Part shown: positions 1 to 64,000 of the stretch, one piece after another
Numbering within the stretch: the stretch's first letter is position 1
How the letters are laid out: each line of letters opens with the position of its first letter
Assembly: GCA_002269645.1 (NCBI GenBank)
Contig: NIVC01000734.1
Span: forward strand, 124,001-188,000
Direction: 5' to 3'
Source: Macrostomum lignano
Taxonomy: Eukaryota
Length of the DNA stretch: 64,000 bases
Notes under the pieces: generated by a model
Told to the model about the DNA's origin: nothing
Seen by the model: only the letters and a program-made list of their open reading frames with translations
Databases searched by the model: none
Made by a program: the position numbers and the translations under genes

Positions 1-1818
1 CGTGCTATCTCCCCTGCTCTTTATTATCTACATCAACGACCTCCTCAAAAAACAGGAAAATATCGAAGGGCTAGAAGTCAGCGGCTACGCTGACGACCTA
101 GCCACCTGGTCTTGCAACAGATCGCCAGATGTTGCGCTCGAAAGGCAGCAGCTAGCCACCAAGACAATCCAAGACTGGAGCGAAAAGTGGCTGATGCCGA
201 TCTCAGTGCCCAAATGCACGCTCACCATCTTCAGCAACGACCCGGCCACGACGATACCTGCCGGGAAGGTCAAACTGAACAACCAGGAGATCCGGTGGGA
301 AGAGCACCCTAAATTCCTGGGCCTCACGTATGACAGGAAGCTCAGTTTCAGCAAGCACGCGGAGACGGTAGTGACTAGCTGCAGGAAGAACCTAAACTTA
401 CTCCGTAAACTAGCCGGTAGCGACTGGGGATGGCAACCGGAACTGGTACGTGACACCTACAAAGCCACAATCCGCAGCAACATCACGTACGGAGCTTGTG
501 CTTGGACGCCTTGGATTTCCGCCCCAATTTGGCGGAGGCTCGAGGTGCTACAAAGGGAAGCTCAAAGAATCATCACCGGAGCGACGGACACAACACCGGT
601 GGAAGCCCTGCGCTGAGAGAGCCAGCTGCAAGACCTCAAACCGCTGTGCACGGTTATCTGGGGCACCAAGCTCGACCGCTGGCTCCGACTGCCAGAGAAA
701 TCCCGGAGGTACAAGACCGCAACCAAAAATGTACCGACAAGACTGAAGCGGATCGGTTGGCGCAAGGCAGCCCAGGAGGCGCTGAGGGAAGCCGGGTTCC
801 TCGATCTGCCGAGAATCAAGGACGAGGAGGACGCCACACCCTGGAGCGGATGGCGTAAGGCCCTCATCGACGCCGAGGCAGACAGGCAAATAACGATGGA
901 AGGCAACAAGTGCATGGCCAAGAGAAGGCTCCATGCCAACTGCCCGAAACCGGACTACACACTGTACACCAACGGCTTGGTCAAAAACGGCAGAGGAAGA
1001 AGCGGAGTGGCGATTTTCACCGGCGAAGCGGAGAAGGAGCCTCCGATCCAAACCATCGCCAGACCGGCGGGGACATCGCCTCCTCGTTACAAGCGGAGCT
1101 CGGGGCCCTGGCGGCGGCCCTAGAGTGGCTAGAGAGCAGGCAGGACTGGCAAACGGCCCAAATTGCCTCGGATAGCAAGAGCGGACTCCTGGCCATCAAA
1201 GGCTACGGCAGAAACCCCGTGGCGATCAACACCCGGAAGACGCTCGCGAAGATGATCAGCAGAGACAAGCAGCTTGCGCTGACATGGATACCAGCGCACT
1301 GCGGCCATCCCGGAAACGAGGCCGCCGACATCATAGCAGGCAACGCGACGGAGCTCGCCCAAGGTCAGACGCCGGTGCTAGCCAGCCTGGTCCAAGCACG
1401 CCTAGCAGCCAAAATGGCCAAAAAGCAAGGAAAAGACCGGCAGTGGGCTCACGTCCGAAGCAAGAACACCTACGGCACCGTCAGGTCTGCGCGCCACCCA
1501 CAGTTCAAGTCCCGGACCGAGGCGGTCAGCTTCTGTCTTTTTCGGACGGGCCACTCGCTGGAGCTCGAAGCCTATCAACTAAGGTTGAAAAAGGACACCG
1601 ACGGGCTCTGCTGGGAGTGTGGCCTGGAAGAAGAGACGGTGGTCCACGTCATCGAAGAGTGCCCCGCCACCGAGCTAGCCAGAAGGCAATACGGGCTCTT
1701 GCTTATGACGCACACGAACGAGCTACCCGAGCCGATCCTGAGCTACTGGAACTGGTACAGGTGCCGCCCCAAATGGAAGGAGAAGCTCGACGAGGTGTTA
1801 AATACGGCTCAGCTATAA
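1..1818 (+). mobile_element. Ingi-like non-LTR retrotransposon copy 1, 3' part (RT C-terminus, RNase H, C-terminal zinc finger); frameshifted, cut by the window edge
   Basis: ORF 2-616 has LSPLLF, YADDLA and KFLG RT motifs. ORFs 896-1818 give RNase H motifs (LYTNG, AELGAL, SDSKS, WIPAHCG, GNEAAD) and CWECG...HVIEEC. The stop is followed by an (AAC)n(AGC)n tail. Confidence 0.9.
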
Positions 1819-1857
1819 CAACAACAACAACAACAGCAACAGCAGCAGCAGCAGCAC
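1817..1857 (+). repeat. (AAC)n/(AGC)n microsatellite tail between Ingi-like copies 1 and 2
   Basis: aacaacaacaacaacaacagcaacagcagcagcagcagcac, read directly. Confidence 0.9.
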
Positions 1858-1927
1858 AGCCCCCACACCTCCTCGCGGTGTGCTGTGGACACCCGCCCTC
1901 TCCCTGGGCTGGTGACGAAGGGGGGGC
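1851..1927 (+). ncRNA. HDV-like self-cleaving ribozyme at the 5' end of Ingi-like copy 2
   Basis: P1 GCAGCAC(1851-57)/GTGCTGT(1880-86) with G1-U wobble; P3 ACC/GGT; L3 TCCTCGC (same as HDV antigenomic); P1.1 GG; P4 CACC-GCCC/GGGC-GGTG; J4/2 ACGAA with catalytic C at 1916; P2 GCCCCCAC/GGGGGGGC with one mismatch. Confidence 0.88.
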
Positions 1928-1933
1928 ATACCT

Positions 1934-2005
1934 ATGGACTACTGCTGGGACTGCAAGAAGTGGAAGCTGATCAAAGCCGGAGACGTCGAGAGCAACCCGG
2001 GTCCC
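1934..2005 (+). other. 2A/StopGo ribosome-skipping peptide (MDYCWDCKKWKLIKAGDVESNPG|P)
   Basis: Exact D-V/I-E-x-N-P-G-P consensus at the ORF N-terminus. Confidence 0.88.
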
Positions 2006-5000
2006 GGAAGAGGCGAGCGACAAGCAGCACGATGCGCCGAATGCGAGAACTACGTGCATCTGAAATGCAGCGGCCTCAGCCAGGCGGACTTCTATAGGCT
2101 CGAGGTCGAGCGCCGGGCCAGACCACAATGGCGCGGCCCCTGCTGTTCTGCGGCAACTGGCGAACGGACGACGGTTGAGCTGGTCGGTGAGGACAGCAGA
2201 CGGAGCCCGGATAGACCGCGTCAAAGAGAACCATGCCTGAACTGCGGCAAGACGATCAGAACCGGAGCCAACAACATCTCGTGCACGGATTGCGGTAGGC
2301 GATGCCACAAGAAATGCTCAGGCCGGAGCCGCTGGTCGACTGACAAGCTCGCAAACTGGAAGTGCGGACAATGTATTGGCGGACAGGCCAGCATGTCCCA
2401 CGGACAGAATAGCAGCCAACGGACGCCACCCAGCCCGCCTGAACGAGGCTGGTGTGCCAAGTGCAACAAGTATAGGCGCGCGGGACACGGCATCACCTGC
2501 CGTAGCTGCGACAAGGTGGTGCACTGGAGCTGCTCGGGCATCGGATCTAGGACGGAGCAAGAAAAAAAAAGGTAAAAAAAATGGCGCTGCACCGAATGTA
2601 CCGCGGAGCCCACCCAGCGCGATAACGCCAAGCAGCCTGCCGCTAGTGAGGAGGACACTGAGACCACCTAGATGCCTGACCCGGTGAAGGCGGCCTGGGA
2701 GGAGGACCTCGTGATCTTGCAATGGAACTGCGACCACCTGAAGGCAAAAACGCCGGAACTCGAGAGCTACCTATGCAAGTACAACGTTGCGGTGGCTATG
2801 CTGCAAGAGACTAAGTTGAGAGCTGAAGACGGTGAGATTGACATACCTGGGTACACCCTGATCAGACAGGACAGGAGCAGAAGGCGTAATCAGAAAGCGG
2901 CCAGAGGAGGGGGGCTCGTGATCCTCATCAGGAAAAGCCTCCATTACCTGGAACTGAATGAATGGAATGCTGACGGGGACGATGGGCTGGAAGTCCTGGC
3001 GGTCAAGATCATCGGCCGGGAGGGACCTGAACCTGGCCAACGTCTACGCCACCCCCGGCACCGCTCTGCCGCCCGGCTGGACCAGGCGTGTCCCCTGTGG
3101 GCAGCAGTGGATCACTGGAGGCGATTTCAACGCCCACCATGAATCATGGGACAATAACATGGCTCCCGACGGCAGAGGAGATGAGTTGGCGGACTGGGCA
3201 AGCGACATGGAGCTGACCATACTCAACGACGGAACCCCCACCAGAATGGGCAGGGGTGAGAGTGTCGACTCCTCCCCGGACGTCACCGTCTGCCACAACA
3301 GTGCGGAAAGAGCCTGGAACTGGACTACCCTGGACGAGATGGGCTCGGACCACAAGCCTATCTTCATCAACCACGGGCCGCACGGTACCAACCGCGAACA
3401 GGGCAAAACGGCCAAGCGCGTGTCCTGGAACTGGAAAGCGGCGAACTGGCCAGCTTACAGGAAGCACATAACGAGCAGCTGCCAATACTTCGCCACGGAG
3501 AAGCCGTCGCTGATGAGCGAGGAAAGAGCGATTAGAGAATGCATCATCAAAGGCGCCAGAGAGTGTATTGGCACGAAGAACTGCTCCACCAGGAACACCC
3601 CATTAGCGGAGATGGAACTGAGAGCTGACATGGAGGCACGCGATTCCTTGAGAGGAGACTGGCAGCAATGGCAGGCAGCGAACGACGAGCTAAAGCGCAA
3701 AGTCAGAGAAGAGAAGGCGAAAGAATGGAAAGAGTATGTGGAAGCGAACTGCGATGGTAACAAAATGTGGCAGGTCCTCAAACGCCTCGAGGGCGGGGCC
3801 AAGGGAAGCAAGGACAACAACGTGCTCAAACACAAGGACTCTCCTCAAGCCACTGAGCAGCAGAGGAGAGCAGCGGTCACGATCCAGAGGTGAAGTAGTT
3901 CGTGGCTCCTGCCTCTGGCCGGCAGCAAATGCACGCTCACGCTATTCAGTTGCAGCCCCATAGGCCAAACGATTAACAGCAGCGGAATCACCATCAATGA
4001 TGTTGAGCTCAAGTGGTGCAAGTACCCCAAGTTCCTTGGTCTCACCTTCGACCCGCAGCTTAAGTTCCACCGGCACGCACAATCCGTGATAGCTAGCGCC
4101 AGGAGGAAGATGAACCTGCTCAGACGAGTCGCTGGCACAGTCTGGGGTTGGTCTAGTCAACTGCTTAGGAAATCGTATAAGGCCATTATGGACAGCGGCT
4201 TGCTCTACGGCGCCTCGGCGAGGACCCCCTGGATCAACAAGGAGACCTGGCGCCAGATGGAGGTCACACAGAGAATGGCCGCTCGTATTATCACCGGATT
4301 GATGGCCACCACACCGACGGATGCGCTCGAGGCTAAAAGCGGCCTCGTGCCGATTGAGGACCTCTGTCACGTGCGGTGGGCCATAATGTACGACAGGCTT
4401 CTCAGGAAAGATAAGGACTCGCTCAGAGGCAAGCTCGTCCGGAAAGCCCAAGTTAACAGGCGTAAGAGAAAAGGCTGGAGGAATCAGGCCGCGGATATAT
4501 TCAACATGAGCGGACTATCCGACGCGGTCCTAGAGGATGCCATGGCCGAGGCCCCCTGGTCTGACAGCTGCAAGAACAGGGCCTTCATCTCGGGCCCCAG
4601 AGCGTCAACCGACAACGAGAATAGGACCATGGGCCTGGAAGTCATCAAGAAACTTGGACACCTTGACTGGCTTGGCTCATTTACTCCAACGGCTCGGTGA
4701 AGGATAACAGCGGGTCCGGCGGCATTGTGGTCTGTAAACCCAGCATGGACGACGTCGAGGGTGTCCAGCAGATCGTGGACAAAGACAGAGCCGCGGCGGG
4801 GAAGCCATGCTCGTCGACGCAGGCTGAGCTCAGGGCGGCCTGCCTAGGACTCGACTGGCTGGATGCGCGGTGGGACTGGACCAGCGCCGCCATCATTTGC
4901 GACAGCCAAAGCTTGCGTCCGGCTCCTGCAAGGGACCAGCAGGCACCCGACGGCCATTGCGGCCAGAATGTGTATGAGGGCTCTCGAGGCCAGGGGCCAG

Positions 5001-5505
5001 CAGGTGAAGATTGCTTGGACTCCGGCGCACTGCGGCCTGGCGGGTAACGAGCTGGCAGACGAGGAAGCGGGCAGAGCGTGGGCTGAGGCCAGTGCCGAGG
5101 AGCAGGAGGTGTGCAAGAGGCCGTCGACCATGCGCAAAGCATGGATCAACAGACAAGTTGCAGCGGACAGAAAAAGAACGCACCCTCGCTCGCTCACGGT
5201 TTACAGCAACGGCGAAGCAACCTAGGTACAGCAGCCGAGAAGAGGCCAGCAGCTTCAGGAGGCTCCGTACCGGCCACTTATTAGAGGTTGCCAGTTATGC
5301 GAAACGCATTGGAAGAACAGATGACAGCAGCTACCAGGAATGCGGATTGCACGAGGATAATGTCGAACATCTGATGGACTGCCCGGCGACCTGGAGGAAG
5401 AGAAATGATATGGATATCAGGGAGCTTGCGGATTTGAACACCAAGGCCGAGAAGGCACTCGACTTCTGGCGGTGGATGCGCGACAGAAAGACCGAAAGGA
5501 AGTAG
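1934..5505 (+). mobile_element. Ingi-like non-LTR retrotransposon copy 2: 2A - 3xPHD - APE endonuclease - (RT core deleted) - RT thumb - RNase H - zinc finger; several frameshifts
   Basis: 1934-2575 has GDVESNPGP plus three Cys/His PHD-like fingers. 2672-3400 has APE motifs (LQWNCD, LQETKL, GGDFNAH, SPDVT, SDHKP). After ~3890 the sequence jumps straight to YPKFLGLTFD with no PQG/YADD. RNase H (AELRAA, ICDSQS, WTPAHCG, GNELAD) at 4680-5150. Confidence 0.88.
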
Positions 5506-5596
5506 TCCATATATAGGCTTTACACACACACACAGCAGCAGTAGCAACAGCAGCAGCACCCTACACCCTGTACGGCTGTACTGAAGACTTGTCTTT

Positions 5597-5671
5597 AGCC
5601 CCTGTCCGGCTCCGCGTCTTCGTCGCGGGGGGGGGGAGGTGATTCCCATGGGAATCATCGAAGAGAGCCGG
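5597..5671 (+). ncRNA. Degenerate HDV-like ribozyme at the 5' end of Ingi-like copy 3
   Basis: P2 CCGGCTC(5606-12)/GAGCCGG(5665-71); P3 GCG/CGC; L3 TCTTCGT; P4 GTGATTCC/GGAATCAT; J4/2 CGAA(5659-62). P1 is only partial (CCCCT against a G10 run). Confidence 0.6.
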
Positions 5672-6970
5672 GCATCGGACACTAGTTGTCCCATTGGCGA
5701 AAACATAATAGACAGGCAAACCGATCCCGACGTGTGCGCGACCGGTGGAGACATCAGTGTGGCCCGATATCTCCCCAAGATGCTTCTGACTAGGGCCGGT
5801 GACGTCGAGACCAATCCTGGACCGGATCCTTGCGTCAGCACCGGCAACTACCGGGAGTGCGGCAAGCCGCTGAAAGGCAGATTTCTCAGCTGCCCCTCCT
5901 GTGATCGGGGCTATCACCTGCAACGCGTTTGCTCTGGAATGAGTCGCTGGGCCGCCGACCGTGCTGTCTGTGAGTCCGGCTGGACCTGCCGAGCCTGCAG
6001 GGGCGAACTCGATGCCACCCCACAGGCCGAACGGCCTGATGAGGAGGCGACCGAGTTCATGGCCGCTACTGCCAATTATGAAGATCTCTGGAGGCGCCGA
6101 GTCCGTGAGCGCCTAGCCAACTAGAAGCCTCCTTGTAACAAGTGCAGGAAGCCGATGCGTGCCGCCACGGTGACTGCGTGCTGCAACACATGCGAGCAAT
6201 TCTACCACAATGCCTGTTCGGGGGCGACTCGTGACACCATCAACAGAGATGTTCGTCGGGGGAGATGGCGCTGTACGAGGTGTACTGAGGCGCTCAACAG
6301 GGTGCCCTCACCACCCTTGCCCGCTGAATCTGATCCCTCGGCTGGAACGACCCATCCGGGCCGCAAGCAAGACTGGCCCAAACGCACCAGTGGTCTGCGC
6401 CTGCTACAATGGAATGCCGACGGCCTGAGGAGCAAATTAGGAGAACTGGAGGAGCTTGTCAACAGACTCCATGTGGATATCGTCGCGGTGCAAGAGAGCA
6501 AGTTGGATTCCTTCGCTAAAACGCCCAAGCTGCTCGGCTACAACGCTGTCCGTAAGGACCGCCGTGTCCTTCGCTCCAGTGAGCATTGCAAAGGAGGCGG
6601 TTTGCTGTTTTTCATTCGCCAGGACATTCCGTTTTGCAAAGTCCGTGGCTGGAGCGGAAACTCTGTCGAAGGCTGCCGCATTGTGATCCACTGCTCCAGT
6701 CGGACCAGGTTAGTGGTCACCAATATTTATCGTCCGCCCATTCGTCAGGTTGCGGACCGTGATCAGCGTGAGCACCCCAATGTTAAGCACTGGCTCAAGC
6801 CGCATGCCAGGGAACTCATCCTTGGCGATTTCAATCTGCACCACCCCACCTGGGGGAGCCTACCGGAACAAGGACAGGAGGGTGTAACCCAAGCGAGGGT
6901 ACGAGCAGGGAAACTCAGCCCCAGTCCTGCTGCTTGCCAACCCACTGTCGCACAAACGCGCAGGCAGTAG
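5639..6970 (+). mobile_element. Ingi-like non-LTR retrotransposon copy 3, 5' part only: 2A - PHD fingers - APE (truncated ~6880)
   Basis: LLTRAGDVETNPGP (ending 5824); CPSCDRGYH..C and CNTCEQFYH..C fingers; LLQWNADG, VQESKL, LGDFNLH APE motifs. Confidence 0.85.
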
Positions 6971-7922
6971 GCCGGCAACCAGGGTCGCAGCAAACGCACA
7001 GGCCCTGGTGACGATGACCTAATGGCGCTAGAGCCCCAAATAACAAAAGTAGAACGATACTTACGGTGGCGTGGGTTGCTCACTTGGCGCTTTTTGCGTC
7101 TATGTTGAAATACGATTGCTACGATTGTACGAGTATATTGTTTGTATCGGTTGTAGCCGGAGCGGCGAAGGAGCCAAAGGAGAAGCGAACGAGGGGGATA
7201 GCGGGGGGGGGGAAGGAGCGCGCGCCAATAAATATCAGTCAGTACAAGATGTGGTGGGGCAAAAGCTGCAGGGTAAGAGAAACGGCGGGGTGGGGCAGAG
7301 AGAGCGAGCGGGGATTGGCTGCAGCCACGCAGAACGCGACTGGGGGTAGAAAACAAGAATTGCAAATACAGCGACAGCCAATGAGAGGGCACGGAGGGGG
7401 AAGGATAATAATAATCAGGGGTGAGAAAACCGCAGACAAAGGCTGGATAAATAAACAACTTCAATAAAAAATTCATCAATTGATTAGGTCTAGTGCAGTG
7501 GCATTTGGTACTTTATTTTTGTAAAGTTTGTAACTTTATAAAAATAGCTCTTTATAATAGTTACTTTATTAAAAATAGTACTTTATTTTTGTAAAGTTAC
7601 TTTATAAAAATAGCACACAATAAGTTGCTAGCATGGAAGGGGTTTATTAATATTAATAATACGGAGCTGAGGCGAGATATCAAGCTCAGCTCAGACAAAT
7701 GCTAAATGCAGAACATTTCTAATTAAAAGCGAGACATGTCTAAAGCAACTAGACTTCTACCTCAATGAGTTGGACGTCATTACGAGACTGTCTTCGAACG
7801 GCGATGAATGTCGCGAGCTTATCGACGACTTCATGAACTTCCTGGCAAACTAGACCAAACAACTTGACGATTTACAGGAGTTCGAAGAACAACTAACTGA
7901 TGACGGTGATCTGAGTGATGAG

Positions 7923-8560
7923 TTGCTCCAGTTAGATGGCATCGAGATTGAAGGTCTGCCCGCTAGCACCAGGCGGCAAATGGAGGAGAACGGTAGGCAT
8001 TTTTTCAACTTTTGTATGAATCGAAGCCTACGCACGGACTATGCCTCGCTGGATCACAGAACGCTGAATGAATACCTTCGAATATATTATTTCCAATTAA
8101 AGACCAATGAGAGAAAATATTACGCTCCTGCAACTCTCGGTCGTACTTGAGCCGGAATTCAACGCTATCTGAATATTCTTTGCAAGCGTCCGACGAACTT
8201 AATGGCAAAACATACCGCTTTCAATGGAAGTAATCGCATGCTGTCTTTCAAGATCAGACAGTGTATTGAAGCTGGGCAGGAGACTCGCCACCATGACGCC
8301 ATCGAAGAAGGTGACATGCTTAAGCTTAGGCAATACTTTAATAGAGAATGCTGAACGCCTCCATGTTGTTTAGGGTCCTGTATGAACTGGGCGAGCGTGG
8401 CCAGGAACACCTACGCGTCTTAATGGTGCGGAACTGTTTGCGGCGAGGTGTCGATGCCGATGGTCGCGAGTATTTGGCTTTGCCGTCCCTACCGTCAAAG
8501 AACCGGACAGCTGACGTTGACCATCCGAAAAAAAAGTGTTGACGCAAAGCGCTTGTCAAT
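7923..8560 (+). pseudogene. Crypton-type tyrosine recombinase (DUF3504/KCTD1-ZMYM-like) relic
   Basis: Read-through translation LNEYLRIYYFQLKTNERKYYAPATL..*AGIQRYL...F..SN..L...HHDAIEEGDMLKLRQYF matches the N-terminal signature of CryptonA/DUF3504 proteins as I recall it; in-frame stop and frameshift. Confidence 0.65.
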
Positions 8561-9526
8561 GCTATTGTCATTGGAGCCAATAGTTATTTCCTAGGTGATA
8601 TTGCCTTGTGCAATGGCTTACATTAATTGGTTTTCACTGGCTAAAAGTATTGCTTCCGAAATTTAGAGTTTTTACTTTTGTACTTTTATTTGCGATTCAA
8701 TTTGCCATTATTTTTCCATAGACTAATTTCCTTGCGTAGTTCGTTCTCGCAATTCCTATGTGTCCAACCCTTTTCATCTTCATTAATTCAAAGGCTAAAT
8801 ACGAGCTAAAGCACAATTCAAATTTCACTTACTGAACTCTAGAAACTTGTAGCTTAGCTTAGCTACAAGATTTCATTGAAGTTATTTAATTTACAATTTT
8901 GGTTTGACCCCCTTTGCAATCATGCAACTTTGAAATACAATTGACTCACTCAGGTAAACTGATTCAGAATTTCTGTGCGACTCGTAGACTAAATTCGGCA
9001 TCTGTGACGATTTATTTGGCAGACTCGAAAATGATTAACGAGACAACACGGCAGAGGCACAATTTGTAGCGGTAGCACTTGATTATAGTACAACTGATGC
9101 GGGCAATGGCCGCAGTCTTGTTTATTGTAACAATATAAGAGGGTAGTTAAGCTTGCTATTATCAGTTCTGCCTGGGCGGCCAATAGCGATAGGGCAGAGT
9201 AACTGCTGAATCAGGAAGGAATGCACTGGCGGCTACACAACAATAAGATAGATAAATTCTGGTAGGCGAAAAAACGAGTCGAGGAGCCCGAGGCAATGGT
9301 AGCAGCGTGATGACAGTAAACGTGTGGCGGCGGTGCTCGCAGCGAGAGCTCGAACAGACAGTAGAGTGGCGTGACTGAGGCTTGGCAGAGGCGTGGTTAA
9401 GAACCGTGGCGGAGCGACGCGGAGAGAAGGCAAGCAAACACGGAGTTATTTAAAATTCTTTGGCCACTACTTTAAGCAGACGTGAGAGTACGGGACCATT
9501 CAATTGACAACATTACAGATTGGTAC

Positions 9527-9886
9527 AGTAGTATATACGGTACAAAATTGCCAGCAAACCGTTCTCATAATTCAAAGAGATTTAACCCTTTATCAGTGTG
9601 AAATGACTCGTTTTCCCTTCATTATCGCTCGTCTTCACTTCGCTCAACTCGCTTCGATCATCCTCGCTTCATTTCGGTCAATCTCCCCATTTTACACTTA
9701 CAACGATTGATTCTCTTTGAATTCTGAGAATACGCTCTCGTCGTTCGCTTTGGTTTGCTGGCAATTTTGTACCGTATCCAACACTTCCAACTCTACCCAA
9801 CTCTTCTAACACTTCCAACTCTCTCCAACACTTCCAACACTCTATAACCCCAGGCCGCGCCGCAGGCGCGAAGGGTCTTTTTCTGT
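9527..9886 (+). repeat. Left terminal inverted repeat
   Basis: Near-identical reverse complement of 27126-27476; carries an extra 9 nt (GCAGGCGCG) near 9862. Confidence 0.95.
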
Positions 9887-10072
9887 AGTATGAAACTTCA
9901 TACTAGCCCATTCATGAAGAGGAGACATAATACCATATATGGTAGCGAGAGTTTCATTCATAAGTTATAAATCGTCTCTTTTTCTTATACCACCCACCGT
10001 TCTATTATTCTACCCCAACCTATTGTGCCTCCACTTCGTCTCTTTTTTCTGCTACTAAAAATAGAACAAAAA

Positions 10073-10483
10073 ATGACACACGTTACTCATTTGCAAAATC
10101 TGAATGAAATGCAGGTAGGAGACCCAGTTGAATACCGAGGTGAGGGACTTTTTGATGTGGTTGGAACAGCAGCAAATTTTGTTAAAGACAATATGGGTCT
10201 TATAGGGCAAGCAGGCTCCGCAGCAGGCTCTATAACAAATGCTGTAAAGGGCGGAATTGAAGCAGCTAGAGCAGTAGAAGAACTAAAGAAATTGAGAGAA
10301 TTTAACGACACCCTCTCACAAATAAAAGCAATAAAAGATTTGAAACTAGCGCAGGAAGCAACTCAAGCCACACAACCAACAGAAACCCCCACAAAAAGCA
10401 CACTAATAAGTAATAAAGATATTCAGGATTTTAATAAAATGTTAACCACAATTAAAGGCGGAAAAGGATTAAAGAAATTTTAA
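10073..10483 (+). CDS. Polinton small protein, probable virion core or membrane-active protein
   Basis: AAAATG start; amphipathic Gly/Ala-rich segment; GEGL and GKGL motifs. Confidence 0.6.
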   Translation: MTHVTHLQNLNEMQVGDPVEYRGEGLFDVVGTAANFVKDNMGLIGQAGSAAGSITNAVKGGIEAARAVEELKKLREFNDTLSQIKAIKDLKLAQEATQATQPTETPTKSTLISNKDIQDFNKMLTTIKGGKGLKKF

Positions 10484-10493
10484 CAATATAAAA

Positions 10494-11484
10494 ATGGACT
10501 CAATTAATGACGAAAATCGCTTATATTTTATAGCAGAGGTTGTAGACACATTAGGTTTGGACGATAACAAAAATAGTCATACAATGTTAAAAAGGCTGGA
10601 TCGTTTAGGTAAAAAACTTGACTATGATATCAATACATTTAAACTCGCTGCAAAATATGCACAAGAAGGAAGACCAATATCCTTTAAGAATCACGGTAGA
10701 AATTATAGATTAACAGATTCTGATGTTAAATTTTTAATGGAAACGCACATAAAAAAGGACGGCGGCTTGCTACCTATTTTACCAATTCTTTTAGGACTTG
10801 GGGCAGCCGGAGCAGCCGGTTTAGCAGGAAAAATAATTCACGATAATATAAAACAGCTAGGAGAGTTAAAAGCGAAACAAGGGGGAATCCTGCCACTTGC
10901 AACTTTGCTCCCAATAATTTTTGCAGGAATTGGAGCAGCTGGAGGAGTCGCTGGTGGAGCAGCTGGAATTGCAAAAGCAGTAAATGACAAAAAAAGCCGC
11001 GGACGAAAAAGCTAGAGAGGCAGAATTTCAAAGACAGCAAATAACACAGGATGCTCAATTCAAACAGAAACTCATTGACACCATTAATAGTAGTTCAGCA
11101 ACAGCAGAGCAAAAAAGAAATGCAGAAGCTAGGTTAGCAGCCGGAAAAGGTTTAATACTAAAAGGAACAAATCATGGTGACGGCTTAATACTAAAAGGAA
11201 CAACCCAAGGAAGCGGAGTTGTCGCAGATAAACTACACGAGTTTGGCCAAACTTTAGAAAAAACGGGTGAGAAAGCTAAAGGATTTTTTGACAATATTGG
11301 AGCTAATTTTAGGCCAGCAGTTTTGAAGATTTTTAATAAATTAGGAAAAGATTTTAACATCGTTGAAAAACATGACGGAAGCGGATTATATCTCGAAATG
11401 CGACCAAAAGCAGGTTCAGGAATTTTTTTAAATGCAAATGTTATGGGTAGTGGACTACTGTTACCTAAAGCGGAACTCGAATAA
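10494..11484 (+). CDS. Polinton core protein with two adenovirus pX-like GG(L/I)LP hydrophobic segments; 1-nt frameshift in an A7 run at ~10990
   Basis: DGGLLPILPILLGLGAAG and QGGILPLATLLPIIFAGIGAAG; removing one A joins NDKK to AADEKAR; repeated GxGL motifs in the C-terminus. Confidence 0.7.
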
Positions 11485-11568
11485 GCTCCTGTGGGGAGGG
11501 TCAGGACGTCTAAAACTTAAAATTAAAAAACCAATAATTCAAATATTGTATAAATTTTATTCTATAAA

Positions 11569-14500
11569 ATGGAACAAAGAATGACCCCAGATCAGATTCG
11601 ACAACTTCTTGCAAATGAGCGCCAACAGTTCAATCGATTACAAAGACAGATTGAACAAATTGAACAGCGCCAAAGACAACAACGCCGCCAAAGAGCAAGA
11701 GAAAGACAGAGAGAAAGGCAGAGAGAAAGAGAAATACAAGAACAGCAAATAAATGCATTAGCAAATAATATAAGGGCAGAATATGAAATGAAGCGATTAA
11801 TAGAAAAGGCTGAATATGAAAAAAGAATAGCAGAATTAGAAAAAAACCAAAAGAAACCCACACGTCGGAAACCTCGGAATAAATCGGATGAAAAACCATT
11901 AGATGAGTTTATTAGGGTTTATCGATTTGAACCAATGCAGAATGTCCTAGATTTTATTGAAACCCAGCTTTCAAACGGATATAGTGTTGAAATTACTAAT
12001 GCGAGGGTACAATATTTTTATAATAAAAGCGGAGATGATCGCGAAGAGATTAATCAATACTTAGCAACATTTTATAATATAAGCCAATTTCAAGCTTGGT
12101 TTAAGCATTTGGTAGAAAACTACGACATGAATTTAAGTGTGTTTTCTGGAAGACTTAAAATGACACCAAACGAAATCACACTTAAACACGAAAGGTCAAA
12201 GCAGGGTATGGGCACAAATGTCATGTGTGAAATTGCAGAGTATAAAGACGAGTACTGCTACATACCTAGTGATGGAAATTGTTTCTACAAGTGTGTTCAG
12301 TTTATTTATGGTGATAAAGCTCCATCCAAAGACGAATATGGTGCTTGGTTGTACGACTCAAGAACCCAAAGAGGTTTAATGACAAATTCAAGAATTGGAA
12401 AATTCAACGAATATTTTAATCTGAACATAGGGCTGTATAACCCTAATAATCGTGGAATTGAACCAAAGTCTCAAAGAGGGATTCACCACGACTGGTTATT
12501 AATAAATTACTATCACACGACTGATTACCATATTGGTCATTATTGTCTTATATCAAATAAACAACGAGGAATCGCCCTCGAACGGATAAAAGACAATTAT
12601 AAAGTAGTATTTAAAAACCCAACGCCCGAAAATGTTAGAGCTAAAAATGTTCAACACATCCACAAATCCCAATAAATCAAATGTATACATATTTGATTTT
12701 GAAACATATTTAAATTATAATCAACAAGCATGTCCGTATGCAGTTGGTCTTTTAAACTATAACGACTTTTCTAATAATTGTAACGAAACCCCAGAGACAA
12801 TAAAGAAACTAACTAAGATCTTGATATCAGATCGCGGTTGTGATTTTCAAACAGATGGAGATAAAATGGACTGTGTTAGAAAAATGTTTAAATACCTTGG
12901 TACGGTTAGGTCAAAAAAGATTGTTTTGATCGCACATAACTCATCCCGTTTCGATTCGTACATACCGCTATTTTGTAATATAAAACCAATTAAAATTCTT
13001 AAAACCCCAAGAGGAATATTATCAATCACTTTTGTAAACGATTATATGTCAAAAGAGGTTAGAGCGTTTATAAACAAAGATAAGAAGAAGAATCATAAGG
13101 ATTCGAAACAAACCATTACGATGCTTTGTTCATATCAACACGCATCAATGAGTTTAAAAAAGTTTTGCTCATCAATGACAATTAGAGAGGATTTGCGAAA
13201 GACCTCAATGGTTCACGACATTACTGAGGACGACTACCTAGAGCGCATGGGCGAATGGTATGAATATTTACAATTTGATCTTATTTCTTTATGCGCCTGT
13301 ATTCATAAGTATAATGAAATAGCATATGAAATTGGAGGAATGACAATGTTCGATACTCTTACCTGTTCAAGTTTAACATTAAAATGTTGGTTTAAAGATT
13401 TTGTTAGAGTTGAAGACAAAATGAAACAATACCTAAAGACAAAAGAAAAAAGTAATTACATTAAAAAAGTTGAAGAAATAATATCTCCGTTAAAAATCGA
13501 AGATTATTTTGACTTAAGCAAACTTGAAAAAATGTAATACCAAACACTATTAAGAAAAGAATTTTCGGTTCACTCTCACACCAATCCTTATATAAGAAGG
13601 TTTATGAGGGACGCAGTCAAAGGAGGCAGAGTATTTGCCCTAATAAATAAATACGAAAGCGACTGTTTCCAAACAATCGTAGACGTTGTAAAAGACCATT
13701 TAAAAATACCAACAAGCGACCCATGCGAGGTTATATCAACTTATCTCAAAAGCGATATGGAAGAAAAAAAGAAAATCGCAATTAAACTAAAAAACCAATT
13801 GGGTACCGTATCAGATTGTTTAATGAATTTTGATGGAGTTTCATTGTACCCATCCGCCATGTCTGATAAGGATAGTGAATATCCAAGAGCAGAAACAGCC
13901 AGAGTTTTTGATATAAGCGAGGAAAAGGATTTTTTGACACAATTTAATTCACAAACCTTTCGACCAAAAACAGCGGTTTTAAAGATTATGTATGAGAACC
14001 CTACCAGCGTTTTTCTTCAACATCTCCCATCGAAAGATAAAGAGAAATTTTATAATCCGGAAACAAAAGCAAACGAAACAAAAACATTAAATAGGTTTAG
14101 AAATGGAAAGGTAATCGACACCTTATGTTCCGTAGACATACAAGAAATTGTAAGAATGGGTGGAAAAATATTAAAGATATATAGCGGAATTGTATATGAA
14201 AAAAATTACGATTTCTCTCCGTTACAGAATTATATTATAAACCTTTTTGAAATGAGAAAAGTATTTAAAAAAGAAAATAATGAGGCAGGTTCTGAATTGG
14301 TAAAAACACTATTAAATTCCTTATATGGTAAAACAGTTCAAAGAGACATTACTTTCACAACGCATCTCTGGAATTTGAATACATTAAAAACAGAATACGA
14401 CGACACAATTAAGTCATATGAGAAAATATGTGACGATTTATTTTATGTTGAAAAAAAGAAAGACACACAAGAATATTTAGATGAGGATGATAATCCTACA

Positions 14501-15150
14501 ACGGGTCTTTGCCCGGCACAATTAGGGATATTTATCCTAGCTCATTCAAGAAGGATCATGAATAATTTTATCACGTCTATAGACGGCTCAAAGACTCCAG
14601 AAATTTATTACGGCGATACGGATTCGTTATATATACATAAAAAACATTGGGATACGTTAAATAAAAACGGACACGTCGGAAATAATTTAAGTCAAGGAAA
14701 AAACGATTATGGAGAGGGTGGAATTATATTCGGATATTTTATCGCTCCTAAAATTAAATATTGTCTTTTGTTGAAAGATGATTTTATTATGGAAGAGAAA
14801 AAACATTTAAAGGATGTGCAAACGATAAGATTAATTTTGCATCGTTTAAAACTTTATATGATGGGCAGTCAATAAAAGTAAATAATAATGCTCCGTGGAA
14901 ACGATCGTTTGAAGGCGGTATAACAATTCCTCAAAGCGGATCAACCATATCAAAAACATATACTTCTACGATAAACACATTTAAAAGAGAAAAACCGGAT
15001 AAAAACGGAGTTATGAAACCATTCTTTAAAAACTATTTTGATGACAAACCACAGCATGAACATTCAATTGAATATTATAACAGCTTACTATTTGACGTTG
15101 ATTATAATTGTTTTGAGTTCGATATTGATGAACTAGCACTTATCGAGTAA
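11569..15150 (+). CDS. polB: Protein-primed family B DNA polymerase (pPolB) with N-terminal TP/vOTU-like region; two A-run frameshifts (~12650, ~14800) and one in-frame TAA (13535-37)
   Basis: DGNCFYKC...GHY (OTU-like); Exo I YIFDFET; Exo II AHNSSRFD; motif A DGVSLYPSAM; motif B KTLLNSLYGK; motif C YGDTDS; the shifted C-terminus gives KTFKG and runs to TAA at 15150. Confidence 0.93.
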
Positions 15151-15438
15151 AGCTCGGGACCCTTCGGGTCGGTAAAAAACTAAAGCATGTAATTGTTTAA
15201 GCATAATATCCATTTCAATTTCATATTTTATTGAGCACCAATTGTCCTCACAGTCGGTGGGGTAACTTAAACATTCTTTTACTTTTTTCCTAAGTACTTT
15301 TATTCGTCTAACCAACCTATCTATTTCGATTTCAATTACTGTTTCAGCATAAGCAATTGCAGATTTAATAAAACGTTTTCTTTTATCCATTTCATATCGG
15401 ACGGGAAACATATCATCCCCATAATCACTATAAAACAT
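15133..15438 (-). CDS. Polinton hypothetical protein
   Basis: AAAATG start, 101 aa, convergent on polB. Confidence 0.5.
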   Translation of the reverse strand: MFYSDYGDDMFPVRYEMDKRKRFIKSAIAYAETVIEIEIDRLVRRIKVLRKKVKECLSYPTDCEDNWCSIKYEIEMDIMLKQLHALVFYRPEGSRALLDKC

Positions 15439-15527
15439 TTTATTTATTTTTTATTAATATCATTAAGTTCGCGCTCTTTAGTGATAAGGATTTTTATTGT
15501 CTCCATTTTCTTATAAAAAATTTAAAC

Positions 15528-15857
15528 TTATTCGGAGTCAGCCTCCCAAACTGAAGCCAACTTTACAGTCCTATCACTCTTTTTATTTTTTGCTTGTTTT
15601 AGTTTAAATTGTAACCCACCCTCCATACTGTATTTCATAACAAACGCTTTTGGTTTATTAATAACTAAAACTGGAAAATTTTTAACATCATTCCCACTTA
15701 GACATAGGACAGCATGCCCATCTAATTGTAAAAATATCGATTGAAGTCCAATAAATTTAACCTGTCTCAAACATATAATATCATATTCTTTATTCTCCAA
15801 CATATTGGGTGTGAGATAATTAATCACATTAGAATCGGTTTTGAACCAACTTTCCAT
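15528..15857 (-). CDS. Polinton hypothetical protein
   Basis: AAAAATG start, 109 aa, normal composition. Confidence 0.5.
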   Translation of the reverse strand: MESWFKTDSNVINYLTPNMLENKEYDIICLRQVKFIGLQSIFLQLDGHAVLCLSGNDVKNFPVLVINKPKAFVMKYSMEGGLQFKLKQAKNKKSDRTVKLASVWEADSE

Positions 15858-15990
15858 TTTTAATCTAAGAAAATAACAAAAAAATGAAAGACATTTACGA
15901 ATGTAAAAAATGTAATGTGACTATGCATAGAGGTCAAACAGCAAACGGAGATATATATCATGTGTTATTCATGTTCTAAAATATATCAAT

Positions 15991-16395
15991 TTGAAAAAAA
16001 CAAAAAAGATTGAAAATTCATATTACTATTTTAAAAACACAATTTTAAGAAATCTTACAAGGGACATTTCTAATTCAATTTTAATTCCTGGAAATAATGT
16101 TTATTTATATAACAACTTTTTTCATTTAAATAAAGGAAAGGGATTAAGTTCGAAAGACTCTGAAAGGATTTTAATTTTAGTTGGATATTATTTCAATTTT
16201 CTTATACGAGAGAATACAAAGTTTATAAGGATAGGTAACATACCTAACGAAATGTTATTGAAAAAGTCATTGGAATTTTTATGTATTGATAAAAAATTTA
16301 AACCTAGGATTACAAGAGAGTTACCACTTTGGGAAGAATATATAACCTATGCGTTAGAAAAATTAAACAACATTCAATTCTACAGTACTTCCTGA
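15991..16395 (+). CDS. Polinton hypothetical protein (start uncertain)
   Basis: 134-aa ORF with a TTG start only; may be a frameshifted tail of an ORF starting ~15884. Confidence 0.35.
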   Translation: MKKTKKIENSYYYFKNTILRNLTRDISNSILIPGNNVYLYNNFFHLNKGKGLSSKDSERILILVGYYFNFLIRENTKFIRIGNIPNEMLLKKSLEFLCIDKKFKPRITRELPLWEEYITYALEKLNNIQFYSTS

Positions 16396-16955
16396 CCGCG
16401 GGCTTTGTAACCCCATAGCCATGGTTTCCGGTTTGTATTCTATAGTTTCTATCGGAGGAGCTTTGGGTTTGTCCAAACGTAATTCCTTCAATTCCATATC
16501 GGTAAAAGTTTCAACATCTAAAATTCTATTTCTATCTTTTAAATATTTTTCATATAATTCCACCGCCGTTGATAATTCATGAATTGTTATCTCTCCGTCA
16601 TCCAATATTTTTTGCACATATAAATATAACTGGTTTTTATATTTTTTTGCAACATCTCTTAACGATTTATATTTTTCCTTTCTTTTTTTAAGATATAATT
16701 TAATTGCTAAAAGTATTGATAAGTTTCTGATTAATTCAAAACCTGATATTGAGCCAATTGAAATACCTAAAAATAATTGAGATAAATTAAGAGTTGGAAC
16801 TGATTGTAAAATACCTAAAACAATTACACATAACATCGATAAGCTTCCAAATCCAATATTGAAAAAATCCATATTTCTGATATGGTTTGAAACTCTTCTT
16901 ACTTTTTAGTATATAAATCATAATCATAGTTAATACGATCAACATTACTTAACAT
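16363..16955 (-). CDS. Conserved Polinton membrane/coiled-coil protein (two hydrophobic helices then K-rich helix and ILDDGEIT motif); A-run frameshift at ~16905
   Basis: Adding one A joins MLSNVDRINYDYDLYTKK to VRRVSNHIRNMDFF; DDGEI motif recalled from conserved Polinton/adintovirus small proteins. Confidence 0.6.
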
Positions 16956-17001
16956 GTGACCCTTACGTTGGTTAAAATGATCACGTTCCCTTTTATCTGC
17001 T

Positions 17002-17328
17002 TCAGATACCGACATTTTCGTCTATTTTTAATAGCACCAAAATGAATTCCCCGCGCTCTTTGGGGATTTGTCCTGAGCTCAATAAGTATTGTATTGGAGT
17101 TATTCTTTCTTTTTTCTCCCATTTAAATCCTATTTTCCAAAACTCTTGAAGTATAATATGATTTTTTAATAGCTTAATTAATTCTTGAAGTTTCTTGTTA
17201 TCCTGGACATTTACAGTACTAAATAAAAATTTGGTATGAGATTTGAATGTTTTTATATTTGATTCTTGTTTAGGAATAGGAATAATAACATTATTTTGTC
17301 GCATCGATGGTGTTCTACTAAAAGCCAT
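17002..17328 (-). CDS. Polinton hypothetical protein
   Basis: TATAAAATG start, 108 aa; N-terminus MAFSRTPS resembles MLFSGTPS of the neighbouring ORF. Confidence 0.55.
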   Translation of the reverse strand: MAFSRTPSMRQNNVIIPIPKQESNIKTFKSHTKFLFSTVNVQDNKKLQELIKLLKNHIILQEFWKIGFKWEKKERITPIQYLLSSGQIPKERGEFILVLLKIDENVGI

Positions 17329-17344
17329 TTTATATAGAAATATT

Positions 17345-19330
17345 TTATATTGCTACGGGCGGTTTTTCTAAATAAGCGGTAGAGGGAAAATTATAACCAA
17401 ATGATGTGCTACCACAAACCGCAGCGCCACGAATAAAATGTGCGGCATCCGAGCCCCCAGTTCGAGCACCAAAACCCATAAGGGTTCCCGTTTTATCTAA
17501 ATCTCCCCAAGTTCCACTATCATAAGTAAAAACATTTTGCCCAATTAGTGTATAAGAATCACCCGCAACATTGTATGTGCTTAATTGATACCAAACTCTT
17601 TGATTAAGAATATTGATTTCAAACAGATGCCAATCGCCGTTATCAATATTGGCGTAGGTTATAGTTTGATCTGCGTCATTAAGAACATCATTACGAACCG
17701 TAGCTCCATCTGATTTTTTGTTACTCCAAACTACACCAACTCTGTCAGTCCACTCACTAGCAAACACTATCAAACCAGCGTCAGTTGTTAATCCAGATCC
17801 ATATTCGGTTGTTGGGCGTTGGTGACAGTATGCATAAAACCAAACCGCATCTGCACCATCTCCTGTAGAATTAGCAACTCGGAAAAAGAAAGACACAGAT
17901 ATATTACGAAAATGGGTGAAATTAAATTGTAACGCTCCAGAGCGACCCGACGCTTCATCAGTAATTCTAGCCCCATTTTGATAATCGATATAAGAAGCAT
18001 CTCCAACCAAACTTCCTGTTGGAAAAATATCGCCGGCAGTGGTTGGGTTTTGATACCCAGCCCAATTGCAAATTACTGGCTCGTACAAAGCGGCATCAAT
18101 TGCAGGTATTCCATCCAATTTTATTTTATCGTTAAAAGACATTCGACCATCCGCAGTTTGTGTTACTCGGGTATCTACATAGCCTTTAGTAACAACAGAA
18201 ATGTTATCGTTTATATTAGAGACATTAGTGATTGTATTACTACCCATATCAATTGATTGATTAACTACTCCCAGATTTAAATCAATAATTGTAAAAGTCT
18301 GCCTATAAATCTGAAAGGTTGATAGGCCGGGGTTGGTAGAACCCGATGTTGATGTAAGACAGAACAATCTGAAATATGAATATGTTTTATCAAAATTTTG
18401 GGTAACATTAAACGTTTGAGTTGAGTTAGTTAATGCTACAGAACTATCCGCAGGTATTAAAACATCCCAGCTCGTATTGTCATTACTCCCTTCAAATCGC
18501 CATGATGCGGGGTGCTCGGTTGAAGGTGATGGTCTACCACGTAAATCAATTTTATAACACATTATCGCGGAAGGACATTGAACCTTAATCCAATAATCGG
18601 TTTGGGTACTATTTGTTGCCCAATCTGTTGAGTCATCTCCATCAAACGCTTTCCAGCTTGCAAAATCGGTTGTATTAAATGCTGTGCTTGCAGTTATTGC
18701 AAAACCATTTCCGCTCCAATCTGAAATGGTAGGTATATGACCAGTTTCAACCGTTTGGAATCGATCCTGTTTTGGGGTTCCTCCTCCAACTAAATTATCA
18801 ACTTCGGTTTTGGTATAAGAATCAGCAACATTCCGTTTTAAATTTAACGAATTATCGACCTCTGTTTTGCTATAGGAATCAGATATATCTCTTTTCAAAT
18901 TTAATGAATTATCAACCTCTGTTTTGGTATAGGAATCAGATATATCTCTTTTCAAATTTAATGAATTATCAACTTCGGTTTTGGTATAGGAATCAGATAT
19001 ATCTCTTTTCAGATTTAATGAATTATCAACTTCGGTTTTGGTATAAGAATCAGATATATCTCTTTTCAGATTTAATGAATTATCAACTTCGGTTTTGGTA
19101 TATGAATCAGATACATCTCTTTTCAGATTTAACGAATCATTGATTTGAGTTTTGGTATAGGAATCTGCAACGTTTCTTTTTAAATTTAATTTATTATCAA
19201 TTTCAGTTTTTTTATAACCTTCATCCTCATTAATATATCGGTTATCTCCGAATGTAACACTGATACCACCCGACGTACCACCTCCACTACTTGTTGTTCC
19301 GTTCCATGAGGGTGTTCCAGAAAATAACAT
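17345..19330 (-). CDS. Fibre-like virion protein: 19-aa shaft repeats, discoidin/F5-8C-like domain, phage-fibre-like linker, L-type (ConA-like) lectin domain
   Basis: 7+ copies of YTKTEVDNSLNLKRDISDS; WKAFDG..STDW..WIKV..FEGSND..W..Y.YFRL; TKGYVD and MSFNDKIKLDGI; GADAVWF...DNGDWH...MGFGARTGG. Confidence 0.75.
   Translation of the reverse strand: MLFSGTPSWNGTTSSGGGTSGGISVTFGDNRYINEDEGYKKTEIDNKLNLKRNVADSYTKTQINDSLNLKRDVSDSYTKTEVDNSLNLKRDISDSYTKTEVDNSLNLKRDISDSYTKTEVDNSLNLKRDISDSYTKTEVDNSLNLKRDISDSYSKTEVDNSLNLKRNVADSYTKTEVDNLVGGGTPKQDRFQTVETGHIPTISDWSGNGFAITASTAFNTTDFASWKAFDGDDSTDWATNSTQTDYWIKVQCPSAIMCYKIDLRGRPSPSTEHPASWRFEGSNDNTSWDVLIPADSSVALTNSTQTFNVTQNFDKTYSYFRLFCLTSTSGSTNPGLSTFQIYRQTFTIIDLNLGVVNQSIDMGSNTITNVSNINDNISVVTKGYVDTRVTQTADGRMSFNDKIKLDGIPAIDAALYEPVICNWAGYQNPTTAGDIFPTGSLVGDASYIDYQNGARITDEASGRSGALQFNFTHFRNISVSFFFRVANSTGDGADAVWFYAYCHQRPTTEYGSGLTTDAGLIVFASEWTDRVGVVWSNKKSDGATVRNDVLNDADQTITYANIDNGDWHLFEINILNQRVWYQLSTYNVAGDSYTLIGQNVFTYDSGTWGDLDKTGTLMGFGARTGGSDAAHFIRGAAVCGSTSFGYNFPSTAYLEKPPVAI
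18794..19216 (-). repeat. 57-bp coding tandem repeat (7 full units and 1 partial)
   Basis: Recurrent TTCGGTTTTGGTATAxGAATCAGATATATCTCTTTTCA core at 57-nt spacing. Confidence 0.95.
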
Positions 19331-19340
19331 TTTTTACTGT

Positions 19341-19778
19341 CTATTTTATAGAGTCTAAAATAATTTTAAAGTCTTCGGGTCTTTCCTTCGAGTTATTAAT
19401 TTTATATAAAAAATACAACGCCGCTTGTCCGCAATAACTTTTGTCAAAGGTTTGAAACTGTTCGTGATGATCTCCACATAAACGATTTTTAGTATGATTA
19501 AATTTGTCTTTTATTTCCTGTAACGGAGGAAGCGCGTATGAATCAAAAAAATAAACAAGTTTTGGTTTTGAATAAACTGCTGACCAATGAACACCATTTT
19601 CTTTTGTCGTTTCTATATTAACAATGAAAGATCCATATCTTGGTAAGTCTTTTATCTCATCCCGCATAACACATCTGAATGGTTTTATTTTTAATTGCCG
19701 CGCCCAATTTGTTAATTCAATATTGCTTGTTGTGTCTGTTCCATATCTTTGTTTGAACGTACCCCAACTAATAGTCAT
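19341..19778 (-). CDS. Adenain-like cysteine protease (Polinton PRO)
   Basis: GVHW (His), FFDSY (Asp), QFQ....SYCG (Gln, Cys). Confidence 0.92.
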   Translation of the reverse strand: MTISWGTFKQRYGTDTTSNIELTNWARQLKIKPFRCVMRDEIKDLPRYGSFIVNIETTKENGVHWSAVYSKPKLVYFFDSYALPPLQEIKDKFNHTKNRLCGDHHEQFQTFDKSYCGQAALYFLYKINNSKERPEDFKIILDSIK

Positions 19779-19779
19779 T

Positions 19780-19968
19780 TTATGTTACTGAAAAACTCTT
19801 GGTTTTAGTTAGTTTCGTTGGTGTAGGTTTTAACAGTTCTTTTCTTTGTAAATGTCTTAATTTTGTTAGTTCTAGTTCATAATTATCTTCAGCTTTTTTA
19901 ACTTTTTCCGTTTGTTTTTTTATCGCATTACCGGTCTCAGACCGCGAACCTGTTTTTTGGTTACCCAT
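19780..19968 (-). CDS. Small basic Polinton protein
   Basis: AAAAATG start, 62 aa, packed between PRO and mCP. Confidence 0.45.
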   Translation of the reverse strand: MGNQKTGSRSETGNAIKKQTEKVKKAEDNYELELTKLRHLQRKELLKPTPTKLTKTKSFSVT

Positions 19969-19981
19969 TTTTACTATGGGA

Positions 19982-20767
19982 TTAAACCTGTTTTATACGT
20001 AAAATTACCGTTATTGACTGCCCTCCAAAACTTATTAACCTATCGCTTTCATCTACGATCCTAATATAAATTGATTGAACAGTATATTGATTTAAAGGAT
20101 AATATATTGGGGTTTGGGGTGCAACAATCATTTTCTCTCCAATTGGAACGGCAAGAAACGGGATTGAATAAATGATTCCACGTTGAACCAAAACACCATT
20201 ATCATCTGTTATATAACCGCCGTTTGATATGTCGGTTGTTATATTAATTGTATTAACTCCACCCTCAATATTTCCCACTGTATCGCCGGTGCTTGATGTG
20301 GTAACTATTCGGGAATTAAATCCAAGTATGGTTCTGAGTGAATTTGCAATTGTGAAATCAACCTGATATCCAGACCCTAGTGATAGGGTGAATCTTCCCG
20401 ATGGTAAATCAACACCTATAACAATCGCGCCCGCTACCCAATCACCATTAGCTGTTAATTCACCTTCTATATAAGCATTCAAATCGGTATAGCTATAAGC
20501 GCCCGGGTTAACACTAAATGTTGTCCAATTGGCTCCGGAATCTTTAGAATATCTAAATTGATTGTTTGTTGCATTAATCAATTGAGGCATGTTAAAAACT
20601 GAAAACATTATTAAACCAATTTGATAACTTAGGCTTTGATCGAGTTGTAACGGATCGCGCAATAGAATCCGTTGTTCGCTGGTTGTCATTATAAACTGTA
20701 GGGTTGTACTAAACTTTGAATTAGTTCGATCTACCAATTGTTTTATAGTGTCTAAATTTGCTGCCAT
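19982..20767 (-). CDS. Minor capsid (penton) protein
   Basis: NNQFRY, PGAYSYTDLN, LRTILGF, and C-terminal IYYPL..IRIVDESDRLISFGG..ITVILRIK typical of Polinton mCP. Confidence 0.85.
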   Translation of the reverse strand: MAANLDTIKQLVDRTNSKFSTTLQFIMTTSEQRILLRDPLQLDQSLSYQIGLIMFSVFNMPQLINATNNQFRYSKDSGANWTTFSVNPGAYSYTDLNAYIEGELTANGDWVAGAIVIGVDLPSGRFTLSLGSGYQVDFTIANSLRTILGFNSRIVTTSSTGDTVGNIEGGVNTINITTDISNGGYITDDNGVLVQRGIIYSIPFLAVPIGEKMIVAPQTPIYYPLNQYTVQSIYIRIVDESDRLISFGGQSITVILRIKQV

Positions 20768-20788
20768 TTTTATAGTGTAAAACGTGCT

Positions 20789-21550
20789 TTACTCCTCGTC
20801 CTCATTATCTTCTTTTATCAAATTTGTTAAGATTCGATTTTTTCTTTCTAACCTAGGGTTGATATATATGTGTTTGTATTGACTATCATCCCAAATTTTT
20901 TTACACATACTTTTAAATGGTTTTGTATCCAACCCAGGATTAAATCTCGCGTGTATATTTTGTAAATCATAGTTATCTAAATCAAACATTACACAACAGC
21001 TAGCATTCTTTTTTATAATCGATTCTAATTCTCTAAAGGATTGAGTAAGATAAAAAGCTCCAATTCCATCTCCTCTACTACTAACAAAAATTTCCTTTTG
21101 CAATTCTTGATCTCCGTCATTAATACAATCATCAAATATAATTAGTGTTTTATCGTGTTTTGGAATTTTGTCATAAGTTAATCTGTTTGATATTGTAATT
21201 GTTGGAGAATTGTTGTCTTTATTTTCTGGAGCTTCTGCCGTTTTTTTACATAAATCCTCAATGTCTTCTAGGTTAAATCGTGGTTCGTCGTCGTCCTCAT
21301 ATTTCTCATATGCTCTTAACATTCTAAACAAGATATCTTTTTTTAATTTGTTTTTTAATCCATGTTTAAGAAATTCATAATATTTTATTTTAGGTTTATT
21401 AGTATAAATTATTAAATTATTATAGTCTAACATTCCATCGGTTGTTAACAGATCATAAACAAAGTGTGTTTTTCCTTTGTCAGACCCACCAATTACTAAA
21501 CAAAGAAAAGGATCATTTGGAAATATTTTATTATGTTTTGCTTTTACCAT
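20789..21550 (-). CDS. A32-like (FtsK-HerA superfamily) genome packaging ATPase
   Basis: Walker A GGSDKGKT, Walker B LIIFDD, SRG....YLTQS. Confidence 0.92.
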   Translation of the reverse strand: MVKAKHNKIFPNDPFLCLVIGGSDKGKTHFVYDLLTTDGMLDYNNLIIYTNKPKIKYYEFLKHGLKNKLKKDILFRMLRAYEKYEDDDEPRFNLEDIEDLCKKTAEAPENKDNNSPTITISNRLTYDKIPKHDKTLIIFDDCINDGDQELQKEIFVSSRGDGIGAFYLTQSFRELESIIKKNASCCVMFDLDNYDLQNIHARFNPGLDTKPFKSMCKKIWDDSQYKHIYINPRLERKNRILTNLIKEDNEDEE

Positions 21551-21569
21551 TTTTAAAGATAAAATTTAA

Positions 21570-23061
21570 CTACTTTTTATCTACGGGCACCTTATTAGCA
21601 ACTGTACCATCTGCTAGAGCATATGCCACATATTCCTCTAGAAGCAATACGTGGGCGTCTAGTGCCTGATTACCGGTTTTATTAATCTCTAACAGATAAT
21701 TCAAACCAAGGTTGGCTACATTTTCTTTCTGTGCGGTTAGATCAAAAACAACCACTGGATGAATGTTTAGAAACTCCGTGGGTGTGTACTGAGGAACGGC
21801 ATACGCTTCATTTTTGACATAATCCTGATAATATTTTATAAAATCATTAACATTATTATTTGCTATGTTTAGATTTAGGGAGGTTTTAACCGGGTAATAT
21901 TGGTCATCAACCTGCAAGCGGACATTCTGAACATTAAACTCGTTAATAGCTGAAACCGCGTTGTCTGTTGCGGTGGCTGCCTGAGCTGCCACGTCTCCTG
22001 ATTGAAGCCAATATAAATCTCCGTTTGATCTTTTACTGCTTCTATTTGTTATCTTAAACCATACAAAAATATATCTAGCCCGCCGGTCTGATGTAGTTAG
22101 CTGCCACTGGAAGTAATCCTGGTTATTATTAATGGTTCGCATAAAGTGTCGCCGATTCAAATAAAATATTTCTTGATCAAGCATTATCTGCTTATTGATG
22201 TATTCTAATAGCGGTGCCGTTACCTCGAATTTTGGGACGACTAATTGAATTGATGCTATACGAACTGCGACATCGGTTGAAATAGAGGCTCCATAAAGTA
22301 TCCTAGGCTGATATCCACCAGATATTTGCAACTGAATGCCAAATTTTAATCCTTTCCATACCCGATTTGGTGAGAAGAACCCAAAGAGTGGGAAAATTGA
22401 AAAATCTTGCTCATATGCGGTTGCTGTGGTTAAAACCGCGACTGGGAATTTATTCTGACGATCTATAAAACCGGTGTTAATATCTTTTGTTAGTAATTGA
22501 ATTAACAATTCCTTTGATGGCGTCTAACTCAGCTGTAATAGTTGCCACATCATTATTGGCTATAGCTCCTGTTGGTATAGTAGGAAAAATTGCTGCTTGT
22601 CCATTACCCTTATCCGGCATCCACCCAACATTATCACCAACCTGTTTTGATAAATATAATATAAATATAAAGTATAATTTAAATGTTTCAAAACTCCATT
22701 AATCTCAGCTGGGTTTGTTGATGTCTCAACAACGGCTCCATTAACTGTTAGTTGGGCTTGGGAAAAACATTTATAAAACCAATCATTTTCTATAATAATT
22801 CCAGAACGATCTGCGAACGGCTGCAAGAGCAGTTCCATCGTTTCTGGTATACAACCATCTAACGCGGAAAAAGGCATTTTTCAGATCTAAAACGCTGTCT
22901 GTTGCCCCAATGTCAAAAGTTACCGTTCCCGTAGTAAAATTGTTTGAGTTATCACTTGTTGGTAGGGTAGCATTTAAATCTCTTGCCCTGATCTCATTAA
23001 TATACTGACGATGCTTTTTAAAATGAAATTTATCACTCCATATGGTTTTTGTTTCGGCCAT
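21570..23061 (-). CDS. Major capsid protein (double jelly-roll), broken by about three frameshifts
   Basis: Three overlapping ORFs: VTFDI..DSVLDLKNA; FSQAQLTVNGAVVE; NTGF..R, IQLVVPK, FQWQL..RARYIFVWF, NVRLQVDDQYYP, HPVVVFDLT; position next to the ATPase. Confidence 0.8.
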
Positions 23062-23095
23062 TTTTTTAAGTTAAAAAAGTTTTTTATGTTAAAAA

Positions 23096-23779
23096 ATGAG
23101 TCAATTTATGGACGTTGATGGAGAGTTAGCGATTTATAAAGAGAAGCAAAAATATTCTGATTTTGTTAGAAATTTACAAAAAAGAAAGTTAGGAATACAA
23201 CTAGCTGGCGAAAGATTTGCTGCCCCTTTTGTTAATCCTATTACGGGGAAACTTAGCGAACTAGAAAAAACAGATAAAGACCTTCTTGAAAAAATTGCTA
23301 AGAATACTGAGCCAAAAGAGGATGAAATTTTGGATGAGCCGCCTACTTATGATGTTGATCAAGCGCTATTGAGAGTTGCTGAGATTAGAGCTGCAGAAAG
23401 GGGAGGGGTTGAACAATTTCAAAGACCTGCACCATCTAGTATTGCTGTGACAGATTTAGGTAATGATAACTACCGAATTGGTGGAATTGATAAAAATCGA
23501 AATGAGCTATATAGAGAATTGGGTGGAGCATATAATATTATTATGAACCCGAGGGTAAAATTTAACCCTGATTTATATACTAGAGATGAATTAGTAAGTG
23601 CTAAAAATTTTTACGATGAGTTAGGAGTAAGAGCTGCTAAAAATACCAGCTTATATAAAAAGATTGTTGCTTCTATAAATAACAAACCGGCCGTTGGCGA
23701 AGGATTTAAAACTCCGCGAAAACTTGTTTTAGCTGCTGCGAAAGCTGCTGGACATACTCGTACAGGAATCGCCCCGTAG
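23096..23779 (+). CDS. Conserved Polinton uncharacterised protein (PZ-like C-terminus)
   Basis: 227-aa ORF; C-terminal KLVLAAAKAAGHT resembles the LLxASKxAGN motif of Polinton PZ-type proteins. Confidence 0.5.
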   Translation: MSQFMDVDGELAIYKEKQKYSDFVRNLQKRKLGIQLAGERFAAPFVNPITGKLSELEKTDKDLLEKIAKNTEPKEDEILDEPPTYDVDQALLRVAEIRAAERGGVEQFQRPAPSSIAVTDLGNDNYRIGGIDKNRNELYRELGGAYNIIMNPRVKFNPDLYTRDELVSAKNFYDELGVRAAKNTSLYKKIVASINNKPAVGEGFKTPRKLVLAAAKAAGHTRTGIAP

Positions 23780-23832
23780 GGTCGCGAACCTTTGGTTCGA
23801 TTAATTAATTATTAAATTTTATTTTTTATAAA

Positions 23833-24339
23833 ATGGAAAATACGATAAATGATTGTCTTTGTAAACCTATTTATGATAAGGTCGGTTCTGACAGAATACT
23901 AAATAAGATATTTCAAGATGAATTAATAATTGCAAACCGTATTAAAACAATTCAAATGAGACTAGGATATCTTTATGAATTATTAGCTATTGAACATTTT
24001 GGTTTTGAAAAAATAAAGAAAATTGATTTAATTCATACCGAAAGAAAAATTGCGTTAGAGGTAAAATCTTCTGATAACACAGATAATTCATCGAGTCGAT
24101 TTAGAAATATTCAAAAGTTATTAGAATTTAAAAATGTTAATCCCGAATTTGATTTATATTATATTTGCATTAATAATACTACTAAAACCCCCGTACAAAA
24201 GGTATTTGATAATGGTGTTATTTTATTAACTGGGGAATTTGCTTTAAATTTTTTATATGGTGATCAATATTTGGAAATTACTAAACTGATAGAAACATGT
24301 TTTTTAAAGATTAAAAATGAGCAATCAATTAGTCTTTGA
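23833..24339 (+). CDS. PD-(D/E)xK restriction-endonuclease-like protein
   Basis: QMRLGYLYE..., IDL, ALEVKSSDNTDNSSS fit the PD-(D/E)xK pattern and resemble Eco47II-like ExKNxxNTxNSS enzymes. Confidence 0.6.
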   Translation: MENTINDCLCKPIYDKVGSDRILNKIFQDELIIANRIKTIQMRLGYLYELLAIEHFGFEKIKKIDLIHTERKIALEVKSSDNTDNSSSRFRNIQKLLEFKNVNPEFDLYYICINNTTKTPVQKVFDNGVILLTGEFALNFLYGDQYLEITKLIETCFLKIKNEQSISL

Positions 24340-25894
24340 AGGAGGATTTTTAGACTTACAAAAAGGATTAACAAGCTTACCACCAGTCTTTACTACTGGG
24401 AGGTATACAGGTGAGTTACACCTACCAGCAATGAACTTCACAGGTTACCCCGTGGCCTGAGTGGTAGAAGCAAAGCTACTGCTAGTCACTATTAGTGGCA
24501 ATGTCTCCAAATTGCGTGAAACCCGTCATACAGCTTCAAGTACCACTTCAATTGAGAAATCTTTTGAAGGAACAGAGGTAACTCCTCTTCCCAAAGGTAA
24601 CAAGCTTGAAGACATGGTGGCAATGCGCAGCCAAGCTCCTAAGTATTTTAAATATAAGGAGAAGGTTCAGAGAGCAGACGGAGATGGGCGGTAATCATCG
24701 CCGCTTAAGGTGTGCTCCAGCCTCTTTCGAAAGATTGAGGGTAAAATGCCCGGCACTAGGTTGGATTTGAGATTAAATCCTGACAACACTCCAAAAGCTG
24801 ATTCAATTCCCATAAATGGTATTGATTGGTTAGCATATTATCATGACTTAGCATACAGAGATGCTGACAAGAACTCACCCGAGGAAGCATTAAGATTAAA
24901 ACATGAAGCCGATCAAAAAATGATTCAAGGATTAGATAACTTGCAGGGGTTGTCGGTTGGGCAAAGATTAACTAGGTGGATGGTTAAAAAGATCTTGCAG
25001 TCTAAAGTTAAATTTGGTTTGGGAATTAATTACAACCAACATGGAAATAATTGTGTCGAGTGTTTGTTGTTAAGTGGTAGTGGGCTAAGTTCTGATAAGG
25101 CAAAGGTTCTTCATAAAGAATATAGAAAACCTAAATTTTATAGAAAAATCATGAACTTCAAAAAGAATGAAATTTGGTATGCTGATTTAATGTCAATGCC
25201 GAAAGATCTGGGATATAAATATATCTTAACCATACTAGATGGTTTTACTCGATACGCGTGGGCTGTTCCTTTAAAATCCAAAAAGGGAGAGGAGGTTGCT
25301 GCTGCTTTTAGAAGCCTTGGAGAAAAAAGTGAAAGGTTGTGTGTTGACGAAGGAAAAGAATTTTACAATCCTCACATGTATAAATTGTATCATTTTGAAA
25401 AAGGACAAGAAAGGAAAAAGGACGCGAATGGGGAGTATATTAATAAAATTTATTCTATTTATGGAGAAAGCAAAAACGCATTAATAGAAAGATTTAATCG
25501 AACTTTGGGGAAAAAATTGTGGTTTCAGTTTAGTTTAAATGGAAACCAAAAGTGGGTAAAAATATTACCAGACGTAGTGAAAGATTATAACAATTCATAT
25601 CATTCAGCTATAAAGATGACTCCTCAACAAGCTTATAACAATCCTGAAAATGTTAAGGTTACTTTTGGAGAATTTGAAAAAAAGAAAACTAAACGTTTTA
25701 AAGTTGGCGATTCTGTTTATATCTATAAATGGAAAGATAAGTTTGAAAAGGGAAGAAAAGGATATTGGAAAATAAGTGAGAAATTTACTATTAGTAAAGT
25801 TTTAAATACAAATCCCACAACCTATATCATTGCTGATAAGGATGGTGAAGAAATATTTGGTTCGTTTTATGAGAACCAGCTAATGTTAGTTTAA
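24317..25894 (+). CDS. PLA2 (parvovirus-type, PLA2X) - retroviral-type integrase fusion; exons 24317-24445 and 24749-25894 (424 aa spliced)
   Basis: Spliced ELHLPAMNFTG|PGTRL (Ca2+ loop), YYHDLAY (His-Asp), HEADQKM; integrase WYADL, LCVDEGKEF, IERFNRTL; C-terminal GSFYENQL. Confidence 0.9.
24446..24748 (+). ncRNA. Group I intron (IC1-like), 303 nt, no internal ORF of note
   Basis: 5' exon ends in U and the intron ends in G; P1 CAGGU/GCCUG; P AAATTGCGTGAAA; Q AATGCGCAGCCAAG; R GTTCAGAGAGCAGACGG; S TAAGGTGTGCTCC; P7 GAGCA/TGCTC; P2, P2.1, P3, P4, P5, P6, P8 and P9 helices can all be formed; excision restores the frame and the GPG motif. Confidence 0.93.
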
Positions 25895-25912
25895 TTTAGA
25901 CTTTTGGTGAAT

Positions 25913-26275
25913 CTAGGGAGTTCTTTGTTTTTGTTTTCGTTTATAATTAAGCCCTGCTGAAATTAAAATAATTAATATAAGTAATACAATTATTATTAAT
26001 GTGCTTGATATTGCTATTAATGCTATTGCTAAGTTTATATTTCTTTCATTATATGGTATTCCTTCTATATTTAATTTTTTAGATAAAAATAAGGCGGGAA
26101 AAATAATCATCTCAAGTAAGAGTAGTAAAATAACAGCAATTATAAACTTTAGGGTGGACTTATTTTCATTGTGGTAGTTAGCATCCTTTTCTTTATCAAA
26201 TAATAGGGGTGGTTCTGCTATAGGATGGATGCTGTCATAGGTGTTGGCATAATTGTTTGCAAAATCAGACCTCAT
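25913..26275 (-). CDS. Polinton small membrane protein (two hydrophobic segments)
   Basis: FIIAVILLLLLEMIIFPALFL and IALIAISSTLIIIVLLILIILISAGL followed by a basic tail. Confidence 0.55.
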   Translation of the reverse strand: MRSDFANNYANTYDSIHPIAEPPLLFDKEKDANYHNENKSTLKFIIAVILLLLLEMIIFPALFLSKKLNIEGIPYNERNINLAIALIAISSTLIIIVLLILIILISAGLNYKRKQKQRTP

Positions 26276-26302
26276 TTTCTAGTTTATTTTTTTAAATAAT
26301 AA

Positions 26303-26527
26303 TTACTTAAGGCAACATGGTAATAAATTTTTTATAACAAATAAAAACAATATTATTACTATTATTGTTACTAATATTATTATTGACATTTGTTCAACTG
26401 TTATCAAACTTAAATTTTCATTAAGTTCATTAATCGGTACATTTCCGATATAGAAATAATTTACCTTCATTTTTTTATATATATTTTTAACAATAAATGT
26501 TGTTTCTGTTACAGAGTAATAGTTCAT
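26303..26527 (-). CDS. Polinton small membrane protein (C-terminal hydrophobic segment)
   Basis: AAAAATG start; IIILVTIIVIILFLFVI. Confidence 0.5.
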   Translation of the reverse strand: MNYYSVTETTFIVKNIYKKMKVNYFYIGNVPINELNENLSLITVEQMSIIILVTIIVIILFLFVIKNLLPCCLK

Positions 26528-26568
26528 TTTTAATAGTTCAAATAGTTCAATAGTACTTAGTTCATTTT

Positions 26569-26799
26569 TTAAATATTTTTTTCACAGTTTAAACATTGTG
26601 CTAAAAGAAGACTTTGCTCCCCCTTATCCCAAATATAATCTAGTTCTCCAATTTCAAGCGGATATATCTTTATATCTGGAAATATATATACTTCATCGAT
26701 TATTTTATCCTTTATTAATTTTTTTATTGAATCAAGTGCGTTGAATATTGTTTGGGTTGATTCAGTTATTAAAAAGTAGGGTCTGTTAACTAATTCCAT
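26569..26799 (-). CDS. Polinton small protein, paralogue of 26803-27117
   Basis: Shares IIDEVY....K(I/L)YPLE...GE with its neighbour. Confidence 0.6.
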   Translation of the reverse strand: MELVNRPYFLITESTQTIFNALDSIKKLIKDKIIDEVYIFPDIKIYPLEIGELDYIWDKGEQSLLLAQCLNCEKNI

Positions 26800-26802
26800 T
26801 TT

Positions 26803-27117
26803 TTACATAAAAATTTCACTTTCATTCTCCGAATCGCTGGTTTCATATGAGCTATTTGTTGAGATGGAATCATATGAACGAACCTCCCAATCATCCGAAT
26901 TTAAATAATCTCCAAGTTGAAATATTAACTCCCCCTCATGTTCTAAATCATACATCCCATCCAACTCTAACGGATAAAGTTTTAAATCATGCTTATCATC
27001 ATATTTTAAATAAACTTCATCAATTATACCATTCAAAATATGCTGTTTTATTATCTCTGCATTTTTAGCAACGGTCTCAAAAGTATCACTAACAGAAAAG
27101 GTGTAAACGCGGTTCAT
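26803..27117 (-). CDS. Polinton small acidic protein, first gene inside the right TIR
   Basis: AAAAATG start; IIDEVY/KLYPLE motif. Confidence 0.6.
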   Translation of the reverse strand: MNRVYTFSVSDTFETVAKNAEIIKQHILNGIIDEVYLKYDDKHDLKLYPLELDGMYDLEHEGELIFQLGDYLNSDDWEVRSYDSISTNSSYETSDSENESEIFM

Positions 27118-27125
27118 TTTTAGTA

Positions 27126-27476
27126 ACAGAAAAAGACCCTTGGCGCGGCCTGGGGTTATAGAGTGTTGGAAGTGTTGGAGAGAGTTGGAAGTGTTGGAAG
27201 AGTTGGGTAGAGTTGGAAGTGTTGGATACGGTACAAAATTGCCAGCAAACCAAAGCGAACGACGAGAGCGTATTCTCAGAATTCAAAGAGAATTAATCGT
27301 TGTAAGTGTGAAATGGGGAGATTGACCGAAATGAAGCGAGGATGATCGAAGCGAGTTGAGCGAAGTGAAGACGAGCGATAATGAAAGGAAAACGAGTCAT
27401 TTCACACTGATAAAGGGTTAAATCTCTTTGAATTATGAGAATGGTTTGCTGGCAATTTTGTACCGTATATACTACT
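27126..27476 (-). repeat. Right terminal inverted repeat
   Basis: Reverse complement of 9527-9886. Confidence 0.95.
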
Positions 27477-28254
27477 TGGTACCGTATGTTAAAACGGCCC
27501 TTGACGGGGCTATTAAAATTTACAACGTCCTAGCATCCACATCTCCAATTCTTCATTGATGATTTTTTTAACTGCGGACACACAAGTGTGTAATTAATCT
27601 TAATTATTAAAATGTAAAAGAACTGTCTGTCTGTGTACAAATTTGTTCGCTACGGTCTCTATTCTATAGTGTGCTTTTTCTAGTATTAGGCCGCTCTCAC
27701 TCACTCATTTCCCCAAATCGGGAGGATAAGGCCAATGTACATAGCATGTACAGTGCTTTGAAATAACTTCGACTTTATTGGCGCCCCAGTGAAGAGGCTT
27801 GGTTAAAATGTCTCAACCCAACTTTTCTGGCTGCCCGACAAGAATGCACTAACATATAGGCCTACCCATCCACCCAGAACAGGGGGGGGGCACGCCCATG
27901 TACTTAGCAATGTAAGGTGTCAGAATAACTTCACTTTATGTGCACCCCAGCCAGTGGAGAGAAAAATTACAGTTGGGTTCGCGAGAAAAGGCTCAATTCT
28001 CGCGAGATCTCGCGAGAATCTGTGTGTAACTCATTCGTCATTGGCTGAGCCATTAACTGGGGAGAGTAAGATTGAGCGCTGTTTGAGGTGGGTTGTTTGT
28101 AAAGGCTGCCCGCTTATTCGGTGTCCACCTTGAAAGTTTCTCATAGTTTTTAATGGCAAACCCTTTCTTGTTTCTCCCCATCGAAAAGACATTGTCTGAC
28201 ACGAGCTAATAGGGAGACTAACAGCAATTTCACGAAGCTTGCAAATGGAGATTG

Positions 28255-28830
28255 GACGTTGCCTGATGGAAAAGCAACGCATTGATCTCCTGTCAAAGTT
28301 GTACTTAGAGAAAGAAGTGTAGCTGAAATTAGTAGCGAAATGCAGGTCTCCCGGCGTGCCATCAGGCGCCATCTTACACAAATCTAACAAAAAGTAGCAA
28401 GGAGAAATCTCTGCCCCGAAAATGGGGACTTGAACATACCGTGTTCTTAGATGCGCTGCTTGACGCCACTAATGGCCAAGTTTCAGCTCAAGACTTGTGC
28501 AATAGGGTGAGATTAAAGTTTGGTTTGCGTCTTTCTATCTGCACAATGAAGAGAATTCGGCGACTGTTGGTTTAGGTTCGAACAACAACGCAGTATTGCC
28601 AGATGATCAAGTTGCAAAATCAACCCATTCAGCTATCATGGAGCGCACTGAAGCTGCAAGAGAACGACAATTTTGATGATGCCATCTTCACCGACGAATG
28701 CAGCGTGGCTATATCCCGCAAGACATATCAGACAGTTTTTCGTCGGGTCAACTCTTCGCGACCAAAGTTCGCAACTCCGAAGCATTCACAAAAAGTAAGC
28801 ATTCCCTCTAATTCGTGCAAAAACGATTGA
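28255..28830 (+). pseudogene. Tc1/mariner-like transposase relic
   Basis: HTH-like RSVAEISSEMQVSRRAIRRHL; LSICTMKRIRR; YCQMIK; FDDAIFTDECSV (first DDE Asp); truncated. Confidence 0.65.
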
Positions 28831-29283
28831 GAAAAAACTCGCAACTTATTATTTCAATGCGTGTTTTATTTGTATAGTACAAATCACGTAAAGGAGCAGA
28901 ATTCCCATGGGCATGCACAGAATTCCTATGGCTGATGTGTTCACCCAATCAAACTGTTTGCAATGAGTCTCAGTTCCGTTCTTACAGTGTGCAACTCAGA
29001 ATCGCAACTCGGAATGATAAAACATGTATGTGGCTGAGGAATTGAAATATTTAGCAACTGGTTAATGAAAATTTGCTGATGTCGTAAAACCAGGAATCAT
29101 GCATTTCAGCTCCATGTATGGGCCGGTATAAGCCGCCGCGGCACTACTCGCCTTGTTATATTTAGGGGATTATGGCAGCCGACTTCTAGGTCGAAAAAAT
29201 TCTTGCAAAGGCGCTTCTGCCGGCCATCAGGGAACAGTTTTCTGACCACCACCAAGTATTTGCTGTGAGTATAATTAGCTTGT

Positions 29284-30869
29284 TTGAAGGCATGTCGGTC
29301 AAGCGTATCCAGTCAACAGAACTTTGTGGCTGAGGATTCTGCACAAAGAGACATTTTGCACACTGACACTGGCAAAGAAGCGTCGTGCTCTACAGTGAAG
29401 CTGGCTTGTCAAGTAGAAGGCAAAATGCAATCCATAATCTGTCAGATTGACACAGGAGCTTCGGTTTCAGTTTTGTCCAGCAACACCGACGGACACAAAT
29501 TCGACCAATTGGGCTCATTGCCTGTCGTCACGGAATGGAAAGGAAGAAACATCAAGATTACGTTTCAAGTAGTACGCTCAAACCGCAACTTTGCATTGCT
29601 CGGACGAGATGTCATCAAATTCAATCCGGAATGCGTCTCTATTGGACATACAGAGATGAAGGATTCAGCTCCATTCAAGGCCAGCTTACGATTAGTCGAT
29701 GGCGCAGTGCCCAAGTACATCAAAGCGAGGCCTGTGCCATTTGCATTGCGCGAGCGTCTGAAATGCGAGATCGACAAGCTTGTGACTGACGGAGTTATCG
29801 AGCAAGTTAGCTTTTCGCAGTGGGCGTCACCCATTGTGACTGTGCAAAAACCCAATGGCGGTCTCAGGATCTGTGTCGACTATAAGACGACAGTCAATCC
29901 ACAACTACAGCAGGATAGCTACCCGTTACCGACAGTTGAAGAAGCATTCGCAGCAGTGACAAATTGCAAATACTACACGATTTTGGATCTCGAGAAGGCA
30001 TATAACCAGGTGCACCTAGACGACTCTTCCAAGGATATCACCGTGATGTCTACACCATTCGGGAACTTCAGATACAACCGCCTTGTCTTCGAATTAAAGA
30101 CTGCCCCCAGTATTTTCCAACGTTATATCGTGGAAGTTATTCAAGGAATTTCTGGAGCAGTAGCATATGTCGATGATATTCTCATTGGCGGCGAGACCAA
30201 AGAAGACCTCAGAGACAGAGAAGCTGAAGTTAGAGCACGGTTGGCCAAGCACAACTTGACAGTAAACGAGGAAAAATGTCAGATAATGCAGACTCGGGTC
30301 CGCTTTCTGGGTCACAGTCAGGGACAGTGAAGCCAGATGAAGAGAAAATGCGCGCGTTAAGGGAGATGTCAGCCCCGAAAAATCTACCGGAATTGGAATC
30401 GTTTCTTGGCCTCGTTAATTTCTGCGGTAAATTTAGACGCAGAGGAGCCGAGTTCACTTGGGCAGACAAGCACGAACAAGCCTTCAATAAGGTCAAGATG
30501 GCACTGTCAGCTGAGTCTATGCTGCATTCGTACGATCCGAAGAAACCAGTGGAGATCGAATGTGACGCTTCGCAGGTGGCCATTGGTGGTGTGCTCTCTC
30601 AGGAAGGCAGGCCCATAATCTTCATTAGCAAGTTGTTGTCACCGGCGGAGAAGAGATATTCGCAGATCGAACGCGAAGCATTAGCGATTGTCTGGGGCAT
30701 TCGGTGGTGTCACCGGTTCCTTTGTGGCAGAGAATTCTCACTAGTAACTGACCACCGCCCTCTGACCTTCGTGTTCGGACCCTCCAGTCAGCTACCAGAA
30801 AGGGTTTCGGCGCGCCTGCAAAGATGGGCTATTTTATTGTCCGGCTACAACTACAGCATAACATCTTAA
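29284..30869 (+). mobile_element. Ty3/Gypsy pol fragment (protease, RT, RNase H); deleted and frameshifted
   Basis: QIDTGAS; WASPIV, LRICVDY, LDLEKAY, TPFG, YVDDILI; CDASQVAIGGVL, YSQIEREALAI, TDHRPL. Confidence 0.9.
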
Positions 30870-31049
30870 TGAACATTGGGTAGTCGACCTGAGGAAGGAG
30901 TTAAGCATCAGCAGGATAATAATAACAATTTGCCATCTGAATTCGTCTCCTTCGATTCAGAGACTGATGACTATGACGACCATGAATCTGATGTAGATCT
31001 GAGTGAGGCCTTGAAAGACTGGGTAATATACGATAACATTCCACAAGCC

Positions 31050-31800
31050 TCTGCGACGTCTCCTGGCTGTTCTGCGCAAGAAAGATATATCCATTCCTAT
31101 TGAGTTAAGAATACTGCTTGACTCTCCCCAGGTTGTATCAGGAATTAAACACATTGATCCAGGTAGCTACTATCATTTTGGGCTCCTGAATGGGATAAAG
31201 AGGCTACTTGATGATGTCGGCTTTGAGAATAATGTCAACTTGAACCTGGTTTTAAACATCGATGGTGATGGTGATGTACTACCTATTTGTAAACTCATGC
31301 CAGTCTAAACATATACATGCGTTTGTATTGTTACTGCAGAGTGGCTGGCGAAGCTTTTTTACCGAAATGAAGGAAATGAAGGAAGAGATCCAAGTATTGA
31401 GGTGTGGCAATACTACTGATGGCAATGGGATGTTGCACCAGCTGCCCATGAGCAATGTAAGCGGGCTTCTGTAGAAAGACGGACAGTCTAGACGGATAGA
31501 TAGTTCATATTGCATCTACTTTGCCTTTGCATAATGAAGCGCATGATTGCTTTCTGGCATTCTAGGTGTATCTAGACTTACTGTAAGAGCACGTGCATCA
31601 ATTTTAGAAAAAAATGGAGTTAATACGGCCTTTGATGCCATCTGAATTCAATAGAAAAACAAGGCCAGTCTCCCAGTACAAATTGTGGAAAGCAACTGAA
31701 TTCCGGACTTTCCTATTGTATACAGGGATTTGTGAATTAAAGAAACACTCATTACATTCACGCATTTTCTGTAACTTCTGTCTACTTTTTATTATTATCA
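31050..31800 (+). pseudogene. CACTA/EnSpm-type (CMC) transposase relic
   Basis: YYHFGL..GI, LVLNIDG and PSEFNRKTR....WKATEFRTFLLYTG, motifs typical of animal EnSpm-like transposases. Confidence 0.6.
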
Positions 31801-31854
31801 AATATCAAAACCTGCCGGACCACCTCAGGGAAAACAACGGGAAGTATGACACTG

Positions 31855-34800
31855 GTGGAGCAGCGGTTGGGATTACGATACCGACTCCGACTCCAGACCA
31901 ACTAGTTAGGAAGTTTAGTAGTGAAGCTGCTGTTGGGAATACCATACCAACAAGCGCTCAAGAGAAAACAGCATCCTATCAGTAAGTAGATAGATTATAG
32001 TATATCATAGTATATCAGCTATTAGGATTAGATCGCGCGAAGCTCGCTGCAAATTAGAAACAGTTGAATTCTCGCCTTATAGAAGTGAGAATGTCATTGA
32101 ACCGATCCCGTTCGTTAGAAAGTGGTTCAGAGCAAATTCCGAATAAGAACAGGGGCGCAACCGCCGCTGCAGCCGCATCTCGATGCGCTAGCCGTGATGA
32201 TGGCATATTTGGAGCAGACGCAGACTTCATTAGAGGTCTTGGCGCAGGCGTGAATGCTAACCTGCTGCAAAACCTGCTCGTAAATATGAACAGGCAAATG
32301 AATCTGCAGACTAAAAAGCAGATTAGAATCGCCAAGTACAAGCCATCAATGGACATTCGAATTTGGCTCGAAATGTTTGAGATGAAGTCTGAGAGAGAAG
32401 AAGTCAATGACATGAGAGAGAGGAAAGCTTTAACCATGGATAGCCTGGATATGGAGACTGCCCTCGCCGCAGTTCTGCATATGAAGCTACCCCATGACCT
32501 TCCTTATCACAGCTTTAGGGAGCAGCTCATTGAGCGCTTCGAGAAGCTTGGCGGACCAAACGCCGATAGGAAAGAGTTTCGCTCTCGATTGTAGCGAAAG
32601 AATGAGTCAGTAGATGACTACGCTGAAACGCTTCAGGCACTCGGAGAACAAGCGTACCTGAACCTGAGAGCTGAGCAAATTGAGATAGAGCTCGTAGATG
32701 CTTTCACCCGCGGTGTACGCGTAAGCCCTGAAACCCGCAAGAAGCTTCTACTGATGCAACCGGCTACGATAATGGAGGCAAAGCGTGCGCTTAAGCGCAT
32801 AGAGGCTGCGCGAGAGTTCGCCAATCGAACTCGTGACGCGCCCGTCCGGATGATGCAAGATGACTCACGATCATCAGAGCATTCCATCCCTAAAGGCCTC
32901 CCAAGAATTGATGACTAGGCAGACAGCCGCGCTGGAACGCCAGCAGCAGGCTACGCAGCAGTTGCTTGAGCTTGTTAGCTCGCACGGCGCTGGTCCGTCA
33001 GGACAACAGCAGCCGAGAGCTGCGCATCGCCAGCAGTCCCGCTGGTCGAGCAACATCGAGATTCCGAGATATCGTCAGCGTGCAACATGCTATGGCTGTG
33101 GCCAGGAAGGCCATCTTCTCGGAAAATGCCAGCGATACAAGGAGAAGCAAGCGCTCGGAAAGCGCTATTCGTGTGAACGCTGCGGAGAGTCAGGACATGT
33201 TGTCCAAGACTGTCCCGCGCGTGGTATTGATCGACAGTACAAGAAGAAAGTTTCGGGAAACGGCGCCGCAGGCAGTTGCGACGGCAAAAACCCCTGCGTC
33301 AACAGCCAAGAGCCCGCACGCAGCCAAGAACACCCGGCGACAGTAAGCTTCGCTGGAGGAGAGGAGGCACGACGCTCAGACCAACAGGGTTTGAGTGAGA
33401 TCGGTGCCAATTTTGTACAAAATTTATGCGATGCCGACCCATATGTTACGGCACATATATCCCGATACAGTGTCGCCTTCCTGTTAGATACCGGTAGCAG
33501 ACGGAATCTAATTGGCAGTGACACTTGGTCTGCGATTAAAGCGCAGCACTCAAATTGCGTAGTTTTACCTATTTATTCCGATGCGATCCAAATGTATAAT
33601 GGATCTGCACTAGCGCTGCTTGGCAAAGTGTTTATTTCGATTAAGTTTGGCGACGAAGTGAAAGTGGCGAAAGGGCGCCAAGATTTGAAAGGCACGCCCC
33701 TGATTTTCGAGCCACTGAAATCCGGTAGTAGAGTAGGCAGCCTTACTTATACTATGGCGCCAGCACTCTTGACCGTGAATGAAGGCCACAGCTATTTAGA
33801 AATAATCAATAATAGTTCGGCTGAAATTACGATTAGAAACAATGTACTGCTTGTAGTAGCTAGTCCGCTTAACTGGCAAGACTTAGCTTACTTTGAAGAG
33901 CCATCAGAGGCGCGAGTCAGACACTTGCAGCCGGATGATGCCCAAGCAAGAAAGAAGAGCTGGATAGATCAGATAGAAATTAGTGACCAGCTCTCAGCAG
34001 ATCAGAAGAGAGTAGTTAGAGAACTGCTGCTCCAAAAGAGCGCAGCTTTCGCCAAAGACGAGCTAGACCATGGGCTCACGCATCTAGTGACTCATGAGAT
34101 GATCATGACTGATAACACTCCAGTCAGAATTCCGCCGCGCAGAGTGCCGCGCACTTGCACGAAAAGCTCGATGGCGTAATAGACGAGATGTTGGCAAAGA
34201 ACATCATTAGGCCAGCATACTCCAGTTACAACTCGCCAGTGCTGTTAGTACCTAAAAAAGGTGGAAAAGTTAGATTAGTGTTAGATTATCGCGAGTTGAA
34301 TAAGAAATGTTTAAGGCACGTCTATCCTCTGCCTAACATTCAAAATACCTTTGCTTGCTTAAAGGGCTCGAATTTCTATTGCTCCTAGAAGGATTGAAGC
34401 CCCATATTGCGCTCGGGTATATGGATGACATCCTAGTTCATTCAGTGACCTTTGAGCAGCATCTTGCGCACTTAGAAACAGTGCTGTAACGCGTAATTGA
34501 CGCGAAACTGAAGCTTAAAGCGAAGAAATGTTCGCTGTTCTCAGCCGAGTTGAGTTGGCTTACTTAGGACATAAGCTAACTCCTGAAGGTGTCAAGACGG
34601 AAGAGGCGAAACTCGCCGCTATGCGCGATTTGCCAGTGCCGCGCACAGCATCGCAGCTGCGCAGTTTTCTAGGCCTGGCCCAGTACTATAAAAAGTACAT
34701 TAAGGACTATTCTAGTATAGCATCGCCATTACACGCTTTAACGCGCAAAACTATCACTAGCCTGTCAAAATTATGGACTGATGAGCATCAACAAGCTTTT

Positions 34801-36874
34801 CAGGCCCTGAAGGACAAATTATGTTCTTCAGAAGTTTTAGCCTATCCTGAATTTACCAGTGATCCTAAGGTGTCATTCATCTTGGACACAGATGCTAGTG
34901 ATATTGGAATTGGCGCATGCTTAGGCCAGATTCATTCTGATGGCGAAGAGCATCCTATTGCTTACTTCAGCTGCAAGTTGTCAGCTGCAGAAATGCGCTA
35001 CACGACAACTAAGAAATAGTTGTTGGCGATTGTCAATTCTCTCTGACATTTCCGCTGTTATCTACTAGGGAAGAAGTTTAAGATTAGGACAGACCATTCC
35101 GCGCTGTGCTGGCTACTTCGCCAAACTGAAGCCACCGGAATTCTAGGTCGCTGGGTGCAGAGGTTGAGTGAGTTTGATTTCGAGTTGTTCCATAGAGCAG
35201 GGAAACTGCACGTCAACGCTGACACGTTGTCCAGGAAGCCGGAGACCCCGGCCCAATGTTCAACTAGCGCCACGAGTGCGCCAGCGGAAGATGCGGCTGT
35301 AAAGCGCATCAAAAGTGCCTGCGAAAAATCAGACTGGCAAAGAAGCGAGGAGGCCATTGTGAATTCAGCCCACCCGCCAGAAATCCCTCAACACTCAGGA
35401 TGTGAAGAAGGCGCATTAAGGCCCGAATGCTTTCTCATGAGCCCGCCTAATGCAACCGATAGCCTAACTAAGACTCCATGGCTCGACTGCTTGAAGGTCA
35501 AATCGAAGCGATCACTGACCCTGATGTCGAGCAATCCTGCTGAGAGGGGCACTGAAGCGTCGATACGATGCGGATTCCAATCCCGCCTTCGACATGCCAA
35601 TCAGCAGTGGATGAAGAATTCTGCCAGAGCCAGAAAGGACTGACTGACGCTCTAGAAGCACCGATTACGAGACAGGAGCTGCTTGAATCGCAGAAGAGAG
35701 ACCCTGTGCTCGCGAAAATCGCTGAGTTGAAGGCGCAGAGTGCGCCCAAACCGTCTTTTGACGAGAGACTAAGCATGAGCAAGGAAATGAGGAACCTGCT
35801 CGGGTACTATGAGACCCTATACTTAGATAATGAAGGCATTCTGGGCATTATGGGTCGATGATAATCGACCCATTAGATTTGTCTTGCCAAAGGAGTTAGA
35901 CGCTGCAGTAATGCACGCACTGCATGACTCCCCGCTAAGCGGCCATTTGGGCCAGAAAAAGACTCTGCGGAGAGTCCAGCAGTTATTCTGGAGACCCGGA
36001 ATATGATTATGACCCGGAATATGAGACCCGGAATATGAACATGGACGGGGGCGTCCATGATCTGGAGATCATGGACGCCCCCGAGCGCGTGTACCCGGAA
36101 AAGAAAATCTACTCCGGAAAAAGGAGGAACAGCTCCGATGAGAACGAGCCACCAAGAGTACCTTCTGTACGAGCGATAGAATCGGCTGAAGAGCCTGTGA
36201 AAGTCCCTGAATGCAAAGAATCGATTGAGAATGAGAAAGGAGAAGAAAAATTAGTAGTTGATTTGGGAGGAGTAGACCTGGAGGAGGCAACTAGGCGTGA
36301 AGAAGAGCTGAGACAAGAACAGGACGAATTCCTGAAAATGTTGCTAGACATTGAATTGCCCGACATTGAGGAGGCCCTGAGCCCAGCTGATGAGGCTCCA
36401 GTGGCACAGGATCAGCCAGATAACGAACAGAAAGAGCGGAAGCCGGCTCCGGGGGCTAATGAGCCTATCCTGAACGTCGCCGGGCTCTTCCAGGCCGACG
36501 CACAGCAGCCAAGTAATCCGGACACAATGATCGAGTCATCAGGTGCCAGCCCGAGAGAATTTCGAAGATGCACCAAAGCACTTAGGAAATGGTTGCTACG
36601 TACCGGCAGCACGGGCCTGTACGACCCGACGGTGCCAACGGAGTGCACCAGGTTCATAGCCAAAGCTACTGCTGCGCAGCGCGTACAGAGCCTGGAGGTA
36701 GCCTGTACTTACGCCCTGCAGTATGCAGAAGAGCGGGCAAGAGGACCAATATCGCCGTTCCAGGTGAGCGAACACATGCGAGATCTGGTGGAGCTTTTTG
36801 ACACGGAAGGAAGACTCCGTCTACAGGACTTTTGTATCAATGTGCGCAACGGGCACCTACGTGTCGGCCATTAG
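31855..36874 (+). mobile_element. Gypsy element G1: gag (two CCHC knuckles), protease, deleted RT, RNase H, integrase mostly deleted, extra 3' ORF
   Basis: Possible PBS TGGTGGAG at 31855; CYGCGQEGHLLGKC and CERCGESGHVVQDC; LLDTGS; DTDASDIGIGA; LHDSPLSGHLG followed by a deletion junction. Confidence 0.85.
36071..36874 (+). CDS. Gypsy G1 extra ORF (ORF3), unknown function
   Basis: Collinear protein similarity to 43962-44678 despite many DNA differences. Confidence 0.75.
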   Translation: MDAPERVYPEKKIYSGKRRNSSDENEPPRVPSVRAIESAEEPVKVPECKESIENEKGEEKLVVDLGGVDLEEATRREEELRQEQDEFLKMLLDIELPDIEEALSPADEAPVAQDQPDNEQKERKPAPGANEPILNVAGLFQADAQQPSNPDTMIESSGASPREFRRCTKALRKWLLRTGSTGLYDPTVPTECTRFIAKATAAQRVQSLEVACTYALQYAEERARGPISPFQVSEHMRDLVELFDTEGRLRLQDFCINVRNGHLRVGH

Positions 36875-37350
36875 GGCAACTGTAACGATCAAGGGGAAAT
36901 TAGTAAACAATACTCCCTTACTCTTTTCACAAAATTAGCAATATAGCTTATTTTTCCTTTTTTAGTTGTTTTCTGCATTTACACAGTGCCATGAGCATAC
37001 CTTTATTACCTTTGCGCAGTGGTTTGAGTGAATGCGAAATTGTGTGCGCGCAGGGAACTACTCTTAACAGATAAAGGCGTAAAACTCTGACAAAAGCTGC
37101 AAGTGGTCGAACGCAAAAAAAATCGGAGTGACCCTTTTACGATACCTTGGAGGGAAAGATTCCAGCCTCATACCAAGGACACAAGATTGCCAGCACACAG
37201 AAAAGACAAGAGAACAACCGGTGGAAGGTGATCCGTGCAATCAAGGAGAGTAAGGAGAGCAAGCCACGTTAAAAAATAATAACCAGCAGCAACCAGGAGC
37301 CTGCAGGAGTCTGCTATCAGCTTAATAATTATTATGTTATTAATAATACA

Positions 37351-37800
37351 TTGAAGAGAATGAGGCCCAGCGTGTCAGAGTCAGCACCTGCAGGAAATGA
37401 CTCGCGTGCAAGAAAGGCAATCAGCATTTTACCTGGAGCAATTGGCGCGTCAGTAAGCGGAGTTCACGAAACTCCGGCCGAGTCTAAGCCACGACCGCAA
37501 GCAGCGGAGCCCAAGCTGTTTAAGCTGACGGACTCTGATGACATCAAGGCATTACTGATGACCTCTGAAAAGGGCAGCGGACTGGGGAAAGCTGTATCAA
37601 TTTACTGTGATGCTAATGGGCTTCAAATGCAGTAGCGCGACGTACCAGAGGCTCATGGAAAAGCTGCTTCAAGGGCTGGACAAGGCAGACTCCTACATCG
37701 ACAACATCGCTGTGTTTAGCCCGACATTTGAGCAGCACGTCAAGGACCTAGGGGAGGTATTCGGTTGCCTCAAGGCTGCCGGTTTCTGTATTCCGGAGTT
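37351..37800 (+). mobile_element. Internally deleted Gypsy relic (gag start joined to an RT fragment)
   Basis: PKLFKLTDSDDIKA (gag-like) and ATYQRLMEKLL..SYIDNIAVFS (RT). Confidence 0.55.
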
Positions 37801-39249
37801 AAGGATCTCCGGCCCGGAGATTCAACACGAAAAATTACGCGATTTTACAACTGCCCGCACGGATATCAGAAACCCTGACATAAGATAATGTTAGAGATCG
37901 CCGCCATGCTAGACTCTCCGAAGTATTGTTATCGTAGAAAATAAAAGCTATATTAAATTTCTCTGATTTTAAAAAGCCCAGCATGTGAGCAGCCTAGCTT
38001 GCGGAACTTTTTCGATAAGTTCATATACAGGTGTATTTTATTCATACGGCCCGTTCAGACAGCCATCAATCAAGTGAGGCTAAATTTTGTTTTTCGTCTT
38101 TTATACACAAATATGTACTCGTAAGTCGAATGATTTGATTGCGTAGTTTGACGACGGAAGGAATGAGCCATTGAGCGCGACAAGTGAAAAAATGCAAATT
38201 GTAGCTCGTGTATAAGTAGTGAAGGCATATGATGAGCCTTAGTCAGTTTGGGTTTTTTACTTTCTAATAGTCGACTGAACAATGACCACGCACAAGACCC
38301 TGTCGAACTGAACGCCAGAGAGAAAAGCAATTCGAAGAGGTGTATGAGGGAAAAGAGCATCTCCAGTTTTTTGTTACTATTGTATTGCGGAAAAATGTAC
38401 TGACAACACATTTACTCGATTAACCAAAGCTTGCTATTTTGCCCTGAATTCAGGAAGCAAAGTGTGAACAGCTTGCACAGGGGAACATAGGCTTCCTTCA
38501 GAAAATCCGGCAGAGCGAAGAAACCATTGACTGGATTATGTTACTCAGAATCGCAACGCTGCAAACGCCTTCGTTAAAAAAACCCAAAACTGTGGGAGTG
38601 GTGACTTGCTTCCTGCATGACGAGCAAGACAGTTGTTGCCCTGGATTTGAGTGCGTTTTGACCTGGGAACAGACAGCCGACGGTGCAGGGCGCAAACTCG
38701 TCGAAGGCATTGCTGTACAAAATTACCATTATAACAGTACAATACTGGAGTTAATACTTTAGTTACCATAGATAAGATTACCATTCTCTAGCTGGCTGGC
38801 AAGGGGCCTAGCCAAAGTAAGTTGCAAAATGCCTACCAAAAATATAATGCAGTGCTAATTAGATGACAAGGCATTTAAAATAACAATAGTCAAGCTACTC
38901 CGGTCATTTATACAAAATTACATTAATTCTTTAATTCTGCTTAGGTTGTTTTATTAGGTAAGTTGTATTTTTAGTAAAAAGTGAGTCCCATGGACAGTGT
39001 AAATCAGGGGGTGGGGTTGTGTATGTATATACATGTCTTTATTTCTAAATCGCACTCGAATAAAGTTTTTGAGCAAAAAGTTGATCATAATAGATTTGTA
39101 GATTATAGATGGAAGTTATTAAGACATAACATAAATGAAAATAACACCTTCAAAAGGGCATTTTTCGTCCTACAATACCCGCATTTTACATCAATTTCAT
39201 TATATAATAACCCAATAGAGAATAGTAAGAATTGAAACAGACGTATCGA

Positions 39250-42200
39250 ATTGTACCTGCTCGTATCTTACTGTTGAACAAAAGGTCAAGCAGCAGCAGC
39301 CGTCAGGTAACAGGTTAAATGTAACAGGTGTGGCAAGCTAGGTCACTTAGCTAAGAATTGTAGACAGCCACATCCGCAGAACCAGCTTAGGTACCCGGCT
39401 CAGCAGCAGATGCAGTATTAGCAGCCGCAGTATCAGCAGCCGATGTACTCACAGCAGCAGATGCAGCCGCAGTATCCGCAGCCGCATTACCCTCAGCTGC
39501 AGAATTCGGGAAACGGAGTAGACGGAAGCGTCGGAGGCAACGCTTTCCAGTAGTAGATCCCTCACAGTCTGTAGCCTCACAACCTGTAAATAGCAGCGAT
39601 AATTTTTCTGTAAATAGTGAATTGAATTCGTTAGTGTATAACAGTAGGCATGCGCAAACATTTAATCAATCATTTAATCAGCCAAACATTTACGCTCAGC
39701 ACTTTTCAACCGCACCACAACAGCAACCTTATTCTGGAAAGCAGCAGCTAAAACAATCAGAAATAATTGAGCAAACTAAAACGCAAATTTACGATCCGTA
39801 CATCACTGGAAGCATTTTAAATAAGGAAATAGTTTATCTATTAGACACTGGCAGTAATAGAAATATCTTAGGACGCGAAACCTGGAAGCATCTTTTCACT
39901 GGTAAGAATAGGCATCTAATTAAGCATTGGGACAATAAAATTCTTTCCTTTATGGAAGAGCCTATTCCAATTAAGGGTTTCGTAGTTATTAAGGCAACAT
40001 TTAGCTATTTCGAAGAAGTTGAATTTCTCTTATGCGACGCAGATGTAGACAATGTAATAGGTGTGACGTTTGTCCAAAAATATTGTACTACTATTGACTT
40101 CGATGCAGGAATGCTAACCATGAAACAAGGAACTAGAATTCCGCTTCGATCAACCAGAGCTAAGCCTCAATTTAGGAGAATCTATGTCGCAGAAAAGACA
40201 ACAGTTCCAGCCAATAGTTCAGGATTAGTCAAGGTCAGATTAGCAGCAGGTAGTGAACTAATTTCGGAGTGCCATCAGTTGTTGAGCCACTCGGATCAGG
40301 ATTAAAGACTAGGACAGAGAAAGTAACTATAGTGCCAAGTTTAGTAACTCTAAGACAAGGGGAAGCTTATTTAGAAGTGATAAACACCAGTTCACAGGAA
40401 GCTAGAGTATCAGCATCAGCATTAGTTGGGGTGGCTAAACCACTCTTAGCTAGCGAGCTTAACTATCTGAAGGAACAGCCAGAAAAAGAGCAGAATAAGA
40501 GCACGCAGTCTTGCGGAAGCAAGGAAAAGATCAGTCAGGTGCAGGAGAAGTCAGAAGACTGGATTAGTGAGATTAATATAGGAACTGAATTGACTCAGGA
40601 ACAGAGACAAAATGTGATCGAGGTCGTCAAGGAACATTCAGCAGCTTTCTCGCAGCACGAGTTAGACTTAGGCAGAACGCAGTTAGTCACACATGAAATT
40701 ATCTTGAAGGATAACAACCCAGTTCAGATACCAGCTAGGAAAATTCCACCTCATTGGATCAAGGAGGTAGATGAACAGTTAGATTTAATGTTGGCTAGAG
40801 GCATCATTAGGCCTAGTTACTCGCAGTACTCGACTCCATTAGTCATAGTACCTAAAAACGACGGTTCGCTGAGATTAGTTAACGATTATCGAGCACTAAA
40901 TAACAAATCGGAGTACTTTCCGTATCCAATAACTAATATTAATGAAACATTCTCGTGTCTCCATGGAGCCAGTCAATTCTCTATGTTAGATCTATTCTCA
41001 GGATATTATCAGATAGCTCTTAGGGAAGAAGATAAGTGCAAGACTAGCTTTCCAACTTAACATCGAGGCTCGTTTGAGTACGAAGTTTTGCCAATGGGAC
41101 TGCAAGGAGCCCCAGGAACTTTTCAAAGGTGCATTAACTTAGTTCTTAAGAACATTGCACAAAAGTTTGCCATAGCTTACTTAGATGATGTAACAGTTTA
41201 TAGTACGGACTGTGAATCTCACTTAGAACACCTGAAAGAAGTGCTCAAAAGTCTAATCCAAGCTAACATGAAACTAAAAGCGAAGAAATGTCACCTTTTC
41301 AAATCAGAACTGCAATATCTAGGACACGTCATAGGCAAATCAGGAATTAAGAGAGATGCGTCAAAGTTAGAAGCGATTAGGAACTGGCCAAAACCTAAAT
41401 CTCTGACAGAGCTTCGAAGTTTTCTTGGACTCTGTAACTTTTATCGAAAGTTTGTTAGAGATTTCGCCGAGGTAGCAGCACCACTCTGTGAGCTAACGAA
41501 GAAGAACATCAAGTGTATCCAGGACAAATGGACCAGGATTCATGATGAATGCTTCGAGCTGTTGAAGGAACGGATGTGTTCCGAAGAAGTGCTTGCTTAC
41601 CCAGAGTTTAATACAGACCCCCCAAGTTTACTTTGTGTTAGACACTGATGCATCAGATGTCAGAATTGGGGCGGTCTTAAATCAAGTACAGAGCGACGGA
41701 GTTGAGAGACCGATCGCGTATTAAAGTCGGAAAATGAGGCAGTCAGAAAGTAGATATCCGATTACGAGGAAGGAGCTTCTAGCGTTTGTTGACTCGCTGA
41801 AGTACTTCAGGTTTTACCTCGTAGGGAAACGTTTTAAAGTGCGCACTGATCACAATGCCCTAACCTGGTTGCTTCGCCAGACCGAGCAGACAGGCATTTT
41901 AGGTCGTTGGATAGAGAGACTTAGTAAATTTGATTTTGAGATTGAGCATAGAAGTGGCCCTAAGCATGTGAATGCTGATGCTCTATCCAGGATCCCGGAT
42001 CCTCAACAGGATGAGTCATCCCCATATGCCAGGTCGCTTAGCTGTAGGGCAACTGTGAACACAGACCCAGCATCAGCTGTTACTGTGAGCTCAGGCAATT
42101 CCGCGCAAGCCGAAACCTGTAGTTTGCACAGTGGAGTTACGTCATGCTGTTCGCCGCAGAATATGGCGCCGAACCGACACAATACTCCGAGTTTTAGTAG

Positions 42201-44990
42201 CAGCTTGCTAAGCAAATGCAAGAACAGGAGCCTAAGGAAAGGTACCCGCTTGTTTGGAATGCACTGCTGAGTGATTACCTTCGTAGCCCTGTGCGTCACG
42301 AAAATTTGGTCGCAGCTCAGCTAGCCGACCCCGCACTAAGCTATGTCAGGAATCTGATTGAATCTGACTTGCCGAAACCGAACTTACAAGAAAGACTAGA
42401 ATTGTCTCACGAGATTAGAAATCTGCTAGGTTACTTTGAACTCTTCAGGATAGAAGACAGTGTTCTCCGAATAGACTTAAGTTTTATCTCTTCCTAGATG
42501 ACCTGCTAACGGCGAATCGTGGAATTCGTGAAAAACTTCACCATCCAAAGACTTGGGCAACCACTTTAGATTCGTTCCGCCCTAAATTTATCAGCGAGTT
42601 AAGGAAAGATTTTGGAGAGTAGGATTAGCTACAGCAGTCGAAAAGTACGTCGCCAATTGCAAATCCTGTTTAGAAAGCAAATCAAGAAAGCGATGCAAGG
42701 CACCAGTGCAGAATTTTCATATTGTCGAGCCATTCTCACGCCTTCACATTAATTTGATAGGTCTGATCAGTCAGACTAGCAAATCTGGTAACAAATATGT
42801 CTTGTCAGTTATTGACAGCACTAGCAAATTTCCATTTGCGTTTGCAATTAAAAATCAGAAGGCGAAGACAGTAATTAAAATTCTGCAGGAGCGAGTTTTC
42901 GCCGACTTTGGAATACCTCAGTGGATTCACACAGATCAGGGAACACAATTTACAGGGAGAGCATTTAGGAAATTTCTAGACCTCTATGGGATTAGGCACA
43001 CTAGGACAACAAGCTATCATCCACAAAGCAATGGGCTAGTAGAAAATTTAAACAAACAAATTAAGTCAATTCTTATCTGTTTGCTCGAGAAAGAACATGC
43101 GAACTGGGATGTTCTATTGCCCGGTTGTATAACCGCATTGCGCACCAGCACGCATACAGCCACAGGTTTAAGCCCGCATTATCTTGTGTTTGGAAGAGAG
43201 GCCCGGATGCCGTGTGACGTGTTTCAGCAGCCAAAGATGTTCGCTGATCTGCCTGCTTACGTTCAAGAGCACTTAACTCACCTGCAAGAGGGGCAAGAAC
43301 TCGCCAAACAGCGGCTCAAATTAATACAACGTAAGCGTGAGCAACACTATTCTAACAAACCAAAACAACCAGACTTACCTATAGGGAGCTTAGTTTTCAT
43401 CAACAACCCAGTCATCACACAGACAGAAGCCAACAAGTTCCACAGGAAGAGAAGAGCAGTCTACGAGGTCATAGAACAGTTATCAGAAGTAGTTTACAGG
43501 ATTAGACTATTAAACAAAAGTACTAGGGCTAGAAAAGAGGAATTAGTCATGCATAGGGATAATTTACTACCAACAGCCGATTACGTCAGTGATGAAGAGA
43601 AGCCAGAAAGCAGTTGTGCCAGGCGACCGAAACTTCGAGAAAATGTACCGCTTAATCCGATGTACGACGCAGCCGAAAGTGAGAGTGAGCAAGAAGAAGA
43701 AGTGCAGTTTGTGCCAGTGCAGAACCAGAACAATGTTCCAGTGCAGGATATACCAGTGCAGGATATGCCAGTGCAGGTTATGCCAGTACAAGAAGATAAT
43801 TTACCAGTGCAAAATAATAATGAGCAGCCAGCAGTCCAAACTAGACCAGTTAGAGATAGACGGGAGCTGAGTAGATTAGTGATAGACCCAGGCCGGAAGA
43901 GCTATGTACAGAAGGTAACGGAGTTGTTTAACCCCTACCTGCTTCCAGCTCGAATAGCATTATGGCTGACGCCCCGGAACGGGTATATCCCATTAAAACA
44001 ATTTATTCGGGAAAGAAAAGAAGAAGTAGCCCCGATGAGAATGAACAACCACAAGTACGATCGGTACGAGCAAGAGAAGCAACTGAGAAGCCCATAGAAG
44101 TTCAACAGCGAGAGGAATTGGACGAGGATAAAGAGGCTGGAGAATTGGTTGCAGATCTAAATGGAGTAGACCTGGGGGAGGCAACGAGAAGGCATGAAGA
44201 GGAGGTGAAGCGAGAACAGGAGGAATTCATGGCAGCTCTACTAGGAGTAGAATTGCCGGAACTCGAGGAAGAACTCAGCCCGAAGAACGACGCCCCAGCA
44301 GAAGTGTCGGGACCGCAAGAAGTGCCGGAACCTAAGGAAGCACCGGAGTCGAAGCCGACTACTAATGAGACTCCGGTCGATGTAGCTATCTTCTTCCGGG
44401 CCGACACACCGCAGCCACAAGACCTTGCTGAAAGCAACGAGCGGCCAGGAGGCAGCCCACGAAGTTTCAGGAAGAGTACCAAGGCGCTTAAAAAGTGGCT
44501 GCTGAGAACAGGCAACACTGGCCACTACAACCCGACGGTGCCGCCGGAGTGCACTCGATTTCTGGCCCAGGCCACCGCTGAGCAGAAAGTCCAGTCCAGT
44601 GTATGGAAGTCGCCTGCACGTACGCCCTCCAATAGGCTGAGGATAGGGCTAAGGGACCACTGTCGCCCTTCCAAGTAAGTGAACATCTCCGGGCCATGGT
44701 TGAATTATTCGACGCAAAGGACAGACAAACCCCCGCGACTGGCCTCCTTTACCAGTGCTCTCAGCGCGCGCCAACTTGCCGACCGATAGGGAAACTTTAA
44801 TAATAGCCAAGGATTAACACTTCAGCTTTATTAACCTTTTTTTACACAACTAAAAAGCTTTAACTATTTTTTATGTTGTCTGCATTTTTTACACAGTGCC
44901 ATAGTGCCATTTTATTTTTTTTATAATTGCACCGCTTCTCTGCCTTACGTCTCTCGCTAATATTCAGGCCAAAACCTATATGGTTACAAT
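39250..44990 (+). mobile_element. Gypsy element G2: gag C-terminus, protease, RT, RNase H, integrase, extra 3' ORF; many frameshifts
   Basis: CNRCGKLGHLAKNC; LLDTGSN; YSTPLV, LVNDYR, LDLFSGY, MPMGL, YLDDV; TDHNAL; integrase LHINL, HTDQGTQF, SNGLVENLN. Confidence 0.9.
43962..44678 (+). CDS. Gypsy G2 extra ORF (ORF3), frameshifted near its end
   Basis: Homologue of 36071-36874. Confidence 0.75.
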   Translation: MADAPERVYPIKTIYSGKKRRSSPDENEQPQVRSVRAREATEKPIEVQQREELDEDKEAGELVADLNGVDLGEATRRHEEEVKREQEEFMAALLGVELPELEEELSPKNDAPAEVSGPQEVPEPKEAPESKPTTNETPVDVAIFFRADTPQPQDLAESNERPGGSPRSFRKSTKALKKWLLRTGNTGHYNPTVPPECTRFLAQATAEQKVQSSVWKSPARTPSNRLRIGLRDHCRPSK

Positions 44991-45292
44991 CCAATTAATA
45001 TTGCTCACTTCATGCTCAAATAATATTTTTTTGCTCATTACGTAGTTATTAATTAATATGCAGTTATTACTCCAATTATTATTGTTCGTACTCAATTATT
45101 AGCTTTTAATTGCATGCCATTATCCAACTAATATTGGTCACTTCATGCTCAAATAATTTTTTTTACTCTTATTAATCATGTTGATATTGCTCATTACGTA
45201 GTTATTAATTAATATGCAGTTATTACTCCAATTATTCTTGTTCATACTCAATTATTTAGCTCGAATTGCATACCATTATCCAACTAATATTA
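44990..45292. repeat. AT-rich tandem duplication, two units of ~145-160 bp
   Basis: CACTTCATGCTCAAATAAT...GCTCATTACGTAGTTATTAATTAATATGCAGTTATTACTCCAATTATT...CATTATCCAACTAATATT occurs twice. Confidence 0.85.
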
Positions 45293-45769
45293 TTTATACT
45301 TGAAATAAACCCGATAATAACTAAATATGCAAAGGGGTTTGCACATTTTTTTAGTGGGGGGTAAGTGTAGTAGGGGGTTTATTTCAAGCAGTTGTGCTAA
45401 GGCGTTTGCCAAGTGATTCTATTCGTCGAGATGAATTATTTTAGTAGAATAAGCAGTTTTGCTTTTACGCTACTGTTAGTAGTTCACCCTCGGGGAAATA
45501 TCTGAAGTTGTGGGAATTCGAGTCTTAGCGGGTTCCTCTATTAGTAAAAGGCTAGTTAACCATATTTCAAAGTTAGTGGTTGCCTTGGTAACCAACAAGC
45601 TTTAAAGTATTGAAATACTACAGGTATCCACAGTGTGGGCCTTCGGGTATTTCTTGCTTCACCGCGAGTTGGCATCTGGGGTGGCCACCTACCTGGCGTT
45701 CGGCACCGGCATCAGCAGCAGCGCTCTTCGAGCAGGCTCTTCTCGGCGGCTCTCGGCTTCGGCGACTCA

Positions 45770-45860
45770 CGGCGGCTTTCGGCAGCTCGGCTCGGCCAGG
45801 CGGCTCGGCGGCTCGGCGGCTCGGCGGCTCGGCGGCAGCGGCGGCTCGGCGGCTCAGCTG
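45770..45860 (+). repeat. GC-rich (CGGCGGCT/GGCTC)n repeat in the LINE A 5' UTR; related repeat at ~53540-53620 in LINE B
   Basis: Tandem cggcggct units read directly. Confidence 0.8.
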
Positions 45861-46118
45861 CGGCTTCAGGCGGCGCCAGGCTTCGCCCATCGGTCTGCAA
45901 CCGGCTGGCCGGCTGCGCGCGACTTCTGCAACGAGGCGCCAGGCAGCTGCTCTATAGGTTTTAGTAGTGTAGCTGATTAAGGACTTTCTATTGTATTTAG
46001 CTTACCTAGGCCTACTTCTAGTAGTATTTTTTGAGTTTTATTTTTATACAGTTCTAAGTTTTAAGTTTTAATTGTTTTAAGGATTTTTCTTGTATCTTGG
46101 CCACTGTTTTAAAGGCCT

Positions 46119-46904
46119 ATGGAAGTCGAAATTAATAGCAAAAGGTGCTCACGAGACACTGACTCGCCGCCGACGGTGTCGACCAAGAAGGTGAACAACC
46201 GAGACTCTGCCGGCCCTGTCCGCAAATCCGAACAACGAACCATGCTGTCTCCGTCAAGCGCGCCACTGCCAGAAACTCCACCTGGTACCTCAAAAGGTGA
46301 GCGGCCTCCTTCTAAAAGGGGTAGTCTAGAAATCATGAAAGCTGAAGGTGTAACAACAATCATCAGACTACCAAAACCAGACAAATCAGACAGCAAAACA
46401 TACAATCTACCAAATAACTGCAACATCAACTACCATCCATCGGCTCTAAAAAACTGTGACAATCAAATTTTGAAAATTCTCGTCGACGAAATTCAAGCGA
46501 AAGCCTTTCACCACCACACCAACGGTAGACCGGAAGCCCGGAAAATCGTTTGGTTTGGACCAGAGTACACCTATGGTGGTACTAAAATCAGTGCCAATGA
46601 CAACTGGAATCCCATTGTCACTAGCCTAGCCACCTGGCTCAGAGTTGAGTTCCAGCTTCCCGTCTTTAACTCATGTTTGATCAATTTCTACAAAGACGAT
46701 TTCAACATCCCCTGGCACTCTGTTGACGAGGTAGAGTTAGGGCCTAACCCGACCATCGCTTCCATCTCGATTGGCGCAGCGCGCGACTTCCACATGCGCC
46801 CCAAAGGCGCCCCAAACTGCAACCAGTCGACAGCAGCATCACTTGCGATCTTGATGATGAAGACTCGGTTCGCCGACGGGCAGAGCTGGAAGCGGAAAAT
46901 TTGA
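46119..46904 (+). pseudogene. LINE A AlkB domain relic (HxD changed to HxV, C-terminal half deleted)
   Basis: FNSCLINFYKDD..IPWHSVDEVELG..IASISIGAARDFH, then a jump to the DLDDEDSVRRRA homologue in another frame. Confidence 0.85.
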
Positions 46905-49900
46905 GACGAATTAGATCGCGTTCTAACAGTAGCACGGGGCGCAAACCTAACAGTCAGCAGCCAACCACTCAAGTATCTCAACAAAACACCATGCAAACAG
47001 CTCACGAACAGCAATCAACCATTAGCAAGCACAACTTGCAGCAACAAGCCAGCATGCAAATGCAGCCGCAGCAGCCGCCATCTGACAACTCACAGCAATC
47101 GCTCATCCACCTGACGTCGCCGACAACAACACAACAGCAACAACAAACTGAAACTAAAGCAACCTGCAATAGCCAAAATAATCAGCCAAATCAACTTAAA
47201 GCTCAAAGCCAAATTAGCCAACCTAGCTCTAATCTAACCAGCCAATTTAACACTGCAAGCAGCAACTATCAGCTAAGAACTAATGACAACTGAAAACCTA
47301 AAAACTCAGCTCCAGTCATTTTTGAGATTGAGCATGAGGGCAAGGATCCCATCAAATTTGAATGGTTTTTAAAAGACAACTTTCCTGAAATTAGAATGAA
47401 AATCGGTCAAAGATCTGTACCACAGCTCAGGCTACATTGTAACACCAGAAAATCCTAAGGATTACAACAAATTACTAACAGCACCACTTAAAACCAACAA
47501 AATTAATGAATTTGAAGTTACAAGACGCATGGCAGCCAAGAGGCCAATAAAACAAGGGGACGATTAGGTGCGCGCACCTCTCAAATCTCCTCAGGTGTAC
47601 TCTTTTATTGTCAAATACGTCCCCATTGCGGTGGACGCTAAAGAGTTAGCTAAACACCTGGTAGAGTCAGAGCAGCAATTACCGATCGATGGCGCCGTGC
47701 GCATCATCTCCAAGACAACAGGTGAACCATCACCGCATGTTCGCCTCTTCACGAAGAGCAAGGGCGCAATGGAGAGATTGAGCACGGCGTCCATCTAGGC
47801 TTCAGCAGGTTCCGGTGCGAGGAGTCGATTAATCTTCCACCTGTCAAAGCCATCCAGTGCATGAAGCGTCAAAGACTAGGGCACCACGAGAATAGATGCA
47901 CAGCGTCAGTATACAGATGTAATAAATGCGCAGGGGAACACTACTCAGCCGACTGCCCCAAGGACCGCAAGTTCGAATGCGCCAACTGCGGGGGCGAGCA
48001 CCCTGCGTACTCGTTTAAATGCCAAAAAATCAAGGAAGCTAACGAAACTGCAACCAGAAAAGTAACGAAAAAATCAGAGCACAAAGAGAGGAAGCAAAAC
48101 AAAAACAAAATCAGAACATCTTTGGTAGTCAGTCCCTAGGGGAGGCCTTTGGGGTACCAGGACCGCTATCCTACGCTGACGCAATGCGACCAATGCGACC
48201 TGGACTCACCAAGCCAATACTGGGTCCTATCGCGTATTCTAACCGTCGCCGCTGCCGCCGCCGCCGCCGCTGCCTCTGCCGCTAGCGACGCCCCACCAGC
48301 CGAAGCGACGGCGAGTCGATCTGCTCTGACCAACCCGGCGGCAATCCAAATCTCCGCCAATCCGCCCACGCTGCCGGCAGTTGCCTCCGAATCCGTCTCC
48401 ATGGCCGTGCCCAAACTAGGAGTTGATAACGCCAATGACATGCGCAAATCAAGTGAGAGGGGCCTGATCTCCCGGATGGGGGTGCTAGAGGTGGTACTTC
48501 AGGCCCTCACCCGACTCATGGGTGCCAACCCAGGACAGATGCTTACCGAATGGGAAGCGGGGCAACTCGCTATCCAGGCGGTAACTGAAGTCCTGGCGGC
48601 GCTCAGGGGTCGAGGGAGGCCTGTTTCTGGGGCAGGAGACACCGAAGCCGCGCAAGCGAAGCGCAAATCTGTCTGTTAACATTCAAAACTCCCCTTAACT
48701 TTTCTCAAACTAATGGGCACGCTGATCAGTCTGTTGTGCGGGATTCACTAAACATAGGGCACCTTAATTGCAAAGGATTAAGTAACAAATTTTATGAAAT
48801 TTCTTCCTGGTGTGGAGAACAGTAAGTTATAACAAAACGCACTACTTAAAGTAATATTCTAACTAAATCAATTAAAACTCGCAATCTATTTTTAGAATGA
48901 GTCATGATGAGTCATATCTATTTTTAGAAATTCTATTTTTAGAATGAGTCACATGCAAACAGAAGTGACTCAGAGCCCTACGTAGGACCGACGTTTATTT
49001 GATCAAAAAACCGGTTCTCGTGAGTTTTATTTGCTTAATTCCATATATGGTAATGCTCAAACATGCATGACCGCTTAATCAAACATTTTTGACCTAAGTG
49101 AATACCCAATCCCAAACCGGTTTTTCTCCAAAATTTTGCTATAAATATAAGTGAAAATTCAAGTCAAAAATTCAGACTCGGAGCGGTCTCTAAGAAGACA
49201 CTGAAGAAATAAGAAGACCAATCTCTGAGGGACCATACCTGTCCAATTGGTAAGCGTTTACCCGATTTAGTTAATTGTTAATAGCGCTAATAAAGTGATT
49301 AATTGAGTTTACGAGAGCCACTTATTGTCGACACATTTGAGAAAGGCCTCCTTGTTTCCTAGGATACATTCCTAGAGGATTTATTGAATTGAATTGAGTT
49401 ATCCGTTACGTTTCGGACGTAACGAAGAAGACGCCCTTCAGGAGGACCTATCACAGAAAATTAGAGAATTTAATTGTTCATTAGGGCGCACGTTCTACTG
49501 TTAATTCCGAGCTCGAGGACTGTCAAGAAATTCCGATTCGCTCTCGTTTTTGGTCGACCCACAGATAAAAGTCAAGGACTCCCGGAGGTACTAAGTCACC
49601 TAAGTCAAACCAAGAAGCCTACAAGCCACTAAAGGATCCGCTGCAGTAAGTTATTTGAACTGGTAAATACCTAGGCACTTGTTCCCTAGTGTCTAGAAGT
49701 GGGAGTTTCTGAGTGACTGATCACCACTCTTAAACTCTTCACTGGGTCAGCAAGCACGACCTAGACATAGGACTGTTCTCTGAAACCTGCCTAAAGGAAA
49801 ACAATATATTCTACTTACCTGATTATGTCACACTCCGGCTTGATGTTCCCAACTGTAGAAGAGGACTTGCAGTTGTCTATAAAAATCACTTAGAAATTAT

Positions 49901-52900
49901 GAATGTTGAAAAAAATTTTGACAACTGCAACCACGAACTTATCAGCTTTGAAGTTCATCCTAAAAATAACAAACTTAAACAGTTTAATGTGGTCCTCTTC
50001 TACAGGAACCCAACCCCAACCCGGCTTAACACCCAACTTCTTGACCATCTTTTCTCTAAACCCTCGACCTTAGTTATCGGGGACTTTAACTGCAACCACC
50101 CAGCCCTTGGGGGTGACTCCCAACCCAACTATCCAGGCAAAAAGCTGTTTGATTGGCTTGATTCTCATCCAAACCCACCATCCATTCTTAACGATTATGG
50201 GGACTGTACCAGAGTCAGCTACCGTAGCGGCTCAGTCCTTAGGAACGTGCTTGATTTAGGAATTTGTTCCCCGGAGCTTATTAAACATACCAGCAATGTT
50301 ATTGTGGGAGAAGATCTAGATAGCGACCACCTTCCCATTATCATTAACATTTATTTAGATCCTAACTGTAAGCTGAGCAAAAAACCCTCTAAAAGCTTTT
50401 GGAACACTGACTGGGAAACCTTTAGAGGGACCCTTCAGGATAAACTTAGCAACCAACAGCTTCTCAGTCGTAGATTCTCCACACCTGAGGACCTAGATAA
50501 AGCGGTTGATCTGCTAAATCAGTGTATTCATGACACCATTGAGGATGTTGAACCCAACCGGGACCCTAGGGAACAGCTTCCCCCAGATATTATTAACAAA
50601 ATTAAGCATAGGAGGAAACTTGGAAAATTATTCAAAAAAAACTAGAATAGACGACTTCAGGGTTCAAGCCAATCAAGCAGCTAAAGAAATTCGAAATGCC
50701 ATACGTATGCATAGATATAGAAAATTCGAGGATCTATGCCACAAAATTGCTAAAACTAGTTATAAAAAGGAACACAAAAATTTTTGGATTGACATCAAAA
50801 AGATGACAGGAGAAAGGTCCAAAATGATCAACTATCCTCTTCTAGTCTACAAGGATTCGCATGCCGAGACTGAGGCAGAAAAAGCTTCACTCTTCAGCGA
50901 CTTTCTAAAAGATCAAATGCAATCCCACCCCAACCAAGACTCGCTAATCTATGAAAAAGTCAGTAAGTACAAAGATCATGAGATCTTCAAACCCCATAAC
51001 AATATAATTGCGGCACTTTCATACCATAAAGAGCACGCGAACCCAGATGATCCAGATAAAGAAGATATCGAAAGCGATATCCTTAACATTACTGACCAGG
51101 ACGTGCTCTGGGAGAGCAGAAAACTTGCTCTGCTCTGGGAGGTCAGGAGGAGCTCCCGGTCCGGATAGAATTCCTAACATGGTTTTGAAATATGGTCTCA
51201 GCCCGGACTCCATCAGTGCTCGCAAAAATTTACAACTCTAGTTTACTCATAGGATACTTCCCTAAACAATGGAAAGAGGCCATCATTAAGATGATCCCTA
51301 AACCAAACAAATCCATAAATCTCGTGGAAAGCTATAGACCCATCAGCCTAACCTCCTGTGTTGGCAAATTATATGAGAAGATTCTAGCTAGAAACCTTAG
51401 AATTATCTTAGAAAACCTAGAAATTACGAGCTATTAATGAGGAACAATGTGCCTACAGATTCGACCACTGCACATATGACAATATAGTAAGACTCACCGT
51501 GCTGAAAATGCTTCAGTTGAGGCAGTACACGTTGGGAGTCTTCTTTGATGTCAAAGGAGCCTTTGATGGAGTCTGGCTGGACTACCTTAAATATAAAATC
51601 TGGAAAAGTAAAATCCCGCACAACATGACACGAATTATAGCTAATTATCTGGACGACAGATCCGTGGAGCTGGTGGTTGGTGGAGCCCGGGGCGAGGTCT
51701 TTCGGCCAACGGCGGGTGTCCCGCAGGGTGGGGTGCTCTCGCCCCTGCTCTTTATCATCTTCGCCAGCTCTATAACCAAGCCCACTGACAGCAAGGTCCG
51801 CTTTAGTCAGTTCGCTGACGACTTAGCAGTATGGGCCTCTGCCAGAAAATCCACTATGTCCGCTAAAAGGCTTAACTCCTACTTAATTGTCCTCAAAAAG
51901 TGGCTTGACAATTTGGGCATAGTCATCAATCCCTCCAAAAGTAAAGCCATTTCCTTTTTCAAAGCTAATGGGAACAAAACAGGTCCAGACGATCCTCCAA
52001 TTAAACTTGGACAAGACAAAATCAAGTACTACGATTCCGTCACCTTCCTAGGGATGGTTCTTGACAAACAGCTCAACTTTAGGGCCCATATCGACAAGGT
52101 AGCTGGGTCTTCGACAGCCAAAATGGCTGCCCTAGCTAGGATGGCTAAGAACTCCAGAATTTCGCAACTGGCTCTTCGCCTCATCTATAGATCTTACATT
52201 GAAAGCACAATGACTTACGGCGCTCCAGTGCTCATCAATCTACTGGCATCCCTTGTCAACAAGCTACAAATTCTGCAAAATAAGGCTCTTCGCCTCTCTA
52301 TAGATGCTCCGCCTTATACTAAAATCACATACTTACACCAGGTCACAAAGATGCCTATGGTTAAGGATCGACTCCTCTATCTTGCTAAAAAATGGTACAA
52401 AAAAGCCCTGGAGAGTGATATCCATGGGTTCAAAAATGGCACCAAAGAATGGGTCAGACCTGGGTTCAGGGTCCCCTTTACTACTAAACTCAGACAGATT
52501 ACGAGATGATTATACGCAAATGTGATTCAATTTATAACTCGAGCGCCTCTGTCCGGGGTCGGGAATACTAACGATACTATGTAATGCTGTGCTAATCACT
52601 TGACATTCAAAGTACAGTACCTATCACACTCTGTTTTACACGTTTACACTCTTTCACAGTATTATCTTTAATACTCTTTCTCTAGCATGTTTTACATTAT
52701 ACACCCAAAATGCTGTTTATTGTGGGGCCAGGTCCCCTACTTATAATTATCACTAAGAAAGAATATCTAAATGTTGGACTTACCGGTTGGGCTTGCTTTG
52801 TCGGGATGCTGTTGCGTCTGGTTTGCCGAATAACAAAGTTTGCAAAACCCTCACCTTTGGGTAGGGACCTCTCTACTTACGACATTCTCTAAGTCCTCCC

Positions 52901-53370
52901 AGGGGATTCTTAGTTTTCGTAAGGTTTACTAACTTAGGCAGGTTCCTATATCATAGCTGTGTCTACCTACTCTCAATAGTAGTGATTAAGCTGGCCTCCA
53001 TTTTTATACCTAAACACTCAAAACATTACTGCTTTGTGCTTCACTGTACATATTTACACCCCAATATTTGTTTTAGTTTTACCAATCACATTTATTTATA
53101 TTTATTTGTTTTACTCTATACTTCAACCATTTGCTTTAAATTGTCTCTATATTGATTTAATGAACTCTATTATTTGTTTTATGTTTTTAAATGGCATTAT
53201 CGTATTATTTATTAGAAAACGTTTGTTTTATTTCTCCAACTCGAACAAAATACTAAATGTATCGCTCAAACTAGATACCACAAATAAATTAGTTGCGTAA
53301 GAGCCCTTCCCAGGGCTGATGCGCAGGGCCCCTTGATAGCCCCAACTTACCAATGAATGAATAAATGAAT

Positions 53371-56300
53371 ATTTCAAAGTTAGCCTTGGTAACCAACAAG
53401 CTTTTAAGTATTGAGATACTACAGGTATCCACAGTGTGGGCCTTCGGGTATCTCTTGCTTTACTGCGAGTTGGCATCTGGGGTGGCCACTTACCTGGCGC
53501 TCGGCATCAGCATCTGCATAAGCATCAGCGGCATCAGGCTCCGGCAGCGACCTCGGCGACATCGGCTCGGCTGCTCGACCTCGGCTCAGTGCGGCTTCGG
53601 CTCGGTGCGGCTCGGCGGTCCCGGCTGGTCGACGGCTACGGCGGCGCGGCGGCGGCGTGGCCTGACGACGACAGCGGTGTGCGGCAGCGGCAGCGCCAGG
53701 CACCTAGCGCGGTTTTGCAGCTCGGCGCCAGACTCGCGGCTTTACGTCAAAAGTGCCATTAGTTAGACCTAGCATTCTATTTTGTATTTAGTAGGCTGTA
53801 CACTACTACTAGTAGTATTTATTGAGTTTTAAGTTTTTAATTAATTAATTTATTTATTTATCCAGTTTTAAATAAGGATCTATCTTGTAGCCACTGTTTT
53901 AGGCTATGGAGGTAGATAATAGCACTAGCAAAAGAATGGCCAGAGAAACTGACTCACCGCCAACCACGAACAGCAAGAAAGCCAACAACCGTGTCTCCTC
54001 TGGGCCAAACCGCAAATCAGCTCAAGCAACAGCACTCTCGCCGACTAACACACCTTTGCCAGAGACGCCTCCTCAAGCCGAGGGTGAGCCCAGACCTCCT
54101 CTAGTTAGGAGTAGCCTAGGAGCGGAAAAAAGCACGACAGTACTGGCACTAATTCCTAAGGCAGACAAATCCGATAGCAAAATCACAAACTTACCGAATA
54201 ATTGCAACGTGAGCTATTTTCCTAACGCTCTAAAAAATCTCGAAAATGTCGCTCTCCGAATTCTAACTGAGGAGATACAACCGAAATCATTTCACCATCT
54301 CACGAACGGCAGACCTGAAATTAGAAAAATAGTATGGCACGGGCCTGAGTACAATTATGGCAACACAACAATTAGCGCTAATGATGACTGGTACCCACTA
54401 ATCATGAGAATTGCTACCTGGCTCAGTGTAGAGTTCGGTGTGCCAATCTTCAACTCCTGTCTGGTTAATTTTTACAAGGACGGGACAGTAAACATTCCAT
54501 GGCATAGCGACGATGAGGCTGAGCTTGGCCACAACCCGACCCTTGCCTCTATATCCTTTGGTGCTGCACGCGACTTCCACCTTAGAACTAAGTCTGCGTC
54601 CACCAATGTAGTGTACTCGCAAAAGTTAGCTAGCGGCTCTCTCCTAGTCATGAGCGGGGCAACGCAGAAGCATTTCCAGCATGCCATTCTTAAAGATGCA
54701 AAGGTCAAGGATATGAGGATCAACCTAACGTTCCGCCTCACCTTGGACCCAAGAATTCCAAGCTCACCAGTTCCTGCCGCTGTCACCTCAAATCCTTGTG
54801 TGCAGGACAGCACAATTAGCTGTGATCTTGACGACGAAGAATCAGTCCGTCGTCGAGCGGCGCTAGACGCCGAGAACCTAAGAAAAATTAGATCAAGGTC
54901 TAACAGTCGTTCAAAACTGAATCTCGAATCTAAAACTAATGAACTACCAACACAGCAACATGCGCACAGCCAGCAGTCTGACACTCAAAAGCAGCAGCAG
55001 ACTGCTAACTCGCATCAACAACCAACTCAGCAACCAACTCAACAACAACAACAACAACAACAACAACAGCACACTCAGGCAAACACTCAGCAATCAACTC
55101 AACAACATCTGCAACAACAACAACAACTCAACAGCGCTCAACAGTCACAACCAGACACTCAGCAAACACGTGCAAACACTCAGCTGTCACAAACCAAAAC
55201 TCAGCAACCAAACCCAGCTAATCAGCCTAGGCAGCCAGCCACGGCCAGCACTGAGCAGTTAACTTTCCGAACACTCGCATCGTGTCTGTAAAAGAGCTGT
55301 ACCATAGCTCTGGATACTATGTATTTACTAACTCACCAAGCGACATGAACAGCCTATTAACAACTACATTAAAAGTCACTGAAATAAATGGGCACTCTGT
55401 CACTAGGCGCCTGCCGTCAAAAAGGCCACTGCACCAAGGTGACGATCGGCTGCGAAAGCCTCTTAAATCGCCGCAGGTCCGTTCCTTCATCGTCAAAGGC
55501 GTTCCTCTAGCCGTGGAAGCTGAGGAACTGCTTCAATATCTAGATGAGGATCAAGCACATCTACAATTTGACGGTACGGCACGCATTATTTCAAAGGCCT
55601 CAGGCCAACCGACACATCTAATTAGGATGTTCACGAAATCTAGGGCTACGTACGACACCTGCCTGGAGAACGGCATTAGGCTGGGGGCGCTAAAATTCCG
55701 GTGCGAAGAATCGCACAATCTTCCACCGGTTAAGGAGATTCAGTGCCAAAGGTGCCAAGGCCTCGGACACACTGAAAGCAGGTGCAACGCCGGCTTCGTT
55801 TGCAACAAATGTGCCGGGGCGCACTATTCCGGCGACTGCCCGAAAGACACGGGTTTTAAGTGTGCGAACTGTGGGGGTGAACACCCGGCATGTGGGGGTG
55901 AACATCTCGTTTGCAACAAGATGCCTTCTCCTTCAAATGCCCAGCGGTACAGCATGCAAATGAGAGGGCAACTGAAAGAGAACATCACAGGGTTCAAACT
56001 TTAAAATTATTACTAGAACAGTCTAGAAAATTAGAACCTACCCAGACATTAGTTGAGACATTTGGCATGCCTGGCCCCATATCATATGCGGAGGCTGTCA
56101 ATCAGGTGCCAACACTAGGACCAATTGCGTATGAGAACAAAGCCTCCAAAGCGTCCAAACTGCTGCCGCTGCTGCCGCCGTCCAATCAGCAGTGCCACCT
56201 ACAGCTGTTGCTGCCGCTTCTGCCCAATCAGCATTGACAATTGCTGCTGCTGCTGCCGCTGAGGCCCAACCAACAGCGCCGCTTGATACCTCAGCTCCCA

Positions 56301-59300
56301 AGAACAAGATGCCTGCAACGACTGATCCAACTAACACTGATAATGCCGCCACTTCTTTTGCTGGAAACGGTGAGAGGGGCTTCACTCAGGGGACGTGCTC
56401 GAGGTAGTTCTCGGGGCACTCAACCGGATCATGGAGATCGAGCCGGGACGTCTGCTCACTGCCTGGGAAGCAAGCCAGCTTGCTATTCGGGTAGTGACGG
56501 AGGTCCTGACGACCTTCATGAATCCTGGAAGAGTGCCCGCTGTCAGGGCAGGTGAAGCCAAAGCCACTTCGGTGAGCGGAGGCAAATCTGAGCCCTGAAG
56601 AAAATTTATTACTACGTTATGGCTTTCGATAACAAATCTCCCAATAGTGCTCTTAATATAGGACACCTGAACTGTAACAAACTAAACAATAAAATTCATG
56701 AGATTATCATGTGGTTGCACAATGAAGATATTCACATTGGTCTATTCTCAGAAACGGATCTTAAAAACAATGTTAAGTTTTACGTTCAAGGATATGCCAT
56801 TATCAGGTATGACACTCCTGACTGTAGAAGGGGACTGGCTATTGCCTACAAAAATAACCTAAAAATCTCAAATGTTCATAAATATTATGACAATTCTCAC
56901 CATGAGCTTGTCAGCCTCGATGTCACCCCCAATAATAACCCATGTAGCACTTTTAGGATCTCCCTTCTCTACAGAGTTCCCAACCCTGACAACATCAGCA
57001 TTACTCTGCTTGAGCAGCTGCTCTCCCAACCCAGATCCTTAATCATTGGAGATCTCAACTGTAGACACGCTATGCTAGGTGGGGATAGTGTAGATAACTA
57101 CCCGGGCAAACAGCTGTATGACTGGCTCGACAATCACTCGAACCCCCCCCCCTTTATCCTTAGCTCCTTTGATGATTGCACCAGGATTTATAATAGAGGG
57201 GGCAACACGGTTGGAAATGTCCTAGATCTAGGTATATGTTCTCCTGACTTTATTAACTCTGTCAGTGACGTCCTTGTGGGCGACGACCTCGACAGTGATC
57301 ACCTATCACCTACCTATTATCATTAGGGTCTTTATTGACCCCAGTTCTAAAGTTAAACCCAGGCCTCCTAAGAGTTTTTGGCATATTGACTGGGAGGCAT
57401 TTAAGTATACTCTTCAAGATAAGCTAGAAAACTGTAGCATGATTCGCTCCCGAATCTCTACACCCGAGGATCTAGACAACGCGGTTGACAAGCTTACAGA
57501 AAAAATACATGAAACAATTGAAGAGGTGGTCCCAAACAGAGACCCGAGAGAACAGTTACCTCCAGACATCGTAGAAAAAATCAAGAACAGAAGAAAGCTC
57601 CGAAAACTTTTTAAAAAAACCAGAATTGACGCTTTTAGAGTACAGGCAAATCAAGCTGCTAAATAAATTACTCGTAGAAATGCTATTAGGATGCATAGGT
57701 ATAGAAAATTTGAGAATTTGTGTCAGAAAATTGCTAAAACTAGCTATAGGAAGGAACCGCGTCAATTCTGGATTGACATCAAGAAAATGACTGGACAATC
57801 CATCAAACCAGTCTCTTTCCCTACCCTTAGCTACAAAGGGGTGACTGCTGAAACTGAGCAAGAAACTGCAAATTTGTTTCAAGACTTCCTCGAGGACCAA
57901 ATGCAGCCTCACCCGGACACCAATTCCCTTCTCTACAAAAAGGTCATTTCAAAGGAAAATCATGAGAATTTCCGGCCCCATGACTGCATGGTCAGAGCTC
58001 TGACCTACCACAGAGACAGGGCTGACCCTGATGATCTTGATAAGGAAGATATAGAATCTGACATCCTCAACATCCTAGATATTGATGTCCTCATGGAAAC
58101 TAAAAATCTCAGATCTGGGGGAGCCCCTGGCCCTGACCAGATCCCAAATATTGTCCTCAAACGGGGGCTTAGTCCGGACTCTGTTAGATCCATCGCAAAA
58201 ATTTTCAATTCGAGCTTTCTTCTGGGCTATTTTCCCAAGGCCTGGAAGCGGGCAACTATCAAAATGATCCCTAAACCTAAGAAATCTAGGCATGAAATCA
58301 ACAACTACAGACCAATCAGCTTAACCTCCTGCTTGGGAAAACTTTACGAAAAGATTATTGCTAGGAATCTTAGAATTATCTTAGAAAACAAGGGTATTAT
58401 AAATGATGACCAATGTGCGTACAGACAAGATCACTGTACGTTTGACAACATTGTGCGACTCACAGACGATATATTAAAAATGAAGCAAGGGAGACATGTG
58501 TCAGTAGAAGTCTTCTTTGACGTCAAAGGTGCGTTCGACGGTGTTTGGCACAGCTATCTCAGGTATCGTCTCCTAGAGAGTGACCTGCCACACAACATGA
58601 TCAGGACGTTGTCCAGCTACCTAGAAGATAGGGAAATCTCCATCCAGGCTGGGGGGGGGGGGGGGCGATCAGCGAAGGTTTCAAGCCCGCTGCAGGCGTT
58701 CCTCAGGGTGGAGTCCTCTCACCGCTACTCTTCATCATATATGTCAGTACGATCCCCATATCGCGAGATATCAAGGTTAATAAAAGCCAGTTTGCAGACG
58801 ACCTGGCCGTCTGGGCTAGCGCCAGAACGTCTGCGGTTGCGGCCAAGAAGTTGAACAGCTACCTTGTTGTCCTTAAAAATGGCTTGACGACATTGGAATT
58901 TCCATTAATCCCACCAAAAGCAAGGTGATGGCCTTCTTCAGGTACAAGAGCAACTGGTCCACTGGCCCCGCCAAACCTCCTCTTAAACTTGGTCAGGATT
59001 TGATTCCTTATCATGATTCTGTCACTTTCCTTGGCATCACTCTTGACAAGGATCTCAACTATAGTCATCACATCTCTAAGGCTGTTGGCATCTCCATCGC
59101 CAAACTCGAAGCTTTAAGAAGAATCGCTCGCAAAACGAGAATCTCCCAACTTGCGCTCCGACTTCTTTATAGGTCCTATATTGAAAGCAGCATGACCTAC
59201 GGTGCTCCGATTCTGGTTAACACCTCCGATGCCCTCATGCAGAAACTTCAGCGGCTTCAAAATCAGGCACTGAGAATTGTGCTTGGTGCCCCTAAATACA

Positions 59301-60101
59301 CCAAAATTAGCTACCTACATGAAACCACCAAGATGCCTAGGCTTAGGGAGAGGATGTGGAACCTAGGCCTTAGGTGGTACAAAAAGGTTCTGCTCACAGG
59401 AGTGCACGACTTTCACTCTGATAAAAAAGTTTGGAGCAGACCAGGGTTTAGAGAACCAGTCATGACTAAATTCAGGAAAGCTATTAATCAATAAAATTGA
59501 TTAAGCTGAGTAAGCTGTGCTCTTGCTCCTCTTGCTCTTGTATATATACTGACAAAAAATTGCCACTACCGCTATGAAAACTTCGTTTTCGTAACGGTAG
59601 TATCTTTCGAATATGGCTTTCCCTTTCTAAGTTATTTATCTAAAAAATTACATTAAGTCAAAAAGACTAGTCCAGACAGACTTGCCCTAATTGATGCTAA
59701 CTTACCATTTGCTTTTAGAACCTTTGTGATCATTATTGGATTTATTTTTATTACTGTTTTAGTTATTTAACTATATTTACCTGTTGCTTGCATTGATGTC
59801 TTAAAACTTTATCTATTTGTTTACACTTATAGTACTTGATTAAATGTTTTATTATGCTCCAATATTTGTTTTATCATACTCCAATATTTGACTTTAATGC
59901 ACCAAATATTTCTTTTAATTTGCACAATATTTGTTTTATTGATTTTGCTTTGTAATTGTTTAATACTGTACTTCTCATTTTACATCTAATCTCGGAAAAC
60001 TTTTACAATACCTGTAATAACTAACTCGAAAACAAAATACATACACCAGTAGCGTAAGAGCTTCGGATAGAAGCTGAAGCGCTAGTACTTATCGAATGAA
60101 T
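53371..60101 (+). mobile_element. Jockey/I-like LINE copy B, directly tandem to copy A, with an intact AlkB domain; frameshifted ORF1 and ORF2
   Basis: Same architecture; CQRCQGLGHTESRC, CNKCAGAHYSGDC; APE 56619-57330; RT PGPDQI, YRPISL, FFDVKGAFD; 3' stem-loop and GAATGAAT tail. Confidence 0.9.
53906..55291 (+). CDS. LINE B N-terminal ORF: basic leader, AlkB/ALKBH2-3-like 2OG-Fe(II) dioxygenase domain (~54190-54740), Q-rich linker
   Basis: FNSCLVNFYKDG..IPWHSDDE (HxD), LASISFGAARDF, LASGSLLVM..TQKHFQHAI (distal His), RINLTFR (RxxxxxR). Confidence 0.9.
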   Translation: MEVDNSTSKRMARETDSPPTTNSKKANNRVSSGPNRKSAQATALSPTNTPLPETPPQAEGEPRPPLVRSSLGAEKSTTVLALIPKADKSDSKITNLPNNCNVSYFPNALKNLENVALRILTEEIQPKSFHHLTNGRPEIRKIVWHGPEYNYGNTTISANDDWYPLIMRIATWLSVEFGVPIFNSCLVNFYKDGTVNIPWHSDDEAELGHNPTLASISFGAARDFHLRTKSASTNVVYSQKLASGSLLVMSGATQKHFQHAILKDAKVKDMRINLTFRLTLDPRIPSSPVPAAVTSNPCVQDSTISCDLDDEESVRRRAALDAENLRKIRSRSNSRSKLNLESKTNELPTQQHAHSQQSDTQKQQQTANSHQQPTQQPTQQQQQQQQQQHTQANTQQSTQQHLQQQQQLNSAQQSQPDTQQTRANTQLSQTKTQQPNPANQPRQPATASTEQLTFRTLASCL

Positions 60102-61589
60102 ACTCGGGGAAAAGCATCTCGCTCAGGACCGTCCATCAGGACAATATTTTAGAGACTAAGTCTCAAGCTTTAAACAAATACGAGTATAAGGGAGTCTTCC
60201 CTTGTATGAAAAGAAGAAATATAAAAATTCTAGAAACATAAGAAATTAAGGTTAAGTCCAGGGTAAAATAGGGAGGCTAAGAAGGAGTCTACCACTTAGT
60301 CTAAACGGAGTCTACCGAAAATAGGAAATAGCATAATCAATTAGGTAAATATTAGGAGACTAAGGGAGTCTACCATTAGTTTACAATAAGAGGGGTACCG
60401 AATCTATTAACATAGGAATTAATTGTGTTTTTCTCCTTGCATATTTTAACTTTAATAATATTGTTCTTTTGTTCTGTAACCTTCACATAACATTGACTCT
60501 TGTCTCACTTATTTTAATTTAAAACATTAACTATAAGGAACTTTAGTCTGGTGGCAGCAACCTACCAAATTAAAAGTACATAATAATAGAAATAGCAGTA
60601 AACCCAAACCAGTAGCCTAACCCACAGGTATCACGCCCATTCCAATAGATTGTTGCCATTGGACGTACAAAAACAATTTTTTTTCACTTTTTGTTGTCAT
60701 ATCTTTTTTGCTATTCAACATACAATCTTGAGTCTGGTATCATTTTAAAAGACCAAGCAGTTCTACATAAGATAAACAAATTGTTTTTATTCTTTCTAGT
60801 GTATCTTTTTTGGGGTTTGCATTTGACTTTTTTTAAAGTGAAAAATGCACATAAAAATAGAGCAAAATTAAAAATTCAAATGGCTATTATTTAAAAGTTA
60901 ATTGCTTTTTCTGAAATCTTTTTTTGCTCACTTTGTTCACTATTCAATAATAATAATTGAATAGTTGATGCTCGGTAATTTTCTGTTGCTTCTTTGTCCC
61001 GAGATACTTAATCAGTTTTCATACAGTCCGTGGTCTGACTGAATTTCCTGTCCCCTGTACACAAAACTAAATCACCCAATTCCCGCTGTACATGTACATG
61101 GCGCTTGGTATCAGTCTTCTATAGTTTTCATAGTGTTTCTTTAACTTTTCATGATTGCTTGGGTGGGGCTGGGGGCTGGCTATATTAAATGACCATATAA
61201 AAATTCATATATGTTCTGTGCGTCCCAAGCATATACTGCAGTATTAGCCCTAGCATTTGTCTGACCAGTATACAAATTTTCTTTGTAGCGAAATGAGGCA
61301 GGGTTACCGTTTATCTCCTTTCAAAAAATGGACATTGGGAGAATGTTTTTATTAGAGCACAAGCTGTTAAAACCCGCGGATTTTGAACCCGGGGAATTCC
61401 AATCCCTGGAACTATTTTTGCATATATTAAGATTAAACTCAAACAAAAACATTTGGGATAGAGTTAAACATAAAATAGAGTACATTCGTGTAAAATTAGG
61501 ATTGGAGGCAAACATTGATATTGTTGGCTGGGGTGCTGCGCAGAATGTCAGGAAAACTCTGGCCTCTACCTCTGCCTCTCCCTATGTCC

Positions 61590-62150
61590 CTTGCATCCTT
61601 TAAAACTTCTATCTTCTCTTCTGTTTTCTCACTTCTCTCTTGTCTCTTGTCTCTTCTCTCTCCTCTCATCTCTTCTTTCTTCTCTCCTCTGTCCCCTTTT
61701 CTTTCTTCTCTCCTCTGTCCCCTCTTCTTTGTCTCTTCCTTCTATTCGTTTCTCTCTCCTTTCCTCTCTTCTCTCTCGTCTTTGCTCTCTCATCTCTCCT
61801 TTCTCCTCTTTTATCGCATCTTATTTCTCTCTGCTCTCTCCTCTCTATTCTCTCTCTGCTCTCTACTCTCTCTTCCCTTTCCTCTCCTCTCTTCTCACTC
61901 ATTACATTACCCTCTCTCAACACTTCCCTCATCTCTCCTCTCTCCTTTCTCTTCTCTTCTCTCCACTCTCTCCTCTCCTCTCTCATCGATCCTGTCTTAT
62001 CTTTCCCCTCTTCTCTCTCCCTCTTCTCACCTCTACTCTTTCCTCTCTCTCCTCTCTCCCCTCCTCTCGCTTTTTCCTCGCATATTCTCTGCTCTCTCCT
62101 CACCCCCTCGTATCTCTTGTTATCTTCTTTTGTCTCTTGTTTCTTGTTTT
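61590..62150 (+). repeat. Long pyrimidine (CT)-rich low-complexity tract
   Basis: ~550 bp dominated by CTCT/CTT on the + strand. Confidence 0.95.
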
Positions 62151-64000
62151 GTCGGTAAGAATCAGTATTGCCTTCGGGAAAATTTAGATAAGAAGTGCCG
62201 TATACAAATAACATATTTCAAATCATCTACTATTCTTTATATCCTACTGTAAGTAGCAATCCTTAAACAACTTTAAAGAATTAAAGAGTACCAAAATTCG
62301 AATTTCATGCCGCTACTGTATTTGTAAACCATACTACTAACAAGTAGCATGAGTTTTTACGCATGCAAAAAAACATAAATTTGTTAATAAGGTATTACCT
62401 TACTTCATTTACCACATCAGACACTGCTAAAGGCTTCTACAAGCCACCGGAGAAGCCGCCGCAGACGCTGAAGCATGATGTCAAGGAGGCCATTAAGGCC
62501 ATTCTAAAGCACGCCAGCAATCGATCAATGCTAAGAGTGCACAGGCATCAAACTGATGGCTACCCGGCTCGTCTTTACACCGGCACACCTGAGCAGGCGG
62601 CAGCAGGTTCATCAATTGGTCTTGCAGAGTCACTGGCAGCAATGGGCTGCAGACTGCTCCTGATGCCGAGACTTGAGCCGCATCAGCGCCTCAGTCTGGT
62701 AGCTTTGCCAGCTACTTCAGCAGATGTGCAGCAGCCACGCAGCGGGCTGCAACCGCAAGCCAAGAGGCACCGAACTATGGTGGCAATTATTTTGGATTCT
62801 TCAGACAAAGATCCATCCAGCTAAAAACTTTCTTTATTATACTAAAACTGAAATCACCTGAATTGAAAAATGCATTACTTTACTTGATTTTACATTTGAG
62901 CTTCGCACTTTTTACTTTAATTTATGCCATGTCTTGCGTTTCATAACTTTATATGGCATGTTCCATAATATTAGATGCAATTTTTATTTTATTACTAAAT
63001 TGTACAATCGAAAATGCTAGCTTAAATAAAACATTTACGCCTCTCATACAGGGTATACTAGTTCCATTATGTTGCTGATGTGACCTACTGGCATAAGCGA
63101 TTCAACGCGTAGTAACACGGGAATGAGTGGGACAGGAGCGGGTAACGAGGAGCAGGTAGCAAGGAGCAGGTAGCAAGGAGCGGGTAGCAAGCAAAAAGCA
63201 GGAATGGGAAGCAGCTAGCTAGAAATCACCCTGTGGGGAGAATTTGAGGGGGCGCCTCTGGGCGCCCGTTCGCCTAGGGTCGCCCGAAAAAATGTAGATT
63301 TTTTTCGGTTTAATATTGTGCTAAAGTACTTTGAATGTTTGAGCCAACAGCAGAAAACGGAACGCTTGGGATGATTTTCAATGTACTTTAACTTTCAGTA
63401 AATCCCAGTGCGCCCTCCAATACGCTCCGGCGCTACCGGGCGCATGATGTATTGAGATGCATTTTCGGGAATTATTGAAAGCTGTTTAGGATTAACAATA
63501 GCTTTTGATACATCTTTAACGTGTCAAATTTATTTTTCCTTCTCCTCCATTTCAAATTTACAATCTCTATTGCTTTTCGTCTGAAGGGCGCCCTTAGTCG
63601 ATTGGGCGCATCCCAAACAATGCATGCGCCACACCCGCGCAATTTTAATATTTTACCGAAAAGTTAAAATGTTAAATAAAGCAGTTGTTACGCAAGACAA
63701 TCGCACGTGGCATTTTTTTATAAAGGCTTAGCAGTTCCTTTTAATGTCTGTCTCCGAATTTTTAACTAATCAGTTCAACGGCTTTGCTTTTTTCTCAATC
63801 TATTTAATATTAAGACTTCATTTTTCGCTTCATTACATACTGCTTCCGAAGTAGTATTTGTAGCATATATTTTAAGCATAGCTAAGATTAGCCGACATGG
63901 CAGACACACGGCATGAGCCATGTATGAGCTGCACAGCTCCCATTAGCGCTATAAAATCCCATTAACTACTGACACTTGACAATCTGAAGGCGGACATTGT

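Follow-up and report, generated by a model that had tools for sequence, protein, structure and literature searches.

The window, i.e. the whole 64,000-nt stretch of DNA analysed here, contains a Polinton/Maverick element, identified by its inverted ends, 6-bp target-site duplication, protein-primed DNA polymerase, rve integrase and A32-type ATPase (Table 1). Over the whole arm of ~350 nt, the inverted repeats align with 346 identities, 5 mismatches and 9 gap columns, and the element termini are 5'-AG..CT-3'. The perfect 6-bp duplication sits inside host retrotransposon sequence. An original prediction, made from the sequence alone, had called this element an endogenous Polinton virus. The Polinton part held on the inverted ends, the duplication, the polymerase and the ATPase. 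The 'virus' part is not shown, as the profile and PDB-sequence libraries used turned up no capsid genes. Specifically, the double jelly-roll major capsid protein, the penton and the adenain-type protease had no match in Pfam, NCBIfam or PDB sequences, libraries without Polinton capsid models.

The polymerase region is made of three consecutive ORFs. If they belong to one gene, it has two interruptions, one frame change and one in-frame stop. The ORFs upstream in this region gave no Pfam or PDB match, and it is unresolved whether they are polymerase. No second intron was found when the region was searched with Rfam. This copy is maybe not fully intact, because the polymerase region is possibly broken. 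Among the other genes, the fibre-like protein also matches the L-shaped tail-fibre chain of phage T5 (8hqz, E 1.1e-7). An ORF at 10494-11015 shows a weak Adeno_PX match and is separate from the PLA2 domain described below.

Table 1. Positions of the element, its genes and the intron parts in the window
Feature	Position	Strand	Details
Left target-site duplication	9521-9526		TGGTAC, 6 bp, read directly
Polinton/Maverick element	9527-27476		17,950 bp, 33.5% GC; flanks 42-58% GC
Left terminal inverted repeat	9527-9886		335 nt at 99% complementarity plus 21-nt extension
Protein-primed DNA polymerase B region	11569-14875	+	PF03175 DNA_pol_B_2, 56.9 bits, last ORF only, profile positions 225-464
GC-rich stem-loop	15153-15170		UUCG loop then A-run, between convergent ORFs; contains the sole GGNCC of the element (15157-15161)
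Fibre-like protein, 660 aa, discoidin (F5/8 type C) domain	17345-19330	-	PF00754, 40.7 bits
A32-type packaging ATPase	20789-21550	-	PF04665, 23.3 bits vs cut-off 22.8, marginal
Eco47II-family PD-(D/E)XK endonuclease	23833-24339	+	168 aa, free-standing; PF09553, 22.8 bits, just under cut-off 25.9
Exon 1 of PLA2-integrase gene	24317-24445	+	43 codons, open; last codon is the first Gly of the calcium-loop GPG
P1	24441-24448/24452-24459	+	8/8 pairs, U24445.G24455 wobble at the 5' splice site
Group I intron	24446-24748	+	303 nt
Internal guide sequence	24452-24459	+	3' strand of P1; 5' part also pairs with exon 2 (P10)
P3	24502-24508/24680-24686	+	All pairs canonical
P7 (guanosine-binding helix)	24670,24672-24676/24713-24718	+	A24671 bulged, G24672-C24717 adjoining
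Exon 2 of PLA2-integrase gene	24749-25894	+	381 codons plus stop, open; remaining PLA2 domain with His-Asp dyad, then rve integrase core
Right terminal inverted repeat	27126-27476		Partner of the left arm
Right target-site duplication	27477-27482		TGGTAC, identical to the left hexamer

The PLA2-integrase gene is divided into two exons, which were searched separately and unjoined, and its predicted spliced product of 424 aa is the sum of their codons. Without splicing, the frame ends a few codons inside the intron and exon 1 becomes a 47-aa ORF. As separate alignment rows, the two exons meet at the very point where uninterrupted relatives have ..N[FY]xG/PGT.., and those sharing the GPG are up to 72% identical. 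This exon homology is shown at the protein level and fixes the junction NFTG/PGT independently of RNA folding. The calcium-binding loop (Y/F-x-G-x-G) exists only across the splice junction and the catalytic dyad lies within exon 2.

Exon 2 scores 29.3 bits with PF00665 (rve) against a cut-off of 32.6, and three relatives checked with the same model score 39-41 bits (P0123 and P0005) and 31.6 bits (P0001). With PF08398, exon 2 on its own stays at 17 bits, below the cut-off of 23.9, and the uninterrupted relatives reach 33-44 bits. The gene has 456 integrase relatives, nearly all from metagenome assemblies, and most of them have both the PLA2 and the rve domains. The predicted PLA2-integrase identity of the gene thus held, with rve and PF08398 in exon 2 and PF08398 in the uninterrupted relatives.

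The insert between the exons matches the Rfam group I intron family RF00028 (Intron_gpI) at 24436-24739 on the + strand. The match covers the full model (1-253/253) with 62.3 bits where the gathering score is 50 bits. A 501-nt search gives it an E-value of 1.6e-15, and a 9.1-kb search one of 3e-14. A whole-window Rfam scan at the gathering threshold gave no intron match. This is a false negative, because the speed filters skipped the intron that both smaller searches recovered. Large scans therefore probably under-count such introns, since even a 62-bit one escaped the standard whole-contig Rfam pass. The MFE z-score of the intron is only -2.0. A modest z-score is usual for a pseudoknotted ribozyme, for which the covariance-model score is the relevant statistic. 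The intron-region Rfam search also returned PYLIS_3 and SNORD96 below threshold, and they were taken as chance matches.

The ribozyme anatomy is shown in detail. In helices P1-P8, 79/79 pairs are canonical, and the conserved core P3-P8 including the P3/P7 pseudoknot is complete. Further paired helices are P2, P2.1, P4, P5, P5a/b/c, P6, P6a and P8, and the L5b loop is GAAA. At the 3' end, the intron closes with the terminal guanosine G24748, and P10 has 4 pairs among its first 5 (4/6 overall). P7 is GAGCA/UGCUC versus GACUA/UAGUC in the model consensus, with two pairs altered on both strands. Another 3' splice site at G24739 is in frame and was rejected, as it adds 3 residues to the conserved GPG loop. 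The intron-internal ORFs match no Pfam family, and a profile search found no endonuclease ORF among them.

Hence, the prediction of a group I intron at this place held by the significant RF00028 score, the helices and the ends. Its details were checked and held as well, namely the 303-nt length, the U24445.G24455 pair, the terminal G24748, the P10 of 4/5 pairs and the exon limits. The P7 described with a bulged A and a G-C pair also held, and the changes predicted to be compensatory are both-sided relative to the Rfam consensus only. We conclude that 24446-24748 is very probably a functional-looking group I ribozyme that excises itself from the PLA2-integrase transcript of a recently integrated Polinton. 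Splicing in vivo is inferred and there is no RNA evidence. It would put ..NFTG next to PGT.. again, so that the calcium loop of the phospholipase is whole and the frame runs on into the integrase.

The original prediction overlooked the neighbouring Eco47II-type nuclease and its GGNCC logic, which we judge the more interesting part of the locus. The nuclease ORF is read in the same direction as the integrase gene and reaches into exon 1, whose start it overlaps. Its end lies 106 nt upstream of the point where the intron is inserted. It has 182 relatives. When 50 of the relatives were aligned, 42 matched PF09553 (best 7e-15), and the catalytic triad of D65, E76 and K78 is nearly invariant among the relatives (D..ExK). 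The structure model has a pLDDT of 93.7, and its fold search against the PDB returned EcoO109I as the best (TM 0.63, probability 1.0) and AvaII. By sequence, a single-sequence search against the PDB gave nothing and a profile search gave AvaII weakly. The family and the fold of the nuclease are thereby shown.

The recognition sites of EcoO109I and AvaII have a GGNCC core. Eco47II homologues are also assigned to GGNCC (PMC10305163). The GGNCC specificity of the present nuclease is inferred from this family and fold, and its activity is inferred too. No methylase domain was found in the 18 ORFs of the element, so the nuclease is solitary and not a member of a restriction-modification pair.

GGNCC is observed once in the element versus ~22 expected, being the most depleted among 51 palindromes, and 0/200 simulations were as GGNCC-poor as the element. 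By a maximal-order Markov null, its observed/expected ratio is 0.09 in the element versus 1.01 and 1.04 in the flanks, and the host flanks are rich in GGNCC. At the protein level, Gly-Pro is absent from the 18 element ORFs (4,457 residues) versus 8.8 expected, and Pro-Gly occurs 5 times. The 149 nuclease relatives counted have 3 Gly-Pro and 26 Pro-Gly in all, with 27 expected for each. The integrase family is Gly-Pro-poor with its uninterrupted members included. Both the site depletion and the dipeptide depletion are shown. The scarcity in the integrase family agrees with a clade-wide arms race, and shared ancestry may explain it as well.

Gly-Pro is always encoded by GGN-CCN, so it is not recodable away from GGNCC. 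Exon 1 ends with ..GGT and exon 2 starts with CCC.., so the site of the nuclease family spans the junction and is split by the intron, with the specificity of the enzyme itself being inferred. As for other motifs in the element, GGCC is also depleted (8 vs 23) and GCNGC is enriched (37 vs 15), which shows that its composition is shaped by other forces too.

The original prediction had called for a comparison with intron-minus copies, and uninterrupted relatives were found, at the protein level. Homology is lost exactly at the junction in 14/90 relatives, P0003, P0045, P0007, P0081 and P0012 among them, and in each case this follows a Met or Leu. Interrupted and uninterrupted alleles occur together in two clusters at >=90% identity, P0003 versus P0123 in one, and P0128 and others versus P0130 in the other. 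When the last 12 codons of the intron are read, 10/12 are identical to P0003, and exon 2 of P0003 is only 59% identical. Alleles with and without the interruption are thus shown as proteins. The interruptions of the relatives are inferred from protein N-termini only, and their DNA, introns and nuclease content were not seen.

We favour, with some reserve, the view that the intron owes its position to the adjoining nuclease through GGNCC hiding and homing, where the activity and specificity of the nuclease, the protection and the homing are all inferred. As the Eco47II-family (GGNCC) nuclease has no methylase, we propose that the element protects itself by purging GGNCC. The calcium loop would need Gly-Pro and keep one GGNCC that is not removable by recoding. 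The intron would split that single site in the DNA, and the RNA would restore the codons. The nuclease would then cut intron-less alleles of related elements at the junction site. Repair from the intron-bearing copy would carry over the intron together with the tightly linked nuclease gene, in the manner of collaborative homing.

Our best reading is hence that the ORF-less ribozyme and the free-standing nuclease work as a pair, as is known from the collaborative homing of phages. It rests on analogy, with cleavage and homing inferred, and we hold it by a small margin over its denial. The full reading that combines the ribozyme with the nuclease link is overall tipped only slightly towards being right. 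Two further counterpoints should be kept in mind. One is that a GGNCC persists in the element, at 15157. The other is that group I introns often occupy conserved motifs, so the insertion site may be coincidence.

In a bolder reading, the ribozyme protects a eukaryotic and probably animal virus-like element from restriction, and the nuclease-intron pair spreads by cutting intron-less rivals. We suspect that this goes a little too far to be correct. If true, Polinton-like elements would have gone through a clade-wide restriction arms race, and the Gly-Pro avoidance seen in both protein families, integrase and nuclease, would be its record.

One rival explanation is coincidence, which is less likely but remains possible. 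Here the intron is genuine and splices, while the nuclease cuts host or competitor DNA and hence GGNCC is avoided; the intron reached the GPG loop independently, moved by some other enzyme in trans. In its favour, intron insertion sites favour conserved motifs (PMC2814812), the uninterrupted relatives are Gly-Pro-poor too, and GGNCC is abundant in the host flanks, which makes host DNA a possible target of the nuclease. Against it, the intron removes the sole non-recodable GGNCC from an element purged of about 21 others. Moreover, only 106 nt lie between the insertion site and the end of the nuclease gene, which is on the strand of the integrase gene, and the intron itself is without any detectable endonuclease.

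Another possible explanation concerns the setting, which may be a protist or alga rather than an animal and would then remove the novelty of an animal nuclear genome. Polinton-like viruses with RF00028 matches are reported from Paulinella, Desmodesmus and Rhodomonas, and most of the reported discoidin domains are in rhizarian and glaucophyte elements (PMC12220804). The integrase relatives are nearly all metagenomic, and the best matches of a flanking LINE reverse transcriptase are ~40% identical. Against this, a Macrostomum lignano protein shares 57% identity (E 4.5e-108) with the integrase of a flanking LTR-retrotransposon, whose other matches are at <=40%, the stronger of them at ~30%. This was the sole lead to a host, as ten ORFs from the flanks had no exact counterpart in the protein collection searched. 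The named LINE matches, though weak, are all animals, and Orthopolintovirales-like insertions are known in rhabditophoran flatworms (10.1101/2025.04.19.649669). No host gene was found within the window. The 'probably animal' of the original prediction is thus plausible and unproven, resting on the Macrostomum lignano-like flanking retrotransposon and the animal LINE matches.

The insert could also be a decayed relic that no longer splices, leaving the PLA2-integrase gene of this copy dead. The three ORFs of the polymerase region allow that the copy is decaying, and expression data are lacking for either reading. However, every core helix is intact, the RF00028 score is well over the threshold, both exons are open and conserved, and the inverted ends are 99% identical, which make the relic very unlikely. 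Finally, a spliceosomal intron or an assembly artefact is all but excluded, with no point found in favour, as no GT..AG boundaries give the conserved GPG in frame by inspection and the perfect 6-bp duplication brackets the element within host retrotransposon sequence.

If the preferred reading of a ribozyme placed by its neighbouring nuclease is true, it would give a concrete selective reason for the exact position of an intron, i.e. a codon pair not recodable away from the nuclease site. Homing-site studies usually explain the position only as a 'conserved motif'. It would also widen collaborative homing beyond phages, with eukaryotic virus-like elements as carriers and a restriction-enzyme family, not a classical homing enzyme, in the role of the partner. 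Should the host be a flatworm, an animal nuclear genome would here contain a catalytic group I intron. To our knowledge, animal group I introns have not been found outside the mitochondria of early-branching lineages.

The original prediction knew of no established example, which is too strong. RF00028 matches were described in 2025 for endogenous polinton-like viruses from three protists (PMC12220804, Microbiome), so a group I intron in such an element is not unprecedented. Those elements are alike in having a group I ribozyme of ~300-380 nt in an integrated polinton-type element and a short upstream ORF of ~50 aa (47 aa in the window). Unlike here, the survey gives counts only, its hosts are protists and the Rhodomonas intron is in a small gene adjoining the capsid gene. 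It describes no integrase, PLA2 loop, nuclease partner or site analysis, whereas the window has a Polinton with polymerase and integrase and flanks pointing to an animal. Its text-form supplementary tables contained no RF00028 rows, and the literature searched had nothing on Macrostomum or flatworm Mavericks with introns.

Adintoviruses, a polinton-like lineage that is animal-tropic, likewise have a parvovirus-type PLA2 domain, in PLA2X (PMC8502044). It is joined to a pX-like virion protein, whereas the PLA2 in the window is the N-terminus of an rve integrase, an architecture common to hundreds of relatives. Chloroviruses, too, are eukaryotic DNA viruses whose protein genes contain self-splicing introns and which encode type II restriction enzymes. 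Their nucleases are paired with methylases, whereas no methylase was detected in the element here and its intron splits the site. In chloroviruses, the intron position is not known to be linked to a nuclease site.

The closest parallel in logic is the collaborative homing of phages, exemplified by the ORF-less psbA intron with the free-standing F-CphI in cyanophage S-PM2 and by mobE with the nrdB intron in T4 (PMC3984707, PMC6083498, PMC2790892). Both there and here, an ORF-less intron has a free-standing endonuclease gene nearby whose target, inferred in the window, lies at the insertion site, so that the intron would immunise its carrier. The differences are that the partner in the window is from a type II restriction family with a 5-bp site, not a long-site homing enzyme, and that the carrier is a eukaryotic virus-like element. 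With so short a site, the whole element must purge it, and it has.

The insertion in the PLA2-integrase gene matches RF00028, the group I intron model of Rfam, along the entire model. It scores 62.3 bits, the gathering score being 50, with an E-value of 1.6e-15 when 501 nt are searched and of 3e-14 for 9.1 kb. The original prediction had proposed a group I intron here and called for this covariance search; with the match well over the gathering score, the claim held. Its P, Q, R and S blocks also held, being the best-conserved stretches of the model alignment.

A pair-by-pair check from the coordinates found canonical pairs at 79 of 79 positions across P1, P2, P2.1, P3-P5, P5a-P5c, P6, P6a, P7 and P8. 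P5b is capped by a GAAA loop, and A24671 is bulged in P7, where two pairs differ from the Rfam consensus with both sides changed in each. At the 5′ splice site, the terminal U24445 of exon 1 pairs with G24455; the last intron nucleotide is G24748 and P10 forms 4 of its 6 pairs.

Scanning the 64-kb window in Rfam's default gathering mode missed this 62-bit intron, a speed-filter artefact; the intron is found when the scanned sequence is no longer than 9 kb. Large-scale Rfam surveys may thus under-count group I introns of similar kind. Rfam scans of the element found no further families inside it.

Positions of the features discussed, in window coordinates
Feature	Position	Strand	Size
Left-flank LINE ORFs	1934-2575, 6155-6970	+	
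Target duplications	9521-9526, 27477-27482		6 bp
Polinton/Maverick element	9527-27476		17,950 bp
Small ORF near left end	10494-11015	+	
GC-rich hairpin	15153-15170		
Discoidin protein	17345-19330	-	660 aa
Eco47II-like nuclease ORF	23833-24339	+	
PLA2-integrase exon 1	24317-24445	+	43 codons
RF00028 match	24436-24739	+	
Intron	24446-24748	+	303 nt
PLA2-integrase exon 2	24749-25894	+	381 codons + stop
LTR-retrotransposon integrase	42706-44097		
LINE-like unit, two copies	46119-52509, 53906-58854		

The two exons were searched separately and unjoined, and the 424-aa product is the plain sum of 43 and 381. Exon 2 alone found 456 relatives, most of which hold the rve integrase core and a parvovirus-type PLA2 domain in a single uninterrupted protein. 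When aligned as separate rows, the exon 1 end (..NFTG) and the exon 2 start (PGT..) abut at the relatives' ..N[FY]xGPGT.., the calcium-binding loop; the uninterrupted relatives used to place the junction are up to 72% identical. Against the PLA2 profile, uninterrupted relatives reach 33-44 bits and exon 2 by itself 17 bits, a difference expected of a domain split by the intron. Very likely, the intron is self-splicing and must be removed for the gene to yield the PLA2 loop as well as the integrase, although splicing is inferred without RNA data.

A distant branch of PLA2-integrases (relatives P0083-P0109, 35-37% identity) has the loop as G|PY and a C-terminal chromodomain. Another relative, P0120, is a chromodomain integrase for which no PLA2 domain is recorded; it is listed under a bivalve's bacterial symbiont, and the sequence probably comes from the host.

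The element is a low-GC island of 33.5% GC between flanks of 42-58%. It has inverted ends of ~350 nt with 99% identity and AG..CT termini, a perfect target duplication (TGGTAC), a protein-primed PolB (56.9 bits in a profile search), an A32-type ATPase, the PLA2-integrase and a discoidin protein. The inverted ends, duplication and gene content therefore identify a Polinton/Maverick of recent insertion. The polymerase region reads as three ORFs and, if these are one gene, has two interruptions, a change of frame and an in-frame stop. No capsid or protease gene was identified in the element by Pfam, NCBIfam and PDB sequence searches, whose libraries hold no Polinton capsid models, so its status as a virus is not shown. 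No second fragment of it lies elsewhere in the window.

One stretch of the discoidin protein resembles the phage T5 L-shaped tail fibre (8hqz, E 1.1e-7). This protein is likely a receptor-binding fibre, as inferred from sequence alone, and receptor-binding-type fibre proteins are noted for protist polinton-like viruses (PMC12220804). The small ORF near the left end has a weak, sub-threshold match to adenovirus core protein X (PF05829, E 8.8e-4); adintovirus virion proteins typically bear pX-like tails. Within the element, GGCC is depleted (8 against 23 expected) and GCNGC strongly enriched (37 against 15, z +5.6).

Both flanks are retrotransposon debris. The relatives of the flanking LINE reverse transcriptase are all distant, and the named ones, which are few, come from animals. 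The LTR-retrotransposon integrase is 57% identical to a Macrostomum lignano protein (E 4.5e-108), all other matches being at most 40% and the stronger ones ~30%. Orthopolintovirales-like insertions are reported in rhabditophoran flatworms by a recent survey (10.1101/2025.04.19.649669). From these flanks and the survey, an animal host, perhaps a flatworm, is plausible and slightly favoured but unproven.

The LINE-like unit occurs as two diverged copies, 64-68% identical, in which the endonuclease and reverse-transcriptase ORFs are preceded by one with an AlkB-type 2OG-Fe(II) oxygenase domain (PF13532, up to 102.6 bits); LINEs do not usually have such a first ORF. In the left flank, which has 58% GC and far more A than T on the + strand, the LINE ORFs encode zinc fingers of the C1 (phorbol-ester/DAG) and PHD types.

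The original prediction overlooked the adjoining Eco47II-type nuclease and its GGNCC connection. The nuclease ORF overlaps the start of exon 1 on the same strand, and 106 nt separate its end from the insertion site. A profile search gives it a weak match to the Eco47II restriction endonuclease family; it has 182 relatives, with a PF09553 match in 42 of 50 aligned and the D..ExK triad almost invariant. Its confidently predicted structure (pLDDT 93.7) is closest to the folds of EcoO109I and AvaII. These enzymes recognize RGGNCCY and GGWCC, respectively. GGNCC is assigned to Eco47II homologues (PMC10305163). Domain searches of the element's 18 ORFs found no methylase domain.

GGNCC occurs once in the element, where ~22 sites would be expected. 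Among 51 palindromes none is more strongly depleted, none of 200 simulations gave a count as low, and the observed/expected ratio of GGNCC under a maximal-order Markov null is 0.09 in the element versus 1.01 and 1.04 in the flanks. The encoded proteins (4,457 residues) lack Gly-Pro entirely against 8.8 expected, with Pro-Gly found five times; 149 representatives of the nuclease family have 3 Gly-Pro and 26 Pro-Gly, ~27 being expected for each. Gly-Pro is always GGN-CCN, so no synonymous change could remove GGNCC at the loop. There, exon 1 ends in ..GGT and exon 2 starts with CCC.., and the intron splits the site.

The sole remaining GGNCC is part of a hairpin that resembles a terminator and is located between convergent ORFs; the hairpin has a UUCG loop and is followed by an A-run. 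The hairpin may be a transcription terminator, or GGNCC may be retained there for a reason. Four relatives (P0008, P0011, P0019 and the divergent P0028, the first three being clear read-throughs) have Gly-Ala at the loop, by which GGNCC is gone without an intron; this could be an alternative escape or mere variation.

Signs of mobility are at the protein level only. Homology is lost precisely at the junction in 14 of the 90 integrase relatives covering it: nine begin with Met/Leu immediately before PGT and five bear unrelated residues ending in Met/Leu. In one relative, P0003, the N-terminus is a 13-residue read that agrees in 10 of 12 positions with the window's in-frame read of the intron 3′ end, although its exon 2 shows just 59% identity. 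Its 90% cluster includes the uninterrupted P0123, and the cluster of another relative, P0007, likewise holds interrupted and uninterrupted alleles together.

We lean towards the intron and the neighbouring nuclease forming one unit, the nuclease's activity, specificity and homing all being inferred. The element would carry a methylase-free GGNCC nuclease and survive by site avoidance, with the single unavoidable GGNCC hidden by the intron. The nuclease would cut intron-less alleles at the loop GGNCC, and the proposed repair would thereby bring in the intron together with the nuclease gene linked to it.

The main rival, that the intron is genuine and the nuclease link coincidental, remains possible. 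An alternative 3′ splice site at G24739 was rejected, as it would add residues within the loop. A spliceosomal intron was rejected, GT..AG boundaries fitting the junction being absent.

The original prediction knew of no established example. This partly failed: a 2025 paper (PMC12220804) describes group I matches in polinton-like viruses endogenous to three protists, so merely having such an intron is no novelty. The literature searched yielded no report of an animal Maverick or an integrase gene with a group I intron, nor of a eukaryotic element in which a restriction-type nuclease and an intron are partners. The proposed intron-nuclease unit cannot yet be counted in the collaborative homing class, as its cleavage of the site is an inference. 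As proposed, the unit would act like the collaborative homing of phages, in which introns are paired with free-standing endonucleases (PMC3984707).
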